From an uncultured Acidobacteriota bacterium (GTDB lineage Bacteria > Acidobacteriota > Vicinamibacteria > Fen-336): DNA of 64,000 nt. Shown here in pieces: positions 1 through 64,000 of the stretch; position 1 is the first letter of the stretch, and every line of letters starts with the position of its first letter. Both the position numbers and the translations under genes were made by a program. The stretch is taken from positions 287,082 through 351,081 of the forward strand of contig CAVSPR010000002.1 of NCBI GenBank assembly GCA_963729875.1, written 5' to 3'. Below the pieces are notes generated by a model, which ran no database searches, was not told the DNA's origin, and saw only the letters and a program-made list of their open reading frames with translations.

Positions 1-210
1 CCCGGGCGAGATCTTGCCGACGACGACCTCCGACAATGCCGCGTACTGAGTGGGTATCCGGAAGAAGCGGGTCCAGAGGTAGTTGCGACGTCCGCCCAGG
101 CGAAGCACGAGCCGGTGGCGCAGCGACTTCAGGGTGATGTAGTACCCCGATCGCAGCAGCGGCCGGACGCCCGGGATCCGCTTGATGAGACCGCGTAGCC
201 GTGGGTTCAC
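1..210 (-). CDS. hypothetical protein, N-terminal fragment truncated by the window edge
   Basis: Own minus-strand translation from GTG (210..208): VNPRLRGLIKRIPGVRPLLRSGYYITLKSLRHRLVLRLGGRRNYLWTRFFRIPTQYAALSEVVVGKISPG. It stays open to position 1. Absent from the ORF track because it is truncated. No clear SD. Confidence 0.3.
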   Translation of the reverse strand, partial: MNPRLRGLIKRIPGVRPLLRSGYYITLKSLRHRLVLRLGGRRNYLWTRFFRIPTQYAALSEVVVGKISPG

Positions 211-350
211 GGTGGTTTCTCATTGTACGCAGACCCGAGTTGCCGCGGGCGCCCGCCTTCCGCCCTTCCACCCTTCCGCCACGAAGGCGCCGATCGTGCG
301 GCCCACGCCGTGGACCTGCCGGCCCGTGGTGGCGTCCGCGCTTGGCTGCT

Positions 351-503
351 CTACCCGCGGATTGCCGTGGTCACCTCTTCCCAGCCGCTCACGTTGCCGA
401 AGTGGCGCAGCGTCTCTCGCGTGCCACAGCGCACGCAGATCCTCTGTCGCGCGCTCGTCGTCATGCGGTCGTGGCCGAGAAGCCAACACAGGAACACCCT
501 CAT
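351..503 (-). CDS. small hypothetical protein (50 aa) with CxxC zinc-ribbon-like motif
   Basis: Internal ATG (503..501) of ORF 351..689 preceded by an SD (gagaGGAGtcaggtgagATG). Product MRVFLCWLLGHDRMTTSARQRICVRCGTRETLRHFGNVSGWEEVTTAIRG. Lies in a locally less GC-rich ~650-nt stretch with no other convincing gene. Confidence 0.3.
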   Translation of the reverse strand: MRVFLCWLLGHDRMTTSARQRICVRCGTRETLRHFGNVSGWEEVTTAIRG

Positions 504-874
504 CTCACCTGACTCCTCTCGTCTCATCGCTCTGCTCAAGGGCGTCCGCTCCCTGGACCCACGCTCCAGCCTGGGTGGCCGTGCGCACCCCGTCCTCGCA
601 AGTGGTGTAGGCAAGAGGTATGCCACGAGGCAGACCTCGGCAGAGCCACCAGATAGAGAGGCGAGGGAGCGTGACTCTCCCGGCCGCACGACGTCGACCG
701 GGGCACTTTGTACATTCTTCCGTTGGCCCGCTCGCCAAGCTCGTCCCGCCGTCGAGACGGCAGGGAGGAGGCCAGAGCGATGCTCGAACTCCCGAACCTA
801 TGGCACTCTTGTTGCTGACACGGCAGCCGAAGCGCTGACTCGCACGCGGATTCTCGACTCGAGGAGGGAGCGGG

Positions 875-1526
875 ATGGGCCGGGCGTCGGGCGACGAGGT
901 GCGCAGGGTGCGCCGGATCCGTGGCCCCCAGACGGTCGCGGAGGTGGCGGCCACCGGAGCCGCGGGCGGGATCCTGCTGCTCGTGGCGTTCGCGGTCCTG
1001 CACGCGCTGGCTCGGCCGGCGCCGCTGCCCGTCGCTCCGGGCCGGGTGAGCGCGCAGGCTCGGCCGCCCGCACCGCCCAGCGCCATTCCCGGAGACCTGG
1101 GCCCCGGCCGCCTGCGCTTCCCGGTGCCCGCCGTGTCCCCGGCGGCCATGTCCGACAGCTTCGCGCAGGCGCGGGGCGAGCGGTCGCACCTGGCCGTCGA
1201 CATCCTGGCGCCCAGGGGCTCCCCCGTGGTCGCGGTGGACGACGGCACGCTGGTGCGCCTGTCGAGCAGCCCCGCCGGGGGCATCTCCGTCTACCAGCTC
1301 GACGCCGGTGAGCACCACTGCTTCTTCTATGCGCACCTGGAGCGCTACGCCGAGGGTCTGACCGAGGGGCAGTTCGTGAAGCGGGGCGAGGTGATCGCCT
1401 ACGTGGGGACCACCGGGAACGCCCCCCCCGAACACCCCGCATCTGCATTTCGCCATCCACGAGCTGACGTCCCCGAGACAGTGTTGGGGAGGGCGTCCCG
1501 TCGACCCCTACCCGCTCTGGCCCTGA
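875..1526 (+). CDS. M23/LytM family metallopeptidase, reading frame broken by 1-nt indel in a C8 run
   Basis: ORF 875..2086 has an N-terminal TM helix and M23 motifs (HLAVDILAP, YAHL, GTTGNA) but loses the family-defining PHLHF. After the C8 run (1424..1431) the adjacent frame reads NTPHLHFAIHELTSPRQCWGGRPVDPYPLWP with a stop at 1524..1526. One C fewer restores a ~216-aa peptidase. The rest of ORF 875..2086 is antisense read-through. Confidence 0.8.
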
Positions 1527-1552
1527 CCCGACAGCCGCGGCGGGGCGCCGCT

Positions 1553-2032
1553 TCAGGCGGGCGGGTCCGGCCGCCCGATCACGACCGTGTCGAGCCGGGG
1601 GCTGCCGAAGAAGAGCCCGCGGCCCTTCTCGTCGAGGCGCCAGGCGGGGTTGAGGCGGAGGAGGCGGTCGGCCAGCACCTTCAGGAGCCTCCCGGACTGG
1701 TCCTGGAGCCGCTGGGCGTCGGGGCAGGCCACGAGGACGCCGACTCGGCCGTTCAGGAAGGCGAGGAAGAACTCGTCCGACTCCCAGTCCGCGAAGAGGT
1801 CGTCCATCTCCTGCCCGCCGTGGAGGGCCGCCGGGAGGCGGAAGAGGGCCTCGGCCCGGGTCTGAACCAGCCGGCGCAGGACCCACTCGCCGCCCTCCCT
1901 CGTGTCGTCGGGGCTCTCGTGGAGGACCCCTTTCGCGTCGAAGAGCGCGGCATAGCGGCCCTCCCCGAGGCGGCGCAGGGCATCGAGCAGGGAGCGGGCG
2001 TCCTCCTGGAGTTTCTCCTTCGAGTGGAACAT
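1553..2032 (-). CDS. hypothetical protein (159 aa), divergent from the che operon
   Basis: ORF 1553..2071. ATG at 2032..2030 gives MFHSKEKLQEDARSLLDALRRLGEG... Balanced, non-repetitive composition, unlike the overlapping Arg/Pro-rich frames. Function not recognised (a possible Roadblock/LC7-like fold is only a guess). Confidence 0.6.
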   Translation of the reverse strand: MFHSKEKLQEDARSLLDALRRLGEGRYAALFDAKGVLHESPDDTREGGEWVLRRLVQTRAEALFRLPAALHGGQEMDDLFADWESDEFFLAFLNGRVGVLVACPDAQRLQDQSGRLLKVLADRLLRLNPAWRLDEKGRGLFFGSPRLDTVVIGRPDPPA

Positions 2033-2082
2033 GGGTCCACAATGGTAAGCCGTGCCGGGAGGGCGACGCATCCCCTGACTGC

Positions 2083-2111
2083 TTGAAAGGCAGCACTTTA
2101 GATGGTAGAAC
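2083..2111 (+). promoter_or_regulatory. putative sigma70-type promoter of the che operon (-35 TTGAAA, 17-nt spacer, -10 TAGAAC)
   Basis: TTGAAA at 2083..2088 and TAGAAC at 2106..2111, in an AT-enriched patch 43 nt upstream of the cheY ATG. Confidence 0.4.
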
Positions 2112-2154
2112 CCATACGCTTGTGCCGCGGCCGCTCGCCGCTGGGGAGAGGGGA

Positions 2155-2529
2155 ATGCTGAGGAAGATCCTCGCCGTCGACGACTCGGCGCTCATCCACC
2201 AGATGTACAAGCTCTTCCTCTCCCGGTACAAGAACTGCAAGCTCGTCAGTGCGATGAACGGGCTCGAGGCGCTCGACAAGCTCGCCCAGGAGGAAGGCAT
2301 CGACCTCATCCTCCTCGACATCAACATGCCGGTCATGAACGGCCTGGAGTTCCTGCAGCGGGCCCAGAAGGAAGCCGCCTACAAGGACATCCCGGTCATC
2401 ATCATCTCCACCGAGGGCAAGGAAGAGGACACGATCCGGGGCCTCAAGATGGGCGCCCGCGGCTACGTCAAGAAGCCCTTCCAGGCGTCGGAGCTGCACA
2501 GCCTCATCGAGAAGATCACGGCTCCGTGA
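2155..2529 (+). CDS. cheY: CheY-like single-domain response regulator
   Basis: In-frame ATG at 2155 (SD ggggagagggga) within ORF 2083..2529. MLRKILAVDDSALIHQM...LILLDINMPVMNGLEFL...GARGYVKKPF shows the receiver DD/D/K signature. Confidence 0.93.
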   Translation: MLRKILAVDDSALIHQMYKLFLSRYKNCKLVSAMNGLEALDKLAQEEGIDLILLDINMPVMNGLEFLQRAQKEAAYKDIPVIIISTEGKEEDTIRGLKMGARGYVKKPFQASELHSLIEKITAP

Positions 2530-2557
2530 GCCCCTTCGGTCCGCCCGGCTCGCGCTG

Positions 2558-4240
2558 ATGGAGTTCGAGGTCTCCGCAGAGCTGGTCGGCATCTACCTCG
2601 AGGACGCCCGCGAGCACCTCGCGCGCCTGGACGCCGAGCTGCTCCGCCTCGAGCGCGAAGGCCACTCCGCGGAGATCGCCGCCTCTCTCCTCGGCCCCCT
2701 GCACACCCTCAAGGGCAACAGCGGGATGATCGGCTTCACCGGGGCGAAGGACTACGTCCACCGGCTCGAGGAGGTGTTCGCCCGGGCCCGTGACGGCGCC
2801 CTCGCCCTCGAGGGGGCGCCGCTCGACCGGCTCTTCGAGGGGGCAACCGCCCTGCGCGAGGCGATCGAGGCCGCCTGCGCCTCCGGCCGCGAGACCCGCG
2901 ACCTCACGGCGGCCACGGCCGCGCTGGGGACGCTCGTCGCCTCGGCGGCGAGGCCGACTTCCCCGGCCGTCCCCGAGCCTTCCCCGGCGGGGAAGGAGCC
3001 CGACCCCTCCAGGGCTGCGGAGGGCCCGCTCGTCCCGACCCGCTCCAGCATGGTGCGGGTCGACTTCGCGAAGCTCGACCACCTGCTGAACCTCGTCGGC
3101 GAGCTGATCGTCCACCGCACCAAGCTCAACGAGCTGGCCCGGCGGATCGCCGACGCCGCCCCCGAGGCGGGGCCGGAGCTGCTCGAGGCCGTGCACCAGG
3201 TGGCCGGCGTCTCCACCCAGCTGCAGGAGACGATCATGGACGTGCGGATGCTGCCCATCCGCCACGTCTTCGAGCGCTTCCCGCGGCTCGTGCGCGACCT
3301 CGCCCGCCAGCAGGGCAAGCAGGTGGAGCTGGTGCTGCAGGGCGAGGAGACCCGCGTCGACAAGGCGGTCATCGACGAGCTCGGCGAGCCCCTCGTCCAC
3401 CTCATCCGCAACGCGGTGGACCACGGCATCGAGCCGCCCGCAGTGCGGGCCGCGCGCGGCAAGTCCGCGACCGGGACCATCCTGCTCACCGCTGCCCAGG
3501 AGTCGAACCAGGTCGTGATCACCCTCGTCGACGACGGGGCCGGCATCGACGCCGCCGTCGTGCGCCGCAAGGCGGTCGAGCGGGGGATCGTGCGGGCCGA
3601 CGAGGATCTCAGCGACCGGGAGGCCATCCAGCTCATCTTCACCGAGGGCTTCTCGACCGCGCGGTCCGTGACCGACGTGTCCGGCCGCGGGGTGGGCCTC
3701 GACGTCGTGGTCCGCAGCATGGAGCAGCTCAACGGCCTCATCGAGGCGGAGACGATCCCGGGGGCGGGGACGAAGTTCACCCTCCAGCTGCCGCTGACCC
3801 TCGCCATCATCACCGTGCTCATGGTGGAGGTGGGAGGTGCCGTCTACGCGCTCCCCTCGGGGGCGGTGGTGGAGACCCTGCGCTACCCGAAGAGCGAGCT
3901 CGTCCGCATCAACGGGCGCGACACCCTGCGGGTGCGCGACCGCATCGTGCCGCTCCTGCACCTCTCCGAGCTGTTCGGCGTGGCCGCGGCGGGGGGGGGC
4001 GAGACCTACGCCGTGATCGTGGGGCGGGGCGAGAAGCGGCTCGGCCTGACCGTGGACCGGCTCCGCGGGCAGCAGGACGTGGTGATCAAGGCCCTCGACC
4101 CGGTCGTGGCGGAGGCCACGGTCGGCATCGCGGGGGCGACCATCCTCGGCGACGGGCGGGTGGTCCTCATCCTCGACGTGGCCGCTCTCTTCGAGGGCCG
4201 GCGCGGCATGCGTGGCCGGGGCCGCGCGGCGGAGGCCTGA
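2558..4240 (+). CDS. cheA: chemotaxis histidine kinase CheA (P1-P3-P4-P5, no obvious P2)
   Basis: 560 aa. HPt motif HTLKGNSGMIGF, dimerisation and HATPase_c blocks (DHGIE, DDGAGID, GRGVGLDVV) and a C-terminal CheW-like domain. Confidence 0.95.
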   Translation: MEFEVSAELVGIYLEDAREHLARLDAELLRLEREGHSAEIAASLLGPLHTLKGNSGMIGFTGAKDYVHRLEEVFARARDGALALEGAPLDRLFEGATALREAIEAACASGRETRDLTAATAALGTLVASAARPTSPAVPEPSPAGKEPDPSRAAEGPLVPTRSSMVRVDFAKLDHLLNLVGELIVHRTKLNELARRIADAAPEAGPELLEAVHQVAGVSTQLQETIMDVRMLPIRHVFERFPRLVRDLARQQGKQVELVLQGEETRVDKAVIDELGEPLVHLIRNAVDHGIEPPAVRAARGKSATGTILLTAAQESNQVVITLVDDGAGIDAAVVRRKAVERGIVRADEDLSDREAIQLIFTEGFSTARSVTDVSGRGVGLDVVVRSMEQLNGLIEAETIPGAGTKFTLQLPLTLAIITVLMVEVGGAVYALPSGAVVETLRYPKSELVRINGRDTLRVRDRIVPLLHLSELFGVAAAGGGETYAVIVGRGEKRLGLTVDRLRGQQDVVIKALDPVVAEATVGIAGATILGDGRVVLILDVAALFEGRRGMRGRGRAAEA

Positions 4241-4244
4241 GGCC

Positions 4245-5072
4245 GTGTACGAGCGCTACTGGGGGCTGCGCGAGAAGCCGTTCCGCAAGACCCCCGACCC
4301 CCGCTACCTCTTCCTCAGCGAGACCCACGAGGAGGCCCTCGAGCGGCTGCTCTTCGCGGTGGAGGAGATGGACCTCGCTCTGCTGACCGGGGAGGTGGGC
4401 TCGGGGAAGACGCTGCTCACCCGGGCGCTCGCCGACCGCCTCGGCGACCGCTACGAGGTGGGGATGATCCTGAACCCCCGCCTGTCGCCGCGGCAGTTCC
4501 TGAAGACGGTGGCGGGGGAGCTCGGGGTCGAGGAGCCCCGCTACCAATCGAACGACCTCCTCGAGCAGATCCACGACCGCCTCCTCGCCCTCGACGGGCA
4601 GGGCCGGGCCGCGCTCGTCGTCGTGGACGAGGCACACCTCATCCCCGGCAAGCCCACCTTCGAGGAGATCCGCCTCCTCACGAACTTCCAGCTCGACGAC
4701 CGCAACCTGGTGGCCATCGTCCTCGTGGGCCAGCCGGAGCTGCGCGAGAGGCTCCGCCACCGCGCCTACCGGGCCCTCACCCAGCGGATCGGGGTCTCGT
4801 TCGAGATCGCGCCGCTCGGCGTCGAGGACACCCGGGGCTACCTGGCGCACCGTCTGGCGGTGGCGGGTGCCGGGCGCGAGCTGTTCACGGCCGAGGCGGT
4901 CGCCCGGCTGCACGCCGCGGCCGGGGGCATCCCGCGGGTGCTGAACCACCTCGCGACCCAGGCGCTGGTCGAGGGCATGGCCCGCGGGGCGAGCCGGGTG
5001 GACGGGGCGGTGGCGGAGGCGGTGGCCGCCGAGCGCGAGTTCGAGAGCGCCCCCGCGGGGGCGCGAGGGTAG
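4245..5072 (+). CDS. ExeA/GspA-like AAA ATPase (AAA_22 type) embedded in the che operon
   Basis: ORF 4212..5072. GTG 4245 gives VYERYWGLREKPFRKTPDPRYLFLSETHEEAL..., the typical ExeA/MshM N-terminus. Walker A GEVGSGKT and Walker B VVVDEAH are present. Confidence 0.85.
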   Translation: MYERYWGLREKPFRKTPDPRYLFLSETHEEALERLLFAVEEMDLALLTGEVGSGKTLLTRALADRLGDRYEVGMILNPRLSPRQFLKTVAGELGVEEPRYQSNDLLEQIHDRLLALDGQGRAALVVVDEAHLIPGKPTFEEIRLLTNFQLDDRNLVAIVLVGQPELRERLRHRAYRALTQRIGVSFEIAPLGVEDTRGYLAHRLAVAGAGRELFTAEAVARLHAAAGGIPRVLNHLATQALVEGMARGASRVDGAVAEAVAAEREFESAPAGARG

Positions 5073-5078
5073 GGAATC

Positions 5079-5920
5079 ATGGGTCGAATGGCCGACGCAC
5101 GGAAGAGGGCCCGGCGGGGCGAGACGGCCGCGGGAGCGGATCCGCCGGCCCCGGCGCCAGCGGAGCCGGTCTTCGCCGAAGAGCCGGCGGTGGGTCCGCG
5201 GATGGCCGCTCCCCCCGCGGCCGGCCGGGTATCGCTCCCGGCGTCGGGCCTCGCCGAAGACATCCTGCGGCAGGTCGAGGCGGGGCCGGCGCTCGAGCCG
5301 GCTCCCGGCCCGCTCGCCCCGGAGCGGATCGAGCTGCCCGCGTCGGGCCTCGCCGAGGACGTGCTCGCCGCCGCGGAGCCGGCGTCCGGCCACAGCCTCT
5401 CCTTCTTCGCCGCCCCCGCGCAGGAGCAGCGGGCGGCGGCGGAGGCCACGGAGCACCTCGCCACGTTCTTCCTCGACCGGGAGGAGTACGGGGTGGACGT
5501 GCGGCAGGTCCAGGAGATCCGGCGGATGAGCGAGATCACGGGCGTGCCCCGCGCCCCCGACTTCGTCCGCGGCGTCATCAACCTGCGCGGCCGCATCCTG
5601 CCGGTGCTCGACCTCAAGCGGAAGCTGGGCCTGGGCGAGGTCGAGGCCTCCCGCGCCACCCGCATCGTGGTCGTCCGGGTGAAGGAGAGGCTGCTCGGCC
5701 TGCTCGTGGACGGGGCATCGCAGGTGCTGAAGGTCGAGGTCTCGCGCATCGAGCCTCCCCGGAGGAGGTCGTGGAAAGAGGCGGCGACTACATCCGGGGC
5801 GTCGCCAAGCTGGAAGACCGGCTGATCATCCTCGTCGACCTCGAGCGGCTGCTCGCGCACGAGCTGCGGGCGGCCGGCGCGCCCGCCCGCGCCGCCGAGG
5901 GACCGGACGGGGTCTCGTAG
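5079..5920 (+). CDS. cheW: CheW-like coupling protein with ~125-aa Ala/Pro-rich N-terminal extension; frame broken by 1-nt indel
   Basis: ORF 5079..5825 carries the CheW core ([20 protein letters not shown]...[19 protein letters not shown]...[12 protein letters not shown]). After the C4 run 5757..5760 the adjacent frame reads [36 protein letters not shown]..., the canonical CheW C-terminus, with a stop at 5918..5920. The N-terminus contains the direct repeat LPASGLAED(I/V)L twice. Confidence 0.85.
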
Positions 5921-5932
5921 GGAGAGTCCACG

Positions 5933-8217
5933 ATGGCCATCAACACCAAGTCGATCCGGGCGAGGTTCCTCGCCCTGCTCACGCTCACCGCCGTGGTGAT
6001 CACGGCCGTCTCCGTGATCTACGACCTCGTGGCCGGCGGGGCGGCCATCCGCGACCAGATCGAGAAGCGGGGGCGCTACGTCGCGAGCAACCTCGCCTTC
6101 AACGCCAAGTACGGCGTCCTCACCGAGGACAAGCCGCTGCTCACACAGTTCCTGGAGGGGGCGTCGGCGTCGGGCGGCGAGGGCGAGCGCTCCGACGTCG
6201 TGGGGGCGATGATCCGCGACGCCAAGGGCGCCATGCTCGCCCAGACCGGCAAGGCCATCCGCGACCTCCCCGGGGGACCCCCGGCCGCGCTCGAGGAGCG
6301 CGAGGCCCTCACGACCGATGGCGAGCGCGTGCTGCTCTTCCGCGCGCCGGTGACGAGCTCGAGCGGCGGCTCCGCGATGGGCGAGGAGCTCGGCGCCGCC
6401 CCCCCGCCTCCGAGGCGGTCAAGGGCGGGGTCGAGGTGGCGATCTCCCAGACCGCGCTGCGGGACGTGCAGCGCCGGCGCGTCCTCGAGGCCCTGCTGCT
6501 CGCGGCAGTGGCGATCGGCGTCGGCTTCCTGATCGGCTCGGCGGTGATCAGTCGCTGGCTGAGCCCGCTGCAGCATATGGTGCTCGCCTCGGGCTCGGTG
6601 GCCAAGGGCGACCTCATGGTCAATCTGGACGCCCAGGGCGAGGACGAGGTCGGGACGCTCGGCCGCAGCCTCAACGAGATGGTGGGCAACCTCCGCCGGG
6701 TGGTCGACAACATCCAGGACGCCTCGGTGCAGGTCGCCTCCTCCGCCGGGCAGATCTCGGCGAACGCGCGCCTCATCATGCAGGGGGCGCAGGGGCAGGC
6801 CCAGGCCGCGGAGGAGACCTCCACCTCCATGGAGGAGATGGCCGCCTCGATCCAGACGGTGGCGGGAAGCGCGCAGGGCCTCGCCAGCTACGTGGAGGAG
6901 ACCTCCAGCTCCATCACCGAGATGGGGGCCTCGATCGAGCAGGTGGCCCGCTCGGGAGGGACGCTCGCCCAGACCGTGACCGAGGCCTCGGCCACCATCG
7001 AGGAGATGACGGTGTCGATCGACCAGATGGCGCGCGACCTCGAGAGCCTGGCCGGCACCGTCAACGAGACGACGTCCACCGTCGAGGAGATGGCCACGTT
7101 CATCGCCTCGGTGGCCCAGAACGCCGAGTCCCTCGGCGAGGCGGCGTCTCGCGCGAGCGCCACCGTGTCCGGCATGGCCGGTGCCGTGAACGACGTGGCC
7201 AAGATCGCCTCCGAGGCCGACCGCATCAGCGCCCGCGCCTCCGAGGACGCGCGGTCGGGGGGCGAGGCGGTCTCCCGGACCGTGGACGGCATGAAGGCCA
7301 TCTCGGAGAACATGGAGAACACCGCGCGCGTCATCACCGGCCTCGGCAAGCGCTCGCAGGAGATCGGGCGCATCCTCGAGGTCATCGAGGAGATCGCGGA
7401 CCAGACGAACCTCCTCGCCCTCAACGCCGCCATCGAGGCGGCCCGCGCGGGGGAGGCGGGACGCGGCTTCGCGGTCGTGGCCGACGAGGTGCGCAAGCTG
7501 GCCGAGCGGTCGGTGGAGGCGGCCAAGGAGATCGGCGAGGTCGTGGGCAAGGTGCAGCAGGAGACGACCGACGCGGTGGACGTGGCCCGCGCGGGCGCCT
7601 CGGAGGCCAAGCAGGGCATCACGCTCGCCGACAAGGCGGGAGCGGCCCTGCGGAACATCATCGACTCGGTCTCCCGCTCGAGCGCGCTCATGGGCCAGAT
7701 CGCGGACGCGACCTCGAAGCAGTCGCAGGCCTCGTCCGAGGTGCTCGACACGGTCAGCCACATGAACACGGCCACCGCGCAGGTCACGCAGGCCGTGCGG
7801 GAGCAGGCCGAGGGCAGCAAGCAGATCCGGGCGGCCATGGAGAACATCAAGAAGGTCATGTCCCAGGCCGCCTACTCGACCCGCGAGCAGGCGGCGGGCG
7901 GGCGGCAGGTCCGCCTCGCCGTCGAGAACATCAACAAGATCGCCTCCCAGGTCGGGGTGGCCACCCGCGAGCAGGCCGAGGGCAGCCGGCAGATCATCAA
8001 CGCGGTCGAGCGCATGAACGACATGACCCAGCAGGTCTCCCACGCCACCGCCGAGCAGAAGAAGGGCGGCGAGCTGGTGGTGAAGGCCATGGAGAACATC
8101 TCGGAGATCGCCCGCGACAACCTCGCCACCGTGCAGGAGATGTCGAAGGCGACGGCCAACCTCGCCCAGCAGGCGGAGAACCTGGCGCGGCTGGTGTCGG
8201 TCTTTAAGGTCCAATGA
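5933..8217 (+). CDS. methyl-accepting chemotaxis protein (TM-sensor-TM-HAMP-long signalling domain); frame broken by 1-nt indel
   Basis: ORF 5933..6532 gives the N-terminal TM plus periplasmic part. ORF 6436..8217 gives TM2, HAMP and the MCP signalling domain ([41 protein letters not shown]). The two frames meet at the C7 run 6399..6405. One extra C joins them (...[20 protein letters not shown]...). Confidence 0.88.
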
Positions 8218-8240
8218 CGCACCTCCCGGAGTCTCTCGCT

Positions 8241-8275
8241 CCCCGGGGAGTTCCAGGCGAGCGAACTCCCCGGGG
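8241..8275 (+). repeat. stem-loop H1 (13-bp perfect stem, 9-nt loop) just after the MCP stop
   Basis: ccccggggagttc (8241..8253) / caggcgagc / gaactccccgggg (8263..8275). Confidence 0.6.
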
Positions 8276-8336
8276 CTGCAATCTCGATCGAGTCGGCTTG
8301 GTGAGGCTCTGATGAAAGCCCACGCTCTCCCGAAAG

Positions 8337-8371
8337 CCCCGAGGAGCTCGCCGGGTTGGAGCTCCTCGGGG
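8337..8371 (+). repeat. stem-loop H2 (13-bp perfect stem, 9-nt loop), related to H1, covering the HEAT gene start
   Basis: ccccgaggagctc (8337..8349) / gccgggttg / gagctcctcgggg (8359..8371). Same architecture as H1, with two compensated arm differences. Confidence 0.6.
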
Positions 8372-10719
8372 TGAGTTTCCCGATCCACGCCGAGGAGCCC
8401 GCCCGGCGCCGCGCCGTCGCCGACCTCGCGGCCTCCGGCCGTCCCGAGGCGATCGCCCCGCTCCTCGTCGCGGTGGGGGACGAGAGCTGGTCGGTGCGGC
8501 AGGCGGCGGTGGAAGCCCTCGCCGCCTTCCCCCCCGCGGCCCTTCTCCCCGCCCTCGAGGCCGCCCTGCGCGACGGCGACGACGCCGGCTCGCGCAACGC
8601 GGCGATGGAGATCTACGTCCGGCTCGGCTCCTCCGCCAAAGCGCCGCTGCTCGCCCTGCTGCGCGACCCCGACGAGGAGGTCCGACTCTTCGCCGCGGTG
8701 ATGCTCGGCTCGCTGGGGGAGACGGGCGCGGTCCACGCGCTCACCTCCGCCCTCGACGACCCCGACATGAACGTGCGCCACGCCGCGGCGGCCAGCCTGG
8801 GCCAGATCCGCTCCCCCGAGGCCGTCCCCCGCCTCGTCGAGGCGCTTCACGCCGAGCCCTGGCTCCAGTACCCCGCCCTCCACGCCCTCGGCGAGATCGG
8901 CGACCCGCGGGCCGCCCCGGCGCTGCTCGAGCTGCTCGGGGATCCCATGCTGCGCGCGCCCGCCCTCGAGGCCCTCGGGCGGCTGGCCGGCCGCGACGCC
9001 CTCGCGCGGATCGCCCCGCACCTCCTGGACGGCGACCCCGCGATGCGCAACGCGGCGATCCGGGCGGTGGTGGAGATCGAGCAGAGGGCGACCGCATCCG
9101 GGGATAGCCTGGACCCCCAGGTGCAGGCCGCGCTCAGGGACGAGGACCTCGTCGCCCACCTCGTCGGCATGCTGGCCGACGAGGACCCCCGCAACCGCCG
9201 GACCGCGGCCGTCACCCTCGGCTGGCTGCGCGAGGCGAGGGCCACCGCACCGCTGCTCGACCTCCTCGGCGACGGCGCGGTGCGCGAGTTCGCGAGCCAC
9301 GCGCTCGTCTCGATCGGCTTCCGGCAGCGTGCCGACTGGGAGCGGGGCCTCGCCCACCCGGACGACGCGGTGCGCCTCGGCGCCGTGCGCTGTCTCGCCT
9401 GGATCGCGCCGCCCGAGGGCACCGCTCTCGTGGCCCCCCTCGTCCACGACCCGTCGGCCGAGGTACGGGCGGAGGCAGCGGCCGCCATCGGCCGCCTCGG
9501 CGACGAGGACGCGCCCATGCTGCTCTTCGAGCTGCTGGGCGACGAGAGCGAGCTCATCCAGGAGAGCGCGATGGACGCGCTGTCGCGGATGAGCCCCGGG
9601 CGGGTCAGGCCGCTCCTCGTACAGGCCCTGACCGGCGCCGACCCCGAGGCCCAGGTCCGCGCCGCGCAGACGCTCGGCCTCCTGCGGGACCCGGAGGCCT
9701 CGCCCGCCCTCGTGGCGGCGGCACGGGACGGGCGCGAGGCGGTCCGGGCCGCGGCCCTCCAGGCCCTCGGGGAGACCGGGGGCCCCGGCGTCCTCGAGGT
9801 CCTGCGCTCCGCGCTGTCCGACACCAGCTCGGTCGTGCGGCAGCAGGCCGTGCTCGCCCTCGGTAGGCTGCGCGATCCGGAGGCGGCCCCCCTGCTGCTG
9901 CCGCTCCTCCGCGAGGAGGACCCCCGCCTCCGCTTCGCGGCGGTCCGGGCTCTCGGCCAGATGCGCAACGCCGAGGCGGTCGAGCACCTGCTGCCGCTCG
10001 TCGGAGAGCCGCGCAAGGAGCTGCGCTTTGCCGCAGTGGAGGCGCTCGGCCAGATCCGCGCGCCCTCCGCCGTGCGCCCGCTGGTGGAGGTGCTGCGCGA
10101 CCCCGACCGGAACCTCCGTCGCGCGGCCGCGGAGGGCCTCGGCGAGATCGGCGATCCGCAGTCGGCGGTGGCCCTCCTGGTCGCGCTCGACGACGAGCAC
10201 TGGAGCGTGCGCTGCGCCGTCGCCGCCGCGCTCGGGCGCATCGGGAGCCGGAAGGCGGTGCCGGCCCTCGCCGCGCGCGTGGAGGACCCGGACGCCACGG
10301 TGCGCCGCGCCGCGGTCTTCGCCCTCGGGGAGATCGGCGACCCCCGGGCGGCCGGGCACCTCGTCGGCACCCTCGCCGATCCCGGGCTGCAGTCGGCCGC
10401 CCTCGAGGCCCTGCGCCGCCTGGGGCCCGGGGCGCTCCCCGAGATGGAGCGTGCTTTCGCGGGCGGCACGCTCGGGGCCGATGAGCGGCGCCTCCTGGTC
10501 GACCTCGCCGGCCGGATCGAGGACCCCTCCGCCCGGCGCCTCCTCCTCGCCGCCCTCGATGACCCGACCCCGGGCGTCCGCGCCGAGGCGGCGGCCGTCC
10601 TCGGGGAAGGGGGCTTCCGGGAGGCCCTCCGACCCCTCCTCGAGATGAAGGAGGGCGACCCCTCTCCCGAGGTCCGCCGGGCCGCCGCCTACGCCCTGCG
10701 GAAGCTGCAGCCCCGGTGA
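8356..10719 (+). CDS. HEAT-repeat (PBS-lyase type) protein, ~25 tandem repeats
   Basis: 787 aa made almost entirely of ~31-aa repeats (D.D..VR..AA.ALG.IGDP.A...L...L). The start is uncertain: TTG 8356 or GTG 8371. The stop overlaps the cheR start (GTGA). Confidence 0.88.
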   Translation: MELLGVSFPIHAEEPARRRAVADLAASGRPEAIAPLLVAVGDESWSVRQAAVEALAAFPPAALLPALEAALRDGDDAGSRNAAMEIYVRLGSSAKAPLLALLRDPDEEVRLFAAVMLGSLGETGAVHALTSALDDPDMNVRHAAAASLGQIRSPEAVPRLVEALHAEPWLQYPALHALGEIGDPRAAPALLELLGDPMLRAPALEALGRLAGRDALARIAPHLLDGDPAMRNAAIRAVVEIEQRATASGDSLDPQVQAALRDEDLVAHLVGMLADEDPRNRRTAAVTLGWLREARATAPLLDLLGDGAVREFASHALVSIGFRQRADWERGLAHPDDAVRLGAVRCLAWIAPPEGTALVAPLVHDPSAEVRAEAAAAIGRLGDEDAPMLLFELLGDESELIQESAMDALSRMSPGRVRPLLVQALTGADPEAQVRAAQTLGLLRDPEASPALVAAARDGREAVRAAALQALGETGGPGVLEVLRSALSDTSSVVRQQAVLALGRLRDPEAAPLLLPLLREEDPRLRFAAVRALGQMRNAEAVEHLLPLVGEPRKELRFAAVEALGQIRAPSAVRPLVEVLRDPDRNLRRAAAEGLGEIGDPQSAVALLVALDDEHWSVRCAVAAALGRIGSRKAVPALAARVEDPDATVRRAAVFALGEIGDPRAAGHLVGTLADPGLQSAALEALRRLGPGALPEMERAFAGGTLGADERRLLVDLAGRIEDPSARRLLLAALDDPTPGVRAEAAAVLGEGGFREALRPLLEMKEGDPSPEVRRAAAYALRKLQPR

Positions 10720-11588
10720 AGTACGCCCACGTCGACCACGACGCCGAGCTCTCCGAGGAGGAGTTCCGCCTTCTCCGCGACTTCGTCCACGAGCGCTTCG
10801 GCCTCTACTTCGACGAGTCGCAGCGCGCCAGCCTGCGCAGCCGCCTCGCCCCGCGCCTCGCTCTGCTCGGCCTCGTCTCCTTCGAGGACTACTACCGCTA
10901 CCTGCGCTTCGCCCCCGAGCGAGCCGACGAGCAGCAGCGCATGGTGAGCCACCTCACCAACAACGAGACCTACTTCTTCCGCGAGCAGCCGCAGCTCAAC
11001 GTCTTCTCCGGCCACGTGCTCAAGGCGATCAAGGACCGCAAGGCGAGGAACGACGAGAAGCGGCTCCACGTCCTCTCCGCCGGCTGCTCGACGGGCGAGG
11101 AGCCGCTCACCCTGGGCATGATCCTCTTCGACAGCGGCCAGTTCTTCTGGGGCTGGGACGTGCGGGTGACCGGCCTCGACGTGGACGGGGCCGCCCTCGA
11201 CAAGGCCCGGCGGGGCGTCTACCACCAGAACTCGCTCCGGGCGGTGCAGCCCACCGTCCTCGAGCGGCACTTCGCGAAGGAGGACGGCGGGGTCCGGGTG
11301 AAGGACGGGCCCCGCAAGGCCGTCTCCTTCCGGGCGGGCAACCTCCTCGACCCCGCGAGCTACCGGGGGCTCGCGCCTCTCGACGTGGTGTTCTGCCGCA
11401 ACGTGCTGATCTACTTCTCGGACGGGGCCGTCCAGCGGGCGGTGGGCCTCTTCCACGAGGCGCTGGCCCCCGGCGGCTACCTCTTCCTCGGCCACGCGGA
11501 GTCGCTCGCGCGCGTGTCGAGCCCCTTCGTCCCGATACGCTTCCAGGGAGCCATCGTGTACCAGAAGCCGGAGGAGAGCCGAGCATGA
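10716..11588 (+). CDS. cheR: chemotaxis protein methyltransferase CheR
   Basis: 290 aa. CheR N-terminal helical domain plus SAM-binding fold (ETYFFRE, VLSAGCSTGEEPLTLGM, VFCRNVLIYF). Confidence 0.93.
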   Translation: MKYAHVDHDAELSEEEFRLLRDFVHERFGLYFDESQRASLRSRLAPRLALLGLVSFEDYYRYLRFAPERADEQQRMVSHLTNNETYFFREQPQLNVFSGHVLKAIKDRKARNDEKRLHVLSAGCSTGEEPLTLGMILFDSGQFFWGWDVRVTGLDVDGAALDKARRGVYHQNSLRAVQPTVLERHFAKEDGGVRVKDGPRKAVSFRAGNLLDPASYRGLAPLDVVFCRNVLIYFSDGAVQRAVGLFHEALAPGGYLFLGHAESLARVSSPFVPIRFQGAIVYQKPEESRA

Positions 11589-12607
11589 GCGGTCGCATCC
11601 GCGTCCTCGTGGTGGACGACTCGGCGTTCGTGCGCAAGGCCATCGAGCGCATGCTGGGCTCGGTGGACGACATCGAGGTCGTGGGCTTCGCCGCCGACGG
11701 CGAGGAGGGCCTCGCGAAGGCCCGCGAGCTGCGCCCCGACGTCGTGACCCTCGACGTCAAGATGCCGCGACTCGGGGGCCTCGAGACCCTCGAGCGGCTC
11801 ATGGCCGAGCAGCCGGTGCCCGTCCTCCTCATGTCCACCCTCACCCAGGAGGGGGCGGAGGTGACGCTGCGCGGGCTCGAGCTCGGGGCCATGGACTTCG
11901 TGGACAAGTCGTCAGTGCAGCCCATGAGCATGCTGAGCCTCGCCGAGGAGCTGGTGGCGAAGGTCCGCGCGCTCGGCCGGGCGCGGGTCCGGGCCCGGCC
12001 GATGCCGGAGCGGGCCCACGCGGCGGAGGCGGCGGCGGCGCCCGCCGAGTGCGTGGTGATCGCGGCCTCGACCGGGGGGCCGACCGCCCTGCAGGCGGTG
12101 GTCGGCGGCCTTACCGCCGGGTTCGGCGCCGCCGTGATCGTGGTCCAGCACATCCCGCGGGGCTTCACGAAGTCGCTCGCGGAGCGGCTCGACGCGCGCA
12201 GCGCGATCCCCGTGCGCGAGGCACGGGACGGAGAGACCGTCGCGCCCGGCGCCGTGCTCGTCGCCCCGGCCGGCATCCACACGAAGCTCGCCCGCCGCCG
12301 GGGCGGCGTCGAGATCGTGTTGGACGAGGAGCCGCGCGACGCCCTGCACCGTCCCTCCGCGGACGTGCTGATGGCCGCGGCGGCCGAGGTCTACGGCCCG
12401 CTGGCGGTGGGGGTCGTGCTGACCGGCATGGGCGCGGACGGGACCGAGGGCCTGCGGGCGATCCGGGAGAAGGGGGGCCTCACGCTGGCGGAGAGCGAGG
12501 AGACCTGCGTGATCTACGGGATGCCGAAAGCCGCGGTCGAGGCGGGCGTCGTCCACCGCGTGGTCCCGCTCGACCGCGTGGCCGGGGAGATCCTGGCCGC
12601 GGTGTAG
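11585..12607 (+). CDS. cheB: protein-glutamate methylesterase/response regulator CheB
   Basis: 340 aa. Receiver domain (RVLVVDDSAFVRK, DVVTLDVKMPRLGG) plus methylesterase domain (IAASTGGPTAL, VVQHIP, GMGADG). ATGA overlap with cheR. Confidence 0.94.
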   Translation: MSGRIRVLVVDDSAFVRKAIERMLGSVDDIEVVGFAADGEEGLAKARELRPDVVTLDVKMPRLGGLETLERLMAEQPVPVLLMSTLTQEGAEVTLRGLELGAMDFVDKSSVQPMSMLSLAEELVAKVRALGRARVRARPMPERAHAAEAAAAPAECVVIAASTGGPTALQAVVGGLTAGFGAAVIVVQHIPRGFTKSLAERLDARSAIPVREARDGETVAPGAVLVAPAGIHTKLARRRGGVEIVLDEEPRDALHRPSADVLMAAAAEVYGPLAVGVVLTGMGADGTEGLRAIREKGGLTLAESEETCVIYGMPKAAVEAGVVHRVVPLDRVAGEILAAV

Positions 12608-12626
12608 AATCCGCGGGGAGCACCGC

Positions 12627-14366
12627 TTGGCCCTTCAAGGCAACCTCGAGGACCTGCCGCTCCTCGACATCGTCCAGATCGTCTCCTTCAGCAAGAAGAC
12701 CGGCTACCTGTCGATCGAGATGGAGGGGGGCGACGGGGCCATCGTCTTCCACGAGGGGCTCGTCGTCTCCGCCTTCACCGCGACCTCGCCTCCGCCGGAC
12801 CCGCGCCTCGGCTCGCTGCCGGCGGAGGCGCGGGAGAAGGCGGTCCGCAGCCGACTCGGCTTCGCCCTCGAGCGGCTGGCCCGGCTGCGGGAGGGCGGGT
12901 TCGCGTTCGAGCTGACCGACGCCGTACCGGCAGAGGTCGGCCACCGGGACATCCGGCTCGAGACGCTGGAGCGGGGGATCAACCCCCTGGAGATGCTCCT
13001 CGACCTCGCCCAGGGCCTGGACGAGGACCGCGCGCACTCGGCGGCGGCGGTCGAAGCGTCCTTCGCCGCGCCGGAGGAGGGCCTCGTCGCCGAGGAGCCC
13101 ATCGTGCCCGCCGAGGCGTTGGCCTCGGACCTGCGGGAGGCCGAGGGCGGGCCGGCGCCCGAGCCGCCGGCCGCGGCCGGGAGCGGGTGGCAGGCGGCGC
13201 CCCCCGAGCGGCCGGGCACGGACACGCGCCCCCTGCCGAGGGTCGAGCTTCCCCCCGCGGCCGCGCAGCGGCCGCCGGGGCCGCCGCCCGGCGGCGAGCC
13301 GGCCGCCGACCGCCTGATCCTGCTCGTGGACGACGAAGAGGACGTGAGGCAGATCCTGGGCCGGCACTTCGCCGCGGCCGGGTTCCGCGTCGTCGAGGCG
13401 GGCGACCCCGAGGAGGCGGCGAAGGCGGCGGGGAAGCTCCGGGCGGAGGACGGCGGCTTCGTGCTCGTCACCGACCTCGGGATGCCGGCCTCCGGCGGGG
13501 CGTCGTTCCACGGCGGCTTCGAGGTCGTCAAGCGGCTGTGGAAGATGAACCTCCGCCCGCCCGTGCTCATGATGACGGAGAGCCTCAACCAGTCGCTCCG
13601 CCTGCGCGCGCGGCAGATGGGCGTGCAGTCGTTCGTCTTCAAGCCCACCCTCAGCAAGCTCAACCCGCGGCAGTTCGAGGCGGACATCTCGGCCTTCGCC
13701 GCGAAGCTCGCGTCGGACGTGCTCCCGCCCCTCGTCGAGGCGGCCGTCCTGAGGCGGTCCGCGGCGCCGAAACGCAAGCCCGCCGCGGCGGGGGCGAAGG
13801 CTCCGGGGGCGGTCGCCGAAGACGCCGCGCGCCCGTTCGAGTTCCTGAGGCGACGGCTCGTGGAGCTGCGGCAGGGGGGCGACTCCAACCAGATCGCCGT
13901 CCTCGTGATGAAGGTGGCCCGCGAGTTCTTCGAGCGGGCGATCCTGTTCGTCGTGAAGAACGACGAGGCCCGGGGCCTCGGCGGCTTCGGCCTCGCGCCC
14001 CGCGAGGAGACGGTCAACCTCCTCGCCCGCCAGGTCACGATCCCGCTCGCGGAGGAGTCGGTCTTCCGCGAGGTGGCCGAGGGGCGCAAGGCGTACGGCG
14101 GCCCGCCGCCCCCGGACCGCTGGATGGGGCACCTGCTCGGCCGGATCGGCCGCTTCCAGTCCCGCGGCATCGTCCTGCTGCCTCTCGTCGCCCACCGGGA
14201 GACGATCGCGCTCCTGTTCGGGGACAACCCGGAGACCGGCCGGGACCCCGCCGGCCTCGAGGCGCTCGAGGTCTTCGTCCAGCAGGCCGGCATCGCCCTG
14301 GAGAACGTCTTCCTGCAGCGGAAGATCCAGTCGATCGAGGAGAAGGACAGGGCGCCGGTGCGGTAG
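12627..14366 (+). CDS. PatA-type response regulator: PATAN (DUF4388) + receiver + C-terminal GAF-like domain
   Basis: 579 aa starting at TTG. N-terminus MALQGNLEDLPLLDIVQIVSFSKKTGYLSI is the DUF4388/PATAN signature. The central part LILLVDDEEDVRQILGRHF...VTDLGMP is a receiver domain. The C-terminal ~170 aa look GAF-like. Confidence 0.85.
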   Translation: MALQGNLEDLPLLDIVQIVSFSKKTGYLSIEMEGGDGAIVFHEGLVVSAFTATSPPPDPRLGSLPAEAREKAVRSRLGFALERLARLREGGFAFELTDAVPAEVGHRDIRLETLERGINPLEMLLDLAQGLDEDRAHSAAAVEASFAAPEEGLVAEEPIVPAEALASDLREAEGGPAPEPPAAAGSGWQAAPPERPGTDTRPLPRVELPPAAAQRPPGPPPGGEPAADRLILLVDDEEDVRQILGRHFAAAGFRVVEAGDPEEAAKAAGKLRAEDGGFVLVTDLGMPASGGASFHGGFEVVKRLWKMNLRPPVLMMTESLNQSLRLRARQMGVQSFVFKPTLSKLNPRQFEADISAFAAKLASDVLPPLVEAAVLRRSAAPKRKPAAAGAKAPGAVAEDAARPFEFLRRRLVELRQGGDSNQIAVLVMKVAREFFERAILFVVKNDEARGLGGFGLAPREETVNLLARQVTIPLAEESVFREVAEGRKAYGGPPPPDRWMGHLLGRIGRFQSRGIVLLPLVAHRETIALLFGDNPETGRDPAGLEALEVFVQQAGIALENVFLQRKIQSIEEKDRAPVR

Positions 14367-14388
14367 AATCCTCCCGAGGTCTTTGCCC

Positions 14389-15198
14389 ATGTCCACTGAC
14401 GAGCTGTCCCGCAAGGGCCAGGACATCCTGCAGATCGTCTCCAAGGCCAAGGAGTTCACCGAGGAGCTCCTCAAGGAGAACGAGCGGCTGCGCTTCAGGA
14501 TCGCCTCGCTCGAGGCGTCGGGCGGGGCCCAGGGCGCCGACGAGCGGGTGCAGGCGCTGCAGAAGCGGGTCCGGGAGCTCGAGGAGAGGCTGGCGGAGAT
14601 CGAGGCGCGCTTCCGCAAGGTCGAGGAGGAGAACAAGGAGTTCGCCGACCGCTACATCGAGATCGAGGAGCAGAACAACAACCTGGCCAACCTGTACGTG
14701 GCCTCCTACCAGCTCCACTCGACGCTCGACTTCAAGGAGGTCGTGCGGATCGTCCAGGAGATCGTCATCAACCTCATCGGTGCCGAGGTCTTCCACGTCC
14801 TCATCGTGAGCGAGAAGACGGGGCAGCTCGAGGTCGAGGCCTCCGAGGGGCAGGCCCCGGGGCGCACCACGATCCCCATCGGCGACGGCGTCATCGGCCA
14901 GGCCGCAAAGAGCGGCGAGAACTTCTTCGCCGACTCGGTGGCGCGGAAGGACCCCTCGCCCTTCGAGGAGCCGATCGCGGTCATCCCCCTCAAGATCAAG
15001 GACTCGACGATCGGGGTCATCTCGATCAACAAGCTCCTCGTCCAGAAGGCGGAGTTCACCTCGATGGACTACGAGCTGTTCACGCTCCTCGCCGGCCACG
15101 CCGCGACCGCCGTCTTCTCCGCCAAGCTCTACTCGGCCTCCGCCCGGAAGCTCTCGACCCTGCAGGGCTTCCTGGACATGCTCAAGCAGCAGAAGTGA
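14389..15198 (+). CDS. coiled-coil + GAF domain protein
   Basis: ORF 14383..15198; ATG at 14389. The N-terminal ~100 aa have heptad-rich coiled-coil character (LEERLAEIEARFRKVEEENKEF). The C-terminal part is a GAF domain (LDFKEVVRIVQEIV...IPIGDGVIGQAAKSGE...IGVISINKL). Confidence 0.85.
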   Translation: MSTDELSRKGQDILQIVSKAKEFTEELLKENERLRFRIASLEASGGAQGADERVQALQKRVRELEERLAEIEARFRKVEEENKEFADRYIEIEEQNNNLANLYVASYQLHSTLDFKEVVRIVQEIVINLIGAEVFHVLIVSEKTGQLEVEASEGQAPGRTTIPIGDGVIGQAAKSGENFFADSVARKDPSPFEEPIAVIPLKIKDSTIGVISINKLLVQKAEFTSMDYELFTLLAGHAATAVFSAKLYSASARKLSTLQGFLDMLKQQK

Positions 15199-15208
15199 CG
15201 GGCTGACC

Positions 15209-15237
15209 TTGACAAAGTAGCCACGAGTAGCTACTTT
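15209..15237 (+). promoter_or_regulatory. putative vapBC promoter (-35 TTGACA, 17 nt, -10 TACTTT) with embedded palindrome; transcript probably leaderless
   Basis: TTGACA at 15209..15214 and TACTTT at 15232..15237. Inverted repeat aaagtagc (15215..15222) / gctacttt (15230..15237). The GTG start at 15244 is only 6 nt after the -10. Confidence 0.45.
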
Positions 15238-15243
15238 CGGGAC

Positions 15244-15534
15244 GTGAGAGCGGTTGGCGTCAAGGTGCTGAAGAACAAGCTCAGCGAGTACGTGCGCCTC
15301 GCGCAGGGCGGGGAGACCGTTCTCGTGACCGACCGGGACCGGGTCGTCGCCGAGCTGGGGCCGCCCCGACCAGGGCGGGCGCCCTCCCTGGGGGACGCGC
15401 TTCTCGCCGAGGCGGTACGCGAGGGATGGATGACCGCCCCGCTGATGGTGGCCGAGGGACCGCCACCGCGGCAGCCCGTGGCGAGCTGGGACGAGCTCGC
15501 TCGCGAGCTCGACGGGGACCGCGGGGACCGGTGA
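15244..15534 (+). CDS. type II antitoxin, Phd/YefM-like (VapB role)
   Basis: 96 aa. MRAVGVKVLKNKLSEYVRLAQGGETVLVTDRDRVVAEL is a typical Phd-type antitoxin N-terminus. 4-nt GTGA overlap with the PIN toxin gene. Confidence 0.85.
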   Translation: MRAVGVKVLKNKLSEYVRLAQGGETVLVTDRDRVVAELGPPRPGRAPSLGDALLAEAVREGWMTAPLMVAEGPPPRQPVASWDELARELDGDRGDR

Positions 15535-15917
15535 TCTACCTCGACACGTCGGTCGCGCTCGCCCACCTGCTCGCCGAGGATCGGCGGCCGCCCGACCGCC
15601 TGTGGGCGCAGCCGCTCGTCTCCAGCCGGCTTCTCGAGTACGAGCTGTGGACCCGGCTCAACGCGCGTCGCCTCGGGGCCTCTCACGGCGAGGCCGCGCG
15701 CCGGCTCGTGGAGAGGCTCGCCATCCTGGAGATGCTGCCGAACGTCCTGGCCCGTGCGGTCGAGCCCTTCCCCGTGCCGGTGCGGACGCTCGACGCGCTG
15801 CACCTCGCGTCGGTCGCGTTCCTGCAGGGGCGCGGTCAGGACGTTCAGCTCGCGAGCTACGACGACAAGCTGCTCGCGGCGGCGCGGTCTCTCGATATCC
15901 CGATCGCGCCGCTCTGA
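15531..15917 (+). CDS. vapC: PIN-domain ribonuclease toxin VapC
   Basis: GTG 15531 in the frame of ORF 15426..15917. VIYLDTSVALAHLL...LEYELWTRL...RTLDALHLASV...LASYDDKL shows the conserved acidic PIN residues (D, E, D, D). Confidence 0.88.
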   Translation: MIYLDTSVALAHLLAEDRRPPDRLWAQPLVSSRLLEYELWTRLNARRLGASHGEAARRLVERLAILEMLPNVLARAVEPFPVPVRTLDALHLASVAFLQGRGQDVQLASYDDKLLAAARSLDIPIAPL

Positions 15918-15966
15918 CCCGTCTCGCGAGAGACCCGGCGCCCTCTCGGCTCCTGCCGGCTCCCCC

Positions 15967-15993
15967 TATAATCGAAGGAGGAGGTTCCTCCTC
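15967..15993 (+). promoter_or_regulatory. perfect TATAAT box followed by an SD embedded in a palindrome, upstream of the AAA ATPase gene
   Basis: TATAAT at 15967..15972. aaGGAGGAGGttCCTCCTC-ATG: the SD and its exact complement form a potential RBS-sequestering hairpin immediately before ATG 15994. No good -35 seen. Confidence 0.35.
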
Positions 15994-17511
15994 ATGTCCA
16001 TGCCCCGCACCCTGGGAGAGCTGAAGGTGCCCCGTCCCCAGGAGCCCTGGCCCTCCGGCCAGGACAAGCCCTGGCCCTCCGGCCAGGACAGGCGCGTCTC
16101 CGTGAAGGAGGAGATGCGTCGCAACCTGCTGCGCAAGCTCGAGGCCCGCGACACGATCTTCCCCGGCATCGTCGGCTACGACGACTCGGTCGTGCCCCAG
16201 ATCGTGAACGCCGTGCTCTCGAAGCACAACATGATCCTGCTCGGCCTGCGGGGGCAGGCGAAGAGCCGCATCCTGCGGAGCCTGACGAGCCTGCTCGACG
16301 AGGCGACGCCGATGGTGGCGGGCTGCGAGATCAACGACGACCCCTTCCGGCCGCTGTGCAAGCGCTGCCGCGACCTCGTGGCCGAGAAGGGCGACGCGAC
16401 GCCCGTGGCCTGGCTCACGCCGGACCGGCGCTACGTCGAGAAGCTCGCCACCCCCGACGTCACGATCGCCGACATCATCGGCGATATCGACCCGATCCGC
16501 GCCGCTCGAGGCGGCTTCGACCTCGCGAGCGAGCTGACCATGCACTACGGCCTGCTGCCGCGGGCCCACCGGGGGATCTTCGCCCTGAACGAGCTGCCCG
16601 ACCTCGCCGGGCGCATCCAGGTGGGCCTCTTCAACATCCTCCAGGAGGGGGACGTGCAGATCAAGGGCTACCCGGTGCGGCTGCCCATCGACGTCTGCAT
16701 GGTCTTCACCGCGAACCCCGAGGACTACACCGCCCGCGGCAAGATCATCACGCCCCTCAAGGACCGCATCGGCAGCGAGATCCGCACCCACTACCCGACC
16801 ACGATCGAGCACGGCGTCGCGATCACCGCCCAGGAGGCGTGGACCGACCGGCGAAAGGACCTCGTGGTGCCCCGCTACGTGCGCGAGGTGGTCGAGGGCG
16901 TCGCCTTCGCCGCCCGCCGGGACAAGAAGATCGACCGGCGGAGCGGCGTCTCCCAGCGCCTGCCCATCTCCGCCCTCGAGAACGCGATCAGCAACGCGGA
17001 GAGGCGCGCGCTGCTCGCCGGCGAGACGCCGATCGTCCCCCGCATCTCCGACATCTACGCCGCCCTGCCCTCGCTCACGGGGAAGTTCGAGCTCGAGTAC
17101 GAGGGCGAGCTGCTGGGCGCGGAGAACGTGGCCCGCGAGCTCATCCGCGAGGCGGTGGGCGAGGTGTTCTCGACGTACCTGGGCACCGTCCATTTCCGCC
17201 AGGTCGTCCGCTTCTTCGAGGAGGGCGGCACCCTGCGGATACGCGAGGGCTCCTCGTCGGAGGAGGTCCTCGCCCAGCTCCAGCGCGTGCCGGAGGCGCT
17301 CGAGCACACGGAGGCGCTCGGGGTGAACCCGGGCGACCCCGCGCCCCTGGTCGCGGCGGCGGGGGAGTTCGTGCTGGAGGGTCTCTGGGCCCAGAAGAAG
17401 ATCGGCCGCAGCGACGACCGCGGCTTCGTGGCCCCGGAGCGCAAGGGCGACGTCGAGCTCGACCTCGAGCGGCTCGAGCGGCTGCGCAAGCTGAAGAAGC
17501 AAGTGAACTGA
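15994..17511 (+). CDS. ChlI/MoxR-like AAA+ ATPase (magnesium-chelatase-I-like)
   Basis: ATG 15994 in ORF 15754..17511. FPGIVGYDDSVVPQIVNAVLSKHNMILLGLRGQAKSR (Walker A-like), GIFALNELPDL (Walker B-like) and the arginine-finger region LKDRIGSEI. Partnered with a vWA gene. Confidence 0.85.
   Translation: MSMPRTLGELKVPRPQEPWPSGQDKPWPSGQDRRVSVKEEMRRNLLRKLEARDTIFPGIVGYDDSVVPQIVNAVLSKHNMILLGLRGQAKSRILRSLTSLLDEATPMVAGCEINDDPFRPLCKRCRDLVAEKGDATPVAWLTPDRRYVEKLATPDVTIADIIGDIDPIRAARGGFDLASELTMHYGLLPRAHRGIFALNELPDLAGRIQVGLFNILQEGDVQIKGYPVRLPIDVCMVFTANPEDYTARGKIITPLKDRIGSEIRTHYPTTIEHGVAITAQEAWTDRRKDLVVPRYVREVVEGVAFAARRDKKIDRRSGVSQRLPISALENAISNAERRALLAGETPIVPRISDIYAALPSLTGKFELEYEGELLGAENVARELIREAVGEVFSTYLGTVHFRQVVRFFEEGGTLRIREGSSSEEVLAQLQRVPEALEHTEALGVNPGDPAPLVAAAGEFVLEGLWAQKKIGRSDDRGFVAPERKGDVELDLERLERLRKLKKQVN
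16045..16092 (+). repeat. 24-bp tandem duplication (2 copies, 1 mismatch) inside the AAA ATPase N-terminus
   Basis: ccctggccctccggccaggacaag / ccctggccctccggccaggacagg, encoding PWPSGQDK-PWPSGQDR. Confidence 0.9.
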
Positions 17512-18731
17512 TGGCGGTCATCCGCTACCACCGGTACGTAGGCGAGCTCTGGGACGACCTGAACCTGGAGGAGCTCGTCGACGAGCTCTCCGACTTCTTC
17601 CTGGAGAGCGGCTTCGGCCGCGAGATGGAGGACTGGGGCGGGGACGACCTCCAGGCCCTGCACGACGCGATCCTCGAGGCGCTGCTCCGGCGGGGACTTC
17701 TCTCGCCCGACGATCTCGAGAAGCTCATGGCCGACCAGGAGGCCCTCGACCAGTTCCTGCAGAAGACGGTCGAGCGTCTCCTCCGGGAGGGTTACCTCCG
17801 GACGAGCGAGGCCCAGCCCTTCAACGACCCCACGGGTGGGGGCGGGCACGGCCCCGAAGGTCCGCCGGTCAGGTTCGAGCTCACCGAGAAGACCGTCGAC
17901 TTTCTCGGGTACCGGTCGCTGCGCGACCTGCTGGGCTCGGTGGGGAAGGCCTCGTTCGGCCGCCACGACACCCGGGACCTCGCCACCGGGATCGAGGCGT
18001 CGGGCCCCTCCAAGGACTGGGAGTTCGGGGACACGATGAACCTCGACGTCTCCGGGACGCTGCTCAACGCCCTCGCGCGCGAGGGGCTCCAGATCCCGCT
18101 CGACGTCGACTACAGGGACCTCCAGGTCCGCCAGTCCGAGTACCAGTCCTCCTGCGCGACCGTGGTCCTCCTCGACTGCTCGCACAGCATGATCCTCTAC
18201 GGCGAGGACCGCTTCACCCCAGCCAAGAAGGTCGCCCTCGCCCTCTCGCACCTGCTGCGCACGCAGTACCCCGGGGACAGCCTGCACCTCGTCCTCTTCC
18301 ACGACTCGGCGGAGGAGGTGCCGATCTCGCAGCTCGCCCGGGTGCGGGTGGGGCCGCACTACACGAACACCCGCGAGGGGCTGCGCCTCGCCCAGCGGAT
18401 CCTGGCGCGCCAGCGCAAGGACATGAAGCAGATCGTGATGATCACCGACGGCAAGCCGTCGGCCCTCACCGAGCCCGACGGGCGGATCTACCGCAACCCC
18501 TTCGGCCTCGACGCCCGCGTCGTCGCCCTCACCCTGAAGGAGGTCGCGAACTGCCGCCGGCAGGGCATACTCATCAACACGTTCATGCTCGCGCGCGACC
18601 GCGAGCTGGTGGCGTTCGTCAAGAAAGTGAGCGAGATGTGCCGGGGCAAGGCCTACTTCACGAGCCCGTGGAGCCTCGGCCAGTACGTCCTGATGGACTA
18701 CCTCAACAAGAAGGTGAAGAAGGTCCACTGA
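17511..18731 (+). CDS. CoxE-like von Willebrand factor A (vWA) domain protein
   Basis: ATG 17511 overlaps the ATPase stop (TGATG), in the frame of ORF 16356..18731. [22 protein letters not shown]... MIDAS-type block [18 protein letters not shown]...[11 protein letters not shown]...ITDGKPSA. Confidence 0.85.
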
Positions 18732-18732
18732 C

Positions 18733-19080
18733 ATGAAGAAGATCGACTGGCGGTACAACCGGCCCGGCTGAACGACCTGCGGCAAGGCGCAGGGGTTCCT
18801 TGCGCAGAAGAAGGTCGACACGGTCGAGCTGGTGGACGCGAAGAAGACGCGGCTGGGGCTGAAGGACGCGCTCGAGATGCTGAAGGGGGCCGACGTGCTC
18901 ATCGCCGCCCGGGGGAAGAAGGTCGAGCGGCTCGACCTCAAGGCGGAGAGACCCGACAAGGCCACGGTCGAGCGGCTGATGCTGGGCCCGACGGGAAACC
19001 TGCGCGCGCCGACCCTGCGCGTGGGCCGCACGCTCCTCGTCGGATTCGACGAGGAGACGTACCGGAAGGTGCTCGGCTAG
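18733..19080 (+). CDS. ArsC/Spx/YffB-fold protein with in-frame TGA at codon 13 (candidate UxxC selenoprotein; alternatively a pseudogene)
   Basis: The ORF track only shows 18832..19080. The same frame extends back to ATG 18733 and is interrupted only by TGA 18769..18771: MKKIDWRYNRPG-[TGA]-TTCGKAQGFLAQKKVDTVELVDAKKTRLG... The TGA sits where this family has the first Cys of its N-terminal CxxC/CxxS redox motif. Confidence 0.55.
18777..18807 (+). other. putative bacterial SECIS-like stem-loop downstream of TGA 18769
   Basis: Two alternative folds. Either 18787..18805, gcgcaggg-gtt-ccttgcgc (8 bp including one G-U, G-first apical loop, starting 16 nt after the TGA). Or the longer 18777..18807, ctgcg(g)caagg / ccttgcgcag (10 bp with one bulged G). 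Confidence 0.4.
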
Positions 19081-20213
19081 GCCGGCGCCTCGACGGCGGC
19101 GCGAAGCGCGCGGACGTTCGCGGGCGGCGCACCCGGGGGAACCGAGCAGGCGGTCGACAGGACGTAGCCCCCGCCGGGGGCGGCAATCTCGATCCGGCGG
19201 CGCGCGTCCGCGAGGACGGCCTCCGCGGTGCCGAGGAGCACCGTCCCCACGGGGTCCACGTTGCCCTTGAGGAAGAGCCGGCCGCCCACGCGCGCCTTCG
19301 CGTCGGCGAGCTCCACGTCGCCGAGGGGCGGAGGGTCGAGGGTGTCGATCCCGTCCGTGCCCGTCTCCGCGAGGAGCTCCAGCCGGTCGCCGAGCACGCC
19401 GCACGTGTGCGTGTAGACCGGCGTCCGGGGGCACCGGACCTTGAAGGCGGCGATCACCCGGGACTCGCAGGGCAGGACGAACTCGCGGTAGTGGCGGGTG
19501 GAGATGAGGCCGCCGCCCGCGTAGGCGCTCGAGACGAGCACGGCGTCGGCCCCGGCTGCGACGTGGCCGGCCATGAGCGCGACCGTCCCGTCGCACAGCG
19601 CCTCGAGGCAAGCCCTCACCCGCGCCGGGTCCGCCCTCAGGGCCATCATCGCCTCGTCTGTCCCCACCGCCTCGCACAGCTGGCTGAACGGCGAGAAGAC
19701 CTCGCCATGGACGCTCGTGTCCGGGGCCTTCTCCCGCACGCGGCGCAGCGTGTCCCCGTGCCACGCGGGGAACGCGGACCACTCCCACTCGAGGCCGAAG
19801 AGGCCGTGTGGCTCCAGGTAGAAGAGCCGGTCGGGATCGAGGGCTTCGAGGCGGAGGAGAGGGCGCGTCCTCCGGTCCGCGAGGAACACGTGCGGGTTGT
19901 CGTCGGGCGGGCAGACGGTGACGAGCCCGTTCCTCCAGACGACGTGCCGGTCGCGATCCGCGGTCTCCACGCGCACGATCTCGTCCCGCCAGCCCGGGTC
20001 CCGCCCCGGGAGGTTCACGAGGATGCCGTCGAACCCGTAGGCCTGTTGCAGGCGCACCAGCGCCTCGGCGAAGGCCTCGCCGTCGTGCCAGACGTCCACC
20101 GGGTCGAGGCCCGCGTGGAGGAAGTAGTGGCCGAGCGCGAGCTGGCACATCACCGGCACGCGGTCGGGGACCCCGCGCCGCATCGCGACGGCCATCCGCT
20201 CGCGGGCGTTCAC
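19077..20213 (-). CDS. uroporphyrinogen decarboxylase (URO-D) family protein, MtaA/CmuA-like
   Basis: ORF 19077..20336. Likely start is GTG 20213 (GTGA overlap with the GH3 stop) or ATG 20195. URO-D-fold blocks ...DRVPVMCQLALGH..., HTCGVLGDRLELLAETGTDGIDTLDPP, GGGYVLSTACSVPPGAP. Confidence 0.8.
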   Translation of the reverse strand: MNARERMAVAMRRGVPDRVPVMCQLALGHYFLHAGLDPVDVWHDGEAFAEALVRLQQAYGFDGILVNLPGRDPGWRDEIVRVETADRDRHVVWRNGLVTVCPPDDNPHVFLADRRTRPLLRLEALDPDRLFYLEPHGLFGLEWEWSAFPAWHGDTLRRVREKAPDTSVHGEVFSPFSQLCEAVGTDEAMMALRADPARVRACLEALCDGTVALMAGHVAAGADAVLVSSAYAGGGLISTRHYREFVLPCESRVIAAFKVRCPRTPVYTHTCGVLGDRLELLAETGTDGIDTLDPPPLGDVELADAKARVGGRLFLKGNVDPVGTVLLGTAEAVLADARRRIEIAAPGGGYVLSTACSVPPGAPPANVRALRAAVEAPA

Positions 20214-22060
20214 TTCGGCGGGGCGGAGGCGATCGGAGCGCCCGGGGCAACCGCGGCGCGCTCGAGGCCGTGTCCGGCGGGGAAGAGGCCGGGGATCGTG
20301 ACCGGCAGCTTGCCGCCGATCGGTGCCTCGCCGCACAAGGCCCGGACGACGGCTGCCTCCGGGGCGTCGCCCCAGTCGTAGGCGAGGAGCACCGCCGGCA
20401 CCTTCGGGGCGAGATCCCCGACGTAGGGGCTGCCGAAAGCGGCGACGGTGAGCGGCCGCTTCGGGTCGGCGGCGAGCTGCTCGAGCAGCGACAGCTGCGC
20501 CGGCGCGAGCCCCATCCGCCCGCTGCCCGAGGCGATCCGCACGTACGTCGCCGCCACCACCGCGTCGTGCCCCTTCGCCAGGGCCCGCAGCAGGTCCAGC
20601 TCGGCCGCGGTCGTGCGGTCCGACACCTCCACGGCGGTGACGCTGCCGAAGCGCTTCTTGAGCTCCGGGATGAAGACGCGGCCGGGCGCGCCCTCCCGCC
20701 AGCCGCTCGCGTAGTCGACGACCGACAGCACGAGGACGCGGGCGCCCGAGGGCAGCCGCAACGGCACCTGGCCGCGGTCGTCCTTCAGCAGCGTGATCGC
20801 CTTCGCGGCGACCTCGGCGGCCACCGCCTCGCGGGCCCGCCCGCCCAGACCGGACGGTACCGCCTCCACGTCGACGGTCCGCGTCCGCTGCAGGCCGAGG
20901 CGCGCCTTCGCCCGCAGGATGCGAACGACCGACCGGTCGAGCTGCTCCCGGGAGATCTCGCCTCTTTCGACCGCCTCGCGGATGCCGCGCACTGAGGCCT
21001 CGGCGTCGGGAGGGTCGAGGACGATGTCGGCCCCCGCCCCGACCGCCATTGCCGCCGCCCGGTCGGCCGGGAAGCCCTTGACGATCGCCCCCATCGACAT
21101 CGAGTCCGTGAACACGAGGCCGTCGAAGGCCAGCTCCTGGCGCAGCAGGCCGGTGAGAATGGGCCGGGAGAGCGTCGCCGGAAGCCCCTCCGTCGGGTCG
21201 AGGGCGGGCAGGCGGATGTGGGTCGACATCACGGCGTCGACGCCGGCCCCGATCGCGGCCTCGAAGGGGACGAGCTCGACCGCGTCGAGCCGCGAGCGTG
21301 GATGCTCGATCACGGCGAGGCCGATGTGGGTGTCGATCGCGGTGTCGCCGTGGCCGGGGAAGTGCTTGGCCGTGGACAGCATCCCGCCGGCCTGGATGCC
21401 CTTCATGTAGGCGACGGCCATCCGCCCCACGAAGGCCGGGTCCTCGCCGAAGGAGCGGAGGTTGATGATCGGGTTCGCCGGGTTGTTGTTGACGTCCACC
21501 ACCGGGTAGAAGTCCACGTGGACGCCGAGGGCCCGTCCCTCGCCGGCGGTGAGGCGGCCCGCGCGCTCGGCCAGCCCTTCCTCACGCGCCGCGCCGAGGG
21601 CCATGGCCCGGGGGTACCGCGTCGCCCCCTCCACGATGTAGCCCGCCCCGCCCTCGAAGTCGGCGGTGAAGAGAAGCGGGAAAAGGGAGGCGCGCTGGAG
21701 GCGGTTGAGGAGCGCCGCGATCGCCAGCGCGTCGCCCCGGGTCGCCCGCCCTCCCGAGGTCCCGTAGACCGGGTTCAGGAGCACGGGCGGCAGCGACTCC
21801 CCCCCGCCGAAGACGTGGAAGCCCCCGACGCCGAGGCGCACGAGCCGCTCGAGCTTCTCGGCGGCGTCGCTGTCGTTCGGCGTGTAGACGCCGTTGAGGC
21901 CGGGCACGACGAGCTGCGCCGCCTTCTGCCCGAGCGTCATCTTCGCGAGAGTCTTCCGGACCCAGGACTCGACTTTCTTGTCCGGCTCCGGGGGCGCGGC
22001 GAGGAGGGTGGCGGCGGCGAGCGCGGCGGCGGGAGCGAGGAGGAGAGCGGTCTTGCGCAT
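20210..22060 (-). CDS. glycoside hydrolase family 3 (NagZ/BglX-like), secreted
   Basis: ATG 22060 within ORF 20210..22708. Signal peptide MRKTALLLAPAAALAAATLLAAPP. GH3 motifs FTADFEGG, NPIINLRSFGEDP, KHFPGHGDT. The upstream part of the ORF is Arg/Pro-rich read-through. Confidence 0.9.
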   Translation of the reverse strand: MRKTALLLAPAAALAAATLLAAPPEPDKKVESWVRKTLAKMTLGQKAAQLVVPGLNGVYTPNDSDAAEKLERLVRLGVGGFHVFGGGESLPPVLLNPVYGTSGGRATRGDALAIAALLNRLQRASLFPLLFTADFEGGAGYIVEGATRYPRAMALGAAREEGLAERAGRLTAGEGRALGVHVDFYPVVDVNNNPANPIINLRSFGEDPAFVGRMAVAYMKGIQAGGMLSTAKHFPGHGDTAIDTHIGLAVIEHPRSRLDAVELVPFEAAIGAGVDAVMSTHIRLPALDPTEGLPATLSRPILTGLLRQELAFDGLVFTDSMSMGAIVKGFPADRAAAMAVGAGADIVLDPPDAEASVRGIREAVERGEISREQLDRSVVRILRAKARLGLQRTRTVDVEAVPSGLGGRAREAVAAEVAAKAITLLKDDRGQVPLRLPSGARVLVLSVVDYASGWREGAPGRVFIPELKKRFGSVTAVEVSDRTTAAELDLLRALAKGHDAVVAATYVRIASGSGRMGLAPAQLSLLEQLAADPKRPLTVAAFGSPYVGDLAPKVPAVLLAYDWGDAPEAAVVRALCGEAPIGGKLPVTIPGLFPAGHGLERAAVAPGAPIASAPPK

Positions 22061-22095
22061 GGCTGATTCTATTCGGGGCGAGCCGGCTTCGCGCC

Positions 22096-22773
22096 TCAGG
22101 GCTCGAAGCGCAGCGTGCCGAAGCAGTGGGGGAGATGGAAGTTGAGGGCGTCGACCGGCGACCACGAGGCCCAGTGGGGGTGGGAGGTGCGGTCGCCGCA
22201 CTTGTAGAGGTTGGCGCGCCACTCCTGGCCACCGAGGGGGCCGATGGGACCGACGTACGCCTCGAGGAGTGCTTTCGGGATGAAGTATGCGATCTGCCAG
22301 TCCGCCTCGATCTCGGGGTCGACCACTCCCGGCAGCGTGGAGCGCACGGCCACCCGGCGGCCGTCCTCCTCGGGGAGCCGGGTGAAGGCGGCGAAGCCCT
22401 CGGGCGTGCGGCGGTGGTTGGTGATGTGGCTCGCGAGCAGCGCGCCGCCCGCGTTCATCTCGAAGTTGAGGTAGCCCCGGTCGGGCTTCGGCTGGAGGAA
22501 GATCTCGACGCAGCTGTCCTGGTAGACGGGCTCGCCGAAGCGGGTATGGACGGAGCGCACGTGGCGGTCCTCGACCCGGAAGAGGCCGCAGAGGCCCTCG
22601 GCGTGGTACAGGAGGCGCGCCCGGGTGCGGGGGCGGTGGTCGCTGCCCTCCGGCCGGAAGTGGGCGACCTCCAGCGTCTCCGCCGAGGACCAGGCGGGGT
22701 CGTCCCACCCCGCCTCGAGGAGCGGGCGCTCCCGCGCGACGCGCACGACGTACTCCACCCCCCGTGCGTTCAT
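22096..22773 (-). CDS. carbohydrate-binding family 9 (CBM9/DOMON-like) protein
   Basis: ORF 22096..22830; ATG 22773 (MNARGVEYVV...) or 22794. CBM9-like blocks DDPAWSSAE, DSCVEIFLQP, YLNFEMNAGG, WRANLYKC. Paralogous to 57378..58196. Confidence 0.75.
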   Translation of the reverse strand: MNARGVEYVVRVARERPLLEAGWDDPAWSSAETLEVAHFRPEGSDHRPRTRARLLYHAEGLCGLFRVEDRHVRSVHTRFGEPVYQDSCVEIFLQPKPDRGYLNFEMNAGGALLASHITNHRRTPEGFAAFTRLPEEDGRRVAVRSTLPGVVDPEIEADWQIAYFIPKALLEAYVGPIGPLGGQEWRANLYKCGDRTSHPHWASWSPVDALNFHLPHCFGTLRFEP

Positions 22774-22819
22774 CAAAGACGCTCCCGCCGTCATATTATC
22801 CGGCCTCGAGGAGCTCCGG

Positions 22820-24604
22820 ATGACCCTCACCCTGCTGGACTGGCTCGCGATCGCCGCCTACTTCGCCGCCAACGTCGGGATCGGCCTCTACTACCGCCGG
22901 CGGGCCCAGGGCTCGACCGAGGACTACTTCGTGAGCGGCCGCAACGTCTCCTGGTGGCTGGCCGGGACCTCGATGGTGGCGACCACCTTCGCCGCCGACA
23001 CGCCCCTCGCCGTGACCGGGCTCGTGGCGAGCTTCGGCATCGCGGGCAACTGGCTGTGGTGGAGCATGCTCATGAGCGGCATGCTCACCGTCTTCTTCTA
23101 CGCGCGCCTGTGGCGCCGGGCGGGCGTGCTCACCGACGTCGAGTTCGCCGAGATCCGCTACGCCGGCCGGCCCGCCGCCTTCCTGCGCGGCTTCCGCGCC
23201 CTCTACCTGGGCCTCCCCATCAACCTGATCATCATGGGCTGGGTCAACCTGGCCATGGTGAAGATCCTGTCCATGATCTTCGGGGTGGGCAAGGCCGAGG
23301 CCCTGCTGATGGTCTTCGGCATGATGCTGGTCACCGCCTTCATCTCGACGCTCTCCGGTCTGTGGGGCGTCCTCGTGATGGACCTCTTCCAGTTCGCCCT
23401 GAAGATGGGGATGGTGGTCGTGCTCGCCGTCTGCGCGGTTCGCGCGGTGGGCGGGATGGAAGCCCTGAAGGCGAAGCTGCACGCCCTCGACGTGGCCCGC
23501 GCCGCCGGGGGAGGGGGCGGCTCGATCCTCTCGTTCGTCCCCGACGTCGGCTCCGCCTGGATGCCGATGCTCACCTTCTTCGTCTACGTGGCGGTGAACT
23601 GGTGGGCGACCTGGTACCCGGGGGCGGAGCCGGGCGGGGGCGGCTTCGTGGCGCAGCGGATCTTCTGCGCGAAGGACGAGAAGCACTCGCTCCTCGCCAC
23701 CCTGTGGTTCAACGTGGCGCACTACGCGGTGCGTCCCTGGCCGTGGATCCTCACCGCGCTGTGCAGCCTCGTCCTCTACCCCGACCTCGCCGACAAGGAG
23801 TCGGGCTTCGTGAAGACGATCCTCGACCCGGCGGTCTTCCCGGCGGCCCTGCGCGGGGTGATGGTCGCGGCCTTCGCCGCCGCCTATATGTCGACGGTCG
23901 GCACCCAGCTCAACTGGGGGGCTTCCTACCTCGTGAACGACTTCTACCGCCGCTTCCTCGTGCGCGGCGCGAGCGAGAGGCACTACGTCCGCATGTCGCA
24001 GGCGGCCACGATCCTCGTCATGCTGGCCTCCTGCGCCGTCACCTGGTACCAGGAGTCGATCGCGGACGCCTGGAAGCTGCTGATCGCGGTGGGGGCGGGG
24101 ACGGGGAGCGTCTTCATCCTTCGCTGGTTCTGGTGGCGCATCAACGCCTGGAGCGAGGTCTCGGCCATGGCCGCCTCGTTCGTGGTCTCGCTCCTGCTGC
24201 AGTCCGTCTGGGGGCTGCGCAGCGAGGACCCGGCCGAGTTCGCGTGGATCGTGCTCATCACCGTGGCCGCCTCGACCCTCGTGTGGCTGGCCGCGACGTG
24301 GCTGACCCCGCCGGAGCCCGAGGGGACGCTCCTCGCCTTCTACCGGCGGGTGCGGCCGGCCGCTGCCCTCTGGGGGCCCATCGCCGCCCGCGCCACGGAC
24401 GTCGTGCCCCCCCGCGACGGGCTCTCGAACCTGGTGAGCTGGGTCGCGGGCTGCGTCCTCGTGTACGCGACCCTCTTCGGCGTCGGCAAGGTCATCTTCG
24501 GCGAGACGGCACTCGGCCTCGGGATGCTGGCGGTGGCAGCAGGGGCCGGGGGGCTGATCTACCGCGGCCTCGAGCGCCGCGGCTGGCGGACGGTCGTGGA
24601 GTGA
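22820..24604 (+). CDS. sodium:solute symporter (SSS) family transporter
   Basis: ATG 22820 in ORF 22625..24604. MTLTLLDWLAIAAYFAANVGIGLYYRRRAQGSTEDYFVSGRNVSWWLAGTSMVATTFAADTPL is the canonical SSS N-terminus. About 13-14 TM segments. Confidence 0.9.
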   Translation: MTLTLLDWLAIAAYFAANVGIGLYYRRRAQGSTEDYFVSGRNVSWWLAGTSMVATTFAADTPLAVTGLVASFGIAGNWLWWSMLMSGMLTVFFYARLWRRAGVLTDVEFAEIRYAGRPAAFLRGFRALYLGLPINLIIMGWVNLAMVKILSMIFGVGKAEALLMVFGMMLVTAFISTLSGLWGVLVMDLFQFALKMGMVVVLAVCAVRAVGGMEALKAKLHALDVARAAGGGGGSILSFVPDVGSAWMPMLTFFVYVAVNWWATWYPGAEPGGGGFVAQRIFCAKDEKHSLLATLWFNVAHYAVRPWPWILTALCSLVLYPDLADKESGFVKTILDPAVFPAALRGVMVAAFAAAYMSTVGTQLNWGASYLVNDFYRRFLVRGASERHYVRMSQAATILVMLASCAVTWYQESIADAWKLLIAVGAGTGSVFILRWFWWRINAWSEVSAMAASFVVSLLLQSVWGLRSEDPAEFAWIVLITVAASTLVWLAATWLTPPEPEGTLLAFYRRVRPAAALWGPIAARATDVVPPRDGLSNLVSWVAGCVLVYATLFGVGKVIFGETALGLGMLAVAAGAGGLIYRGLERRGWRTVVE

Positions 24605-24654
24605 GGGCGCTTGCCGCCCGTGGGATACTGGGTCGGCTTCCGGGAGGCGTGGCG

Positions 24655-24993
24655 ATGGCGCACAGCGTCGAGGGCGAGCAGCAGCGGCGGTGGGAGCGGC
24701 GGGTGCCCGTCCACCCCGTGCGGGTCGCGGCCGAGACCGAGGCCATCGCGGGGGCCACCGGCGAGGCCCTCAACCTCTCCGACGGCGGGGCGTGCCTCGC
24801 CCTGCAGACGAGCGACCTCGCGGTGGGCGACGAGGTGATCCTCTGGCTCGCGTTCGCCCGCCAGGGCCAGCCGGTGCCGGCCACCGGTCGCATCGTGTGG
24901 GCGGGCGGCGGCTGGGGGCGGCCCCGCTACGGCCTCGAGTGGACGCACGAAGGGCCCCAGAGGTCCTGGCTCGGCTGGCTGACCCGGGCCTGA
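24655..24993 (+). CDS. PilZ domain protein (c-di-GMP receptor motifs)
   Basis: ATG 24655 in the tail of ORF 22126..24993. RRWERR (RxxxR) and NLSDGG ([D/N]xSxxG) motifs at the proper spacing. 112 aa. Confidence 0.75.
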   Translation: MAHSVEGEQQRRWERRVPVHPVRVAAETEAIAGATGEALNLSDGGACLALQTSDLAVGDEVILWLAFARQGQPVPATGRIVWAGGGWGRPRYGLEWTHEGPQRSWLGWLTRA

Positions 24994-24996
24994 CGC

Positions 24997-27321
24997 CTAC
25001 CGCGCCCAGTCCATGTCGATCGTCACTCCGAACTGGAACGTCCGGGGGGCGAGCCACACCTGGAACTGGCCCTCGACCGGCGTGCCGTTGGCGTTGGCGA
25101 GGTAGATGTTGCTCTCGTCGAAGAGGTTGTCCACCTGGGCGTAGACGTTGAGCGCATACGCCCCGAGGCCCGCGAAGCGCTTGCTCAGCTGCGCGTACCA
25201 GATGTTGTAGGCCGGCTGGTAGGTCCCGTCCAGGCCCGGCGGCACCTTGCCGTTGAACTGGCCGCGGAGGTTGGCGCGCAGGCCGTATCTGGGGTTCGCC
25301 CAGAGAAGCTTCAGGAAGCCGGAGTGGGTCGGGTAGCCCCCGATCTCCGCGCCCTCCGGGTCCACGCGCTTGTTGTACGCGTAGGCCACCGAGGGCGTGA
25401 AGCCCCAGGGCAGGCTCACCGAGGTGGCGACGTTGACGCCCTTCGAGGTGTAGCGGTCGACGTTGCGGTAGGTGAAGCTGCTGGGGGTGAGCTGGAAGAA
25501 GATGATGCCGTTCTTCAGCTTCGTGTAGTAGCCGTCCACCGAGACCTGGGCCCGGCCGCTGGCGTAGGCGTAGCCGGCGGTGAAGCCGTCCGAGATCTCG
25601 GGCTGGAGGTCGGGGTTCCCGACGAAGAACGGGGGCTGGTTGAGGTAGAGCTCGCCGAAGTAGGGCGGGCGGAAGCCGTGGCCGTAGCTGCCGCGCAGGC
25701 GGTGCTCCGGCGCCAGGGTGAAGACGGCGTCCGCCTTCGGGCTCCACTCGGAGCCGAAGTCGCTGTAGTCGTCGTAGCGCACCCCGGCGGTGACCCTGAG
25801 GCGGGACGTGACGTTGACCTCCTGCTGGCCCCAGAGGACGTTGATGCCCCGCGAGCACTCGGAGGAGGCGGGGGTCGTGGAGGTGGTGCTGCAGTTCTCC
25901 CCCGTCGCGTTCAGCGTGCCGCGCTGGAGCTTCTCGTCGCGGAACTCGTAGCCGCCCTGCAGCGGGTGCTCGCGGCCGAAGGCCGCCCAGTTGTGGCGGC
26001 CGGTCAGCTTCACCTCCTGGTTCCACTCCCTCCACGGCGCCTGGGGACAGTTCGGCCAGGTCGAGCACGGGAGGACCGTCGGCCGCGCGTTGGCATCGTA
26101 GACGCGCGTCTCGTCGCGCAGGTACTTGCCGTAGGTGTAGGTCGCGCTGAAGGTGGTGCGGGGCGACAGCAGGAAGTCGACCTCCGGGGACAGCGTGTAG
26201 CGGGTGAGGTCGCGCTGCGAGTCGTAGACGGTGGAGGCGAGCTGGGTGGCGCCGGAGAAGTAGTAGTTGCGCATCTCGCGGAGCTGGTAGTCGCCGAAGA
26301 AGCGGGCCACGACCTTGCCCCCGAGCCGGTAGTCGGCGGTGCCCGAGGCGTTCCAGTACGTGCTCGGCGGCTGGCCGATCGTCTGCGGGTTCTTCCGGCA
26401 CGCCCCGCTGGCGGCGCCCTCGTCCGAGCAGGCCTCGAGGTCGAAGCCGTCGTAGGTCCGGTAGCCGCCGGCGAGGCTCACCCCGCCCTTCTCCCCGCGC
26501 CACGAGAAGGCGTCGTCCACGCGGTAGTCGTCGTAGGTGCCGCCGCTCGCGGTGAGCGTGTTCGTGACCCCCCGGTCGCCGGGGGCGTCGGTGATGAAGT
26601 TGACGACGCCGCCGAGGGCATCCGACCCGTACAGGGCCGAGCCGGCGCCCTTCACCACCTCGATCCGCTGCACCCCGGGCAGGCGCAGCTCCTCGAGATT
26701 GAGGTTGCCGTTGGCGTCCTTGCCGAGGTAGCGCCGCCCGTTGACCAGCACGAGGACGCCCTTGTTGGGGATGCCGTTGATGGAGATGTAGCCCTGTCCG
26801 CCCCCGGCGTTGACCTGGATTCCGGAGCCGTTCTGCTCCACGAGGATGTCCTTCGCGGAGCGGGCGCCGGTGTCGTCGATCTGGGTCTTCTCGAGGAGCG
26901 TGACCGGCTCGGCCACGTCGAGGAGGAGCTGCTCGCGGCGGTTCGCCGTCTCGACGGTCACGGTCGTGCTCAGCTGGGCGACGCCCATGACGAGCTCGAG
27001 CGACTTCGCCTCGCCTTCCGCGAGGGCGAAGGACGGCGCAGCGGCGTCGGCGAAGCCGGGAAAGGTCGACCGGACCTCGTAGGTGCCGGCGGGCAGGGCG
27101 GTGAAGCGGGCGACGCCCTCGCCGTTCGTGACCGCGCGCTGGCTCGTGCCCGTCCCCGCGTTCGTGGCGCGGACCGCGGCGCGGGGGATGACCCCGAAGT
27201 TGTCGCGCACGGTCACGGTGAGAGAGGCGTCGGCGGCGGCCGCGGTCGCCGCGAGCGCGAGCACGAGTGCGAGCGCGGCGGCGGGGAGAGCGATGGACCC
27301 GGTGAGGCGGGCAGTCGGCAT
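24997..27321 (-). CDS. TonB-dependent receptor with N-terminal carboxypeptidase-regulatory-like domain
   Basis: ATG 27321 in ORF 24997..27399. Signal peptide MPTARLTGSIALPAAALALVLALAATAAAADA. CarboxypepD_reg-like part (VRATNAGTGTSQRAVTNGEGVARFTALPAGTYEV). Plug domain (SAKDILVEQNGSGIQVN, GGVVNFIT). Long beta-barrel with alternating aromatic residues. Confidence 0.9.
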   Translation of the reverse strand: MPTARLTGSIALPAAALALVLALAATAAAADASLTVTVRDNFGVIPRAAVRATNAGTGTSQRAVTNGEGVARFTALPAGTYEVRSTFPGFADAAAPSFALAEGEAKSLELVMGVAQLSTTVTVETANRREQLLLDVAEPVTLLEKTQIDDTGARSAKDILVEQNGSGIQVNAGGGQGYISINGIPNKGVLVLVNGRRYLGKDANGNLNLEELRLPGVQRIEVVKGAGSALYGSDALGGVVNFITDAPGDRGVTNTLTASGGTYDDYRVDDAFSWRGEKGGVSLAGGYRTYDGFDLEACSDEGAASGACRKNPQTIGQPPSTYWNASGTADYRLGGKVVARFFGDYQLREMRNYYFSGATQLASTVYDSQRDLTRYTLSPEVDFLLSPRTTFSATYTYGKYLRDETRVYDANARPTVLPCSTWPNCPQAPWREWNQEVKLTGRHNWAAFGREHPLQGGYEFRDEKLQRGTLNATGENCSTTSTTPASSECSRGINVLWGQQEVNVTSRLRVTAGVRYDDYSDFGSEWSPKADAVFTLAPEHRLRGSYGHGFRPPYFGELYLNQPPFFVGNPDLQPEISDGFTAGYAYASGRAQVSVDGYYTKLKNGIIFFQLTPSSFTYRNVDRYTSKGVNVATSVSLPWGFTPSVAYAYNKRVDPEGAEIGGYPTHSGFLKLLWANPRYGLRANLRGQFNGKVPPGLDGTYQPAYNIWYAQLSKRFAGLGAYALNVYAQVDNLFDESNIYLANANGTPVEGQFQVWLAPRTFQFGVTIDMDWAR

Positions 27322-27453
27322 GAGAACCTCGCTGGCGGAAAGGGCCCCCTGGAGAGGGGCGGGAGGTGCAGTGTCCGCACCGGCGCCGGTGGTTGTCAAG
27401 CCGGAAGCGACAGCCGGCCATCCAATTCCGTGGATCGAGGCGGGAGGTGGCGT

Positions 27454-29872
27454 TCAGCGCCCGCCGCGCCACGGCGCGGCGCGGTCCGGGCGGCCCCAGG
27501 CCTCGTAGAGCGCGGCGAGGCGCTGCCGGGTCTCGACCGTCCGCTCGTGGTCACGGCCTCGGGAGGACTCGAGGCCCGCGTGGGCGCGCAGGAGCAGGGC
27601 CTCGGCCTCGGGGTAGCGGCGCTCGGCGGTCAGGCAGGCGCCGAGCACGCTCTCCGAGGAGGCGATGAGCCAGTGGCCCGGCGGCAGGGCGCGACGCCGC
27701 AGCTCCAGGCTCTCCCGGACCAGGGGCTCGGCCTCGCGCGGCCGGCCGAGGTCCAGCAGGGCGAGGCCCATGATCTGCTGGACCGCGGCGACCATCGGGT
27801 GGGTGTCGGGGAGGGCGCGCCCCCGCAGGGCGAGCACCTGCCGGCACTCTCGGATGGCACCCTCGGCATCGCCCTTCGCCCGCAGCAGGCTCGCGAGGGC
27901 GTAGCGGGACCGCGTCGTGTCGGGGTGTTCGGCCCCCAGCAGGCGGAGCCGCATGTCGAGGCTCTGCCGGTACAGCCGCTCCGCCCCCGCGAGGTCGCCC
28001 CTCGACTCGACGACACCGCCGAGCGTGTTGAGGGCGGAGGCCACCTCCGGGTGCTCAGGACCGCGCACCGCGCGGATGATCTCGAGGGCCTCGCGGTGGA
28101 GAGGCTCCGCTCCCGCCCAGTCGCCTCGCTGGCCGAGGAGCACGCCGAGGTTGTTGAGCGTCACCGCGACCCCGGGCCCGCGGTCCCCCTCGAGGCGGCG
28201 CAGGAGGGCGAGCGTCTCGCGGTAGAGCGCCTCGGCCTCGTCGACGCGCCCGAGCAGCCGGAGGGTCCGCGCGAGGTCGCCCTTGACCTGCGCCGCGTCC
28301 GCGCCGTCCGGTCTCCCCGAGCCGCTGCAGCAGGGAGAGGGCCTGCCTCCCGAGCCGCTCGGCCTCGGCGAGGTCGCCCTCGTCCTCGGCCGCCACCGCG
28401 AGCCGGTCGAGCGCACGCGCCACCTCGACGCTCTCCTTCCCGTAGGCGGCCACGGTGGCGTCGAGGGCCGCCTGCAGCTTCTGGCGTGCCGGGGCCATGA
28501 GGCCGAGGCCCTGGTAGGTCGTGCCGAGGGTCGTGAGCACGGCGGCCTTGACGTCGAGCTGGCCCCCGAGCTCCTCCTCGACGCGGGACGAGGCGGCGTC
28601 GAGCACGGAGGCCACCGTCACGTCGCGCCCGGCGACGCGCGGGTCGGCCGACCCGAGCATGCCGACGACGAAGGCGTTCGTCCGCTCCGCCTTCTCCGCC
28701 GCCCGGCGCGCCCGGTCCCGCTCGGCCTCGGCCACGCGGGCCTGGCGGCGCACGGCCGCGAAGCCGATCGCCACCGCCAGCACCAGCGCCGCCGACAGGA
28801 CCGAGGCCACCGCGACCGCCGTCCGGTGCCGGCGCAGGAAGCGGCGTACGAGGTCGCGCGTCGAGTAGCGGTAGGCGCTCACGAGCTGCCCGGTCTGGAA
28901 CCGGCGCAGGTCCACCGCGAGCTCCATCGCGGTCGGGTAGCGGTCGGCCGGCGCCGGGGCCGTGGCCTTGCGCACGATGGCCACGAGGTCGGGCGGGGCC
29001 TCCGGCTCGCGTCGCTCCACGGGCTCGACGCTCCCGTTCGCCGCCGCGGCCAGAGCCTCCTCGGCCGTGCGCCCCGCGTGCGGGGGCGCGCCGGTCAGCA
29101 GGAAGTACAGCATGGCGCCGAGGGCGTACACGTCGGCCCGCTCGTCCACGGCGAGGCCGCGGGCCTGCTCGGGCGGCATGTAGTGCGGGGTGCCGAGGAC
29201 CGTGCCGGTCACCGTCTGGCCCTGGTCCGAGGTCGGGGCGGGGGGCCCCGTCTCCTCGTGCTCGTCCGCGCCGGCCGTGCCGAGCTCCCGGGCGAGGCCC
29301 CAGTCCACGACCACCGTCTCGCCGAAAGGGCCCACGAGGACGTTGGCCGGCTTGAGGTCGCGGTGGACCACGTGCTGGCTGTGGGCGTAGGCCACCGCCT
29401 CGGCCACCGCGATGAGGTGGGGCAGCAGCGCCAGGCGCCCGGCGAGGTCGGGCGCGTCGCGCAGCAGCGCCTCCAGGGAACGCCCCTCGACGAGCTTCAT
29501 GGCGTAGAACGGCCGCCCGTCCGGCCAGCGCCCGGCCTCGTACACGGGCACGATCGCCGGGTGTTGCAGCCGCGCGGTCACCAGCGCTTCGCGCACGAAG
29601 CGGGCCGGGGCGCCCGGGCCCGCGTCGGCGTGCAGCTCCTTGATGGCCACCGTTCGACGAAGACGGCGGTCGCGGGCGAGCAGGACGCGCCCCATGCCTC
29701 CGTGGGCGAACTCGCCCTCGAGCTGGTAGGCGGTCGGGCTCACCTCGGCCAGGGCGTCCGGGCCCGGCGCCGGCCCGCCCGGGCCCGTGGCGACCGTCGG
29801 CTCCAGCCTGTCGCCCGAGGCGATCGTCTCGATCTCCGCGTCCTTCCCGGGATCGCCGCCCACGGCCCCCAT
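27454..29872 (-). CDS. Ser/Thr protein kinase with TM helix and C-terminal TPR repeats; frame broken by 1-nt indel
   Basis: ORF 28055..29872 carries the Hanks kinase (GGMGRVLLARD, VAIKEL, HRDLKPANVL, DWGLA, GTPHYMPPE), a TM helix and the first TPRs. ORF 27454..28416 continues the TPRs in the neighbouring frame (...DAAQVKGDLARTLRLLGRVDEAEALYRETL...). The frames switch at about 28305..28320 (C4/G4 run 28315..28318). Confidence 0.85.
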
Positions 29873-29947
29873 CCTACGCCTGCGAGCTCAGCAGGGGAGC
29901 CCCCCTTGCTGTGATACCTTCTCACCGCCTCCGTATATCGACACGGC

Positions 29948-30490
29948 ATGGGTGGTGTGCGCATCCTCGAGTGGCTGGCCCCGGCCGTCCCCGACGAGGC
30001 GGTGGACTGGGACGCCGCTTACCGCGAGGAAATGCCCCGCGTCTTCAGCTACTTGCGCTACCGGGGCTTCGAGCGGGCGACGGCCGAGGACCTGACCTCG
30101 GCCACGTTCGAGAAGGCCTGGCGGGCGCGGGAGCGCTACCGGAAGGACCGGGCCGCCGTCTCGACCTGGCTCCTGGCGATCGCCCGCAACGTCGCGATCG
30201 ACCACCTCCGGCGCTCGCGTCGAGAGGTCCCGATCGAGGACGAGACCCTCCGCGACGAGGCGACCCCCGAGGCGGCGGCGCTGCGAAGCGCCGAGTTCGG
30301 GAGGCTCCGGGCGCTCGTCGGGGCGCTCCCGGAGCGCGAGCGCGAGATCCTCGCCCTCAAGTACGGGGCGGGCGCCACCAACCGTGCCATCGCGACGCTC
30401 ACCGGGCTCGGCGAGTCGAACGTGGGGACAATCCTGCACCGCACGATCGGCACGCTGCGCGCCCGGTGGGACGAAGGAGGAGCACAGTGA
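29948..30490 (+). CDS. ECF (sigma-70 family, group 4) RNA polymerase sigma factor
   Basis: 180 aa. Region 2 (VFSYLRYRGFERATAEDLTSATFEKAW, STWLLAIARNVAIDHLR) and region 4 (ILALKYGAGATNRAIATLTGLGESNVGTILHR). Confidence 0.92.
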   Translation: MGGVRILEWLAPAVPDEAVDWDAAYREEMPRVFSYLRYRGFERATAEDLTSATFEKAWRARERYRKDRAAVSTWLLAIARNVAIDHLRRSRREVPIEDETLRDEATPEAAALRSAEFGRLRALVGALPEREREILALKYGAGATNRAIATLTGLGESNVGTILHRTIGTLRARWDEGGAQ

Positions 30491-31524
30491 GCGACGACTT
30501 CCTGTCCCGTCTCCGCGAGGAGCCCCGCCCCGAGTTCGCCGGGCGGCTCGAGGACCGCCTTCACGAGATCGACGCGAGGGAGCGCGAGCGCCGCCTCGCG
30601 CCGGGCCCCTTCCGCCGCCTCGCCCCCGCGCTCGCGGGGGCCGGCCTCGTGGCCGCGGTGGCCCTCGCCTTCACCCTCGAGCCGGTGCGGGCGGCGGCGA
30701 TCGAGTTCCTCGACCTGTTCCGCGTGAAGCGCTTCGCCGCGGTACCGGTGGACCCCGAGCGGCTCGCTCGGCTGGCCCAGGGGGGCCTCGACCTCAAGAC
30801 GCTGGTCGCCGAGCAGGTGCAGGTCGTGGTGGCGCCGCAGCCCCCGCAGGTCGTGGACAGCCCCGAGGCCGGGGCGGTCGCGGCCGGCATCACGGCCCGG
30901 CTGCCCGGCGTCCTGCCGGAGCGCACTGGGCTCGCCGAGACCAAGCTCAGCCCGTCCGCCGCCTTCCGCGTCCAGGTGGACACGGGCAAGCTCGAGGCGC
31001 TCGCCCTCGCCGCGGGCGCCGACGAGATCGAGATCCCCGCCTTCTGGAACGGGGCGACGATCGACGTCGAGGTGCCGCCGGTGCTGGGCGTGCGCTACGC
31101 GCGCACGATCGAGGCGGTCGACGGGAGGCCCTCTCGCGAGGAGAGCTTCGTCCTCCTCCAGTCGGCGATCCCGCAGGTGGAGCTGCCCGAGGGCTTCGAC
31201 CTCGCGACGCTCGGGCGCCTCGGGCTGAGGCTCGCCGGCATGAGCGCGACCGAGGCCGAGAGCTTCTCCCGCGCGATCGACTGGCGCTCGACTCTCCTCG
31301 TGCCGGTGCCGGTCCAGGGCGGGACCTTCCGGGAGGTCGAGGTGTCCGGCCACCAGGGCCTCTTCGTGGTCTACCAGCCGCCGGCCCCCGCCGACCCGTC
31401 CGCTCGTCGCCCGCGCTCGCAGGGGCTCGTCCTGTGGTCGACGGACGACGCGGTGCTCGCGCTCCAGGGCCCGGCGTCCCGCGACGGCATCGAGCTGCTC
31501 GAGATGGCGCAGTCGGTCCGGTAG
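30487..31524 (+). CDS. putative membrane-anchored anti-sigma factor / DUF4367-like protein
   Basis: GTG 30487 (GTGA overlap with the sigma gene) in ORF 29911..31524. Short cytoplasmic N-terminus, one TM helix (LAPALAGAGLVAAVALAF) and a ~270-aa extracytoplasmic domain. The role is inferred from position only. Confidence 0.65.
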   Translation: MSDDFLSRLREEPRPEFAGRLEDRLHEIDARERERRLAPGPFRRLAPALAGAGLVAAVALAFTLEPVRAAAIEFLDLFRVKRFAAVPVDPERLARLAQGGLDLKTLVAEQVQVVVAPQPPQVVDSPEAGAVAAGITARLPGVLPERTGLAETKLSPSAAFRVQVDTGKLEALALAAGADEIEIPAFWNGATIDVEVPPVLGVRYARTIEAVDGRPSREESFVLLQSAIPQVELPEGFDLATLGRLGLRLAGMSATEAESFSRAIDWRSTLLVPVPVQGGTFREVEVSGHQGLFVVYQPPAPADPSARRPRSQGLVLWSTDDAVLALQGPASRDGIELLEMAQSVR

Positions 31525-31527
31525 GCC

Positions 31528-32427
31528 GTGGCCGAGCCCGCCCTCGAGGCCCGCGCGCTCCGCAAGGACTTCGGGGCGAAGACCGCGGTCCGGGACCTCA
31601 CCCTGTCCGTCCCGAGGGGTGAGGTCTTCGGCTTCCTCGGCCCGAACGGGGCGGGCAAGACGACGTCCATGAAGATGCTGCTCGGCCTCGTCCACCCGAC
31701 GGCGGGGGGAGGCCGCCTCCTCGGGGCTCCGATCGGCGCCCCGAAGGCCCGGGCCCGCGTCGGCTACCTGCCCGAGCACTTCGCCTTCCACGAGTGGCTC
31801 CGTGGCCGCGAGCTGCTGCGCTTCCACGGGCGCCTCCTCGGCCATGGCGGCCCTGCGCTCGAGGCGGAGATCGAGAGCCTGCTCCGCCGCGTCGAGCTCG
31901 TCGAGGCCGGCGATCGCTGCCTCCGCGAGTACAGCAAGGGCATGAAGCAGCGGATCGGCCTCGCCCAGGCCCTCCTCGGCGAGCCCGAGCTCGTCTTCCT
32001 CGACGAGCCCACCTCGGGCCTCGACCCGCTCGGCCGCCTCCTCGTCCGCGACGTGATCCGCGAGCTCAAGGCCCGCGGCACGACCGTGTTCCTGAACTCC
32101 CACCTCCTGAGCGAGGTCGAGGTCACCTGCGACCGGGTCGCCTTCGTGAAGGACGGGCGGGTCGTACGCGAGATGACGCTGGGCGCGTCCGAGCGAGACC
32201 TCGAGGTCGAGCTCCGCCTCGACCGCGTCTCGCCGGCGATCCTCGAGGGCCTCGGCCGCTTCGGCGGCGACGTGCGGGAGGACGGCCCGCTCGTGCGCCT
32301 GCGCGTCGCCGGGGAGGCGCAGCTGCCGGAGCTGAGCCGGTGGCTGGCCGCCCAGGGCGTCGGGCTCTACCGCCTGGCGGCCCGGCGTCGCTCGCTGGAG
32401 GACGTGTTCCTCGAGGTGGTGCGATGA
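31528..32427 (+). CDS. ABC transporter ATP-binding protein (ABC-2 type)
   Basis: 299 aa. Walker A GPNGAGKTT, signature YSKGMKQRIGLAQAL, Walker B LVFLDEPTSGLD. Confidence 0.93.
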   Translation: MAEPALEARALRKDFGAKTAVRDLTLSVPRGEVFGFLGPNGAGKTTSMKMLLGLVHPTAGGGRLLGAPIGAPKARARVGYLPEHFAFHEWLRGRELLRFHGRLLGHGGPALEAEIESLLRRVELVEAGDRCLREYSKGMKQRIGLAQALLGEPELVFLDEPTSGLDPLGRLLVRDVIRELKARGTTVFLNSHLLSEVEVTCDRVAFVKDGRVVREMTLGASERDLEVELRLDRVSPAILEGLGRFGGDVREDGPLVRLRVAGEAQLPELSRWLAAQGVGLYRLAARRRSLEDVFLEVVR

Positions 32428-33257
32428 GGGCCGCGCTCACGATCGCCCACCTGACTCTGGCCGAGGCGCGCCGCCGGCGCCTCCTCGCCGCCGCGCTCGT
32501 CCTCGGGGCGGCCTTCGTCCTCCTCTTCGGTGTCGGCTTCCACTTCATCGTCCGCGACATACGGGAGCACGGCGCCTCGCCGGCCCAGCAGCGCTTCGTG
32601 CTGAGCTTCATCGTGATGGCCGCTCTCTACGCCGCGAACTTCCTCATCGTGATGACGTCGGTCCTCGTCACGATCGACACCCTGGCGGGGGAGATCGGCT
32701 CGGGAGTGATCGAGGCGCTGTGCACGAAGCCGGTCCCCCGCTGGGCGGTGGTCCTCGGCAAGTGGCTCGGCTGCTGGGCGATCCTGGCGATGTACGCGAC
32801 GCTCCTGTGCGGGGGCGTCCTCCTCGTGGCCCGGCTCGTGGGCGGCTACACGCCCCCGAACGCCGCGCTCGGCCTGCCGCTCCTTCTCCTGGAGGGGACG
32901 GTCCTGCTGACCCTCGCCCTCGCCGGGGGCACGCGCCTGTCGACCCTGGCGAACGGCGTGACCGTGTTCGGCCTGTACGGCCTCGCCTTCGTCGGCGGCT
33001 GGATGGAGCAGGTCGGCACGCTCGCGAGCAACCCGACCGCGCGCTACATCGGGATCGGGGCGAGCCTCCTCGTGCCGAGCGAGTCGCTGTGGCAGCTGGC
33101 CGCGCACACCATGCAGCCGCCGATCGTGCGCAACCTCGGCATCGGGCCCTTCTCGCCCGTCTCGGTGCCCAGCCCGGCCATGGTGGCGTGGGCCGCCGGC
33201 TACGTGCTCGTCACCCTCGCCGTGGCCCTGCGCCTCTTCCGCACCCGGGACCTCTAG
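32424..33257 (+). CDS. ABC-2 family transporter permease
   Basis: ATG 32424 (ATGA overlap) in ORF 31794..33257. 277 aa with about 6 TM segments. Confidence 0.8.
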   Translation: MRAALTIAHLTLAEARRRRLLAAALVLGAAFVLLFGVGFHFIVRDIREHGASPAQQRFVLSFIVMAALYAANFLIVMTSVLVTIDTLAGEIGSGVIEALCTKPVPRWAVVLGKWLGCWAILAMYATLLCGGVLLVARLVGGYTPPNAALGLPLLLLEGTVLLTLALAGGTRLSTLANGVTVFGLYGLAFVGGWMEQVGTLASNPTARYIGIGASLLVPSESLWQLAAHTMQPPIVRNLGIGPFSPVSVPSPAMVAWAAGYVLVTLAVALRLFRTRDL

Positions 33258-33530
33258 GCTGCCCCGATAGCCCGACGGAGCCATTCCATTCACACGTGAG
33301 CTCAGGGCATCTTGTCTCCTGAGCACCTCGAACCTCTGCCCGGGCGTGATCTGGCTCACAGTCGCGCGGAGGGGGCAGGGATCAGTGATCACGAGCACCT
33401 TGCATCGAGCGCACCTATCGATAGTATTCGGGCTCTCGTTCTGTGCGGTGGGCCCGGGTGAGTCGCCACCGGGGTGCATTCGAGGTCCGGGACGCGTTCC
33501 CGAGGGCCTTTGACAAAAGGGGGCGTGGGA

Positions 33531-34403
33531 GTGTCCAAGCGCGACGGGGCATACGGCGTCTTCCTGACGCTCCTCTACGTCGCGGGGGCCGCCCTCGTGC
33601 TCGCCACCCTGGCCCAGGGCCTCGACTTCTACCGTACGCCGCTCCTCGAGCGGGCCCACCACCAGGGCTACTGGGAATGGAAGGCGGGCGGCTCGGTCGG
33701 CCACAAGCTGGGCGTCGCCGGCTCCTCGATGATGGTCCTCATGCTCCTCTACTCCGTCCGCAAGAGGGTGGGGGCGCTCCGGCGGCTCGGTCCGCTCAGC
33801 CGCTGGCTGGACGTGCACATCTTCCTCGGCGTCGTCGGCCCCCTCCTGGTCGTCCTCCACTCCAGCTTCAAGGTCCAGGGGCTCGTGGCGCTGAGCTTCT
33901 GGTCGATGGTCGTCGTGGCTTCGAGCGGGGTCCTCGGCCGCTACCTGTACCTCCAGATCCCCCGCACGCGCGCCGGCGAGGAGCAGACCTTCCTGGAGCT
34001 CGAAGCGGAGGACCGCGAGCTCTCCGAGCAGCTGCGGACCCGCTTCCGCCTCGACGAGGCCCAGGTCGCCCGGCTCGACGCCCTGGTCGATGTCCCGGTG
34101 CGCGCCGGCCTTCTCGCCGGGTTCATCCGGCTGGTCACGGACGACCTGCGCCTGCGGTCGGCCCTGCGCGGGTTCGCGAGGGACTGCCGGTCGGTTCCCC
34201 GGACCGTCTTCCGCGACTTCGAGCGGGTCGTGCGCCAGAAGGCCCAGGCGCACCGCCGCATCCTGCTCTGGGCCCGGGTGCACGAGCTATTCCACTACTG
34301 GCACGTGCTCCACAAGCCCTTCGCGCTGGTGATGTACCTGTTCATGATCGTGCACGTGGCGGTGGCGTTCGTCACCGGCTACGGCTGGGGGGGGCGGCCG
34401 TGA
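33531..34403 (+). CDS. integral membrane protein, predicted di-haem b-type cytochrome (two TM helices each with H-x13-H)
   Basis: ORF 33474..34403; GTG 33531 (or 33474). About 5 TM segments. HIFLGVVGPLLVVLH and HKPFALVMYLFMIVH each place two His 14 positions apart inside hydrophobic helices. GTGA overlap with the following cytochrome gene. Confidence 0.7.
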   Translation: MSKRDGAYGVFLTLLYVAGAALVLATLAQGLDFYRTPLLERAHHQGYWEWKAGGSVGHKLGVAGSSMMVLMLLYSVRKRVGALRRLGPLSRWLDVHIFLGVVGPLLVVLHSSFKVQGLVALSFWSMVVVASSGVLGRYLYLQIPRTRAGEEQTFLELEAEDRELSEQLRTRFRLDEAQVARLDALVDVPVRAGLLAGFIRLVTDDLRLRSALRGFARDCRSVPRTVFRDFERVVRQKAQAHRRILLWARVHELFHYWHVLHKPFALVMYLFMIVHVAVAFVTGYGWGGRP

Positions 34404-36031
34404 GCCGACGCCTCGCCACGGCGCTGGCTCTCGGCCTGGCGGGTCTCGCCGCGCCCTCCGCCCGCGCGCAGATCTCGCCCGGCCCCCTGAGCCGTGCCCA
34501 CGCGAAGCTCGAGGGCAGCACCCGCTGCCTCGACTGCCACGACGCCGGGCAGGGCGTCGCTCCCGCCAAGTGCCTCGCGTGCCACAAGCCGCTGCAGGAG
34601 CGCGTCGCGGCCGGCCGGGGGCTGCACGCGCGGGCCGACTACCGGGACTGCAAGACGTGCCACGTCGAGCACCAGGGCGTCGAGTACGAGCTCGTCTGGT
34701 GGGGCAAGGCGGGCAAGAGGGCCTTCGACCACGCGCAGACGGGGCACCCGCTCGCCGGGAAGCACGCGACCCTCTCCTGCGAGCAGTGCCACAAGACCCG
34801 CTCCTACCTTGGGAACGTCACCGACTGCGCTTCCTGCCACAAGGACGAGCACCGGGGCCAGTTCACCGGGCGCCCCTGCTCCTCCTGCCACACGGAGCAA
34901 GCGTGGAAGCCGGCCGTCGGCTTCGACCACGCGAAGACGGCGTGGCCCCTCACCGGGCGGCACGCCGCGGTGGGCTGCGAGAAGTGCCACGCGACCCGCC
35001 GGCCCGACCCCGCGAACGTCGCGGTTTCCTATCGCGTCTTCAGGGCCGTCGCGGGAAAGGACTGTGCGAGCTGCCACGAGGACAGCCACAAGGGCCGTCT
35101 CGGCAGCGCCTGCGCGACGTGCCACACGACCTCGGGCTGGCGCGGCGCGGTCGTCGCGAAGGGCTTCGACCACGCGAAGACGGCGTATGCGCTGACCGGG
35201 CGCCACGCCACGGTGAGCTGCGAGAAGTGCCACGTGCCGGGCCGGCCGATGCGGGTGAAGCACGACCGCTGCACCGACTGCCACGCCGACGCGCACGCGG
35301 GGACCCTCGCCCGGCGGGCGGACGGGGGCCGCTGCGAGGGCTGCCACGACGTGAACGGCTTCCGCCCGGCCCGCTTCGGGCCCGAGGACCACGCGAAGAC
35401 GGCCTACCCGCTCGCCGGGGCCCACCTCGCCGTGGCCTGCGACCAGTGCCACCGGCCCGCGAGGTCCCCCGGCGGCGTCACGACCGTGCCGCTCCACCTC
35501 GCGTCCACCCGCTGCGCCGACTGCCACAAGGACCCGCACCAGGGCGAGGCGGCGCGCGTCGTCGCGAAGGGCGGCTGCGAGTCGTGCCACCGCGTGGAAT
35601 CGTGGCGCCAGGTGGCCTTCGACCACGGCCAGACCCGCTACCCGCTCTCCGGCGGCCACGTTCGCGTCGGGTGCGTCTCCTGCCACCGCCCGGCCGCCGC
35701 CGGTCCGCCGGCCCGCCTCCGCTTCGCCGGCGTGCCGCAGGCCTGCGAGGGCTGCCACCGCGACCCCCACCAGGGCCAGTTCGCGCAGGCGGGCGGCACG
35801 GTGTCGTGCGAGCGCTGCCACACGACGGACAACCTGAAGGCGTCGAAGTTCGATCACTCGCGCGACGCCGCGTACAAGCTCGACGGGGCCCACGCGCGCC
35901 TCGCCTGCGCGGCCTGCCACCGCCCCGAGACCCGGAGCGGCGTGACGTTCATCCGCTATAAGCCGCTCCCCACGACGTGCCGCGGCTGCCATGGCCCCCG
36001 CGGGCAGCCCGGAAACGGAGAACGCCCATGA
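34400..36031 (+). CDS. multihaem c-type cytochrome, 20 CxxCH motifs, Sec signal peptide
   Basis: GTG 34400 in ORF 33443..36031. Signal peptide VSRRLATALALGLAGLAAPSARAQ. I counted 20 CxxCH sites, arranged as repeats of FDH..T.(Y/W)PL.G.H....C..CH, the doubled-CXXCH type. Confidence 0.92.
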   Translation: MSRRLATALALGLAGLAAPSARAQISPGPLSRAHAKLEGSTRCLDCHDAGQGVAPAKCLACHKPLQERVAAGRGLHARADYRDCKTCHVEHQGVEYELVWWGKAGKRAFDHAQTGHPLAGKHATLSCEQCHKTRSYLGNVTDCASCHKDEHRGQFTGRPCSSCHTEQAWKPAVGFDHAKTAWPLTGRHAAVGCEKCHATRRPDPANVAVSYRVFRAVAGKDCASCHEDSHKGRLGSACATCHTTSGWRGAVVAKGFDHAKTAYALTGRHATVSCEKCHVPGRPMRVKHDRCTDCHADAHAGTLARRADGGRCEGCHDVNGFRPARFGPEDHAKTAYPLAGAHLAVACDQCHRPARSPGGVTTVPLHLASTRCADCHKDPHQGEAARVVAKGGCESCHRVESWRQVAFDHGQTRYPLSGGHVRVGCVSCHRPAAAGPPARLRFAGVPQACEGCHRDPHQGQFAQAGGTVSCERCHTTDNLKASKFDHSRDAAYKLDGAHARLACAACHRPETRSGVTFIRYKPLPTTCRGCHGPRGQPGNGERP

Positions 36032-37758
36032 GACCTCCGATCCTCGCCGCAGGAATCGCCGTGCTGGCCCTGGTGCCGATCCTGGTCGCGCGCGGGCAGA
36101 GCCCGAGCGACGAGCCCCACGGCGGCCTGCAGCTCGACTGCGCCGAGTGCCACAACCCCGAGAAGTGGGTCCCGGTCGTGAAGCCCCCCACGTTCCGCCA
36201 CGAGACGACCGGCTTCGCCCTCCAGTCGACGCACGCGCAGGTGTCGTGCCGCGGTTGCCATCGCACGCTCGTCTTCAACCGGGTGGGCACGGCCTGCGCG
36301 GACTGCCACAAGGACGCGCACCGCGGCGAGATGGGCTTCCAGTGCGACGCGTGCCACACCCCGACCACCTGGAGTAACCAGCGGGAGATGTTCCAGGTCC
36401 ACAGCCGCACCCGCTTCCCTCTCTTCGCCTCCCACGCCCGCCTCGACTGCCAGGCGTGCCACAAGAGCCAGAAGCCCTACGAGTACAAGAACACGCCCGC
36501 CGAGTGCGGCAACTGCCACCTCGAGACGTGGGAGCAGACGGCGAACCCGCCCCACGCCCAGTCCGGCTTCTCGCGGCGCTGCGAGGACTGCCACAACATC
36601 ACCTCGCCGACCTGGCACAGCGCGAACTTCTCGCACCCGGCGTCCTTCCCTCTCGCGGGTGGCCACGCCGGCCTCGCCTGCGCGCGCTGCCACGTGGGCG
36701 GCGTCTACGCCGGGACGTCCTCGGCCTGCGTGTCGTGCCATCAGGCCAGCTACCAGGCGGCCGCGAACCCCAACCACGTGGCCGGGCGCTTCCCCACGAC
36801 CTGCGAAGGCTGCCACACGATCAACGGCTGGCGCCCCGCCAAGTTCGACCACGACCAGACCCGCTACCCCCTGACCGGCGCCCACACCCGGGTGGACTGC
36901 GCGAAGTGCCACGTGGGCGGCCGCTACACGGGGACGCCGACGGACTGCTACTCGTGCCACCAGCCGGACTACGCGCGGACGACGAACCCCAACCACCAGG
37001 CGTCCGGTTTCCCCACGCAGTGCCAGAGCTGCCACAACACGGGTGCCTGGAAGCCCGCGAACTTCGACCACAACGCCACGCGGTTCCCCCTGACCGGCGC
37101 CCACACCCGGGTGGACTGCACGAAGTGCCACGTGGGCGGCCGCTACACGGGCACGCCGACGGACTGCTACTCGTGCCACCAGGCGAACTACGCGGGCGCG
37201 ACGAACCCCAACCACCAGGCCTCCGCGTTCCCGACCCAGTGCCAGACCTGCCACACCACCTCGGCCTGGCGCCCCGCCACCGTCGACCACAGCAAGACAC
37301 GCTTCCCGCTGACGGGGGCCCACACCCGCGTGGACTGCACGAAGTGCCACGTGGGGGGCCGCTACACGGGCACGCCGACGGACTGCTACTCGTGCCACCA
37401 GGCGAACTACGCGGGCACGACGAACCCCAACCACCAGGCGGCCAACTTCCCGGTCCAGTGCCAGAGCTGCCACACGACGAGCGCCTGGCGGCCGGCGAGC
37501 TTCGACCACGACGGGCGGTACTTTCCGATCTACTCCGGGACGCACCGTGGGAAGTGGTCGAGCTGCGGCGAGTGCCACGTCAACTCCGGTAACTACCGGG
37601 TCTTCGAGTGCATCCTGTGTCACGAGCACTCGAACCGCACCGAGGTGGACGGCAAGCACAAGGGCGTCAGCGGCTACAACTACACCAGCAGCGCCTGCTA
37701 CCAGTGCCACCGTAACGGGCGGGCCGACGACGCGGGCGGCTTCGGACGGCTGCCGTGA
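36028..37758 (+). CDS. multihaem c-type cytochrome, 22 CxxCH motifs, Sec signal peptide
   Basis: ATG 36028 (ATGA overlap) in ORF 35977..37758. Signal peptide MRPPILAAGIAVLALVPILVARGQ. 22 CxxCH sites counted. Contains four tandem 73-aa three-haem modules. Confidence 0.92.
   Translation: MRPPILAAGIAVLALVPILVARGQSPSDEPHGGLQLDCAECHNPEKWVPVVKPPTFRHETTGFALQSTHAQVSCRGCHRTLVFNRVGTACADCHKDAHRGEMGFQCDACHTPTTWSNQREMFQVHSRTRFPLFASHARLDCQACHKSQKPYEYKNTPAECGNCHLETWEQTANPPHAQSGFSRRCEDCHNITSPTWHSANFSHPASFPLAGGHAGLACARCHVGGVYAGTSSACVSCHQASYQAAANPNHVAGRFPTTCEGCHTINGWRPAKFDHDQTRYPLTGAHTRVDCAKCHVGGRYTGTPTDCYSCHQPDYARTTNPNHQASGFPTQCQSCHNTGAWKPANFDHNATRFPLTGAHTRVDCTKCHVGGRYTGTPTDCYSCHQANYAGATNPNHQASAFPTQCQTCHTTSAWRPATVDHSKTRFPLTGAHTRVDCTKCHVGGRYTGTPTDCYSCHQANYAGTTNPNHQAANFPVQCQSCHTTSAWRPASFDHDGRYFPIYSGTHRGKWSSCGECHVNSGNYRVFECILCHEHSNRTEVDGKHKGVSGYNYTSSACYQCHRNGRADDAGGFGRLP
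36652..37527 (+). repeat. four tandem 219-bp (73-codon) coding repeats; the last three nearly identical at DNA level
   Basis: The motif ctgaccggcgcccacacccgggtggactgc(g/a)cgaagtgccacgtgggcggccgctacacggg recurs at 36871, 37090 and 37309 (period exactly 219). A diverged copy sits at 36652. Confidence 0.85.
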
Positions 37759-37769
37759 GGGGGGACGCC

Positions 37770-39807
37770 ATGCGCCTGATGCGACACGCGACGCTGCTGC
37801 TGGCCCTCGCCCTGACGCCGGTCGCCCCCTCCCGCGGCGAGCCGCGCTTCGTCGTCACCTCCCGCTCGCTGGCCACCGTCACTGTCGATGCCGGACGAGC
37901 CGACGGCCTCGGCGTGGGCGACAAGCTCCGGGTGGTCGAGGGCCCGCGGATCATCGGGGAACTCGAGGTCGTCTCGGCTGCCGAGCGGTGGTCGTCCTGC
38001 CGCGTGCTGTCCGTCACCCGACCGATCGCCACGGGCGACGTCGTGGTCCGCCCGGCCGGGCCACTGCCGGCCACGGCGACCTCCGCTTCGACCGCCCGAC
38101 CCCACACCCGCACCCACGCCCACGCCCACACCCACACCCACACCCACACCCACACCCACACCCACACCGCGGGCGGCGCCCCAGGCTGTTCCGTCGACTG
38201 TCGCTCCGCCGGCCGCGGTCCCGGCGGGCAGTTCGAAGTTCACGGTGAAATACCGCTCGGCGGCCAACGTCTATCTCGACGGGGGTCGGGCCGCGGGCCT
38301 CGAGGTCGGCGACCGACTCCGCGTCGTCTCGGGGCAGGACACGGTCGCGGAGCTGGAGGTCGCCTACGCCGCCGAGATGTCGGCGTCGTGCCGCGTCGTC
38401 TCGGAGACGCGCCCGGTGCGCGCGGGCGACGTCGCCGTTCGGCTCGGTGCACCACGGGCCGCGACCGCGCCGCCCGTGGCCACCCCGGCACCGTCCCCCT
38501 CGGCCGCACCCGCGACGCGCGCACCCGCAGCGGCACCCGAGGAGCCGCGGCCGTCCACACCGTGGGCCCGCGTGCGCGGCTACGCCTCGTTTGGCTACTA
38601 CAAGAGCTGGGACGAGACGGAGTACGCCCTCGACTTCGAGGAGCGCACGGCCCGGGTCGAGATCGGCGTCTACGACATCGCCCGGCAGCCGCTGAGCTTC
38701 ACGCTGCGCGGCCGCAGCCGGGAGGACGTGCGGGCGCGCACCCTCAGCTCCCGCACGCCTTCGAGCGAGCGCACCGACCGGCTCTACGAGGTCGCCCTGC
38801 GCTACGAGCCGCCATCGGACAAGGTGGGCCTCGAGGTGGGCCGCATCGGGATCTACCGCTTCGTCGGCATCGGGTACCTCGACGGGTTCCTCGGGCGCTT
38901 CCGCCCCCTGCCCGACCTGCAGGTTGGTGCCTTCGGCGGCCGGGTCGCCGACATCGAGGGCCTCGGCTTCGACGGCACCGGCTCGAAGTACGGCGGCTTC
39001 GTGCGCCTGGCCCCGGGCGGGCGCTGGGCGACGGGCGGATACGACGTCATGCTCGCCTTCGTCCGCGAGGACGCCGAGGGGGAGGTGAGCCGCGAGTACC
39101 TCAGCCTGGAGAGCCGGCTCGGGCAGGGCAGCCGCTGGTCGCTGTTCCAGCGGGCCGAGCTCGACCTCAACACCGGGTGGAGGAAGGACGTCACCGGAAA
39201 GAGCACGCAGCTCTCCAACGTCTCGCTCTCGGGCAACCTGCGCGTCACCCCGTCGGCCTGGGCTTTCGTCTCCTACGACGGCCGGCGGAACTACCGGTAC
39301 TACCGCAACCGGGTCGTCCCCGAGGAGGTGTTCGACGACCTGCTCCACCAGGGGCTGCGCGCCGGCGTCAACCTCTCACGGCCCGGCGGCTTCGGGGCGA
39401 CGGCGGGGTTCGGGATGAGCCTCAAGGAGCCCGACCCGCGCCACCCCGAGCTCGACATCGCGAACGCGTACTCGGGCAACGTCGGCGTGCGGCACGCCGA
39501 CGTGTTCGCCTCGGGCTTCTCGGTCGGCCTCGACGGGACCGGCTTCACGAACGGCTACACCGAGGGTGGGCTCGTGATGGCCCGCCTCGGGCGCCGCTTC
39601 GCCGCCGGCCACATGGTGGACCTCTCCTACGGCCGCTCGGTCTACCGGGTTAAGCTCACGGAGGAGGACCGCACGACGCAGTGGCTGCGCCTCGTGGGCC
39701 GCGGCGAGCTGGGACGACGGGTGTACGTGCAGGTGGACTTCGAGTACGACACGGGAGACGACCTGAAGGGCCCGCGGGCATTCGCCGAGGTCGGGGTCCG
39801 CTTCTGA
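37770..39807 (+). CDS. outer-membrane beta-barrel protein with duplicated N-terminal domain and Pro-Thr linker; frame broken by 1-nt indel
   Basis: The frame of ORF 37755 gives a signal peptide (MRLMRHATLLLALALTPVAPSRG) and domain 1 (FVVTSRSLATVTVDAGRADGLGVGDKLRVV...CRVLSVTRPIATGDVVV). The frame of ORF 37888 gives the (PT)n linker, homologous domain 2 (FTVKYRSAANVYLDGGRAAGLEVGDRLRVV...CRVVSETRPVRAGDVAV) and a ~470-aa region of alternating beta-strand pattern ending ...FAEVGVRF (C-terminal Phe). The frames must join between ~38050 and ~38100. Confidence 0.75.
38101..38166 (+). repeat. hexanucleotide microsatellite (CCCACA-like)x11, 7 perfect consecutive units; encodes a Pro-Thr linker
   Basis: cccaca cccgca cccacg cccacg followed by (cccaca)x7. 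It reads PTPAPTPT(PT)7 in the frame that continues into the beta-barrel. Confidence 0.95.
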
Positions 39808-39811
39808 GGCG

Positions 39812-41173
39812 GTGGTGACCGGCGAGGTCCTCATCTGGGGCGTATCGCTCGCCGCGGTGGCGGCGATCGTCCTGCCGTACGTGCTCTCCTTCCGCCAGCG
39901 TCGGCACGCCGACCGCTCGCGCAAGGAGGAGGCGGTGCGCCTCGGGGTCGATCGCCCCCAGGCGCAGTTCCCCTTCATCGACCCGATGCGCTGCATCGGC
40001 TGCGGGACCTGCGTCGACGCCTGCCCCGAGGGGGACGTTCTCGGCATCGTCGGCGGGACGGCGACGGTCGTGAACGGGCTGCGCTGCGTGGGCCACGGCC
40101 GGTGCGAGATCGCGTGCCCGGTGGGCGCGATCGAGGTCGGCCTCGGCGACCTGAAGCTGCGGAAGGACATCCCGCGGCTCGACGAGTGGCAGCAGACCAC
40201 CGTGCCCGGGGTCTTCGTCGCGGGGGAGCTCGGCGGGCTCGCCCTCGTCAAGAACGCGATCGCCCAGGCCCGCCAGGTCGTGGACCGAGTGGCCCAGCTC
40301 GCGCCGGCTTCCCGAGCGGCGAGCGGCGGCGACGTGCTCGACGTCGTGATCGTGGGGGCGGGGCCGGCCGGGCTGACCGCGGCGGCGGCGGCCCGCGAGC
40401 GCGGGCTCTCCCACGTGGTCCTCGAGCAGGAGGGCGACCTCGGGGGGACGATCTTCCACTACCCGCGGCGCAAGCTCGTCCTCGTCCAGGCGGTGGATAT
40501 GCCGATCCTCGGCCGCCTGCGCGAGGGCGAGTACGCGAAGGAAGACCTTCTGGCGGTCCTGCAGGACGTGTGCCGCCGCGGCGACCTCCGGGTCCGCTTC
40601 GGAGAGCGAGTCCTGGGCCTCGAGCGGAGCGGCGGCGTGTTCGCGGTTCGCAGCACGTCCGGCGTGACCCTCTCCCGCTTCGTCGTCCTGGCCCTGGGCC
40701 GCAGGGGCACGCCCCGCAGGCTCGGGGCGCCCGGCGAGGAGCTGCCCAAGGTCATGTACCAGCTGACCGACGCCGAGTCCTACGAGCAGCAGCGCATCCT
40801 CGTCGTCGGCGGAGGCGACAGCGCGGTCGAGGCTGCCCTCGGCCTCGCCCGCCAGCGGGGCAACCGCGTCACCCTGTCCTACCGGCGCGAGAAGCTCGTC
40901 CGCATCAAGAAGAAGAACGAGCAGCGGATCGGCGAGCTGCTCGCCAATCGGCGGATCGAGGCCGCCTTCGAGACCGAGGTCGAGCGGATCGCGCCGTCGT
41001 CGGTACGGCTGAAGGCACCCGGCGGCGTGCGAGAGCTGCCGAACGACTATGTCTTCGTTTTCGCCGGCGGAGAGCCGCCCTTCGACCTGCTGCGCCAGAT
41101 GGGCATCCGGTTCGGGGGCGACGCCTCGCCCGTGCCTACCGCGCCGGCTCGAACGTCAGGCTCGCGGAGTTGA
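39812..41173 (+). CDS. membrane-anchored 2x[4Fe-4S]-ferredoxin-domain + FAD/NAD(P)-binding oxidoreductase (thioredoxin-reductase-like fold)
   Basis: 453 aa. N-terminal TM helix. [12 protein letters not shown] and [12 protein letters not shown] (His replaces the second Cys). Two Rossmann motifs ([14 protein letters not shown]; [14 protein letters not shown]). Confidence 0.88.
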
Positions 41174-41648
41174 CGCAGTAGCGCAGGCCGGTCGGCCTCG
41201 GGCCGTCGTCGAAGACGTGGCCGAGGTGCCCGCGGCAACGCCGGCAGAGAACCTCGACCCGGCGCTCGAAGAGGCTGTCGTCCGTCTCGGTCGCAACCGC
41301 GTCCTTCGTGATCGGCTGCCAGAAGCTCGGCCAGCCGGTGCCCGAGTCGAACTTCGCGACCGAGGAGAAGAGCGGCGCCCCGCACGCCGCGCAGCGGTAG
41401 GTCCCGTCCTCGTGGTGGTCCCAGTAGCGGCCGGTGAAGGCCCGCTCGGTGCCCTTCTGCCGCAGCACCTGGTACTGAAGCGGCGGGAGCTGCCGGCGCC
41501 ACGCCTTGTCCGACTTCACGACCATGGCCGGAGTGGACCACCCCGGCGTGCGGGTCACGGCGTCCTTGCGCGGACCAGGGCGGAACACGAGGAGCCAGAC
41601 TGCGAGGGTCAGGCACAGGGCGGTGGCCAGGGCGAGGAGGCGGGGCAC
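41136..41648 (-). CDS. msrB: peptide-methionine (R)-S-oxide reductase MsrB with N-terminal membrane anchor/signal
   Basis: 170 aa. [36 protein letters not shown]...GWPSFW...[16 protein letters not shown]...RYCVNS. Its 3' end overlaps the convergent gene by 38 nt. Confidence 0.93.
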
Positions 41649-41690
41649 GACACCATCCTACCCGGGTGGGGGGCGCTCCCGGGCTGCCGC

Positions 41691-42950
41691 CTACGCGCTC
41701 GCCGTTGCCCGGGCTTCCTCGTACATGGCCAGCACGTTCTCGGTCGGGGTGCGAGCCTGGATGTTGTGAATGGTGTTGAAGACGAAGCCGCCGCCCCGGC
41801 CGAAGATGCGGATGCGCTCGCGGACCTCGGCTCGCACCTCGTCTGCGGTCCCGAACGGCAGCGTCTTCTGCGTGTCGACCCCCCCGCCCCAGAAGACGAG
41901 CCTCTCGCCGTACCTCGCCTTCAGGGTCGCCGCGTCCATGCCCGCCGCCGAGCACTGCACGGGGTTCAGGATGTCGACCCCGGCCTCCACGAAGGCGTCG
42001 AGGAGGGGGGCGATCGCACCGCAGGAGTGGAAGAAGACCTTCCAGGGCGTGTTCTGGTGCACCCAGTCGTTGAGCTTCCGGTAGATTGGCTTCCAGAGAC
42101 GGTCGAACAGCTTCGGTGAGCAGAGAGGCCGCTGCTGGCCGCCGAAGTCCGTGCCGCTCATGGCGAGGACTTCGATGCGGTCGCCCACGACCTGCCGGTA
42201 GAGCTCGAGGTTCTTCAGGGCGACCTCGGCCTGGAGCTCGAAGATCCCGAGGATGTAGTCGGTGTGGGTGAGGAGGTACTCGTACCAGAGGTTCGGGTCC
42301 CGCAGGCCCTTCGGGTGCCTGAGACCGGGACCGGGCACGTGGGCGATGTCCCCGATACCGCCCTGCCAGAAGTTGCCGACGAGGGCGTAGCCCGTCTCGG
42401 AATGGAGCCGCGTCGCCGCGTCCTCGAAGTGCCGCAGCTCCTCGTCCGTGAAGCGCGTGAACTGCTCGGCCCAGTCCCGCGGGTCCAGACTCTCCTCGTC
42501 GATCGGCTCCTGCCGCACGATCGAGTCGAAGTAGTAGCCGTCCTTCGGCAGCCTGGCCGAGGGGCGGGCGGTGCGGTCTCCCTTCGGGTAGATGAGCGTG
42601 TCTCCGGTCGCGTCGACGTCGATCTGGAAGTCGCGCGGGACGAGGGCGGGGGTACCGTCGGGCAGGCTCCACGGCTTCCAGCCCTCGTTGCGGAACCCGA
42701 ACATGTTCGTGGGGCTCCAGATGCCGATCGTGTCGACGCCGAGGGCGCAGCGGACGGGCTCCTCGACCTCGGCCAGGATCTGGAACGGCTCGCCGATGGT
42801 CACCGGGGCCTCGCCGAGGCCGAGGGCCTTCCGCACCCGGTAATACGTGCTCGCCTGGATGCCGGTCACCGGCGTGCTGCCGAGGTCGATCGGGGGTCGG
42901 TCGGTCTCCTCGCGCCGCAGCGCTTTGCGGACCCGCTCGCGTCCGTTCAT
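41691..42950 (-). CDS. URO-D family protein (MtaA/MtbA-type corrinoid methyltransferase-like)
   Basis: 419 aa. MNGRERVRKALRREETDRPPIDLGSTPVTGI..., FFHSCGAIAPLLDAFVEAGVDILNPVQ. ATGA overlap with the upstream corrinoid-protein gene. Confidence 0.8.
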   Translation of the reverse strand: MNGRERVRKALRREETDRPPIDLGSTPVTGIQASTYYRVRKALGLGEAPVTIGEPFQILAEVEEPVRCALGVDTIGIWSPTNMFGFRNEGWKPWSLPDGTPALVPRDFQIDVDATGDTLIYPKGDRTARPSARLPKDGYYFDSIVRQEPIDEESLDPRDWAEQFTRFTDEELRHFEDAATRLHSETGYALVGNFWQGGIGDIAHVPGPGLRHPKGLRDPNLWYEYLLTHTDYILGIFELQAEVALKNLELYRQVVGDRIEVLAMSGTDFGGQQRPLCSPKLFDRLWKPIYRKLNDWVHQNTPWKVFFHSCGAIAPLLDAFVEAGVDILNPVQCSAAGMDAATLKARYGERLVFWGGGVDTQKTLPFGTADEVRAEVRERIRIFGRGGGFVFNTIHNIQARTPTENVLAMYEEARATASA

Positions 42951-43594
42951 GGAGCGCCCTGGCCGACGAGGCGACGGGCGAGTGCCACCGCCCCGGCCGC
43001 GTCCTCGGCGTAGCCGTCGGCGCCGATCTCGGCGGCCAGCTTCTGGTTGACGGGGGCGCCGCCGACCATGACCCCGACCTTGTCCCGCAGGCCGGCCGCC
43101 TTCAGCTGCTCGATGGTCACCTTCATGCTCGGCAGCGTCGTGGTCAGGAGGGCGGAGAGCACGATCAGGCTGACGTCGCCGCCGCGCGCCGCTTCGACGA
43201 AGGCCTCCGGTGCCACGTCCGCGCCGAGGTCGCGCACCTCGAAGCCCGCCCCCTCGAGCATCATGCAGACGAGGTTCTTCCCTATGTCGTGGAGGTCACC
43301 CTTGACCGTGCCGGCCACCACGGTGCCCGCCGGCTTCACGTCGGTCGCGACCAGGCGGGGCCGCAGGACCGCCAGGGCCCCCTTCATGGCCCGAGCGGAG
43401 ATGAGCATCTCGGGGAGGAAGTAGTCGCCGCACTCGTAGCGGCGGCCCACCTCGTCCATCGCAGGTACCATCACGTCCCGCAGGATCGCCCCCGGCTCGG
43501 CCCCCGCGTCGAGGGCGGCCCGGACGAGCGTGGCCGCGTCCTTCGCCTGCCCCTCCTCGATGGCCCTCTTCAGGGAGTCGAGCACGCCCTTCAC
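42947..43594 (-). CDS. cobalamin (B12)-binding corrinoid protein, MtaC/MtbC-like
   Basis: GTG 43594 (SD GAGGAGG 5 nt upstream) in ORF 42947..44083. B12-binding_2 helical cap plus Rossmann domain with the DxHxxG motif (KGDLHDIGKN) and the GG motif (VMVGGAP). The rest of the 378-aa ORF is upstream read-through. Confidence 0.85.
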   Translation of the reverse strand: MKGVLDSLKRAIEEGQAKDAATLVRAALDAGAEPGAILRDVMVPAMDEVGRRYECGDYFLPEMLISARAMKGALAVLRPRLVATDVKPAGTVVAGTVKGDLHDIGKNLVCMMLEGAGFEVRDLGADVAPEAFVEAARGGDVSLIVLSALLTTTLPSMKVTIEQLKAAGLRDKVGVMVGGAPVNQKLAAEIGADGYAEDAAGAVALARRLVGQGAP

Positions 43595-43691
43595 CGCGAC
43601 CTCCTCGCCATGCGTTCCCGCCGTCGCGCGCCATCCTACACCCGGGCGGGCGGCGCCTATATACTCCCGCTCACCGTCGCACGGAGGCAGG

Positions 43692-45071
43692 ATGGACACC
43701 GGGGAAAGAGCGGGACGTGCGGGCGGATGGAGCCGGCTGGGCCTCGCGACCGCGGGTCTCGTGGCCCTCGGGGCGCTCGTCGCTTCCCTGGCGTGGGCCG
43801 TCGAGTGGCCCGTGGCCGGCCTGCTCGGCCGCTGGACGCTCGTCGCCGGCCTCGCGCTCTGGGCGTACGGGCGGCGCTCCCTCACCGCCTGGATCCTCTT
43901 CTCGATGGTGGTGGGCGCCGAGATCGGCCACGACTGGCCGCAAACCGCCGTGGCCATGCGCCTCCTCAGCCAGATCTTCATACGGATGATCAAGACGATC
44001 ATCGCCCCGCTGCTCTTCGCGACGCTCGTCGTCGGGATCGCCGGCCACCCGAACCTGCGGCACGTGGGGCGGATGGGCATCAAGGCGCTCGTCTACTTCG
44101 AGGTCGTCACCACACTCGCCCTCTTCATCGGGCTCGCCGCCATCAACCTCACGAAGGCGGGCGTGGGCGTGCAGCCGCCGGAGGGCCTGCAGCCCGCCGG
44201 GGTCTCTGCCCCGAGGCAGGCGGTCAGCGACGTCATCCTCCACGCCTTCCCGGAGAACGTCGCGAAGTCGGTGGCGGAGGGGCAGGTCCTGCAGATCGTC
44301 GTCTTCAGCGTGCTCTTCGCGGTCGCGCTCTCGCTCCTGTCCGACGAGAAGCGCCGGCCCCTGCTCGCCCTCGCGGAGTCGCTGGCCGCCACCATGTTCA
44401 AGTTCACGAACCTGGTGATGCTCTTCGCACCGGTCGGCGTGGGCGCGGCGATCGCCTACACGGTGGGGCACATGGGCCTCGGCATCCTCGTGAACCTCGC
44501 CAAGGCCCTGGCGACGTTCTACCTGGCGCTCCTCTCGTTCCTGGTGCTGGTGCTCCTGCCGATCGCCCTCGTCGCGAAGGTGCCGATCCGGCGCTTCCTG
44601 AAGGCCATCGCCGAGCCGGTCTCGATCGCCTTCGCCACCACGAGCTCGGAGGCGGCGCTGCCCCTCGCGATGGAGCGCATGGAGGAGTTCGGCGTGCCGC
44701 GGCAGACCGTGGCCTTCGTCATGCCTACCGGCTACAGCTTCAACCTCGACGGCTCGACGCTCTACCTCGCCCTCGCGTCCGTGTTCGTGGCCCAGGCCGC
44801 CGACATCCACCTCTCCTTCGCGCAGCAGCTGATGATCGTCTTCATGCTCATGATCACGAGCAAGGGTGTCGCCGGGGTGCCGCGGGCCGTGCTCGTGATC
44901 CTGATGGGCACCGCGTCGTCCTTCGGGCTGCCCGAGTGGCCGATCCTCGCCCTCCTCGGCATCGACGAGCTCATGGACATGGCCCGCACCTCGGTCAACG
45001 TCATCGGCAACTGCCTCGCCACGGTCGTCGTCGCCCGGTGGGAGGGGGAGTACCCGCCGCCCGGGAGGTGA
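43692..45071 (+). CDS. dicarboxylate/amino acid:cation symporter (DAACS; GltP/DctA family)
   Basis: ATG 43692 (SD ggagg) in ORF 43530..45071. IRMIKTIIAPLLFATLVVGIAG, FATTSSEAALP, MPTGYSFNLDGSTLY, ITSKGVAGVP. Confidence 0.92.
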   Translation: MDTGERAGRAGGWSRLGLATAGLVALGALVASLAWAVEWPVAGLLGRWTLVAGLALWAYGRRSLTAWILFSMVVGAEIGHDWPQTAVAMRLLSQIFIRMIKTIIAPLLFATLVVGIAGHPNLRHVGRMGIKALVYFEVVTTLALFIGLAAINLTKAGVGVQPPEGLQPAGVSAPRQAVSDVILHAFPENVAKSVAEGQVLQIVVFSVLFAVALSLLSDEKRRPLLALAESLAATMFKFTNLVMLFAPVGVGAAIAYTVGHMGLGILVNLAKALATFYLALLSFLVLVLLPIALVAKVPIRRFLKAIAEPVSIAFATTSSEAALPLAMERMEEFGVPRQTVAFVMPTGYSFNLDGSTLYLALASVFVAQAADIHLSFAQQLMIVFMLMITSKGVAGVPRAVLVILMGTASSFGLPEWPILALLGIDELMDMARTSVNVIGNCLATVVVARWEGEYPPPGR

Positions 45072-46453
45072 CCGTGGAGCCGTTCCGCCACCACGTCTAC
45101 GTCTGCGACCAGAAGAAGCCCGAGGGGGTGCCGTCGTGCTCCGCCCGCGGCGCGGGGGCCGTTCTCGACGCGCTGCGCCGGGAGATCGCGGCGCAGGGCC
45201 TCTCGGACTCGGTGCAGCTGACCACCTGCGGCTCGCTCGGCCTGTGCGAGCGCGGGCCCAACATCGTCGTCTACCCCGAGGGGGACTGGTACTCGGGCGT
45301 GCGCCCGGAGGACGTGCCGGAGATCGTGCGCGAGCACCTGGGCCGGGGCCGCCCCGTGGCTCGCCTGGTGAGCGGTCACCCCGCCGCCCTGCAGGCCGAG
45401 ATCGCGACGAGCCGCGGGAAGGCCCAGGCCGCCCTCGCGGCGCGGGACGCCGCTGGCGTCGTGCCGGACGAGATCGCGGTGCCGCTGCGCGCGTTCATGG
45501 AGAGCCGCGTGCTCCTCACCGCCCTCGAGCTCGACGTGTTCAGCGCCGTCGGCGCGGGAGCGGCGGCGGCGGCGGTGGCCCGCACCTGCGGGGCGGACTC
45601 CGGCGCCGCCGAGCGCCTCCTCGATTCGCTCGTCGCCCTCGGCTTCCTCGGCAAGCGGGACGGCGTCTTCGCGAACACGGCTCTCTCCGCGCGCTTCCTC
45701 GCCGCCGGCTCGCGCGACGACGCCCGGGACGCGCTGAAGCACAACCTCAGCCTCTGGCAGCGCTGGTCCACGCTCACCGAAGCCGTCCGCGCCGGTCACG
45801 CCGTCGGCGCCTCGGAGATGGCGGAGCGCGGCGAGGACTGGACGGTGCCGTTCATCGCCGCCATGCACCGCGGGGCGGCGGAGCGGGCGCCCCTCGTCGT
45901 GAGTGCGGTCGGGGCGGAAGGCGTGCGCCGGATGCTCGACGTGGGCGGGGGATCGGGGGCCTACTCGATCGCCTTCGCCCGCGCGAGCGCGACCCTCCAG
46001 GCCGAGGTCCTCGACTTGCCGGCGGTCCTCCCGATCGCCTCCCGGCACGCGGCCGAGGCGGGCCTCGCCGACCGCGTGAGCACGCGCGCCGGCGACCTGC
46101 GCGCCGACGACCTCGGCTCGGGATACGACCTCGTGCTCCTGTCCTCCATCTGCCACATGCTCGGGCCGGACGAGAACCGCGACCTGCTGTCCCGCGCCGC
46201 CCGCGCCCTCGCCCCGGGCGGCCGCGTGGTGGTGTCCGACTTCATGCTGGACGAGGACGGCACCGCGCCCCGCCAGGCGGTGCTCTTCTCCCTCAACATG
46301 CTCGTCGGCACGCCCTCGGGCCGCTCCTACCGGGAGTCGGAGTACGCGGCCTGGCTGGAGGCGGTCGGCCTCGCCGTGGTCGAGCGCGTACGCCTGCCGG
46401 GGCCGGCCCATCTCATGGTCGGAAGGGCCGGTCCTCCCGCCGCCCGCCCATGA
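45068..46453 (+). CDS. fusion protein: thioredoxin-like [2Fe-2S] ferredoxin domain + family-2 O-methyltransferase (dimerisation + SAM domains)
   Basis: GTG 45068 (GTGA overlap with the transporter stop) in ORF 43289..46453. N-terminus FRHHVYVCDQKKPEGVPSC...CGSLGLCERGPNIVVYPEGDWY. C-terminus LDVGGGSGAYSIAF...VLLSSICHMLG...GGRVVVSDFMLDED. Confidence 0.85.
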   Translation: MTVEPFRHHVYVCDQKKPEGVPSCSARGAGAVLDALRREIAAQGLSDSVQLTTCGSLGLCERGPNIVVYPEGDWYSGVRPEDVPEIVREHLGRGRPVARLVSGHPAALQAEIATSRGKAQAALAARDAAGVVPDEIAVPLRAFMESRVLLTALELDVFSAVGAGAAAAAVARTCGADSGAAERLLDSLVALGFLGKRDGVFANTALSARFLAAGSRDDARDALKHNLSLWQRWSTLTEAVRAGHAVGASEMAERGEDWTVPFIAAMHRGAAERAPLVVSAVGAEGVRRMLDVGGGSGAYSIAFARASATLQAEVLDLPAVLPIASRHAAEAGLADRVSTRAGDLRADDLGSGYDLVLLSSICHMLGPDENRDLLSRAARALAPGGRVVVSDFMLDEDGTAPRQAVLFSLNMLVGTPSGRSYRESEYAAWLEAVGLAVVERVRLPGPAHLMVGRAGPPAARP

Positions 46454-47912
46454 GGAGGCCGCCGCCGCCGAGGGCGATGAAGATGGCCGCCTGGACCGCG
46501 GTCCGGGCCTGGACCGGCGTCGAGGAGAAGGCGACGTAGAGGAAGACGCCGCCGACGAGCAGCACCGCCGCGTAGACGCCGCGCATGACCGCCCGGGCCC
46601 GGCGGCGCGTCTCCTCGGTGTCGGCGCCGAATCGGCGGGCGAAGAGGACGAGTCCGGCGGCCGCGACCACGTCGAGCACGGCGAAGAGCAGCCAGAACTC
46701 CCGCGCGCGGCCGTCCGCCTCCGGCGTGCCGAGGGCCGGCTTCAGCATCCGCTCGTAGAGGAAGGCACCGAGGCTCGAGCCGAGGAGCGAGCCGAAGACG
46801 CCGTAGAGGAAGGCGTAGCCCATGTAGACAGCCTTGCGGTCGGCGGGCGCCACCTGGCCGACGAAGCTGTAGTACTTCGGGTGCGCCGTCATCTCGCCGA
46901 TCGAGAAGACCGCGATGCCGAGGACGAAGACCCACGGGTTGCGCGAGGAGGCGAGGAGCAGGAAGCCGACCGCCCCGAGCGCCATGCCGGTCACCATCGT
47001 CGGGAGGGGCTTCCAGTCCTTCACCAGCCGGCTGATCAGCACCTGCAGCAGGATGATCGTGCCCGCGTTGATGACGGTGACGTGCTCGGCGTCGAAGGTG
47101 AAGGTCCAGGGCAGGCCGAGCGCCCGCAGGAGCGACGTCAGCGCCGCGCTGACCGGCGCTCTGTCGACGAAGTCGCGCAGGTACCACAGCACCGACCCGA
47201 AGTTCTGGAAGTAGAGGACCCAGAAGCCCGAGTACACGACGATCATCAGCATGAAGCGGGAGTCGGCCAGCACCTCGGCCGCGCCCATCAGCACCTCCCG
47301 CAGCGCCTTCGTGGAGGGCGGCCGCGGCGGGTCGCGGAAGACGAGGGCGGCCGGCAGGAGCATGAGGCCCGTGTAGAGCGCCGAGGCCACGAACACGTAG
47401 CGCCAGGAGAAGCCCTTCAGGACGCTCACCACGAGGGGCGCGAGGAACGCCCCCAGGTTGATCATCCAGTAGTAGATGCCGAAGCCGAAGGCCGAGTTCG
47501 ACTCGTCGGTGGTGCGGGCGATGGTGCCGGAAATGATCGGCTTGAAGAGTCCCGACCCCGTGGCCATGACGAGGAGGGCGAGGAACACGAGCCCGTAGCT
47601 GGAAACCTGGCCGGCCGCGAAGTAGCCGGCGGCGAGGAGGGAGAAGGCCACGAGCAGCATCCGCCGGTAACCGTAGCGGTCGGCGAGGGCCCCGCCCAGG
47701 ATCGGCAGGACGTAGGTGGCGGCGTACACGATGCTCTGGAGGAACCCGACCGACTCCTCGCGGAAGCCGAGGCCGCCCTCGGCGACGGAGCCGGCCAGGT
47801 AGACCGCCAGCACGGAGTTCATCCCGTAGTAGGCGCCCCGCTCGAACAGCTCCATCACGTTCGCCACCCAGAAGGTGGAGGGGAAGGAGCTGCGGGGCGT
47901 GGTCACGCTCAT
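46413..47912 (-). CDS. POT/PTR2 family proton-dependent (oligo)peptide MFS transporter
   Basis: ATG 47912 in ORF 46413..48851. FWVANVMELFERGAYYGMNSVLAVYL, GGALADRYGYRRML, GSGLFKPIISGTIA. About 14 TM segments. Convergent 41-nt overlap with the methyltransferase gene. Confidence 0.88.
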   Translation of the reverse strand: MSVTTPRSSFPSTFWVANVMELFERGAYYGMNSVLAVYLAGSVAEGGLGFREESVGFLQSIVYAATYVLPILGGALADRYGYRRMLLVAFSLLAAGYFAAGQVSSYGLVFLALLVMATGSGLFKPIISGTIARTTDESNSAFGFGIYYWMINLGAFLAPLVVSVLKGFSWRYVFVASALYTGLMLLPAALVFRDPPRPPSTKALREVLMGAAEVLADSRFMLMIVVYSGFWVLYFQNFGSVLWYLRDFVDRAPVSAALTSLLRALGLPWTFTFDAEHVTVINAGTIILLQVLISRLVKDWKPLPTMVTGMALGAVGFLLLASSRNPWVFVLGIAVFSIGEMTAHPKYYSFVGQVAPADRKAVYMGYAFLYGVFGSLLGSSLGAFLYERMLKPALGTPEADGRAREFWLLFAVLDVVAAAGLVLFARRFGADTEETRRRARAVMRGVYAAVLLVGGVFLYVAFSSTPVQARTAVQAAIFIALGGGGLLMGGRREDRPFRP

Positions 47913-47929
47913 GTCGTCTCCTCCCGCCG

Positions 47930-48829
47930 TCAGGCGAGGGCCTGCCGCACCTCGTCCAGGAAGCGGCGCACCTTCTCGCGGGGGTCGCCCGGCCCCAGCG
48001 TCTCGATCGGCGCGTACCCGCGGTAGCCGGCCGCCTTCAGGATCCCGAAGACGCGCCTCACGTCGGTCTTCTCCTCCTGCCCCTTCCGGAAGAGCCGTTC
48101 CTTGATCTGCCAGGTGCACGCGTGGGGCGCCAGGCGGGCGATCTCCTCGTAGGGGTCCCCGGTGCGCAGGCTGCCGACGTCCACGTTCAGGGCGAACCAG
48201 TCGGAGGCCACGCGCTCGCGGACCGCGAGCACCTCGGCCGCGGTCTTGAGCAGCTCGTCGTGGTTCTGGAATGCGATCATCACCCCGTGCCGCCCGCCGA
48301 GGGCGGCGCAGGCCCCGAGGGCGTCGATCACCCAGCCGGTCATCTGCTCGCGGCTCGGACCCTTCGCCTCGCCCCGCCCGTCGAAGACGCGCAGGACGGG
48401 AGCGCCCAGCTTCGCCGCCACCTCCACCCACCGGCCGACGTGGGCGACGTCCGCCTCCCGCTTCGCGGGGTCGGGCACCGTGAAGTCGTTCCGGATGCCC
48501 GTGCCGCTGATGTCCAGGCCGCTCAGGAACGCCCTCCGCTTGACCGCGTGGAGGTACGCGTCGGCCGGGGGCTCCGGGTGGCCGGGGAAGTAGTAGCCGG
48601 TCGGGTCCACCGCGTCGAACCCGAGCTCGGCGCAGAAGTCGATCACCTGCTCGAGCGACATCTCCCCGCTGCGCAGCGGCCCGTTGAAGGAGTAGAGGTT
48701 GCAGCTGAGCTTGATCTTCGCGCGGTGGGGGCCGGGGTCGGAAGCCGCCGCCCGCGCCCGGGGCGCGGTTGCGAGGAGGGCGGCGGCCCCGAGAAAGGCT
48801 CGCCGACCGCCGCTCGGATCCTGGGTCAT
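47930..48829 (-). CDS. xylose-isomerase-like TIM-barrel protein (sugar phosphate isomerase/epimerase family) with Tat signal
   Basis: 299 aa. Twin-arginine signal GGRRAFLGAAALLATAPRARA. AP-endonuclease-2/TIM-barrel blocks (FDAVDPTGYY, VLRVFDG, IAFQNHDE). Confidence 0.8.
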   Translation of the reverse strand: MTQDPSGGRRAFLGAAALLATAPRARAAASDPGPHRAKIKLSCNLYSFNGPLRSGEMSLEQVIDFCAELGFDAVDPTGYYFPGHPEPPADAYLHAVKRRAFLSGLDISGTGIRNDFTVPDPAKREADVAHVGRWVEVAAKLGAPVLRVFDGRGEAKGPSREQMTGWVIDALGACAALGGRHGVMIAFQNHDELLKTAAEVLAVRERVASDWFALNVDVGSLRTGDPYEEIARLAPHACTWQIKERLFRKGQEEKTDVRRVFGILKAAGYRGYAPIETLGPGDPREKVRRFLDEVRQALA

Positions 48830-48929
48830 GGGTCTCTCCGTTGCGTCGCAAACGGAGTGTACGTCAGGCGGGTCCGGGGGGGCGGCGCCCGCCGACCCGT
48901 AGCCAGGCTCGGCCCGGTCCGGCCGGAGC

Positions 48930-50351
48930 TCAGTCCGTCGCTTTCTCGTCGAGCAGCTCGCCGCCCGGGCCCACGAGGCTGAGCTTGACCGGCACCATGC
49001 CGAGGGCGTGGGTCGAACAGCTGAGGCAGGGGTCGTAGGCCCGCACCAGCGCCGAGACGCGGTTGAGGGCGCCCTCCTCGAGCTTGCGGCCGTTGACGAA
49101 CCGCTTCGCCACCTGCTCGACGCCCTTGCCGATCGCGAGATTGTTGTGGCCCGTCGCCACGATCAGGTTGGCCCACACCATCGCGCCGTCGTCGTTCACC
49201 TTGTAGTGGTGTATGAGGGTGCCGCGAGGCGCCTCGATGATGCCGACGCCCACCGGGCTGTTCACCCCCGCCGTCGCGCGCACCTTGGTGGAGAGGATCG
49301 CGGGGTCGTCCAGCAGCTCCTTCATCCGCTCGAGGGCGTAGGTCGCCTCGATGAGGCGCGCGTAGTGGTAGTGGAAGCCGCTCTGCACGATGCGGCCGAA
49401 CCTCTGGCGGTACTCCTCGAGCTCCTTGTCCGCCTCCGGGGTCCCGCAGCGGTCGGCGGCGTTCAGCCGGGCGAGCGGGCCGACCCGGTAGATGCCCTCG
49501 GGGTAGCCGACGGGCTTGTAGTACGGGGCCTTCAGGTACGAATCGGCCATCGCCGCCTCGCCGATGTGGACCGCGTAGTCGTCGGGGCTCACCTGGTCGG
49601 CCACCATCTGGCCCTCGGGGCCCACGAATCGCAGCTTCCCGTCGTAGAGGCGGAGCGACCCGTCGGGGCCCACCAGGCCGGCGTACATGGTCGGAAAGTT
49701 GCTGAAGCTCGAGATCTCGTTCGGGAAGTGGTCGAGCGTCTTCTTCCACAGCTCGAGCGTCCGCCGGACGATCGCCTGCGCGGCGGGCAGCTCGGCGAGC
49801 GTCTTCTCGTGGGCGTGCGGGTCGAGGGGCGCGTTCACGCCGCCGGGCACCGTCCACGACGGGTGCACGCGCTCCTTCGCGAGGCGCTCGATGACCTGCT
49901 GGCCGAACTTGCGCAGCGCGATCCCGTCGCGCAGGGCGTCGGGGTGCTCCTCGAGGAGGCCCGCCACGTTGCGCTTCGCGGGGTCGTAGTCCATCCCCAG
50001 GAGGAGGTCGGGGGCGGAGAGGTGGAAGAAGGAGAGCGCGTGCGACTGCACGAACTGGGCGCAGTGGAGGAGCTCCCGGAGCTTCGCCGCGGCGGCGGGG
50101 ATCCGCACCGCCATGATCTCGTCGCAGGCCTTCACCGAGGCGAGGAGGTGGCTCACCGGGCAGATGCCGCAGATGCGGGCGGTGATGGACGGCATCTCGT
50201 AGTACGGCCGGCCCTCGGTGAACTTCTCGAAGCCCCGGATCTGGGTGACGTGGAACTGCGTCCCCGTGACCTGCCCCTCGTCGTCCAGGCGGATCGTGAT
50301 CTTCGCGTGACCCTCGATGCGCGAGACGGGGTGGATCGTGATCTTCTTCAT
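48930..50351 (-). CDS. hoxH: [NiFe] hydrogenase large subunit, bidirectional NAD(P)-linked type (HoxH)
   Basis: ATG 50351 in ORF 48930..50483. MKKITIHPVSRIEGH, N-terminal RICGICPVSH and C-terminal DPCLSCSTH Ni-Fe ligand motifs. Confidence 0.93.
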   Translation of the reverse strand: MKKITIHPVSRIEGHAKITIRLDDEGQVTGTQFHVTQIRGFEKFTEGRPYYEMPSITARICGICPVSHLLASVKACDEIMAVRIPAAAAKLRELLHCAQFVQSHALSFFHLSAPDLLLGMDYDPAKRNVAGLLEEHPDALRDGIALRKFGQQVIERLAKERVHPSWTVPGGVNAPLDPHAHEKTLAELPAAQAIVRRTLELWKKTLDHFPNEISSFSNFPTMYAGLVGPDGSLRLYDGKLRFVGPEGQMVADQVSPDDYAVHIGEAAMADSYLKAPYYKPVGYPEGIYRVGPLARLNAADRCGTPEADKELEEYRQRFGRIVQSGFHYHYARLIEATYALERMKELLDDPAILSTKVRATAGVNSPVGVGIIEAPRGTLIHHYKVNDDGAMVWANLIVATGHNNLAIGKGVEQVAKRFVNGRKLEEGALNRVSALVRAYDPCLSCSTHALGMVPVKLSLVGPGGELLDEKATD

Positions 50352-50406
50352 CGCTGGTCTCCCGGCCGTCACCGGCACCTTGCCCTTCCCCCGCGTCGCC
50401 ATCGCG

Positions 50407-50937
50407 CTACCCGAACCGCAGCTTCGAGCCGAGGTCGGGCTTCCTGCCCTCGAGCAGCTCGCTGAGCACGAGGAGGATCGCATTGGGTTTCGGGGGGCAT
50501 CCGGGGACGTGGATGTCGACCTTCACCACCTCGTGCAGGGGCACCGCCTTCTTGAGGAGCGGCGGGACGCCGTCGGTGGGCACGCCGGGCTTGACGTCGG
50601 CCCCCTCGACGTAGACCCGCTCGAGCAGCTTGCGGGTGGCGATCCCGTTCCGCATCGACGGCACGTTGCTCGTCACCGCGCAGTCCCCGAGGGCCACCAC
50701 GACCTTGCTGCGGGCCCTCGCCAGCTGGGCCAGCTTGAGGTCGTCCTGGCTGCTCACCGCGCCCTCGATCACCGCGACGTCCACCCCCTCCGGCCACTCC
50801 TGCGCGTCCACGAGGGGTCCGAAGACGATCTCCGCCTTGTTGAGGACGGCCACGATCCCCTCGTCCACGTCGAGGAGCGACATGTGGCAGCCGGAGCAGC
50901 CGTCGAGCCAGCAGGTCCCGAGCCGCACCTTGCCCAT
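50407..50937 (-). CDS. hoxY: [NiFe] hydrogenase small subunit (HoxY)
   Basis: ATG 50937 in the tail of ORF 50407..51345. MGKVRLGTCWLDGCSGCHMSLLD...GDCA...VPGCPP. 176 aa. Confidence 0.9.
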   Translation of the reverse strand: MGKVRLGTCWLDGCSGCHMSLLDVDEGIVAVLNKAEIVFGPLVDAQEWPEGVDVAVIEGAVSSQDDLKLAQLARARSKVVVALGDCAVTSNVPSMRNGIATRKLLERVYVEGADVKPGVPTDGVPPLLKKAVPLHEVVKVDIHVPGCPPKPNAILLVLSELLEGRKPDLGSKLRFG

Positions 50938-51644
50938 CACCGGCCTCCCCGCATCGCGGTCAGGCGGCTCACCACCTGGCCGTGCTTGGTCATCTCCTCG
51001 ACCCCCCAGCCCTTCTCGGCCATGGCCCCGGTGGGGCAGGCCTGCACGCACTTGCCGCAGCTCGTGCAGGTGCGGGCCTCGCCCCACGTCCGCTTCAGCT
51101 CGCTCACCAGCCGCGACTGGATTCCGCGGGCCGCGATGTCCCAGACGTGGGCTCCCTCGATCTCGGCGCAGGTCCGCACGCAGCGCGAGCAGAGCACGCA
51201 GCGGTTGTGGTCGAGGACGTACCTCGGGTGGGAGGTGTCCACCGGGAGGCGGGGGTAGTTGTAGGGGTACCGCACGTGCGTCACCCCGTGGTCCTGGGCG
51301 AGGGCCTGCAGCTCGCAGTGCCCGCTCGAGACGCACACCGCGCACACGTGGTTCCGCTCGCAGAAGAGCAGCTCGAGCGCGATCTTGCGGTAGGCCTGCA
51401 GCTGCGGCGACGTGGTGGTGACGGCCATGCCGTCCTGCGCGGGCGTCGTACAGGCGGGGAGCAGGCGCGAGATCCCCTGGACCTCCACCATGCAGAGCCG
51501 GCAGGCGCCGACCGCGGTGAGGCCCTCCATGTAGCAGAGGGCGGGGATGTACTTGTTCGCGGCCCGCGCCACCTGGAGGACGCTCTGCCCGGGGCTCGCG
51601 GCCACGAACTCGCCGTCGATCCGGACCTTCAGCTTCTGGGTCAC
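50937..51644 (-). CDS. hoxU: diaphorase FeS subunit HoxU (NuoG-N-terminal-like: 2Fe-2S + 4Fe-4S clusters)
   Basis: 235 aa. CYMEGLTAVGACRLCMVEV, CERNHVCAVCVSSGHCELQ, CVLCSRCVRTC, CTSCGKCVQACPTGA. Confidence 0.92.
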   Translation of the reverse strand: MTQKLKVRIDGEFVAASPGQSVLQVARAANKYIPALCYMEGLTAVGACRLCMVEVQGISRLLPACTTPAQDGMAVTTTSPQLQAYRKIALELLFCERNHVCAVCVSSGHCELQALAQDHGVTHVRYPYNYPRLPVDTSHPRYVLDHNRCVLCSRCVRTCAEIEGAHVWDIAARGIQSRLVSELKRTWGEARTCTSCGKCVQACPTGAMAEKGWGVEEMTKHGQVVSRLTAMRGGR

Positions 51645-51657
51645 GCCGGGGCCTCCT

Positions 51658-54600
51658 TCAGTTGTCTTCGCCGCGGACGTCGCACCGCAGGCAGCGCGAC
51701 GTCTCTTCCAGGGCCGCGGCGGGGACGAGGCCGAGCGACACCTCGACGCTCGACTTCACCCGCTCCGCGGCTGCTCTCTCGCCCGGGACCTGGCGAGGGC
51801 TTTCGCTCTGCCTCTCCGGCGGCTCCATCGCGTACTCGAACGGCGGCCAGAGGGAGTCGACGCGCTTCACGCCCATGAGCCGCTTGTCGATCTTGCGGGC
51901 GGCCTGCCTCCCGTAGCGCATGGCCCTCGTGACGTTCGAGGCCCCGGTGACGAGGTCGCCCCCCGCGTAGAAGCGCTCGCGGCTCGTCTCCATCGAGTAA
52001 CGGTCGACCTCGACGGTGCCCGACTCCTTGAGCTTCAGCCCGGAGCTCTTCGTGAAGCCCGGGTCGACCTTCTCGCCGACGGCGAGAATCACGGTGTTGC
52101 AGTCCACGCGGACGACCTCGTCGGTGGGAACGGGCCGGCGGCGGCCCGAGGTGTCGAACTCGCCGAGCTTCGTCTTCACCACTTCGATCCCCTTCACCGC
52201 CCCCTGCTTGTCGCCCAGGATCCGGTGGGGGGAGGCGAGGAAGAGAAACTGCACGCCCTCGTGCTCGGCCGCCTCGATCTCGTCCGGGATCGCCGGCATG
52301 TCCTTCCGCTCGCGGCGGTAGATCACGGTGACCTCGGAGCCCCTGCGCCGGGCGGTGCGGGCGGCGTCGATCGCGGCGTTGCCGCCCCCGATCACCACCA
52401 CCCTTCGGCCGACCGGCAGCGTCTCGTCGCGGGCGACGCCCTCGAGGAAGGGCAGGGCGTGCAGGACACCGGCGAGCTCGGTGCCCGGCAGCTGGACGTG
52501 GCTCTCCTTCCAGGTCCCGATCGCGAGGAAGACGGCGTCGTACTGGTGGGCGAGGTCGTTCAGGCCGACGCCGTCCCCGACCGGCGAGCTGAGCTGGAAC
52601 CGGACGCCCACCCGCTCGATGAGCTCCAGCTCCTTCGCGAGGACCGCCTTGGGAAGGCGATACTCCGGCAGCGCGTAGCGGAGCATGCCGCCCGCCTCCG
52701 GCCGCGAGTCGAAGACGGTGACGGCGTGGCCGAGGAGCGCGAGGTAGTAGGCGCAGGTGAGGCCGGCCGGCCCCGCGCCCACGACCGCGACCTCGCGGCC
52801 GGTGGGCTCCTTCTTGAGCGCGACCAGCCTCTCCACCATCGGCTCGAACTTGTCGGAGAGGAGCACGGAGTCGGCGATCGTCCGGTGCACGTCCCGCATG
52901 TTCACGGGCTCGTCCACCGCCGCGCGCCGGCAGCGGTCCTCGCACGGGTGCTGGCAGACGCGCCCGGTGGAGGCGGGGAGCGGGTTGTCGAGGATCACCG
53001 AGAGGAAGGCGTCCTCGAGCTTGCCCTCCTTGTAGAGCTGGAGGAACCGCGGGATGTTCATGTGGATCGGGCACGAGTTCTCGCAGGGGCTGACCGCGAG
53101 GTCCTCGCACACCCCGGCCCGGCAGCGCTTGACGCGGATGTGGTCCTCGAACTCGTTGCGGAAGTGCCGCAGGGTGGTGAGCACGGGGTTCGGGGCGCTC
53201 TGGCCGAGCCCGCAGAGCGAGGTGTCGCGCACCATGCGGCACAGCTCGTCCAGGGAGTCGAGGTCGGCCAGGGTGCCGTTGCCCTCGGTGATGCGGTTCA
53301 GCATCCGCAGGGCCTTGTCGAGGCCCACCCGGCAGGGGACGCACTTCCCGCAGCTCTCCGAGTGGGTGAACTCGATGAAGAAGCGGGCCACGTCCACCAT
53401 GCAGTTGTCTTCGTCCATCACGACCATGCCGCCGGAGCCCATGATCGAGCCGATCTGGGCGAGGCTCTCGTAGTCGACGGCGGTGTCGAACATGTCGGCG
53501 GGGATGCAGCCGCCGGACGGCCCGCCCGTCTGGATGGCCTTGATCTCGCGGCCGTCGGTGCCGCCCGCGCCGATGTCGTAGACGAACTTCGCGATGGGCG
53601 TCCCGAGCGGCATCTCCACGAGGCCGGTGCTGTGCACCTTGCCCACGAGGGAGAAGACCTTGGTGCCCGGGCTCTTGGCGCTGCCGGTCCCGGTGAACCA
53701 GACCGGGCCCTTGGACACGATGGGGGCGACGTTGTACCAGGTCTCGACGTTGTTGATGTTGGTGGGCTTGCCCCAGAGGCCCTTCTGCGCCGGGAACGGC
53801 GGGCGCGGGCGCGGGCGGCCGGAGTGGCCCTCGAGGGACGCGATGAGCGCCGTCTCCTCGCCACAGACGAAGGCGCCCGCCCCCTCCACGAGCTCGACGT
53901 CGAACTTGAAGCCGCGGCCGAGGACGTTGTCGCCGAGGACGCCGTACGCCCGGGCCTGCTCGATCGCGTGCTCGAGCCGCAGCACGGCGAGCGGGTACTC
54001 GGCGCGCACGTAGAGGATGCCCTTCGACGTGCCGGTGACGTAGCCGGCGATCGCCATGCCCTCGAGGAGCGAGTGGGGGTCGCTCTCGATCTCGTTGCGG
54101 TTCATGTAGGCGCCGGGGTCCCCCTCGTCCGCGTTGCAGACGAGGTACTTCTCGGGGCCGGCCGCCGCGCGGAGGAACTCCCACTTGTTGCCGGTCAGGT
54201 AGCCGGCCCCGCCCCGCCCGCGGAGCTTGGCCGCCTTCACCTGCTCGATGACGGCCCCCGGGTTGGCGTCGATCAGGACCTTGTAGAGGGCCTGGTAGCC
54301 GCCGACCGCGATGTACTCCTCGATGTCGTCGGGGTTGAGGAGGCCGCAGTTTCGGAGGACGATCTTGACCTGGCCCTTGAAGAACGGCACCTCGTGCCAG
54401 TGGGGCAGCTCCGGGTAGCCGTACCCGTACTTCACGTGGCCGGTGAGGTGGTCCCACTCCTCGATCTTGCAGAGCACGAGCTCGGGGGGCGGGACCTTCC
54501 CCTGGCCCAGGCCGCCGAGGATGGCGTCGACGTGGTTCGGCTGCACGCGCCGGAGGATCAGGAGCGGCCGGCCCGGGACCCACACGTTGACGAGCGGCTC

Positions 54601-54816
54601 CTCGGCGCAGAAGCCGAAGCAGCCAACCGGGGCGAGCTGCACGGCGAGCCCGCGCGACTCGATCTCCGAGGAGAAGGCATGGAAGACCGCCTCGGCGCCG
54701 TTGCCGGAGCCGCACGTGCCCATGCCCACGCCGATGCGAGGCCGGCTGGGGAGGAGCTTGGCGAGGCCCGCCTCGCGCACCTCGTTGAACGCGGCGATGT
54801 CCTGGATGAGCGTCAT
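51658..54816 (-). CDS. hoxF: HoxF (NuoF-like NAD(H)/FMN/4Fe-4S diaphorase) fused to a C-terminal GltD-like FeS/FAD/NAD(P)H oxidoreductase module (1052 aa)
   Basis: ATG 54816 (SD aaggaggg; ATGA overlap with hoxE) in ORF 51658..54921. N-terminal Trx-like domain. NuoF blocks GRGGAGYLTGNKW, CNADEGDPGAYMNR, ESCGKCVPCR. From ~residue 560 onward the GltD signature CENSCPIHMNIPRFLQLY...[40 protein letters not shown]...AGGML.Y.LPEYRLPK, VVVIGGGNAAIDAA, YAGGDLV. Confidence 0.9.
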   Translation of the reverse strand: MTLIQDIAAFNEVREAGLAKLLPSRPRIGVGMGTCGSGNGAEAVFHAFSSEIESRGLAVQLAPVGCFGFCAEEPLVNVWVPGRPLLILRRVQPNHVDAILGGLGQGKVPPPELVLCKIEEWDHLTGHVKYGYGYPELPHWHEVPFFKGQVKIVLRNCGLLNPDDIEEYIAVGGYQALYKVLIDANPGAVIEQVKAAKLRGRGGAGYLTGNKWEFLRAAAGPEKYLVCNADEGDPGAYMNRNEIESDPHSLLEGMAIAGYVTGTSKGILYVRAEYPLAVLRLEHAIEQARAYGVLGDNVLGRGFKFDVELVEGAGAFVCGEETALIASLEGHSGRPRPRPPFPAQKGLWGKPTNINNVETWYNVAPIVSKGPVWFTGTGSAKSPGTKVFSLVGKVHSTGLVEMPLGTPIAKFVYDIGAGGTDGREIKAIQTGGPSGGCIPADMFDTAVDYESLAQIGSIMGSGGMVVMDEDNCMVDVARFFIEFTHSESCGKCVPCRVGLDKALRMLNRITEGNGTLADLDSLDELCRMVRDTSLCGLGQSAPNPVLTTLRHFRNEFEDHIRVKRCRAGVCEDLAVSPCENSCPIHMNIPRFLQLYKEGKLEDAFLSVILDNPLPASTGRVCQHPCEDRCRRAAVDEPVNMRDVHRTIADSVLLSDKFEPMVERLVALKKEPTGREVAVVGAGPAGLTCAYYLALLGHAVTVFDSRPEAGGMLRYALPEYRLPKAVLAKELELIERVGVRFQLSSPVGDGVGLNDLAHQYDAVFLAIGTWKESHVQLPGTELAGVLHALPFLEGVARDETLPVGRRVVVIGGGNAAIDAARTARRRGSEVTVIYRRERKDMPAIPDEIEAAEHEGVQFLFLASPHRILGDKQGAVKGIEVVKTKLGEFDTSGRRRPVPTDEVVRVDCNTVILAVGEKVDPGFTKSSGLKLKESGTVEVDRYSMETSRERFYAGGDLVTGASNVTRAMRYGRQAARKIDKRLMGVKRVDSLWPPFEYAMEPPERQSESPRQVPGERAAAERVKSSVEVSLGLVPAAALEETSRCLRCDVRGEDN

Positions 54817-55355
54817 CGGCCGCCCTCCTTCCGCAGCTTGTCCACCTCGCGCATGAGCGCCTGCTCTTTCACGTGGCCGCGGATGGCGTGGTTCACCTCG
54901 ACCACCGGGGCGAGCGCGCACTGGCCGAAGCAGGCCACGGTGCGGATCGTGAACCGGCGGTCCGGGGTGGTGAGGGTGAGCTTGTCGGCGCCGCCCGCCT
55001 CTTCCGGAGGACGGGAAAGGCCGAGCTGGAGCTTCAGGCGCTCGAGGAGCGCGCGCGAGCCGCGGGTGTGGCAGGCGGTCCCCCGGCAGATGCTCACGGT
55101 GTGCGTGCCCTGCGGCTCGAGGTTGAAGAGCGCGTAGAAGGTGGCGACGCTGTAGACCTGCGCCTGGGGGACGCCGGTCCTCGCGGCCACGTACTCGAGC
55201 GTCTCCATGGGGAGGTACTTGTTGCGGTGCTGCTCCTGCAGCTTCTCGAGCACGCTGAGGAGCGAGCCGGGGCGGCCGCCCTGCTCCGCGATGACGCGGT
55301 CGAGGAGGTCCTGGTCCTCTACGCGCGGCAGCGCCGTCGCCAGGCTGGTGGTCAT
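54813..55355 (-). CDS. hoxE: diaphorase 2Fe-2S subunit HoxE (NuoE-like)
   Basis: 180 aa. LLSVLEKLQEQHR.YLP, ICRGTACHTRGS, ACFGQCALAPVV. Confidence 0.92.
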   Translation of the reverse strand: MTTSLATALPRVEDQDLLDRVIAEQGGRPGSLLSVLEKLQEQHRNKYLPMETLEYVAARTGVPQAQVYSVATFYALFNLEPQGTHTVSICRGTACHTRGSRALLERLKLQLGLSRPPEEAGGADKLTLTTPDRRFTIRTVACFGQCALAPVVEVNHAIRGHVKEQALMREVDKLRKEGGR

Positions 55356-55533
55356 CGAGGCCTCCGAGCGCGCCGTCGTCGGCGGGCCGGGGTCGGTTGG
55401 TTCGATTGGCCCGGATGGCGAACGGCGATCAACCGTAATCGTAGGCCTCGCACGCGGCCACGCGACAGGGCCGTATGTACGGGGATGATGGTGGATCCGA
55501 TGGTTCAGGATCGGCCGTAATGGATCAGATGCA

Positions 55534-55567
55534 CCCTCGGCACCTCAGTCCGGCGAGGTGCCGAGGG
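55534..55567. other. perfect 13-bp stem / 8-nt loop hairpin in the 416-nt hoxE-glycosyltransferase intergenic region
   Basis: ccctcggcacctc (55534..55546) / agtccggc / gaggtgccgaggg (55555..55567). A second hairpin, cgagggggt-tcc-accccctcg, lies at 55681..55701. Confidence 0.55.
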
Positions 55568-55759
55568 AGTTGCCGCTTGGCCGACTCGTCTGCCCCAGAG
55601 CCCTGGGGAGAGCTCGTAGTCCTGCACCCTGCGGAGTGGCAGCCATCAAAGCCCACGGCGGTCGCCAGCTTCCTCTGAGACGAGGGGGTTCCACCCCCTC
55701 GAGCACCCCCCGGTTGCGACGCCCAAGGATCGGCGTGAACGTGTGGCTGGCTCCTGGCG

Positions 55760-55765
55760 TATAAC
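55760..55765 (+). promoter_or_regulatory. putative -10 box TATAAC 6 nt upstream of the glycosyltransferase ATG (leaderless geometry)
   Basis: tggcgTATAACccacagATG. Same -10-to-start spacing as at vapB. No SD is possible, and the -35 is weak. Confidence 0.3.
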
Positions 55766-55771
55766 CCACAG

Positions 55772-57310
55772 ATGGCCCGCAAGGTCCCATGGCTCGCCGG
55801 CGGTCTGGGCGTGGTGATGGCGATCGCGGCGGCGAAGCTGGGGCTGCACCTCGCGACCGCCTCCCGCTACGGCTACTTTGGCGACGAGCTGTACTTCCTC
55901 GCGTGCGGCGAGCACCTCGACTGGGGCTACGTGGACCACCCGCCCCTCGTCGGCCTGATGGCCTGGGTGGTGAGCCGCACCCTCGGGACCTCGCTCCTCG
56001 CCATCCGTTCCGTGTCCGCGGTGGCCGGGGCGGCGCTCGTCCTGCTCACCGGACTCCTCGCCCGCGAGCTCGGCGGCGGACGGTTCGCCATGGGCCTCTC
56101 CTCGCTCGCGAGCGCTCTCGCCTCCGTCTACGTCGTGATGCACTACCTCTTCACGATGAACGCGCTCGAGCCCCTCTTCTGGACGGGATGTGCCTTCCTC
56201 GTCGTCCGGGTCGTCAAGACCGGCAACCAGAAGCTCTGGCTCTGGTTCGGCCTGCTGGCCGGGCTCGGCCTGCAGAACAAGTACTCGATGGCGGTCTACG
56301 GGCTCGGCCTCGTGGCGGGCCTCGTCCTGAGCCCGCAGCGCCAGGCGCTGAAGAAGCCCTGGATCTGGCTGGGGGGTGCCCTCGCCGGGCTCGTGTTCCT
56401 GCCCAACGTGCTGTGGAACCAGGCCCACGGCTGGCCGTTCCTCGTCTTCGAGCGGAACCTCCGCGAGCACGGGCGCGACGTGGTCCTCGCGCCGCTCGAG
56501 TACGTCGCCCACCAGGTCCTGAACGCGAACCCGGCGAGCCTCCCGATCTGGCTGGCCGGGCTCGCCTGGCTTCTCGCCTCGAAGCGGGGGCGCGCGTTCC
56601 GGCCGCTGGGGACGGCCTTCCTCGTCACCCTCGCCTTCTTCATCCTCGCCAAGGGCAAGGACTACTACGTGACCCCGGCCTTCGCCACGCTCTTCGCGGC
56701 GGGTGGCGTGGCGCTCGAGGCCTTCACCGCCGGCGGGTGGCGCGCGCGCCTGCGCCCCGTCCTCGTCCTGCTGTTCGCCCTGACCCTGCCCTTCCTGCCC
56801 TTCGTCCTGCCGATCCTCTCCCCCGAGGGGCTGATCGCCTACCAGGAGGGGCTCGGGATCACGCTGCCCGCCACCGAGAAGGCCCACGCGCAGGCCGCCC
56901 TGCCCCACCACTTCGCCTGGCAGTTCGGCTGGGACGAGAGGGTGGCGGCCGTGGCTCTCACCTACCACGCGATGCCGCCCGAGGAGCAGTCCCGGGTCGC
57001 GATCATCGCGAACAACTACGGCGACTCCGGGGCCATCGATCTCCTCGGCCCGAGGTACGGCCTGCCGATGAAGGCGCTCGGCACGCACGTCTCCTACTGG
57101 CTCTGGGGGCCGGGCGAGGCGTCGAAGGACGTCTTCATCGTCCTCGGGGACCGGCCGGAGAGACTGCAGCGGTTGTGCGGGGACGTCGAGGTCGCGGCCG
57201 AGCCGTACCACCCCTGGACGGCGGTCTGGGAGAACCGGCCCGTCCTCGTGTGCCGCCGGCCGCGCCTGTCGCTGCCTGAGCTCTGGCCGAAGGTCCGGAT
57301 CTGGGGCTGA
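55772..57310 (+). CDS. GT39/GT83-type (ArnT/PMT-like) membrane glycosyltransferase
   Basis: 512 aa, about 12 TM segments. N-terminal loop motif YFGDELYFLACGEHLDWGYVDHPPLVGLMAW (DE/DxD-like). C-terminal soluble domain. Confidence 0.85.
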   Translation: MARKVPWLAGGLGVVMAIAAAKLGLHLATASRYGYFGDELYFLACGEHLDWGYVDHPPLVGLMAWVVSRTLGTSLLAIRSVSAVAGAALVLLTGLLARELGGGRFAMGLSSLASALASVYVVMHYLFTMNALEPLFWTGCAFLVVRVVKTGNQKLWLWFGLLAGLGLQNKYSMAVYGLGLVAGLVLSPQRQALKKPWIWLGGALAGLVFLPNVLWNQAHGWPFLVFERNLREHGRDVVLAPLEYVAHQVLNANPASLPIWLAGLAWLLASKRGRAFRPLGTAFLVTLAFFILAKGKDYYVTPAFATLFAAGGVALEAFTAGGWRARLRPVLVLLFALTLPFLPFVLPILSPEGLIAYQEGLGITLPATEKAHAQAALPHHFAWQFGWDERVAAVALTYHAMPPEEQSRVAIIANNYGDSGAIDLLGPRYGLPMKALGTHVSYWLWGPGEASKDVFIVLGDRPERLQRLCGDVEVAAEPYHPWTAVWENRPVLVCRRPRLSLPELWPKVRIWG

Positions 57311-57377
57311 CGAGGACCCCGGGGGGCCGGGCGTGGGACGGATCCAGTCCCGTATCATTGGGAGTCGCGGGGTGGAC

Positions 57378-58196
57378 ATGAGCTACGGCGTCTCCGAAGA
57401 CCGGCTGGTCGAGATCGCGTGCCCACGGGCGGCGGGGAGGATCGTCGTCGACGGCGACCTCGCGAAGCCCGCGTGGCGCGACGCCCGCCGCTCGCCCCGC
57501 TTCGTGGACATGGTGAGCGGGGAGCCCGCGCTCTACGAGACGCGGGTCGCCTGCCAGTGGGACGACGAGCGCTTCTACGTTGCCTACTGGGTGGAGGAGC
57601 CGCAGGTTCGGGCCACCCTCACCGAGCGTGACAGCTTCATCTGGAACGACAACGACGTCGAGATCTTCGTGGCCGGCGACGACTGCTACTACGAGCTCGA
57701 GATCAACTCGTTCGGCACGGTCTACGAGGCCTTCTTCGTCTGGCAGGACGCGCTGAAGCGGGGGAGCCGCTTCGACCGCCCCGAGCTCGACCTCTACTCG
57801 CGCGACGTCGACGTTCTGGGCGGCTTCCAGGACGCGAGCCGCTGGCGCCGTCACCCCCGCGGCCGGCGCTTCGCCTTCCTCGACTTCGACCTCGCGGGGC
57901 TCGAGACCGCGGTGAAGGTGGACGGCCGGATCAACGACCCGACGACCACCGACCGCGGCTGGACGGTCGAGATGGCGCTGCCGTGGAAGAGCCTGGCCTT
58001 CCTCTTCGACGGGCGGACCCTTCCGCCAGAGGAAGGAGAGACGCTGCGCTGCGACTTCTCGCGGTTCGAGGCCGTGCGCGTCCACGGCAAGCCGCTCCCG
58101 GAGAACCCCGGCTGGAGCCTCAACCCCCACGGGGTGTACGACTCCCACATCCCCGAGAGCTTCAGCGTCGTCCGCTTCACGACACGGCGCGGCTGA
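57378..58196 (+). CDS. carbohydrate-binding family 9 (CBM9/DOMON-like) protein, paralogue of 22096..22773
   Basis: ATG 57378 in ORF 57333..58196. DGDLAKPAWRDARRSPRF, NDNDVEIFVAGDDCYYELEINSFGT, GWTVEMALPW. Confidence 0.75.
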   Translation: MSYGVSEDRLVEIACPRAAGRIVVDGDLAKPAWRDARRSPRFVDMVSGEPALYETRVACQWDDERFYVAYWVEEPQVRATLTERDSFIWNDNDVEIFVAGDDCYYELEINSFGTVYEAFFVWQDALKRGSRFDRPELDLYSRDVDVLGGFQDASRWRRHPRGRRFAFLDFDLAGLETAVKVDGRINDPTTTDRGWTVEMALPWKSLAFLFDGRTLPPEEGETLRCDFSRFEAVRVHGKPLPENPGWSLNPHGVYDSHIPESFSVVRFTTRRG

Positions 58197-59070
58197 GTCC
58201 GGTGGGCCGCGGCTCGCCCCGCGGCCCAGGGGCGACGACGCGCGGCAGCTGGCGCCGCGCGAGGGCGGAGAGCACGGCGTCGTTCCAGCCCCGCGGCCCG
58301 CCCTGCCAGGCGCGCTCGGCCCGCGGGACCCCGGCGGCGAGCGACGGCTCGATCCGGCCCCCGGGGCCGGGCAGCACGATCGGGTGGTGCACGGCGCGCA
58401 GCATTGGCAGGTCGATCGGCCACGCCCCGAGCCCGATCGCCTCCGGCATCCCCCCGCCGCGCTCGTAGAGCGCGAGCAGGGTGCGTACGGCGAGGCCCTT
58501 GTCGGCCCCGCCGCACAGGTGCCAGAAGCTCTGGGCCCGCAAGAGGCGCAGGCCGCGGGCCTCCGCCGCCCGGGCGAGGGCCGCCTGCTCCTCCTCCTCC
58601 CCCTCGATCAGGAAGGGTTCGGTGTGCTCTCTCGCGGTCGTCGCGGGCCCGAACAGGTTCGCGAACGCGCCGCGTCGCCTCCGCTCGCCGTCGGTCAGGT
58701 CGGAGAGCAGTCGCACCCCGACCCCGGCCACGGCCGCGACCTCCTCGAGCGAGCGGCGCAGCGTCTCGCGGGGCGGACCCAGCCGGAGGACGTGCCACTC
58801 TCCGTCCGGCTCCCCGCCCGGCACCCCGCCCCGCAGGTGCCCCGCGGGTACGGCGAGCACGGCGCCGTTCTCGGCGATGAAGGGCGCGCCGAGGCCGAAG
58901 ACCCGCGACACGAAGGCCACCTCCGCGCGCGTGCGGCCGCTGCACAGGACGAGCGGGACGCCGAGGCGCCCGAGGGCGGCGACGGCGGGCCGCGCCGGGT
59001 CGTAGTCCCGGGTCAGCGGGTCGACGAGGCCCCCGTCGATGCCGCTCACCACCACGCGGTCGGGGGTCAC
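58177..59070 (-). CDS. mannosyl-3-phosphoglycerate phosphatase-like HAD-IIB protein with degenerate motif I
   Basis: GTG 59070 (GTGA overlap with the rnk stop) in ORF 58177..59547. VVVSGIDGGLVDPLTRDYDPARPAVAALGRLGVPLVLCSGRTRAEV...PFIAENGAVL aligns by recall with E. coli YedP (LLVFSDLDGTLLD...VPVILCSSKTSAEM...PLIAENGAVI). The motif I nucleophile Asp is Gly here. Confidence 0.75.
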   Translation of the reverse strand: MTPDRVVVSGIDGGLVDPLTRDYDPARPAVAALGRLGVPLVLCSGRTRAEVAFVSRVFGLGAPFIAENGAVLAVPAGHLRGGVPGGEPDGEWHVLRLGPPRETLRRSLEEVAAVAGVGVRLLSDLTDGERRRRGAFANLFGPATTAREHTEPFLIEGEEEEQAALARAAEARGLRLLRAQSFWHLCGGADKGLAVRTLLALYERGGGMPEAIGLGAWPIDLPMLRAVHHPIVLPGPGGRIEPSLAAGVPRAERAWQGGPRGWNDAVLSALARRQLPRVVAPGPRGEPRPTGLSRAVS

Positions 59071-59507
59071 GACTCGACGACCCTTCGCGGCCGCACGGCG
59101 GCCTCGGGCTGGTGGAGCAGCTTCTCGATCTTCAGCACCCGCACGCCGCCCGGGACGGGCCACTCGACGACGTCGCCCTCGCGGTAACCGAGGAGGGCGG
59201 TGCCGATCGGGGCGAGGACCGAGAGCCGGCCGGCCTCGAGATTGGCCTCGACGGGATAGCAGAGGGTGTAGGTGGCCGTCTGCCCGCTGACCATGTCGAG
59301 CACGCGGACGCGGGAGCGCATGGTGACCACGTCCGGGGGGACGCTCTCGGGATCGACGACCTCCGCGTCCTCGAGCTCCTCGGCGAGGGCGACGAGGTGC
59401 AGCTCCTCCCAGCGCCGCCGGGCGCGGGACGTCTCCACGAGACGGCGCAGCCTCTCGTGGTCCGGACGCGTGACGACGATCGGACGCTCTTCCCTGGCTC
59501 CCACCAT
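59067..59507 (-). CDS. rnk: GreA/GreB-family protein, Rnk (regulator of nucleoside diphosphate kinase)-like
   Basis: 146 aa. VPPDVVTMRSRVRVLDMVSGQTATYTLCYPVEAN...LSVLAPIGTALLGYREGDVVEWPVPGG...LHQPEAA closely parallels Rnk. Confidence 0.85.
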   Translation of the reverse strand: MVGAREERPIVVTRPDHERLRRLVETSRARRRWEELHLVALAEELEDAEVVDPESVPPDVVTMRSRVRVLDMVSGQTATYTLCYPVEANLEAGRLSVLAPIGTALLGYREGDVVEWPVPGGVRVLKIEKLLHQPEAAVRPRRVVES

Positions 59508-59635
59508 GACTCTCCCTTTCGAGACACGTCACCCCGCGACGAACCACCCTCTGTCTCCAAGCTAAGCGAGGGCTGACGATTCGACAATGAGAAAGTGTTA
59601 GCGCATCCTTTCGATCAGAGCGAAAGGAGCCTCGA

Positions 59636-60565
59636 GTGGAGTGGCTGAACTACCACCACCTTCTCTACTTCTGGACGGTGGCCCGCGCCGGGGGCGTGGC
59701 GGCGGCGGCCGAGGAGCTTCGTCTGGCTCCCTCGACGGTGAGCGTGCAGGTCCGGCGGCTCGAGGACAGCCTGTCGGAGAGGCTGTTCCGAAAGGCCGGG
59801 CGGCGGCTCGCGCTCACCGAGATGGGCCGCCTCGTCTATGACTACGCGGACGAGATCTTCTCCGCCGGGCGGGAGATGGTGGAGGCCGTCCGGGGGCGCC
59901 CCACCGGGCGGCCGATCCGGCTCGTGGTCGGCGTGGCCGACGTGGTGGAGAAGCTGGTGGCGCAACGGCTCATCGAGCCCGCGCTGCGCCTCGCCGAGCC
60001 GGTGCGGGTGGTCTGCCGCGAGGCCAGCCCCGCGCAGCTCCTCGAGGGGCTCGCTCTCCACACGCTCGACGTGCTGATCACCGACGCGCCGGTGGGCCCC
60101 GAGGTGCGGGTCCGGGCCTACAACCACCTCCTCGGGGAGAGCGGGGTGAGCTTCGTGGCCACCCCCGCGCTCGCCGCCGCCTGCCGCCGGGGCTTCCCGC
60201 GATCGCTCGACGGCCGGCCCATGCTCCTGCCCACCGCGAACATGGCCATTCGGCGCAGCCTCGACCAGTGGCTCGAGGAGCGGGGGATCCGGCCCCGCGT
60301 GGTCGGGGAGTTCGAGGACGGGGCCCTCCTCCGGGAGTTCGGGACCGCCGGCCACGGCGTCTTCGTGACGCCCACGATGGTCGAGAAGCCGCTCCTGCGG
60401 GCCTACCGCCTCCGCACGGTGGGGCGGACGGAAGCCGTCCGTGCGCGGGTCTACGGCGTCTCGGCGGAGCGGCGCATCAAGAACCCGGGGGTGGCCGCCA
60501 TCTGCGACGCGGCGCGGACGGGCCTCGTCGACCGCCGCCAGGAGCACTCCCGTAGAATGCGGTGA
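59636..60565 (+). CDS. LysR-family transcriptional regulator, NhaR-like
   Basis: 309 aa, GTG start. MEWLNYHHLLYFWTVARAGGVAAAAEELRLAPSTVSVQVRRLEDSLSERLFRKAGRRLALTEMGRLVYDYADEIF parallels the NhaR N-terminal wHTH. The SD lies in the 3' arm of the hairpin cctttcg-atcagag-cgaaagg. Confidence 0.88.
   Translation: MEWLNYHHLLYFWTVARAGGVAAAAEELRLAPSTVSVQVRRLEDSLSERLFRKAGRRLALTEMGRLVYDYADEIFSAGREMVEAVRGRPTGRPIRLVVGVADVVEKLVAQRLIEPALRLAEPVRVVCREASPAQLLEGLALHTLDVLITDAPVGPEVRVRAYNHLLGESGVSFVATPALAAACRRGFPRSLDGRPMLLPTANMAIRRSLDQWLEERGIRPRVVGEFEDGALLREFGTAGHGVFVTPTMVEKPLLRAYRLRTVGRTEAVRARVYGVSAERRIKNPGVAAICDAARTGLVDRRQEHSRRMR
60542..60561 (+). repeat. 20-nt exact repeat copy A (gagcactcccgTAGAATgcg), 18 nt upstream of ATG 60579
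   Basis: Identical 20-mer at 62716..62735. Contains a TAGAAT -10-like hexamer. Overlaps the last codons of the LysR gene. Confidence 0.9.
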
Positions 60566-60578
60566 GGAGATTCCGGCC

Positions 60579-61583
60579 ATGCCAAGGAACCAGCAGTGGC
60601 GTCTCGTGGCCCGTCCGCAGGGGCTCTTCAAGGAGTCGGACTTCCGGTGGGTCGAGGAGGAGACTCCGCCGCTCGAGGACGGCCAGGCGCTCGTGCGCAC
60701 CGTCTACCTTTCGCTCGATCCCACGAACCGCGGCTGGGCGGCGGGCGACACGTACCTGCCGGCGGTGCCGCTCGACGGCGTGATGCGCGGCATCGCGATC
60801 GGGCGCGTCGAGGAGTCCCGCGCGCCCGGCCTCGCTCCCGGCGACGTGGTGCAGGGCCTTCTCGGCTGGCAACGCTACGCGGTCCTCCCGGCCACCCAGC
60901 TCACGAAGCTGCCGCCCATCCCCCTGCCGCTCTCGGCCCACCTCGGTCTCCTCGGCCACATCGGCCTCACCGCGTGGGTGGGCCTCCTGCAGGTCGGCCA
61001 GCCGAAGGAAGGCGAGACGCTCGTCGTCTCGGCGGCGGCGGGCGCGGTCGGCTCGCTCGTCGGCCAGATCGGGAAGATCAAGGGCATGCGGGTCGTGGGG
61101 ATCGCCGGGACCGAGGACAAGTGCCGGTGGCTCACCGGGGAGCTGGGCTTCGACGCCGTGGTCAACTACAAGAAGCGGCCGGTCCTCGCCGGGCTCCGCC
61201 GCGAGTGCCCGAACGGCATCGACGTCTACTTCGACAACGTGGGCGGGGACACGCTCGACGCGGTCCTGTCCCTCATCAACCTGCGCGCCCGCATCGTCGT
61301 CTGCGGGCTGATCTCGCAGTACAACGCCGAAGCTCCCGTGGCGGGGCCGAAGAACCTGTCCAACCTCCTCGTGAGGCGGGCCCGGATGGAGGGGTTCATC
61401 GTCCTCGACCACGTGGACCAGGCGGGGAAGGCCGCAGCCGACCTCATCCGCTGGCACCTGGCGGGGAAGCTCCAGTACCGCCTCGACGTCGTGCACGGCC
61501 TCGAGAAGGCGCCGCTCGCCGTCAACCGGCTCTTCGACGGCTCGAACACCGGCAAGCTCGTGGTGCGGGTGTCGGAGGAGTAG
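60579..61583 (+). CDS. NADP-dependent oxidoreductase, MDR superfamily (YncB/CurA / alkenal reductase-like)
   Basis: ATG 60579 in ORF 60441..61583. WRLVARPQGLFKESDFRWVEEETPPLEDGQALVRTVYLSLDP, GLTAWVGLLQVGQPKEGETLVVSAAAGAVGSLVGQI, FDNVGG, GKLVVRV. Confidence 0.9.
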   Translation: MPRNQQWRLVARPQGLFKESDFRWVEEETPPLEDGQALVRTVYLSLDPTNRGWAAGDTYLPAVPLDGVMRGIAIGRVEESRAPGLAPGDVVQGLLGWQRYAVLPATQLTKLPPIPLPLSAHLGLLGHIGLTAWVGLLQVGQPKEGETLVVSAAAGAVGSLVGQIGKIKGMRVVGIAGTEDKCRWLTGELGFDAVVNYKKRPVLAGLRRECPNGIDVYFDNVGGDTLDAVLSLINLRARIVVCGLISQYNAEAPVAGPKNLSNLLVRRARMEGFIVLDHVDQAGKAAADLIRWHLAGKLQYRLDVVHGLEKAPLAVNRLFDGSNTGKLVVRVSEE

Positions 61584-61589
61584 CGGGCC

Positions 61590-62573
61590 TCACCCGAGCG
61601 GCTCGCAGCCCCCCGAGGCCACCGGGCACTCGCCGCCGGGTGCGGGGATGTCCGCGCCGTCCGACCGGAAGCAGACGACCCCCGACGTGTCGCCGCAGAA
61701 CGACCGCTTTCCCGTCTGGCCCACGGAGACCGGCACCGCCACGTAGGCGTAGCCGGCGATGCTCGTCCGTGACGAGACCGCGGGGTCGACCGCCATCGTC
61801 CGGCCCGGCTCGAGGCGGCGCCGGTAACCGTACCTGGGCTGCTGCGAGGCGAGGGCCGGGTCGATGAACGGCAGGACCTCGGCGGGGAGCCCGGGCGCGC
61901 ATCCGGCCGACGGGTGGGCCAGGCACTCCAGGTTGCCCTCGTAGAGGCCCCCGTTCGACTCCCCGTACACGGTCTGCGCGGAGAGGAGGGTGCGGATGTC
62001 GGCGATGGTCATGGTCTCGTTGGCTGCGGCGCTGGCCCTGGGGAAGGGCGGGTCTTCGATCGTCCCGGCCTCGCCCGTCGCAGCCTGGCTCCCCGCGTCG
62101 CGGAGAAGGAGGAACGGCCGGAGGGTCATGTAGGCGATGATCCCCAGCCCGTAGACCCCGACGACGAGCACGGCGGCGCCGGCCGCCAGCATCGGGGTCG
62201 AGCCGGACGGGGCCGCGGCGTCCGTCCGTCCGGGCGCCAGCAGCATGTACAGGATCGCGACGAAGCCCACGCAGGGCAGGAAGCCGAGCAGGACGTACCA
62301 GCTCGATCTCCCGAGGTCGTGCCACCGCCGGATCCCGCCGCCGATGAACGTGATCGCGAAGACGGGCAGGAAGGCGAGCAGGGCGAGTATCCCCAGGAGG
62401 CCGACGGCCATCTGGCCCAGGCCGAGAAGCTCGCTGGCGAGCCCGATTCCGAGGATGGCGAAGAAGAACGCCGCCATCGGGCCCAGGTAGACCAGCGCGA
62501 ACTGCGCGCGCGAGAAACGGCCGCTCGGTTGCAGGCAGAGGACGAGCAGCTTGAACGGGTTGAGCGTGGGCAT
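61590..62573 (-). CDS. DUF805 membrane domain fused to a type IV pilin/pseudopilin-like globular domain
   Basis: ATG 62573 in ORF 61590..62966. N-terminal DUF805 signature (GRFSRAQFALVYL...IRRWHDLGRSSWYVLL). An extra TM helix. Then RPFLLLRDAG...AANETMTIADIRTLLSAQTVYGESNGGLYEG.LECL, resembling the post-helix region of type IV pilins, with paired Cys at the C-terminus. Confidence 0.7.
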   Translation of the reverse strand: MPTLNPFKLLVLCLQPSGRFSRAQFALVYLGPMAAFFFAILGIGLASELLGLGQMAVGLLGILALLAFLPVFAITFIGGGIRRWHDLGRSSWYVLLGFLPCVGFVAILYMLLAPGRTDAAAPSGSTPMLAAGAAVLVVGVYGLGIIAYMTLRPFLLLRDAGSQAATGEAGTIEDPPFPRASAAANETMTIADIRTLLSAQTVYGESNGGLYEGNLECLAHPSAGCAPGLPAEVLPFIDPALASQQPRYGYRRRLEPGRTMAVDPAVSSRTSIAGYAYVAVPVSVGQTGKRSFCGDTSGVVCFRSDGADIPAPGGECPVASGGCEPLG

Positions 62574-62715
62574 GGCCGAGCCTCCGCATCGGGGCTGTAG
62601 CAGGATCCTCGCCAGCCCTTTCCGGACGTTCGAGCCGTGCAAAGAGGCCAAGTGGACCATCGGGCCTCCCGCCCCTCGGGCGGGGGGCGCCGCCCGTGTC
62701 AGGATTCCGGCCCCC

Positions 62716-62735
62716 GAGCACTCCCGTAGAATGCG
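62716..62735 (+). repeat. 20-nt exact repeat copy B (gagcactcccgTAGAATgcg), 61 nt upstream of ATG 62797
   Basis: Identical to 60542..60561; the flanking bases differ on both sides. Confidence 0.9.
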
Positions 62736-62796
62736 TCCGGGTCCCGGGGGAGGGCTGAAGCGGCCGGGATCGGCAGGCAGCCCCGGAGGGCAGAAC

Positions 62797-63361
62797 ATGA
62801 AGACGACGCCGACCGTCGTTTCGCTCGTGCTGGCCGTTCTCGCGGGGCTCGCCTCGGCCGCCGGGAAAGGGGTCCTCGCCCCGGGCGCGAAGGTCGAGAA
62901 GCTCGCCGGGGACTTCGCCTTCACCGAGGGGCCCACCTGCGACGCCGGCGGGAACCTCTTCTTCACCGATCAGCCCAGCGACCGGATCATGAGGTGGAGC
63001 GCCGACGGGAAGCTCTCGGTGTTCCTCCAGCCCGCCGGGCGCTCGAACGGCATGTCCTTCGACGCCTCGGGGCGACTGATCGCCTGCGCGGACGAGAAGA
63101 ACGAGCTGTGGGCGATTGCCCCGGACGGGAAGGCGACGGTCCTCTGGAAGGGCCACCTCGGCAAGGCCCTCAACGGTCCGAACGACGTCTGGGTCCACCC
63201 GAACGGGGGGATCTAACGCCCTCGTGCGGGTGACCGGGGACCTCACCCAGCCCAACAACGTGAGCTTCTGCGGAGAGGACCGGCGGACGCTCTTCATCAC
63301 CGCGAGCAAGGGGCTCTACTCGGTCCGAACGCGGACGAAGGGGGCCGGTCCCGCGAAGTGA
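62797..63361 (+). pseudogene. SMP-30/gluconolactonase/LRE-family gene remnant (internal deletion + frame change)
   Basis: ATG 62797 in ORF 62551..63216 gives a signal peptide plus the first propeller blades (FTEGPTCDAGGNLFFTDQPSDRIMRW, SNGMSFDASGRLIACAD, LNGPNDVWVHPNGGI-stop). ORF 63116..63361, in another frame, gives only the family C-terminus (VTGDLTQPNNVSFCGEDRRTLFITASKGLYSV). About 100-130 central residues are missing between 63213 and 63230. Confidence 0.7.
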
Positions 63362-63391
63362 GCCGCCCGCTGCGGCGGCGGAGGCGCTAGC

Positions 63392-63787
63392 CTACGGCAG
63401 CCAGTCGCAGGCCTCCGGCTTCACGCAGGCCTGCAGCCGCTTGCAGCAGATCTCGCCCTCGCGGCAGCCGCCCACGACGTCGAAGCAGGCGCACTGGACC
63501 GGCTCGCGGCCGCGCTCGGAGACGCACTGGCCCTGGCAGGGCTGGTCGTTGCAGCAGGCGGAGACGTTGCGCACCCCGTCGGCCGGCGGCGCGCAGGTCC
63601 CGCGGCTCTCGGCCAGCTGGAAGCGCGGCTCGGGCGGCGGGGGTATGGGCTGACGCTCCGCGTCGCGGCCGGCCAGGTCGCTGCGCGCCGGCCCCTCCGG
63701 CTGGGGCTCGGCGGCCCGGCGGGCGCAGCCGGCGAGCGCGACGGCCAGGAGGGCCGTCGCGACGAACGCGTGGGATTGACGAGTCAT
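63392..63787 (-). CDS. small Cys-rich lipoprotein (131 aa), function unknown
   Basis: ATG 63787 (SD gagggaggg) in ORF 63392..63802. Lipobox LAVALAGC. Pro-rich linker, then a ~70-aa domain with 12 Cys (CAPP...CCNDQPCQGQCVSERGREPVQCACFDVVGGCREGEICCKRLQACVKPEAC). Confidence 0.65.
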   Translation of the reverse strand: MTRQSHAFVATALLAVALAGCARRAAEPQPEGPARSDLAGRDAERQPIPPPPEPRFQLAESRGTCAPPADGVRNVSACCNDQPCQGQCVSERGREPVQCACFDVVGGCREGEICCKRLQACVKPEACDWLP

Positions 63788-63798
63788 CGCACCCTCCC

Positions 63799-64000
63799 TC
63801 ACTCGGGCGACACGGCCGCGCCCGCATGGACCTCGCGGGCCTCGTACGTGGTCCGCTGGGGGCAGCCCTTGAACGAGTCGGTGAACGCGCGGATGAACCG
63901 GGGAGTGAGCGACGGCGTCACCCCGGCGAACTGCAGGTCGTCGTAGTCGCCCCAGTATCCCCGGTTGTCCGGGCAGACGACCTGGCGCTCGGTGAGCGGG
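63799..64000 (-). CDS. hypothetical protein, C-terminal fragment (gene start lies beyond the window)
   Basis: Own minus-strand translation: ...PLTERQVVCPDNRGYWGDYDDLQFAGVTPSLTPRFIRAFTDSFKGCPQRTTYEAREVHAGAAVSPE, stop TGA at 63801..63799. Open to the window end. Confidence 0.45.
   Translation of the reverse strand, partial: PLTERQVVCPDNRGYWGDYDDLQFAGVTPSLTPRFIRAFTDSFKGCPQRTTYEAREVHAGAAVSPE

Follow-up and report, generated by a model that had tools for sequence, protein, structure and literature searches.

Selenoproteins related to ArsC have been described several times. Members of the UxxS type were reported from the Sargasso Sea (PMC1088965), ArsC-like selenoproteins were also reported from genomes (PMC1794560), and the GOS study of Zhang & Gladyshev in 2008 listed 'Arsenate reductase 2, cd03032, UxxC', for which it counted 42 Sec sequences and 238 homologues with Cys (PMC2398784). 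A 2026 review equates this UxxC family with the NCBIfam model NF041106 and names it 'Arsenate reductase-like protein' (PMC13188914). Neither PMC5029168 nor PMC13326102 mentions that Acidobacteria or Planctomycetes have the Sec trait. We analyzed a 64-kb stretch of DNA (64,000 nucleotides, hereafter the window) from an uncultured bacterium of the Acidobacteriota, in which an initial annotation had proposed a hidden UxxC selenoprotein gene and had remarked that ArsC-like selenoproteins were predicted earlier; that remark is correct (PMC1088965, PMC2398784, PMC1794560, PMC13188914). The UxxC motif and the recognition of the family as selenoproteins date from a 2008 publication, and the family has been curated as NF041106; the gene in the window is thus a new member of a catalogued selenoprotein family, and the family itself is not new.

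On the strength of its sequence and of comparison with its relatives, the locus at 18733..19080 is very probably an NF041106-type selenoprotein gene, in which a SECIS hairpin directs the insertion of selenocysteine at the UGA of codon 13. The gene and its elements are the following.

18733..19080, plus strand: UxxC ArsC/Spx-fold (seleno)protein gene, recognized from sequence, translation, NF041106, Pfam ArsC and GC3 phase
18733..18768, plus strand: the 12 codons 5' of the TGA (MKKIDWRYNRPG), from the substitution pattern in 77 loci and the AF2-predicted strand E7-10
18769..18771, plus strand: in-frame TGA, predicted to be read as selenocysteine, residue 13, the first of U-T-T-C
18778..18780, plus strand: TGC, Cys16, the putative resolving Cys of UxxC, in an invariant column that aligns with Spx Cys13
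18787..18805, plus strand: predicted bacterial SECIS hairpin, from fold, covariation, the CUU codon and comparison with Cys forms
18985..19011, plus strand: GPTGNLRAP motif, in invariant columns, its R-x-P facing Spx RRP (alignment to 'GLLRRP')

The gene spans 115 codons, and its sequence and translation place the start ATG at 18733, the Sec-TGA at 18769-71 and a TAG stop at 19078-80. Its translation reads MKKIDWRYNRPG*TTCGKAQGFLAQKK..., the TGA at 18769..18771 being the sole in-frame interruption. A mechanical ORF list contains only an 82-aa, GTG-started ORF (18832..19080) at this place; the initial annotation had noted this fragment and had described the same frame as open back to the ATG at 18733 with a single TGA, and both can be seen directly in the sequence. 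We called the coding phase from a phase-resolved GC3 profile of the window, which is ~72% GC. The profile moves into the frame of the selenoprotein gene at ~18730, where GC3 is ~0.96, and next switches at ~19080, to a minus-strand frame. TGA also serves as the ordinary stop of 31 of the 43 genes whose ends were predicted in the window, the gene directly upstream among them, which indicates that UGA is not reassigned genome-wide and that any recoding would be local and site-specific. A look-up of the 82-aa fragment showed that the exact sequence of the window protein is absent from the protein collection. The window holds no second TGA-interrupted coding frame; a [NiFe] hydrogenase large subunit that ends in TGA was considered as a [NiFeSe] enzyme and rejected, its DPCLSCSTH motif having Cys.

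Scored with the TGA translated as Cys, the protein reaches 137.3 bits (cutoff 85, E = 2.6e-40) with NF041106 ('ArsC_rel_Se_1, ArsC family (seleno)protein'), over the full length of the model (positions 1-107/107). Its score with Pfam ArsC (PF03960) is 35.6 bits, where the GA is 24 (residues 8-112). With both scores above their cutoffs, the proposed membership in the ArsC/Spx/YffB fold stands. The Spx/MgsR models remain below their cutoffs (TIGR01617, 38.9 versus 75.05 bits; NF002459, 34.4 versus 123), NF008107 'ArsC family reductase' stays at 16.6 bits where 121 are required, and TIGR00014 is not among the matches. The genes annotated in the window include no ars gene (arsR, arsB/acr3, arsA), and none recurs as a neighbor across 80 related loci. 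Neither identity, arsenate reductase proper or Spx regulator, is thus favored: the scores together with a genomic context in which no ars genes were annotated speak against the former, and the scores below the TIGR01617 and NF002459 cutoffs against the latter. Because the tests for both identities failed, the accurate label is an ArsC-like UxxC selenoprotein.

The closest solved proteins by sequence are those of Bacillus Spx (6GHB, 1Z3E; E = 2.6e-7). Sec13 and Cys16 align with Cys10 and Cys13 of Spx, which is the position of the Spx CxxC redox switch (residues 10-13), and the alignment of the TGA column with Cys10 of C10xxC13 upholds the earlier view that the TGA falls on the first Cys to give a UxxC pattern. 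As a structural proxy we used the AF2 model of the closest Cys homologue, a 116-aa protein that is 69% identical to the window protein (P0004; pLDDT 92.6, pTM 0.85). In this model, the CxxC opens helix 15-26, and the segment encoded by the 12 codons ahead of the TGA forms the first β-strand (E7-10) and the loop that leads into the active site. The predicted fold is thioredoxin-like, and helix 1 carries the redox residue at its N-terminus. When the model was searched against the PDB with Foldseek, Spx, YffB (1RW1) and ArsC-related entries ranked first (prob 1.00, TM 0.53-0.58). The central subdomain of Spx and ArsC is helical, whereas that of the model is a predicted β-hairpin (E56-61/E64-69), and this divergence would account for the moderate TM scores. 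The most conserved protein motif of the subfamily is GPTGNLRAP, in which G85, P86, G88, L90, R91, A92 and P93 are invariant.

A protein search returned 2186 matches that fall into three length classes. The shortest, of ~82 aa, use an internal GTG start as in the window; a second class of 102 aa starts at the codon right behind the TGA column; and full-length proteins of 115-122 aa carry G-C-x-x-C, that is, Cys in the TGA column (P0004, P0060, P0076 and others). One homologue (P0106) has Trp in this column. Most database homologues are shortened calls of 77-102 aa, as expected from the earlier claim that gene callers truncate such genes. We also scanned genomes, one per species, and retained the 80 best loci, which come mainly from Acidobacteriota, Planctomycetota, Entotheonella and Obscuribacterales, the closest being Vicinamibacteria MAGs at 85-90% identity. 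TGA occupies the same column in 80 of 80 loci, a sample that is skewed to the Sec clade because it consists of the top matches to a Sec-form query, with Cys forms handled separately; one locus (L063) has an additional frameshift just 3' of the TGA column. The Cys of the full-length homologues and the TGA of the 80 loci together bear out the predicted Sec/Cys alternation at this column.

The peptide upstream of the TGA could be compared in 77 loci. Tyr(-5) and Arg(-3) are present in 77/77, Trp(-7) and Gly(-1) in 75/77, and the third positions of the Tyr(-5), Arg(-3) and Gly(-1) codons have entropies of 0.97-1.58 bits, Trp having a single codon. This substitution pattern is that of a peptide kept by purifying selection at the protein level, and it means that translation runs in frame through the TGA.

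The hairpin at 18787..18805 has an 8-bp stem (18787-94 with 18798-805) and a GUU apical loop (18795-97). It starts 15 nt 3' of the UGA, with a UGA-to-loop spacing of 23 nt, and its folding energy of -13.3 kcal/mol (z = -4.04) was equaled by 0 of 200 dinucleotide shuffles. Bacterial SECIS elements are expected to have a loop of 3-9 nt with G in either of the first two positions, usually then G/U, an upper stem of 4-16 bp, a UGA-to-loop distance of 16-37 nt and an MFE <= -7.5 (PMC13188914); the hairpin lies within all of these bounds, with G then U in its loop. When 75 distinct sequences were aligned without gaps, the helix was paired in 87% of cells, against at most 66% in any slid register. 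At 6 of the 8 pairs both sides have changed in a compensatory way, and the covariation score was reached by 0 of 500 shuffles. The outermost pair (19-37) forms in a minority of sequences, including the window, and the core is 7 bp. In the Entotheonella loci, an unrelated sequence forms a hairpin at the same place, one register shifted and with a GUUU loop.

Geometry and covariation together support the stem-loop that the initial annotation had placed at 18787..18805. The longer fold it offered as an alternative (18777..18807) did not hold up as a functional or conserved structure: although it is the MFE of a 44-nt excerpt (z = -1.4), it shows no covariation, and 333-500 of 500 shuffles match the observed values on every measure. 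A competing 5' hairpin, pairing alignment columns 8-13 with 20-25, was likewise rejected, with no covariation and with its values reached by 333-500 of 500 shuffles. Rfam returned no SECIS or other credible match, either at the gathering threshold over the window or at E up to 10 over 18700-18900, a blank that is to be expected given the heterogeneity of bacterial SECIS elements (PMC13188914).

The stem lies wholly inside codons 19-25, which encode the conserved helix peptide A-Q-G/E-F-L-A, so protein conservation could mimic structure. We nevertheless regard it as highly improbable that the hairpin is a by-product of this peptide, with no selected RNA and with recoding that depends on something else. 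Several stem columns are indeed at least 90% conserved, and the stem is found as well in two Cys forms whose peptide is the same. Codon choice points the other way. Leu23 is encoded by CUU, which makes up 1.8% of the 1851 Leu codons in the window, and the stem region also uses UUU, at 1.3% of Phe codons in the window; both are chosen against a strong GC3 bias. The same CUU is found in 69 of 77 Sec forms, and in 13 of the 19 loci above 62% GC, versus one of the seven Cys forms for which DNA was recovered; the Cys forms with F-L there use CUG or CUC, with one exception, and the position is unpaired. The helix is gone from five of these seven Cys forms, in which 2-5 of the 7 core pairs remain and the local MFE is -1.3 to -5.6; L087 and L085 have kept it. 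In L087, the closest Cys relative, the stem sequence is identical to that of the window, rare codons included, and we infer that its hairpin is a fossil SECIS that persists after a recent Sec-to-Cys change. The hairpin in these two Cys forms means that the A-Q-E/G-F-L-A peptide could account for part of the helix; however, the codon data and the covariation, in which some compensatory changes involve amino-acid replacements and Entotheonella builds its hairpin from an entirely different sequence, argue against the peptide explaining the whole helix.

The other explanations concern the TGA itself. That it is a genuine stop, leaving a decayed or N-truncated ArsC-like gene with only the 82-aa product from the GTG at 18832 or none, is hardly credible: such a product would be without strand 1, the entire UxxC motif and helix 1, even though it agrees with the mechanical ORF list and with the 77-102-aa annotations of most relatives. 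Restart at the codon after the TGA is impossible, this codon being ACG in the window; the TGA and the 12 codons preceding it are kept in 80 genomes from several phyla with coding-type substitutions, and a covarying hairpin follows at SECIS distance. Sec machinery was not found within the 64-kb window, which would suit a genuine stop and would also suit a lineage that has lost this machinery and reads UGA through by other means. The searches covered Pfam domains of selA, selB and selD in ~40 predicted genes (38 translated ORFs) of the window, SelA/SelB/SelD signature motifs by a low-power six-frame regex search of the window, and tRNA-Sec by ARAGORN in the window and in 60 related loci, and none gave a match. 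Read-through by a near-cognate Cys or Trp tRNA, with the hairpin as a generic stimulator or a relic, would also fit the Trp in P0106, and L087, a Cys form with the hairpin, means that the hairpin alone is no proof of Sec. We consider such read-through very unlikely, since the TGA in 80/80 loci shows no drift to TGC, TGT or TGG, and this strict retention suggests selection for what UGA specifically delivers. Moreover, the hairpin fits the SelB-type consensus, including the loop G-U, and rare codons maintain the stem in the window genome, which suggests that the element is under current selection. Finally, a sequencing or assembly error from TGC or TGT to TGA is effectively refuted: the codon is one base away from a Cys codon, but the same TGA recurs in 80 independent assemblies with the SECIS alongside, and its retention across several phyla excludes such an error as well as a private nonsense mutation.

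Under the selenoprotein reading, the product of 18733..19080 (plus strand) would be a thioredoxin-fold protein of 115 residues in the ArsC/Spx/YffB superfamily. We infer both SelB-dependent decoding in this organism and redox chemistry. UGA at codon 13 would be translated as selenocysteine, with the hairpin at 18787-18805 acting as the SECIS that brings SelB and Sec-tRNA(Sec) to the ribosome. U13-T-T-C16 would then stand at the N-terminus of helix 1, in the position of the Spx C10xxC13 redox switch, and the protein would most likely cycle between selenol/thiol and selenenylsulfide states as a small redox protein.

The gene lies at the end of a series of plus-strand genes and faces a convergent gene.

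14383-15198, plus strand: GAF gene
15426-15917, plus strand: PIN gene
~15922..17511 (start approximate), plus strand: AAA+ ATPase (Mg-chelatase ChlI / sigma-54 activator-like), from coding phase and Pfam
~17514..18731, plus strand: vWA gene, from VWA_2 at 35.7 bits and coding phase
19077..20336, minus strand: convergent URO-D family gene, from URO-D at 145.7 bits and coding phase

The vWA gene ends with a TGA at 18729..18731, one base ahead of the ATG at 18733, and co-transcription or translational coupling of the two genes is probable. A '791-aa vWA ORF' (16356..18731) was rejected as a single gene; it is a composite of two frames and is coding only from ~17514. Downstream, the stops of the URO-D and selenoprotein genes overlap in CTAG (19077-19080), and this overlapping convergent stop sets the 3' limit of the unit. 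The other named neighbor domain in the window is GH3. Linkage to the AAA+/vWA genes was seen only in close relatives (L001, L005, L006 and the Cys form L087), and clustering of flanking ORFs over the 80 loci found no cross-phylum operon partner, the top clusters being antisense shadows of the selenoprotein gene itself. The sole recurrent neighbor among the 80 loci is a sulfatase, at 14 loci. Sulfatase paralogues are abundant in the genomes that carry these loci, and the recurrence is therefore probably due to chance.

Recognition of the TGA restores a complete redox protein where caller fragments of 77-102 aa are without the active site, and the gene marks its host as a likely user of selenium. 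The comparative data also provide a cleaner demonstration of the family SECIS than single-sequence prediction, because they combine a TGA in 80/80 loci, compensatory changes, a rare stem codon and Cys forms that mostly have no hairpin. It is doubtful that the NF041106 clade represents a functionally distinct selenoenzyme, possibly a redox partner of the adjacent AAA+/vWA (chelatase/MoxR-type) machine. This idea draws on the predicted central β-hairpin and the invariant GPTGNLRAP, on the far greater number of Sec than Cys forms in Acidobacteriota and Planctomycetota, and on the position of the gene in a Vicinamibacteria-like lineage, 1 nt from the AAA+/vWA pair and abutting the URO-D gene. Against the partnership, the linkage is confined to four close relatives, with no cross-phylum partner found in the 80 loci.

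Among proteins of known structure, Spx/MgsR (TIGR01617; 1Z3E, 6GHB) is nearest to the window protein by sequence and fold. The two have an R-x-P motif in common, whereas the TM of about 0.53-0.55, the predicted central β-hairpin and the GPTGNLRAP motif, specific to the subfamily of the window protein, set them apart. YffB (PA3664, 1RW1) is the second-best structural match (TM 0.57), with weak sequence similarity (E = 0.033); like the ArsC-related 3GKX and 3RDW, it is likewise a small stand-alone protein. The Grx-coupled ArsC of the R773 type (TIGR00014) shares PF03960 and likewise carries its redox residue at the N-terminal end of helix 1. 'Arsenate reductase 1' (PMC1088965, PMC2398784) also occurs as a Sec form in the same superfamily, with UxxS/CxxS there versus UxxC here. 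The hairpin resembles the consensus bSECIS (bSECISearch model, PMC13188914 Fig. 2) in loop, stem, spacing and MFE, although no Rfam model matched it. The closest system is the NF041106 family itself, from which the window gene shows no defining difference: it has the same UxxC, the same Sec/Cys pairing, a putative SECIS immediately 3' and ~115 residues. The family was first reported in marine metagenomes, whereas the window copy comes from an uncultured, Vicinamibacteria-like member of the Acidobacteriota, and the NF041106-type relatives found in our genome scan are mostly MAGs of Acidobacteriota and Planctomycetota.

The nearest Cys-containing homologue of the selenoprotein gene, L087 (L087:577-927, on a metagenome contig of 71% GC), carries a hairpin sequence identical to that of the window, down to its two rare codons, UUU and CUU, and it lies downstream of the same vWA gene. 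L087 is probably a recent Sec-to-Cys conversion that carries a fossil SECIS element. In Entotheonella (loci L061, L067, L068 and L071), the hairpin following the TGA, at approximately nt 6018-6040 of each locus, has a sequence wholly unlike that of the window, GGUUUCCAG GUUU UUGGAGACC, with a one-register shift and a four-nucleotide GUUU loop. The loop G and the hairpin structure are retained in these loci, and the encoded peptide is altered (KVSRFLE).

A competing hairpin can form between CCUGCG (window 18776-18781) and CGCAGG (18788-18793), and it and the SECIS stem are mutually exclusive. RNAfold frequently favors this pairing over the SECIS stem in the relatives, in which 81% of its cells are paired and a search for covariation detected none. 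The competing hairpin may arise by chance from the Cys and Gln codons or may serve as a regulatory alternative. Among the related sequences, a Pirellulaceae metagenome-assembled genome (L063:6001-6120) keeps the TGA and has a 1-nt frameshift a few codons downstream, which marks the copy as decaying or else stems from an indel introduced in assembly. A JGI metagenome protein (P0106) has Trp at the alignment column of the TGA (GWTSC), through either a TGA-to-TGG change or translation with a genetic code in which TGA specifies Trp.

Upstream of the selenoprotein gene, third-position GC phase indicates that the predicted ORF of '791 aa' (16356..18731, + strand) merges two coding frames; simple ORF tracks are misled by the long overlapping ORFs that occur at 72% GC. 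The genes on this side include the following, the first two delimited by third-position GC phase:

~15922-17511, + strand, AAA+ ATPase, ChlI-like or sigma-54-activator-like
~17514-18731, + strand, vWA protein, coding from ~17514 only
2402-12607, + strand, complete chemotaxis-type signaling cluster (CheA, AAA_22 protein, CheW, MCP, HEAT-repeat protein of 804 aa, CheR and CheB)

Directly 5′ of the AAA+, vWA and selenoprotein genes are those for a DUF4388 response regulator and a GAF protein. In 14 of the 80 related loci (between L009 and L075), drawn from both Acidobacteriota and Planctomycetota, a sulfatase gene (PF00884) is found no more than 4 kb from the selenoprotein gene, approximately 1.7 kb upstream. 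Because sulfatase paralogues are plentiful in these genomes, this proximity is probably due to chance.

Further genes lie elsewhere in the window:

34322-37755, + strand, two large adjacent multihaem c-type cytochromes with Cytochrome_C7/c3 and MtrC/MtrF-like domains
39767-41170, Fer4 and pyridine-nucleotide-disulfide oxidoreductase gene, following the cytochromes
48933-55428, - strand, gene cluster similar to those of soluble, NAD-linked [NiFe] hydrogenases

The hydrogenase-like cluster comprises a large subunit, a small subunit (Oxidored_q6), a 2Fe-2S/4Fe-4S subunit and a 1,256-aa protein in which Nuo51-type FMN domains are fused to a pyridine-nucleotide-disulfide oxidoreductase domain. With the motif DPCLSCSTH, the large subunit has Cys in place of Sec.

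At its 3′ end, the selenoprotein gene meets a convergent URO-D gene in the palindrome CTAG (window 19077-19080), within which the two TAG stop codons (+ and - strands, respectively) overlap, leaving no space for a terminator between the genes. Two further features bear the following annotations:

41694-43768, - strand, second URO-D family gene adjoining a B12-binding-domain protein
44942-46450, O-methyltransferase, following the second URO-D region

The pair at 41694-43768, a URO-D family gene with a B12-binding-domain protein, resembles corrinoid-dependent methyltransferase systems, and this suggests that the URO-D gene beside the selenoprotein gene may also encode a methyltransferase rather than HemE.

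Follow-up and report, generated by a model that had tools for sequence, protein, structure and literature searches.

A five-gene cassette in an uncultured Acidobacteriota bacterium encodes a candidate porin-cytochrome-type electron conduit

Do five adjacent genes in the genome of an uncultured soil bacterium of the Acidobacteriota encode a single device for moving electrons across the cell envelope and, if so, where do the electrons enter and in which direction do they flow? The genes lie at positions 33531-41173 of a window of 64,000 nucleotides (the whole stretch of DNA analysed, GCA_963729875.1 CAVSPR010000002.1:287082-351081), and a previous interpretation, hereafter the sequence-only reading, had proposed that they form a trans-envelope porin-cytochrome module. 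Analysis of the open reading frames of the window places all five genes, named here G1 to G5, on the + strand (Table 1). The frames of G1, G2, G3 and G5 read as had been claimed, the 4-nt overlaps between the first four genes are all present (GTGA at 34400, ATGA at 36028 and GTGA at 37755), and G5 starts with a GTG at 39812, 4 nt past the G4 stop codon at 39805-39807. We counted these overlaps and the operon-like packing in favour of a single conduit. An alternative start at 33474 would extend G1 to 309 aa. A Shine-Dalgarno-like run, AAAGGGGG, stands immediately 5' of the GTG at 33531, and the promoter presumably lies within the upstream gap, in which a scan for the sigma-70 consensus gave no match.

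Table 1. Features of the cassette, in coordinates of the 64,000-nt window
Feature	Position	Strand	Description
Upstream intergenic gap	33258..33530	+	273 nt; presumed promoter region, from position
G1	33531..34403	+	290-aa inner-membrane protein; five TM helices, putative di-haem b
G2	34400..36031	+	543-aa secreted cytochrome c; 20 haem motifs, c7-like modules
G3	36028..37758	+	576-aa secreted cytochrome c; 22 haem motifs, 73-aa trihaem repeats
Tandem repeat in G3	36809..37509	+	219-nt unit, 3.2 copies, 84% matches; codes trihaem modules (Tandem Repeats Finder)
G4 part a, frame 0	37755..38099	+	Signal peptide, then first small beta domain, weakly FlgT_C-like
Hexanucleotide repeat in G4	38101..38168	+	(CCCACA)x11.3; codes (Pro-Thr)n linker
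G4 part b, frame +1	38098..39807	+	PT linker, second small beta domain, Pro/Ala linker, ~22-strand outer-membrane beta-barrel, terminal Phe
G5	39812..41173	+	453 aa; N-terminal TM anchor, ferredoxin domain (7 Cys + 1 His), TrxR/YpdA-type FAD/NAD(P)H domain

The two cytochromes are densely packed with haem. The earlier counts of CxxCH motifs proved exact, giving 42 haems together, with 27.1 aa per haem in G2 and 26.2 in G3, where a haem spacing of 32/16/25 recurs. All cysteines of both proteins fall in CxxCH motifs, and the extra histidines (23 in G2 and 24 in G3) are enough for bis-His ligation. Signal peptides were found in both, that of G2 ending ARA-Q, and neither has a lipobox Cys, which agrees with their description as secreted proteins without a lipobox. 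Pfam assigned Cytochrome_C7, Cytochrom_c3_2 and Paired_CXXCH_1 to G2, and the E-values of Cytochrome_C7 for the G2/G3 pair are 5e-21 and 3e-30; phmmer searches of the PDB returned no match for either protein, and TIGR04257 stayed under its cut-off. We rejected membership of the decahaem MtrA/DmsE family (TIGR03508): its cut-off is 192.2 bits, of which G2 reaches 40.6 and G3 36.8, and they carry 20 and 22 haems, not 10. Among the orthologues, the haem number of G2 stays at 20 across phyla in almost every intact locus, while G3 ranges from 14 to 40 and always lies directly 5' of the barrel gene, and this difference between a fixed and a variable haem number was counted for the conduit reading. 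We infer an extracellular location for G3; that neither cytochrome has a lipobox or a predicted surface-anchoring signal was counted against the conduit reading.

G4 had been described as a barrel protein of ~680 aa with two extra N-terminal domains and a C-terminal Phe. Both domains and the terminal Phe are there, but the gene is not one intact reading frame, its span (37755-39807) being 2053 nt long. The signal peptide and domain 1 are read in frame 0, which ends at ~38099, and the PT linker, domain 2 and the barrel in frame +1 from 38098, so that the frameshift falls at ~38050-38100, just 5' of the (CCCACA) repeat. The orthologues are intact at 645-690 aa, and their PT/PA-rich linkers fix the correct frame downstream of the shift. 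Domains 1 and 2 are 56% identical to each other, and FlgT_C is matched with E-values of 0.01 by domain 1 and 1.6e-6 by an orthologue (P0006). The AF2 model of the barrel (pLDDT 73) places 22 strands in residues 157-568, and the Foldseek matches of the model in the PDB were all outer-membrane barrels (PapC/FimD, OccD/OprD, AlgE; E about 1e-9). Together with the terminal Phe, this upholds the assignment of G4 as an outer-membrane beta-barrel. G4 and its relatives match no family in Pfam or NCBIfam; MtrB is absent from the best 50 Foldseek PDB matches, and an MtrB-type porin was rejected. The homologues of G4 form 229 clusters, and the taxon-labelled ones belong to Acidobacteriota/Vicinamibacteria, except one MAG labelled Betaproteobacteria.

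At the inner membrane, the two H-x13-H helices attributed to G1 correspond to H96/H110 and H261/H275, within the motifs W92-x3-H96-x13-H110 and W257-x3-H261-x13-H275, and a further motif, S132-G-x-x-G136 (SGVLG), lies between them. In an alignment of 42 sequences with identity down to 27%, the four histidines, G133, G136 and W257 never vary and at least 90% of the sequences keep S132 and W92, a conservation that was counted for the conduit reading. The helix pattern was taken from an AF2 model with a pLDDT of 91.6. The family is large (2859 representatives at 50% identity), and its matches in Pfam are to DUF4405, Ferric_reduct and Ni_hydr_CYTB. Those of G1 itself are sub-threshold (22.1 bits with DUF4405, PF14358; cut-off 26.7), and at E<=0.01 DUF4405 is matched by 14 of the 42 relatives and Ferric_reduct (PF01794) by 6 of the 42. 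G1 thus shares two 13-spaced His pairs with the ferric-reductase/DUF4405 clan, for one DUF4405 protein of which haem b binding has been demonstrated (PMC11334425), but reaches neither the Pfam gathering score nor a fold match. Foldseek found nothing with E<0.3, the solved NOX, STEAP, MsrQ and cytochrome b561 structures included (Dcytb, E=4.2); a cytoplasmic helical insert of ~105 aa may mask the TM core in this search. The sub-threshold Pfam scores and the lack of a significant structural match were counted against the conduit reading.

The neighbours of G1 relatives are informative about its partner. Distant relatives on plasmids of Methylophaga and Acetobacter have a 7-haem cytochrome on one side and, on the other, an FNR-type reductase with FAD_binding_6, NAD_binding_1 and Fer2 domains. 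(These proteobacterial trios lie within copper-resistance islands and are accompanied by no barrel gene.) The NAD(P)H-dependent FeS flavoproteins that accompany the G1 family are therefore of two folds unrelated to each other, the G5 type and the FNR type. For G5, to which the sequence-only reading had given no explanation, the N-terminal anchor, the FAD/NAD(P)H fold and the ferredoxin domain hold, while the two [4Fe-4S] clusters had only been assumed: the first motif is CxxCxxCxxxCP and the second CxxHxxCxxxCP, with the His kept in every orthologue examined. Pfam identified Pyr_redox_3 (4e-44) and Fer4 families, and the PDB matches were 7a7b (Bdr, 2e-29) and TrxR-type FNRs. A thioredoxin reductase was rejected (TIGR01292, 68.5 bits against a cut-off of 343; no CxxC outside the FeS motifs), as was YpdA/Bdr (TIGR04018, 162 bits against 339.9; GAGPAG in place of the Bdr GGGPCG, a Cys to Ala change). 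G5 thus shares its FAD and NAD(P)H motifs with ferredoxin-NADP reductases of the TrxR type and lacks thiol-reductase cysteines, which was counted for the conduit reading. The positive patch behind the TM helix suggests that its domains are cytoplasmic, and the comparative data on the FeS flavoproteins next to G1 relatives make it probable that NAD(P)H is oxidised, and electrons enter, at G5.

A synteny search showed that the cassette is kept as a unit across phyla. We found it in six loci of Vicinamibacteria, in an Ignavibacteriales MAG whose gene order is identical and whose cytochromes likewise have 20 and 22 haems, in one Bacteroidota MAG and, adjoining ccsA, on plasmid pEMTOL02 of the cultured Emticicia oligotrophica DSM 17448. 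The cassette also comes apart in a regular manner: the G3-G4 pair occurs by itself in three loci (L005, L006 and L015), and G1, G2 and G5 occur together without a barrel in two others (L008, 886-4807, and L011). These separate modules indicate that the barrel partners G3 and that the membrane protein partners G2 and G5; the barrel gene is 3' of a G3-type cytochrome in all loci with upstream sequence. Both observations were counted for the conduit reading. Three loci (L005, L006 and L010) have no G5 beside the barrel, which was counted against the conduit reading.

Comparison with NCBIfam profiles and, by phmmer, with the PDB revealed no clear orthology to a characterised complex, as had been expected. 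The statement that no described system matches has to be withdrawn, since G1 carries every motif by which the PCC3/PCC4 inner-membrane protein is defined, namely ~300 aa, five TM, SGXXG on TM4 and WX3HX13H on TM3 and TM5 (He et al. 2017, PMC5566968), and since there are parallels to PCC3 in the cytochromes and the porin as well. PCC3, the hypothetical porin-cytochrome c complex 3, is known from genomes only (He et al. 2017, PMC5566968; Hoover et al. 2023, PMC10734462), as is the cassette. Judged from the described motifs, haem counts and strand number, the cassette resembles the predicted PCC3 complexes: G1, with 290 aa and five TM, has the features described for its inner-membrane protein; PCC3 likewise has two repetitive, haem-rich cytochromes with ~26-30 aa per haem, the periplasmic one with 21-27 haems and the other variable; and the PCC3 porin of Leptothrix is predicted to have 22 strands, as G4 does in its model. 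The cassette differs in its membrane-anchored FeS/FAD/NAD(P)H protein, in the one or two FlgT_C-like N-terminal domains of its barrel, in gene order and in its hosts, which are Acidobacteriota, Bacteroidota and Ignavibacteria and not Proteobacteria.

Other systems share single parts with the cassette. With MtrCAB, MtoAB and PioAB it has in common adjacent genes for a periplasmic multihaem wire and an outer-membrane barrel to hold it, but it has no MtrC-like lipoprotein, its barrel is modelled with ~22 strands against 26 in MtrB, and its input is a b-haem protein with a flavoprotein, whereas that of Mtr is a CymA-type quinol dehydrogenase. The narrower barrel was counted against the conduit reading. 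The Geobacter Pcc/Ext clusters are of the same porin-cytochrome type and the "nanowire" dodecahaem cytochromes GSU1996/GSU0592 also consist of tandem trihaem c7-like modules, but the Geobacter proteins have 8-12 haems against 20-40, and the cassette has no lipoprotein outer cytochrome. The input side recalls NOX/FRE and MsrQ-Fre, in which electrons pass from NAD(P)H through flavin and two stacked b-haems on two HX13H helices to an outside acceptor, and the proteobacterial trios carry the true FNR-type partner module. In the cassette, the dehydrogenase would instead be on a polypeptide of its own, which has a TrxR/YpdA fold and an FeS domain, and the acceptor would be a 42-haem relay in place of O2, Fe3+ or MsrP.

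Taking sequence, models and gene neighbourhoods together, we give about an even chance to the reading of the five genes as one outward trans-envelope electron conduit, an architecture that the cross-phylum conservation and the barrel model support, in line with the original proposal. G5 would oxidise NAD(P)H at its FAD on the cytoplasmic face of the inner membrane and pass electrons on via two FeS clusters to G1, in which they would cross the membrane through two stacked b-haems, ligated by H96/H261 on the cytoplasmic and H110/H275 on the periplasmic side as in a NOX/ferric-reductase domain. G2 would be a 20-haem wire of fixed length spanning the periplasm, and G3 a trihaem-module wire of variable length, threaded through or docked in the G4 barrel. 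The terminal acceptor would be outside the cell or insoluble, with Fe(III)/Mn(IV) minerals and humic matter as examples. Such a route would avoid the quinone pool and may serve as an NAD(P)H-regenerating outlet or a device for reductive mineral dissolution rather than as a proton-pumping chain. That G1 relatives pair with NAD(P)H-dependent FeS flavoproteins of two unrelated kinds suggests that the input is a split NOX-like, quinone-independent feed, apparently the new element. The view of He et al. (2017), who proposed that PCC3 acts in Fe(II) oxidation and that its inner-membrane protein, which looks homologous to G1, reacts with quinones (PMC5566968), implies the opposite direction and was counted against the conduit reading.

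Electrons may instead end in the periplasm, G1 and G5 feeding G2 and G3 as an electron store or as reductases of soluble substrates (metal ions, oxyanions), with G4 a substrate-entry porin or an unrelated outer-membrane protein. The barrel-less modules of G1, G2 and G5, the proteobacterial trios and the missing lipoboxes are compatible with this, and clusters of a multihaem cytochrome and an inner-membrane protein without a barrel have been deemed unlikely to serve extracellular transfer (He et al. 2017, PMC5566968). We nevertheless consider it unlikely, as the barrel gene invariably adjoins a G3-type cytochrome, the two also occur as stand-alone pairs, members of the barrel family are in no other context in the loci seen, and the haem number of G3 varies widely, as does that of PCC3 extracellular cytochromes.

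An inward conduit, in which electron uptake or Fe(II)/Mn(II) oxidation would feed the quinone pool through G1 and G5 would be accessory or regulatory, appears quite unlikely. It draws on the PCC3/PCC4 motifs in G1, on the presence of PCC3 in Fe(II) oxidisers, where the gene of the inner-membrane protein is up with iron-oxidising activity, and on the reversibility, in principle, of multihaem porin-cytochrome conduits. Against these stand the consistent linkage of G1 relatives to cytoplasmic reductases that use NAD(P)H and come in two folds, a linkage that fits outward flow, and the lack of an identified quinone-site motif; in addition, electrons from Fe(II) would have to go energetically uphill to reduce NAD(P)+ across a membrane that is negative inside, and the host lineages are heterotrophic and not known as iron oxidisers. 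Decay of the cluster into pseudogenes seems more improbable still. The G4 frameshift could leave the cassette inactive in the source organism, which was counted against the conduit reading. Decay would fit the +1 shift needed in G4 and the deposited annotation, which calls only a shortened 520-aa fragment of it (P0001). Yet the other four genes are intact, and both halves of G4 keep a high third-position GC and the identity between domains. The likeliest cause is a sequencing or assembly error, probably of nanopore origin, because the orthologues are intact and sister long-read MAG loci show comparable isolated breaks in different genes of the cassette (G5 in L001, G2 and G4 in L009, several in L018), a signature of assembly error.

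Beyond the single conduit, we tentatively propose that the cassette represents an unrecognised, phylum-spanning class of extracellular electron transfer (EET), running from cytoplasmic NAD(P)H directly to the exterior through a membrane-anchored FeS flavoprotein, a NOX-like di-haem b protein, a periplasmic 20-haem "ruler" and a modular cytochrome of 14-40 haems in a new outer-membrane barrel family; as part of the same tentative proposal, such machinery would be a bacterial split NADPH oxidase lengthened by about 42 c-haems, with no quinone pool involved. If true, porin-cytochrome conduits could be fed from NAD(P)H via a NOX-like b-haem protein in place of a quinol dehydrogenase, and this would suggest a role for the unexplained PCC3/PCC4 inner-membrane protein of iron oxidisers. 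The cultured carrier E. oligotrophica opens the hypothesis to direct testing. In soil, the Vicinamibacteria and other Acidobacteriota rank among the most abundant bacteria and have to handle oxygen-poor microsites and mineral-bound iron or manganese. If the conduit is real, Acidobacteriota and many Bacteroidota and Ignavibacteria could unload reducing equivalents onto minerals or humic matter, an outlet that would bear on metal cycling and soil carbon turnover.

We conclude that the five genes G1 (putative di-haem b inner-membrane protein), G2 and G3 (multihaem cytochromes), G4 (barrel protein) and G5 (FeS/FAD/NAD(P)H protein) form a cassette that is real, conserved and uncharacterised; its best description is a porin-cytochrome conduit of PCC3-like type whose entry module is NOX-like and NAD(P)H-linked. 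All five plus-strand open reading frames of the sequence-only reading were found, and the 4-nt overlaps it listed are present, with GTGA at the G1/G2, ATGA at the G2/G3 and GTGA at the G3/G4 junction and with G5 starting 4 nt after the G4 stop. GC content is ~72% throughout the window, and the scan for sigma-70 promoters and terminators was uninformative in DNA of this composition. Rfam detected no RNA family in the whole window.

Coordinates of the cassette genes, their internal features and neighbouring genes in the window
Feature	Position	Strand	Remarks
Large chemotaxis cluster	2339-15198		CheA, AAA_22 ATPase, CheW, MCP, CheR, DUF4388/receiver protein, GAF protein; 804-aa protein with HEAT repeats almost throughout
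Genes directly 5' of the cassette	29948-33257	+	ECF sigma factor, unannotated ~400-aa ORF, ABC ATPase, ABC-2 permease
G1	33531-34403	+	ORF call; upstream GTG at 33474 a possible start; orthologues 290 aa
G2	34400-36031	+	ORF call
G3	36028-37758	+	ORF call
G3 tandem repeat, 219 nt	36809-37509	+	3.2 copies; units are 73-residue trihaem modules, haem spacing 32/16/25
G4 span	37755-39807	+	2053 nt, two frames
G4 signal peptide and first small beta domain	37755 to ~38099	+	frame 0
G4 (CCCACA)x11.3 repeat, (Pro-Thr)n linker	38101-38168	+	frame +1; second small domain and barrel also +1
G5	39812-41173	+	ORF call
MsrB (SelR) gene	41136-41648	-	convergent
URO-D-like (MtaA-type) and B12-binding proteins	41691-44080	-	adjoining
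Apparent NAD(P)-linked soluble [NiFe] hydrogenase operon	48933-55428	-	~8 kb 3' of cassette; 1256-aa NuoF-like/GltD-like fusion, NuoG-like FeS protein, NiFe large subunit

The ECF sigma factor and ABC-2 transporter genes upstream were considered as parts of the cassette and rejected, since they are kept only in its closest relative, locus L001; the unannotated ORF among them is possibly an anti-sigma factor. Downstream, ~38 nt at the 3' end of G5 also belong to the MsrB gene, leaving no space for an intrinsic terminator between the two. The URO-D-like/B12-binding pair, which suggests a corrinoid methyltransferase system, also lies by the cassette in L001.

Comparative genomics provides the strongest evidence. 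The synteny search proposed in the sequence-only reading showed that it recurs in Vicinamibacteria, Ignavibacteriales, Bacteroidota and Emticicia. The full G1-G5 order was found in six Vicinamibacteria loci (L001, L003, L007, L009, L017 and L018), and lone G3-G4 pairs in three others (L005, L006 and L015). Locus L008 has a barrel-less G1-G2-G5 module beside a full cassette, and L011 has a G5-G2-G1 block divergent from a G3-G4 pair. Across all loci, every barrel gene with available upstream sequence is directly preceded by a G3-type cytochrome. The Ignavibacteriales MAG GCA_016214905.1 keeps the order of G1-G5, its cytochromes again have 20 and 22 haems, and its barrel protein has a C-terminal Phe; a Bacteroidota MAG encodes a membrane protein, a TPR-like protein, a 20-haem cytochrome, a 28-haem (+9) cytochrome, a barrel and an FeS/FAD protein. 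In cultured Emticicia oligotrophica DSM 17448 the cassette lies on plasmid pEMTOL02, where ccsA is accompanied by a membrane protein (33% identity), an FeS/FAD protein (41%), two cytochromes with 23 haems (36% to G2) and 40 haems (46% to G3), and a barrel (23%, E=3e-14), the last detected via synteny and pairwise BLAST only. This cassette occupies positions 78197-90781 of the 100-kb plasmid, adjoining a fused cytochrome c biogenesis ccsA of 1028 aa, and a gene for a GW-dipeptide-domain protein lies on its 3' side. We also observed three paralogous modules (a G3-G4 pair, a barrel-less G1-G2-G5 and a full cassette) in ~35 kb of one Acidobacteriota MAG (L008/L012, CAWKAS010000005.1, ~172-208 kb).

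Pfam and NCBIfam assign G1 to no family, giving only sub-threshold DUF4405 and cytochrome b561 matches over the last helix. An exhaustive HMMER search revealed 2859 representatives at 50% identity, and the few named relatives are 'hypothetical protein' entries from Ignavibacteriales and Bacteroidota. In an alignment of 42 sequences with identity down to 27%, residues G61, Y74, H96, H110, M126, G133, G136, P144, W257, H261 and H275 are invariant, and W92 and S132 are kept in at least 90%. The AF2 model (pLDDT 91.6, pTM 0.83) has five membrane helices, with a helical insert of ~105 residues between the fourth and the fifth. By the positive-inside rule, H96 and H261 would sit close to the cytoplasmic face and H110 and H275 close to the periplasmic one, an arrangement expected for two b-haems stacked one above the other across the membrane. 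Searches against PDB sequences with phmmer and with a G1-family profile returned no significant match, and Foldseek of the confident model returned only spurious coiled-coil and BAR-domain matches and no solved relative; kinship with NOX/MsrQ therefore rests on motifs, not on fold.

G5 consists of an N-terminal TM helix, a basic patch, a ferredoxin domain and a flavoprotein domain, and the position of the patch after the helix suggests that the domains are cytoplasmic. It had been described as a 2x[4Fe-4S]/FAD/NAD(P)H oxidoreductase. The first ferredoxin motif is a canonical CxxCxxCxxxCP, but the second is CxxHxxCxxxCP, so that the two [4Fe-4S] clusters of that description were an assumption. 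The His of this motif is kept in all G5 orthologues examined from Vicinamibacteria, Ignavibacteriales, Bacteroidota and Emticicia; the first motif of the Emticicia homologue reads CxxSxxCxxxCP. The nearest matches of the flavoprotein domain are YpdA/Bdr (7a7b, 2e-29) and TrxR-type ferredoxin-NADP reductases. The CxxC of TrxR is missing from it, and Ala occupies the Bdr Cys position; this replacement, together with the fused ferredoxin domain and membrane anchor, led us to reject a YpdA-type bacillithiol-disulphide reductase.

Distant G1 relatives on Methylophaga and Acetobacter plasmids (26-27% identity) keep SGxxG and the HX13H pairs, with W-x3 before the last-helix pair only. Each is flanked by a 7-haem cytochrome and by a FAD_binding_6 + NAD_binding_1 + 2Fe-2S ferredoxin protein, which by its predicted domains is an FNR-type reductase, the type to which the NOX/FRE haem domain is fused. 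These trios are located inside copper or heavy-metal resistance islands (CopA/CopB, P-type ATPase, DUF411), a setting that hints that they may supply periplasmic reducing power for metal handling. G1-type proteins thus have an NAD(P)H-dependent FeS flavoprotein partner that is either FNR-type or TrxR-type, and the exchange of one partner for a non-homologous one argues for a conserved role in passing electrons from cytoplasmic NAD(P)H to periplasmic c-haems. The data suggest a quinone-independent entry point for the cassette. For Fe(II) to reduce NAD(P)+ across a membrane that is negative inside, energy would have to be supplied; no cassette gene provides for this, which argues for outward flow. 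The nearby [NiFe] hydrogenase operon could feed the NAD(P)H pool on which the cassette would draw.

The 20 and 22 CxxCH motifs previously counted in G2 and G3 were confirmed. Both proteins start with a Sec-type signal peptide, and neither has a Cys before the first haem motif, bearing out the reported lack of a lipobox. All cysteines (40/40 in G2, 44/44 in G3) are within CxxCH motifs, and the 23 and 24 further histidines are enough for bis-His ligation. There are 27.1 residues per haem in G2 and 26.2 in G3, and phmmer found no significant match to either among PDB sequences. Among loci L001-L026, G2 orthologues have nearly always 20 haems, in three phyla, and G3 orthologues 14-40, suggesting from sequence that module gain and loss may shape the G3 wire and that the G2 wire may be under length constraint. 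G2 would be a periplasmic bridge of fixed length, and G3 the partner of the barrel, with a reach that changes as trihaem modules are gained or lost.

G4, which had been read as an intact barrel ORF of ~680 aa, is not a single frame: within 38050-38170, a +1 frameshift lies just 5' of the (CCCACA)x11.3 repeat, which gives (His-Thr)n in the wrong frame. The two extra N-terminal domains reported earlier are present; because they are 56% identical to each other, both halves of G4 are clearly coding. In intact orthologues (645-690 aa) a single frame covers the two domains and PT/PA linkers, and isolated breaks affect cassettes of sister long-read MAGs (G5 in L001, G2 and G4 in L009, several genes in L018), so that an assembly error is very likely the cause. 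Slippage of a 6-nt unit cannot shift the frame, and the error is thus probably of the homopolymer type. An 804-kb contig in NCBI/ENA carries a truncated copy 100% identical to G4 (P0001, 520 aa) and one 100% identical to G1 (P0121, 290 aa); exact-sequence look-ups with G3 and P0001 returned no contig.

The AF2 model of G4 (pLDDT 73) begins with a small beta domain, followed by a disordered Pro/Ala linker and then by 22 strands within residues 157-568. Its Foldseek PDB matches (E ~1e-9, TM 0.3-0.4) are all outer-membrane barrels (PapC/FimD ushers, OccD/OprD, AlgE), and MtrB is absent from the top 50. The barrel has no matching Pfam or NCBIfam model in any of the phyla examined, and the small domains are marginally FlgT_C-like. 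The best-conserved stretch of the barrel family, RNYRYYxNRxVPEEVFDDLLHQGLRAG, falls within a loop after strand 13 in the alignment and model; strand parity predicts this loop to be extracellular or to fold into the lumen. The barrel relatives are MAG proteins, many from long-read soil MAGs; those with taxon labels are Acidobacteriota, mostly Vicinamibacteria, except for one labelled Betaproteobacteria and one unclassified. A tblastn search of plasmids with the barrel gave no match.

Among known systems, the Mtr/Mto/Pio family does not include the cassette, as scores with the DmsE/MtrA model are 37-41 bits, far below its cut-off of 192. The EET1/EET2 clusters of peat Acidobacteriota (2026 preprint) contain Mtr/Omc-like cytochromes of 8-13 haems, and identity with them was rejected on this count. 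The earlier statement that the cassette matches no described system was too strong. The hypothetical PCC3/PCC4 clusters have a conserved inner-membrane protein of ~300 aa with five TM helices, SGXXG on TM4 and WX3HX13H on TM3 and TM5 (He et al. 2017, PMC5566968), and G1 shows every one of these features. PCC3 also has two cytochromes, one periplasmic with 21-27 haems and a second, variable one with 10-35, with repeat-rich sequences at ~26-30 aa per haem, and the Leptothrix PCC3 porin is predicted to be 22-stranded. The likeness to PCC3 is drawn from motifs, haem counts and published descriptions of a cluster itself called 'functionally unverified'. The cassette differs from PCC3 in its fifth gene, the N-terminal domains of its barrel, its host phyla and its gene order, and our literature search found no description of it in Vicinamibacteria or Emticicia.

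Taken together, the cassette is likely a trans-envelope conduit, and we consider the case evenly balanced for the full mechanism, with outward flow fed by NAD(P)H. Its main interest lies in its spread in abundant soil lineages, in the suggested quinone-independent entry and in a cultured, plasmid-borne carrier, which makes it testable.
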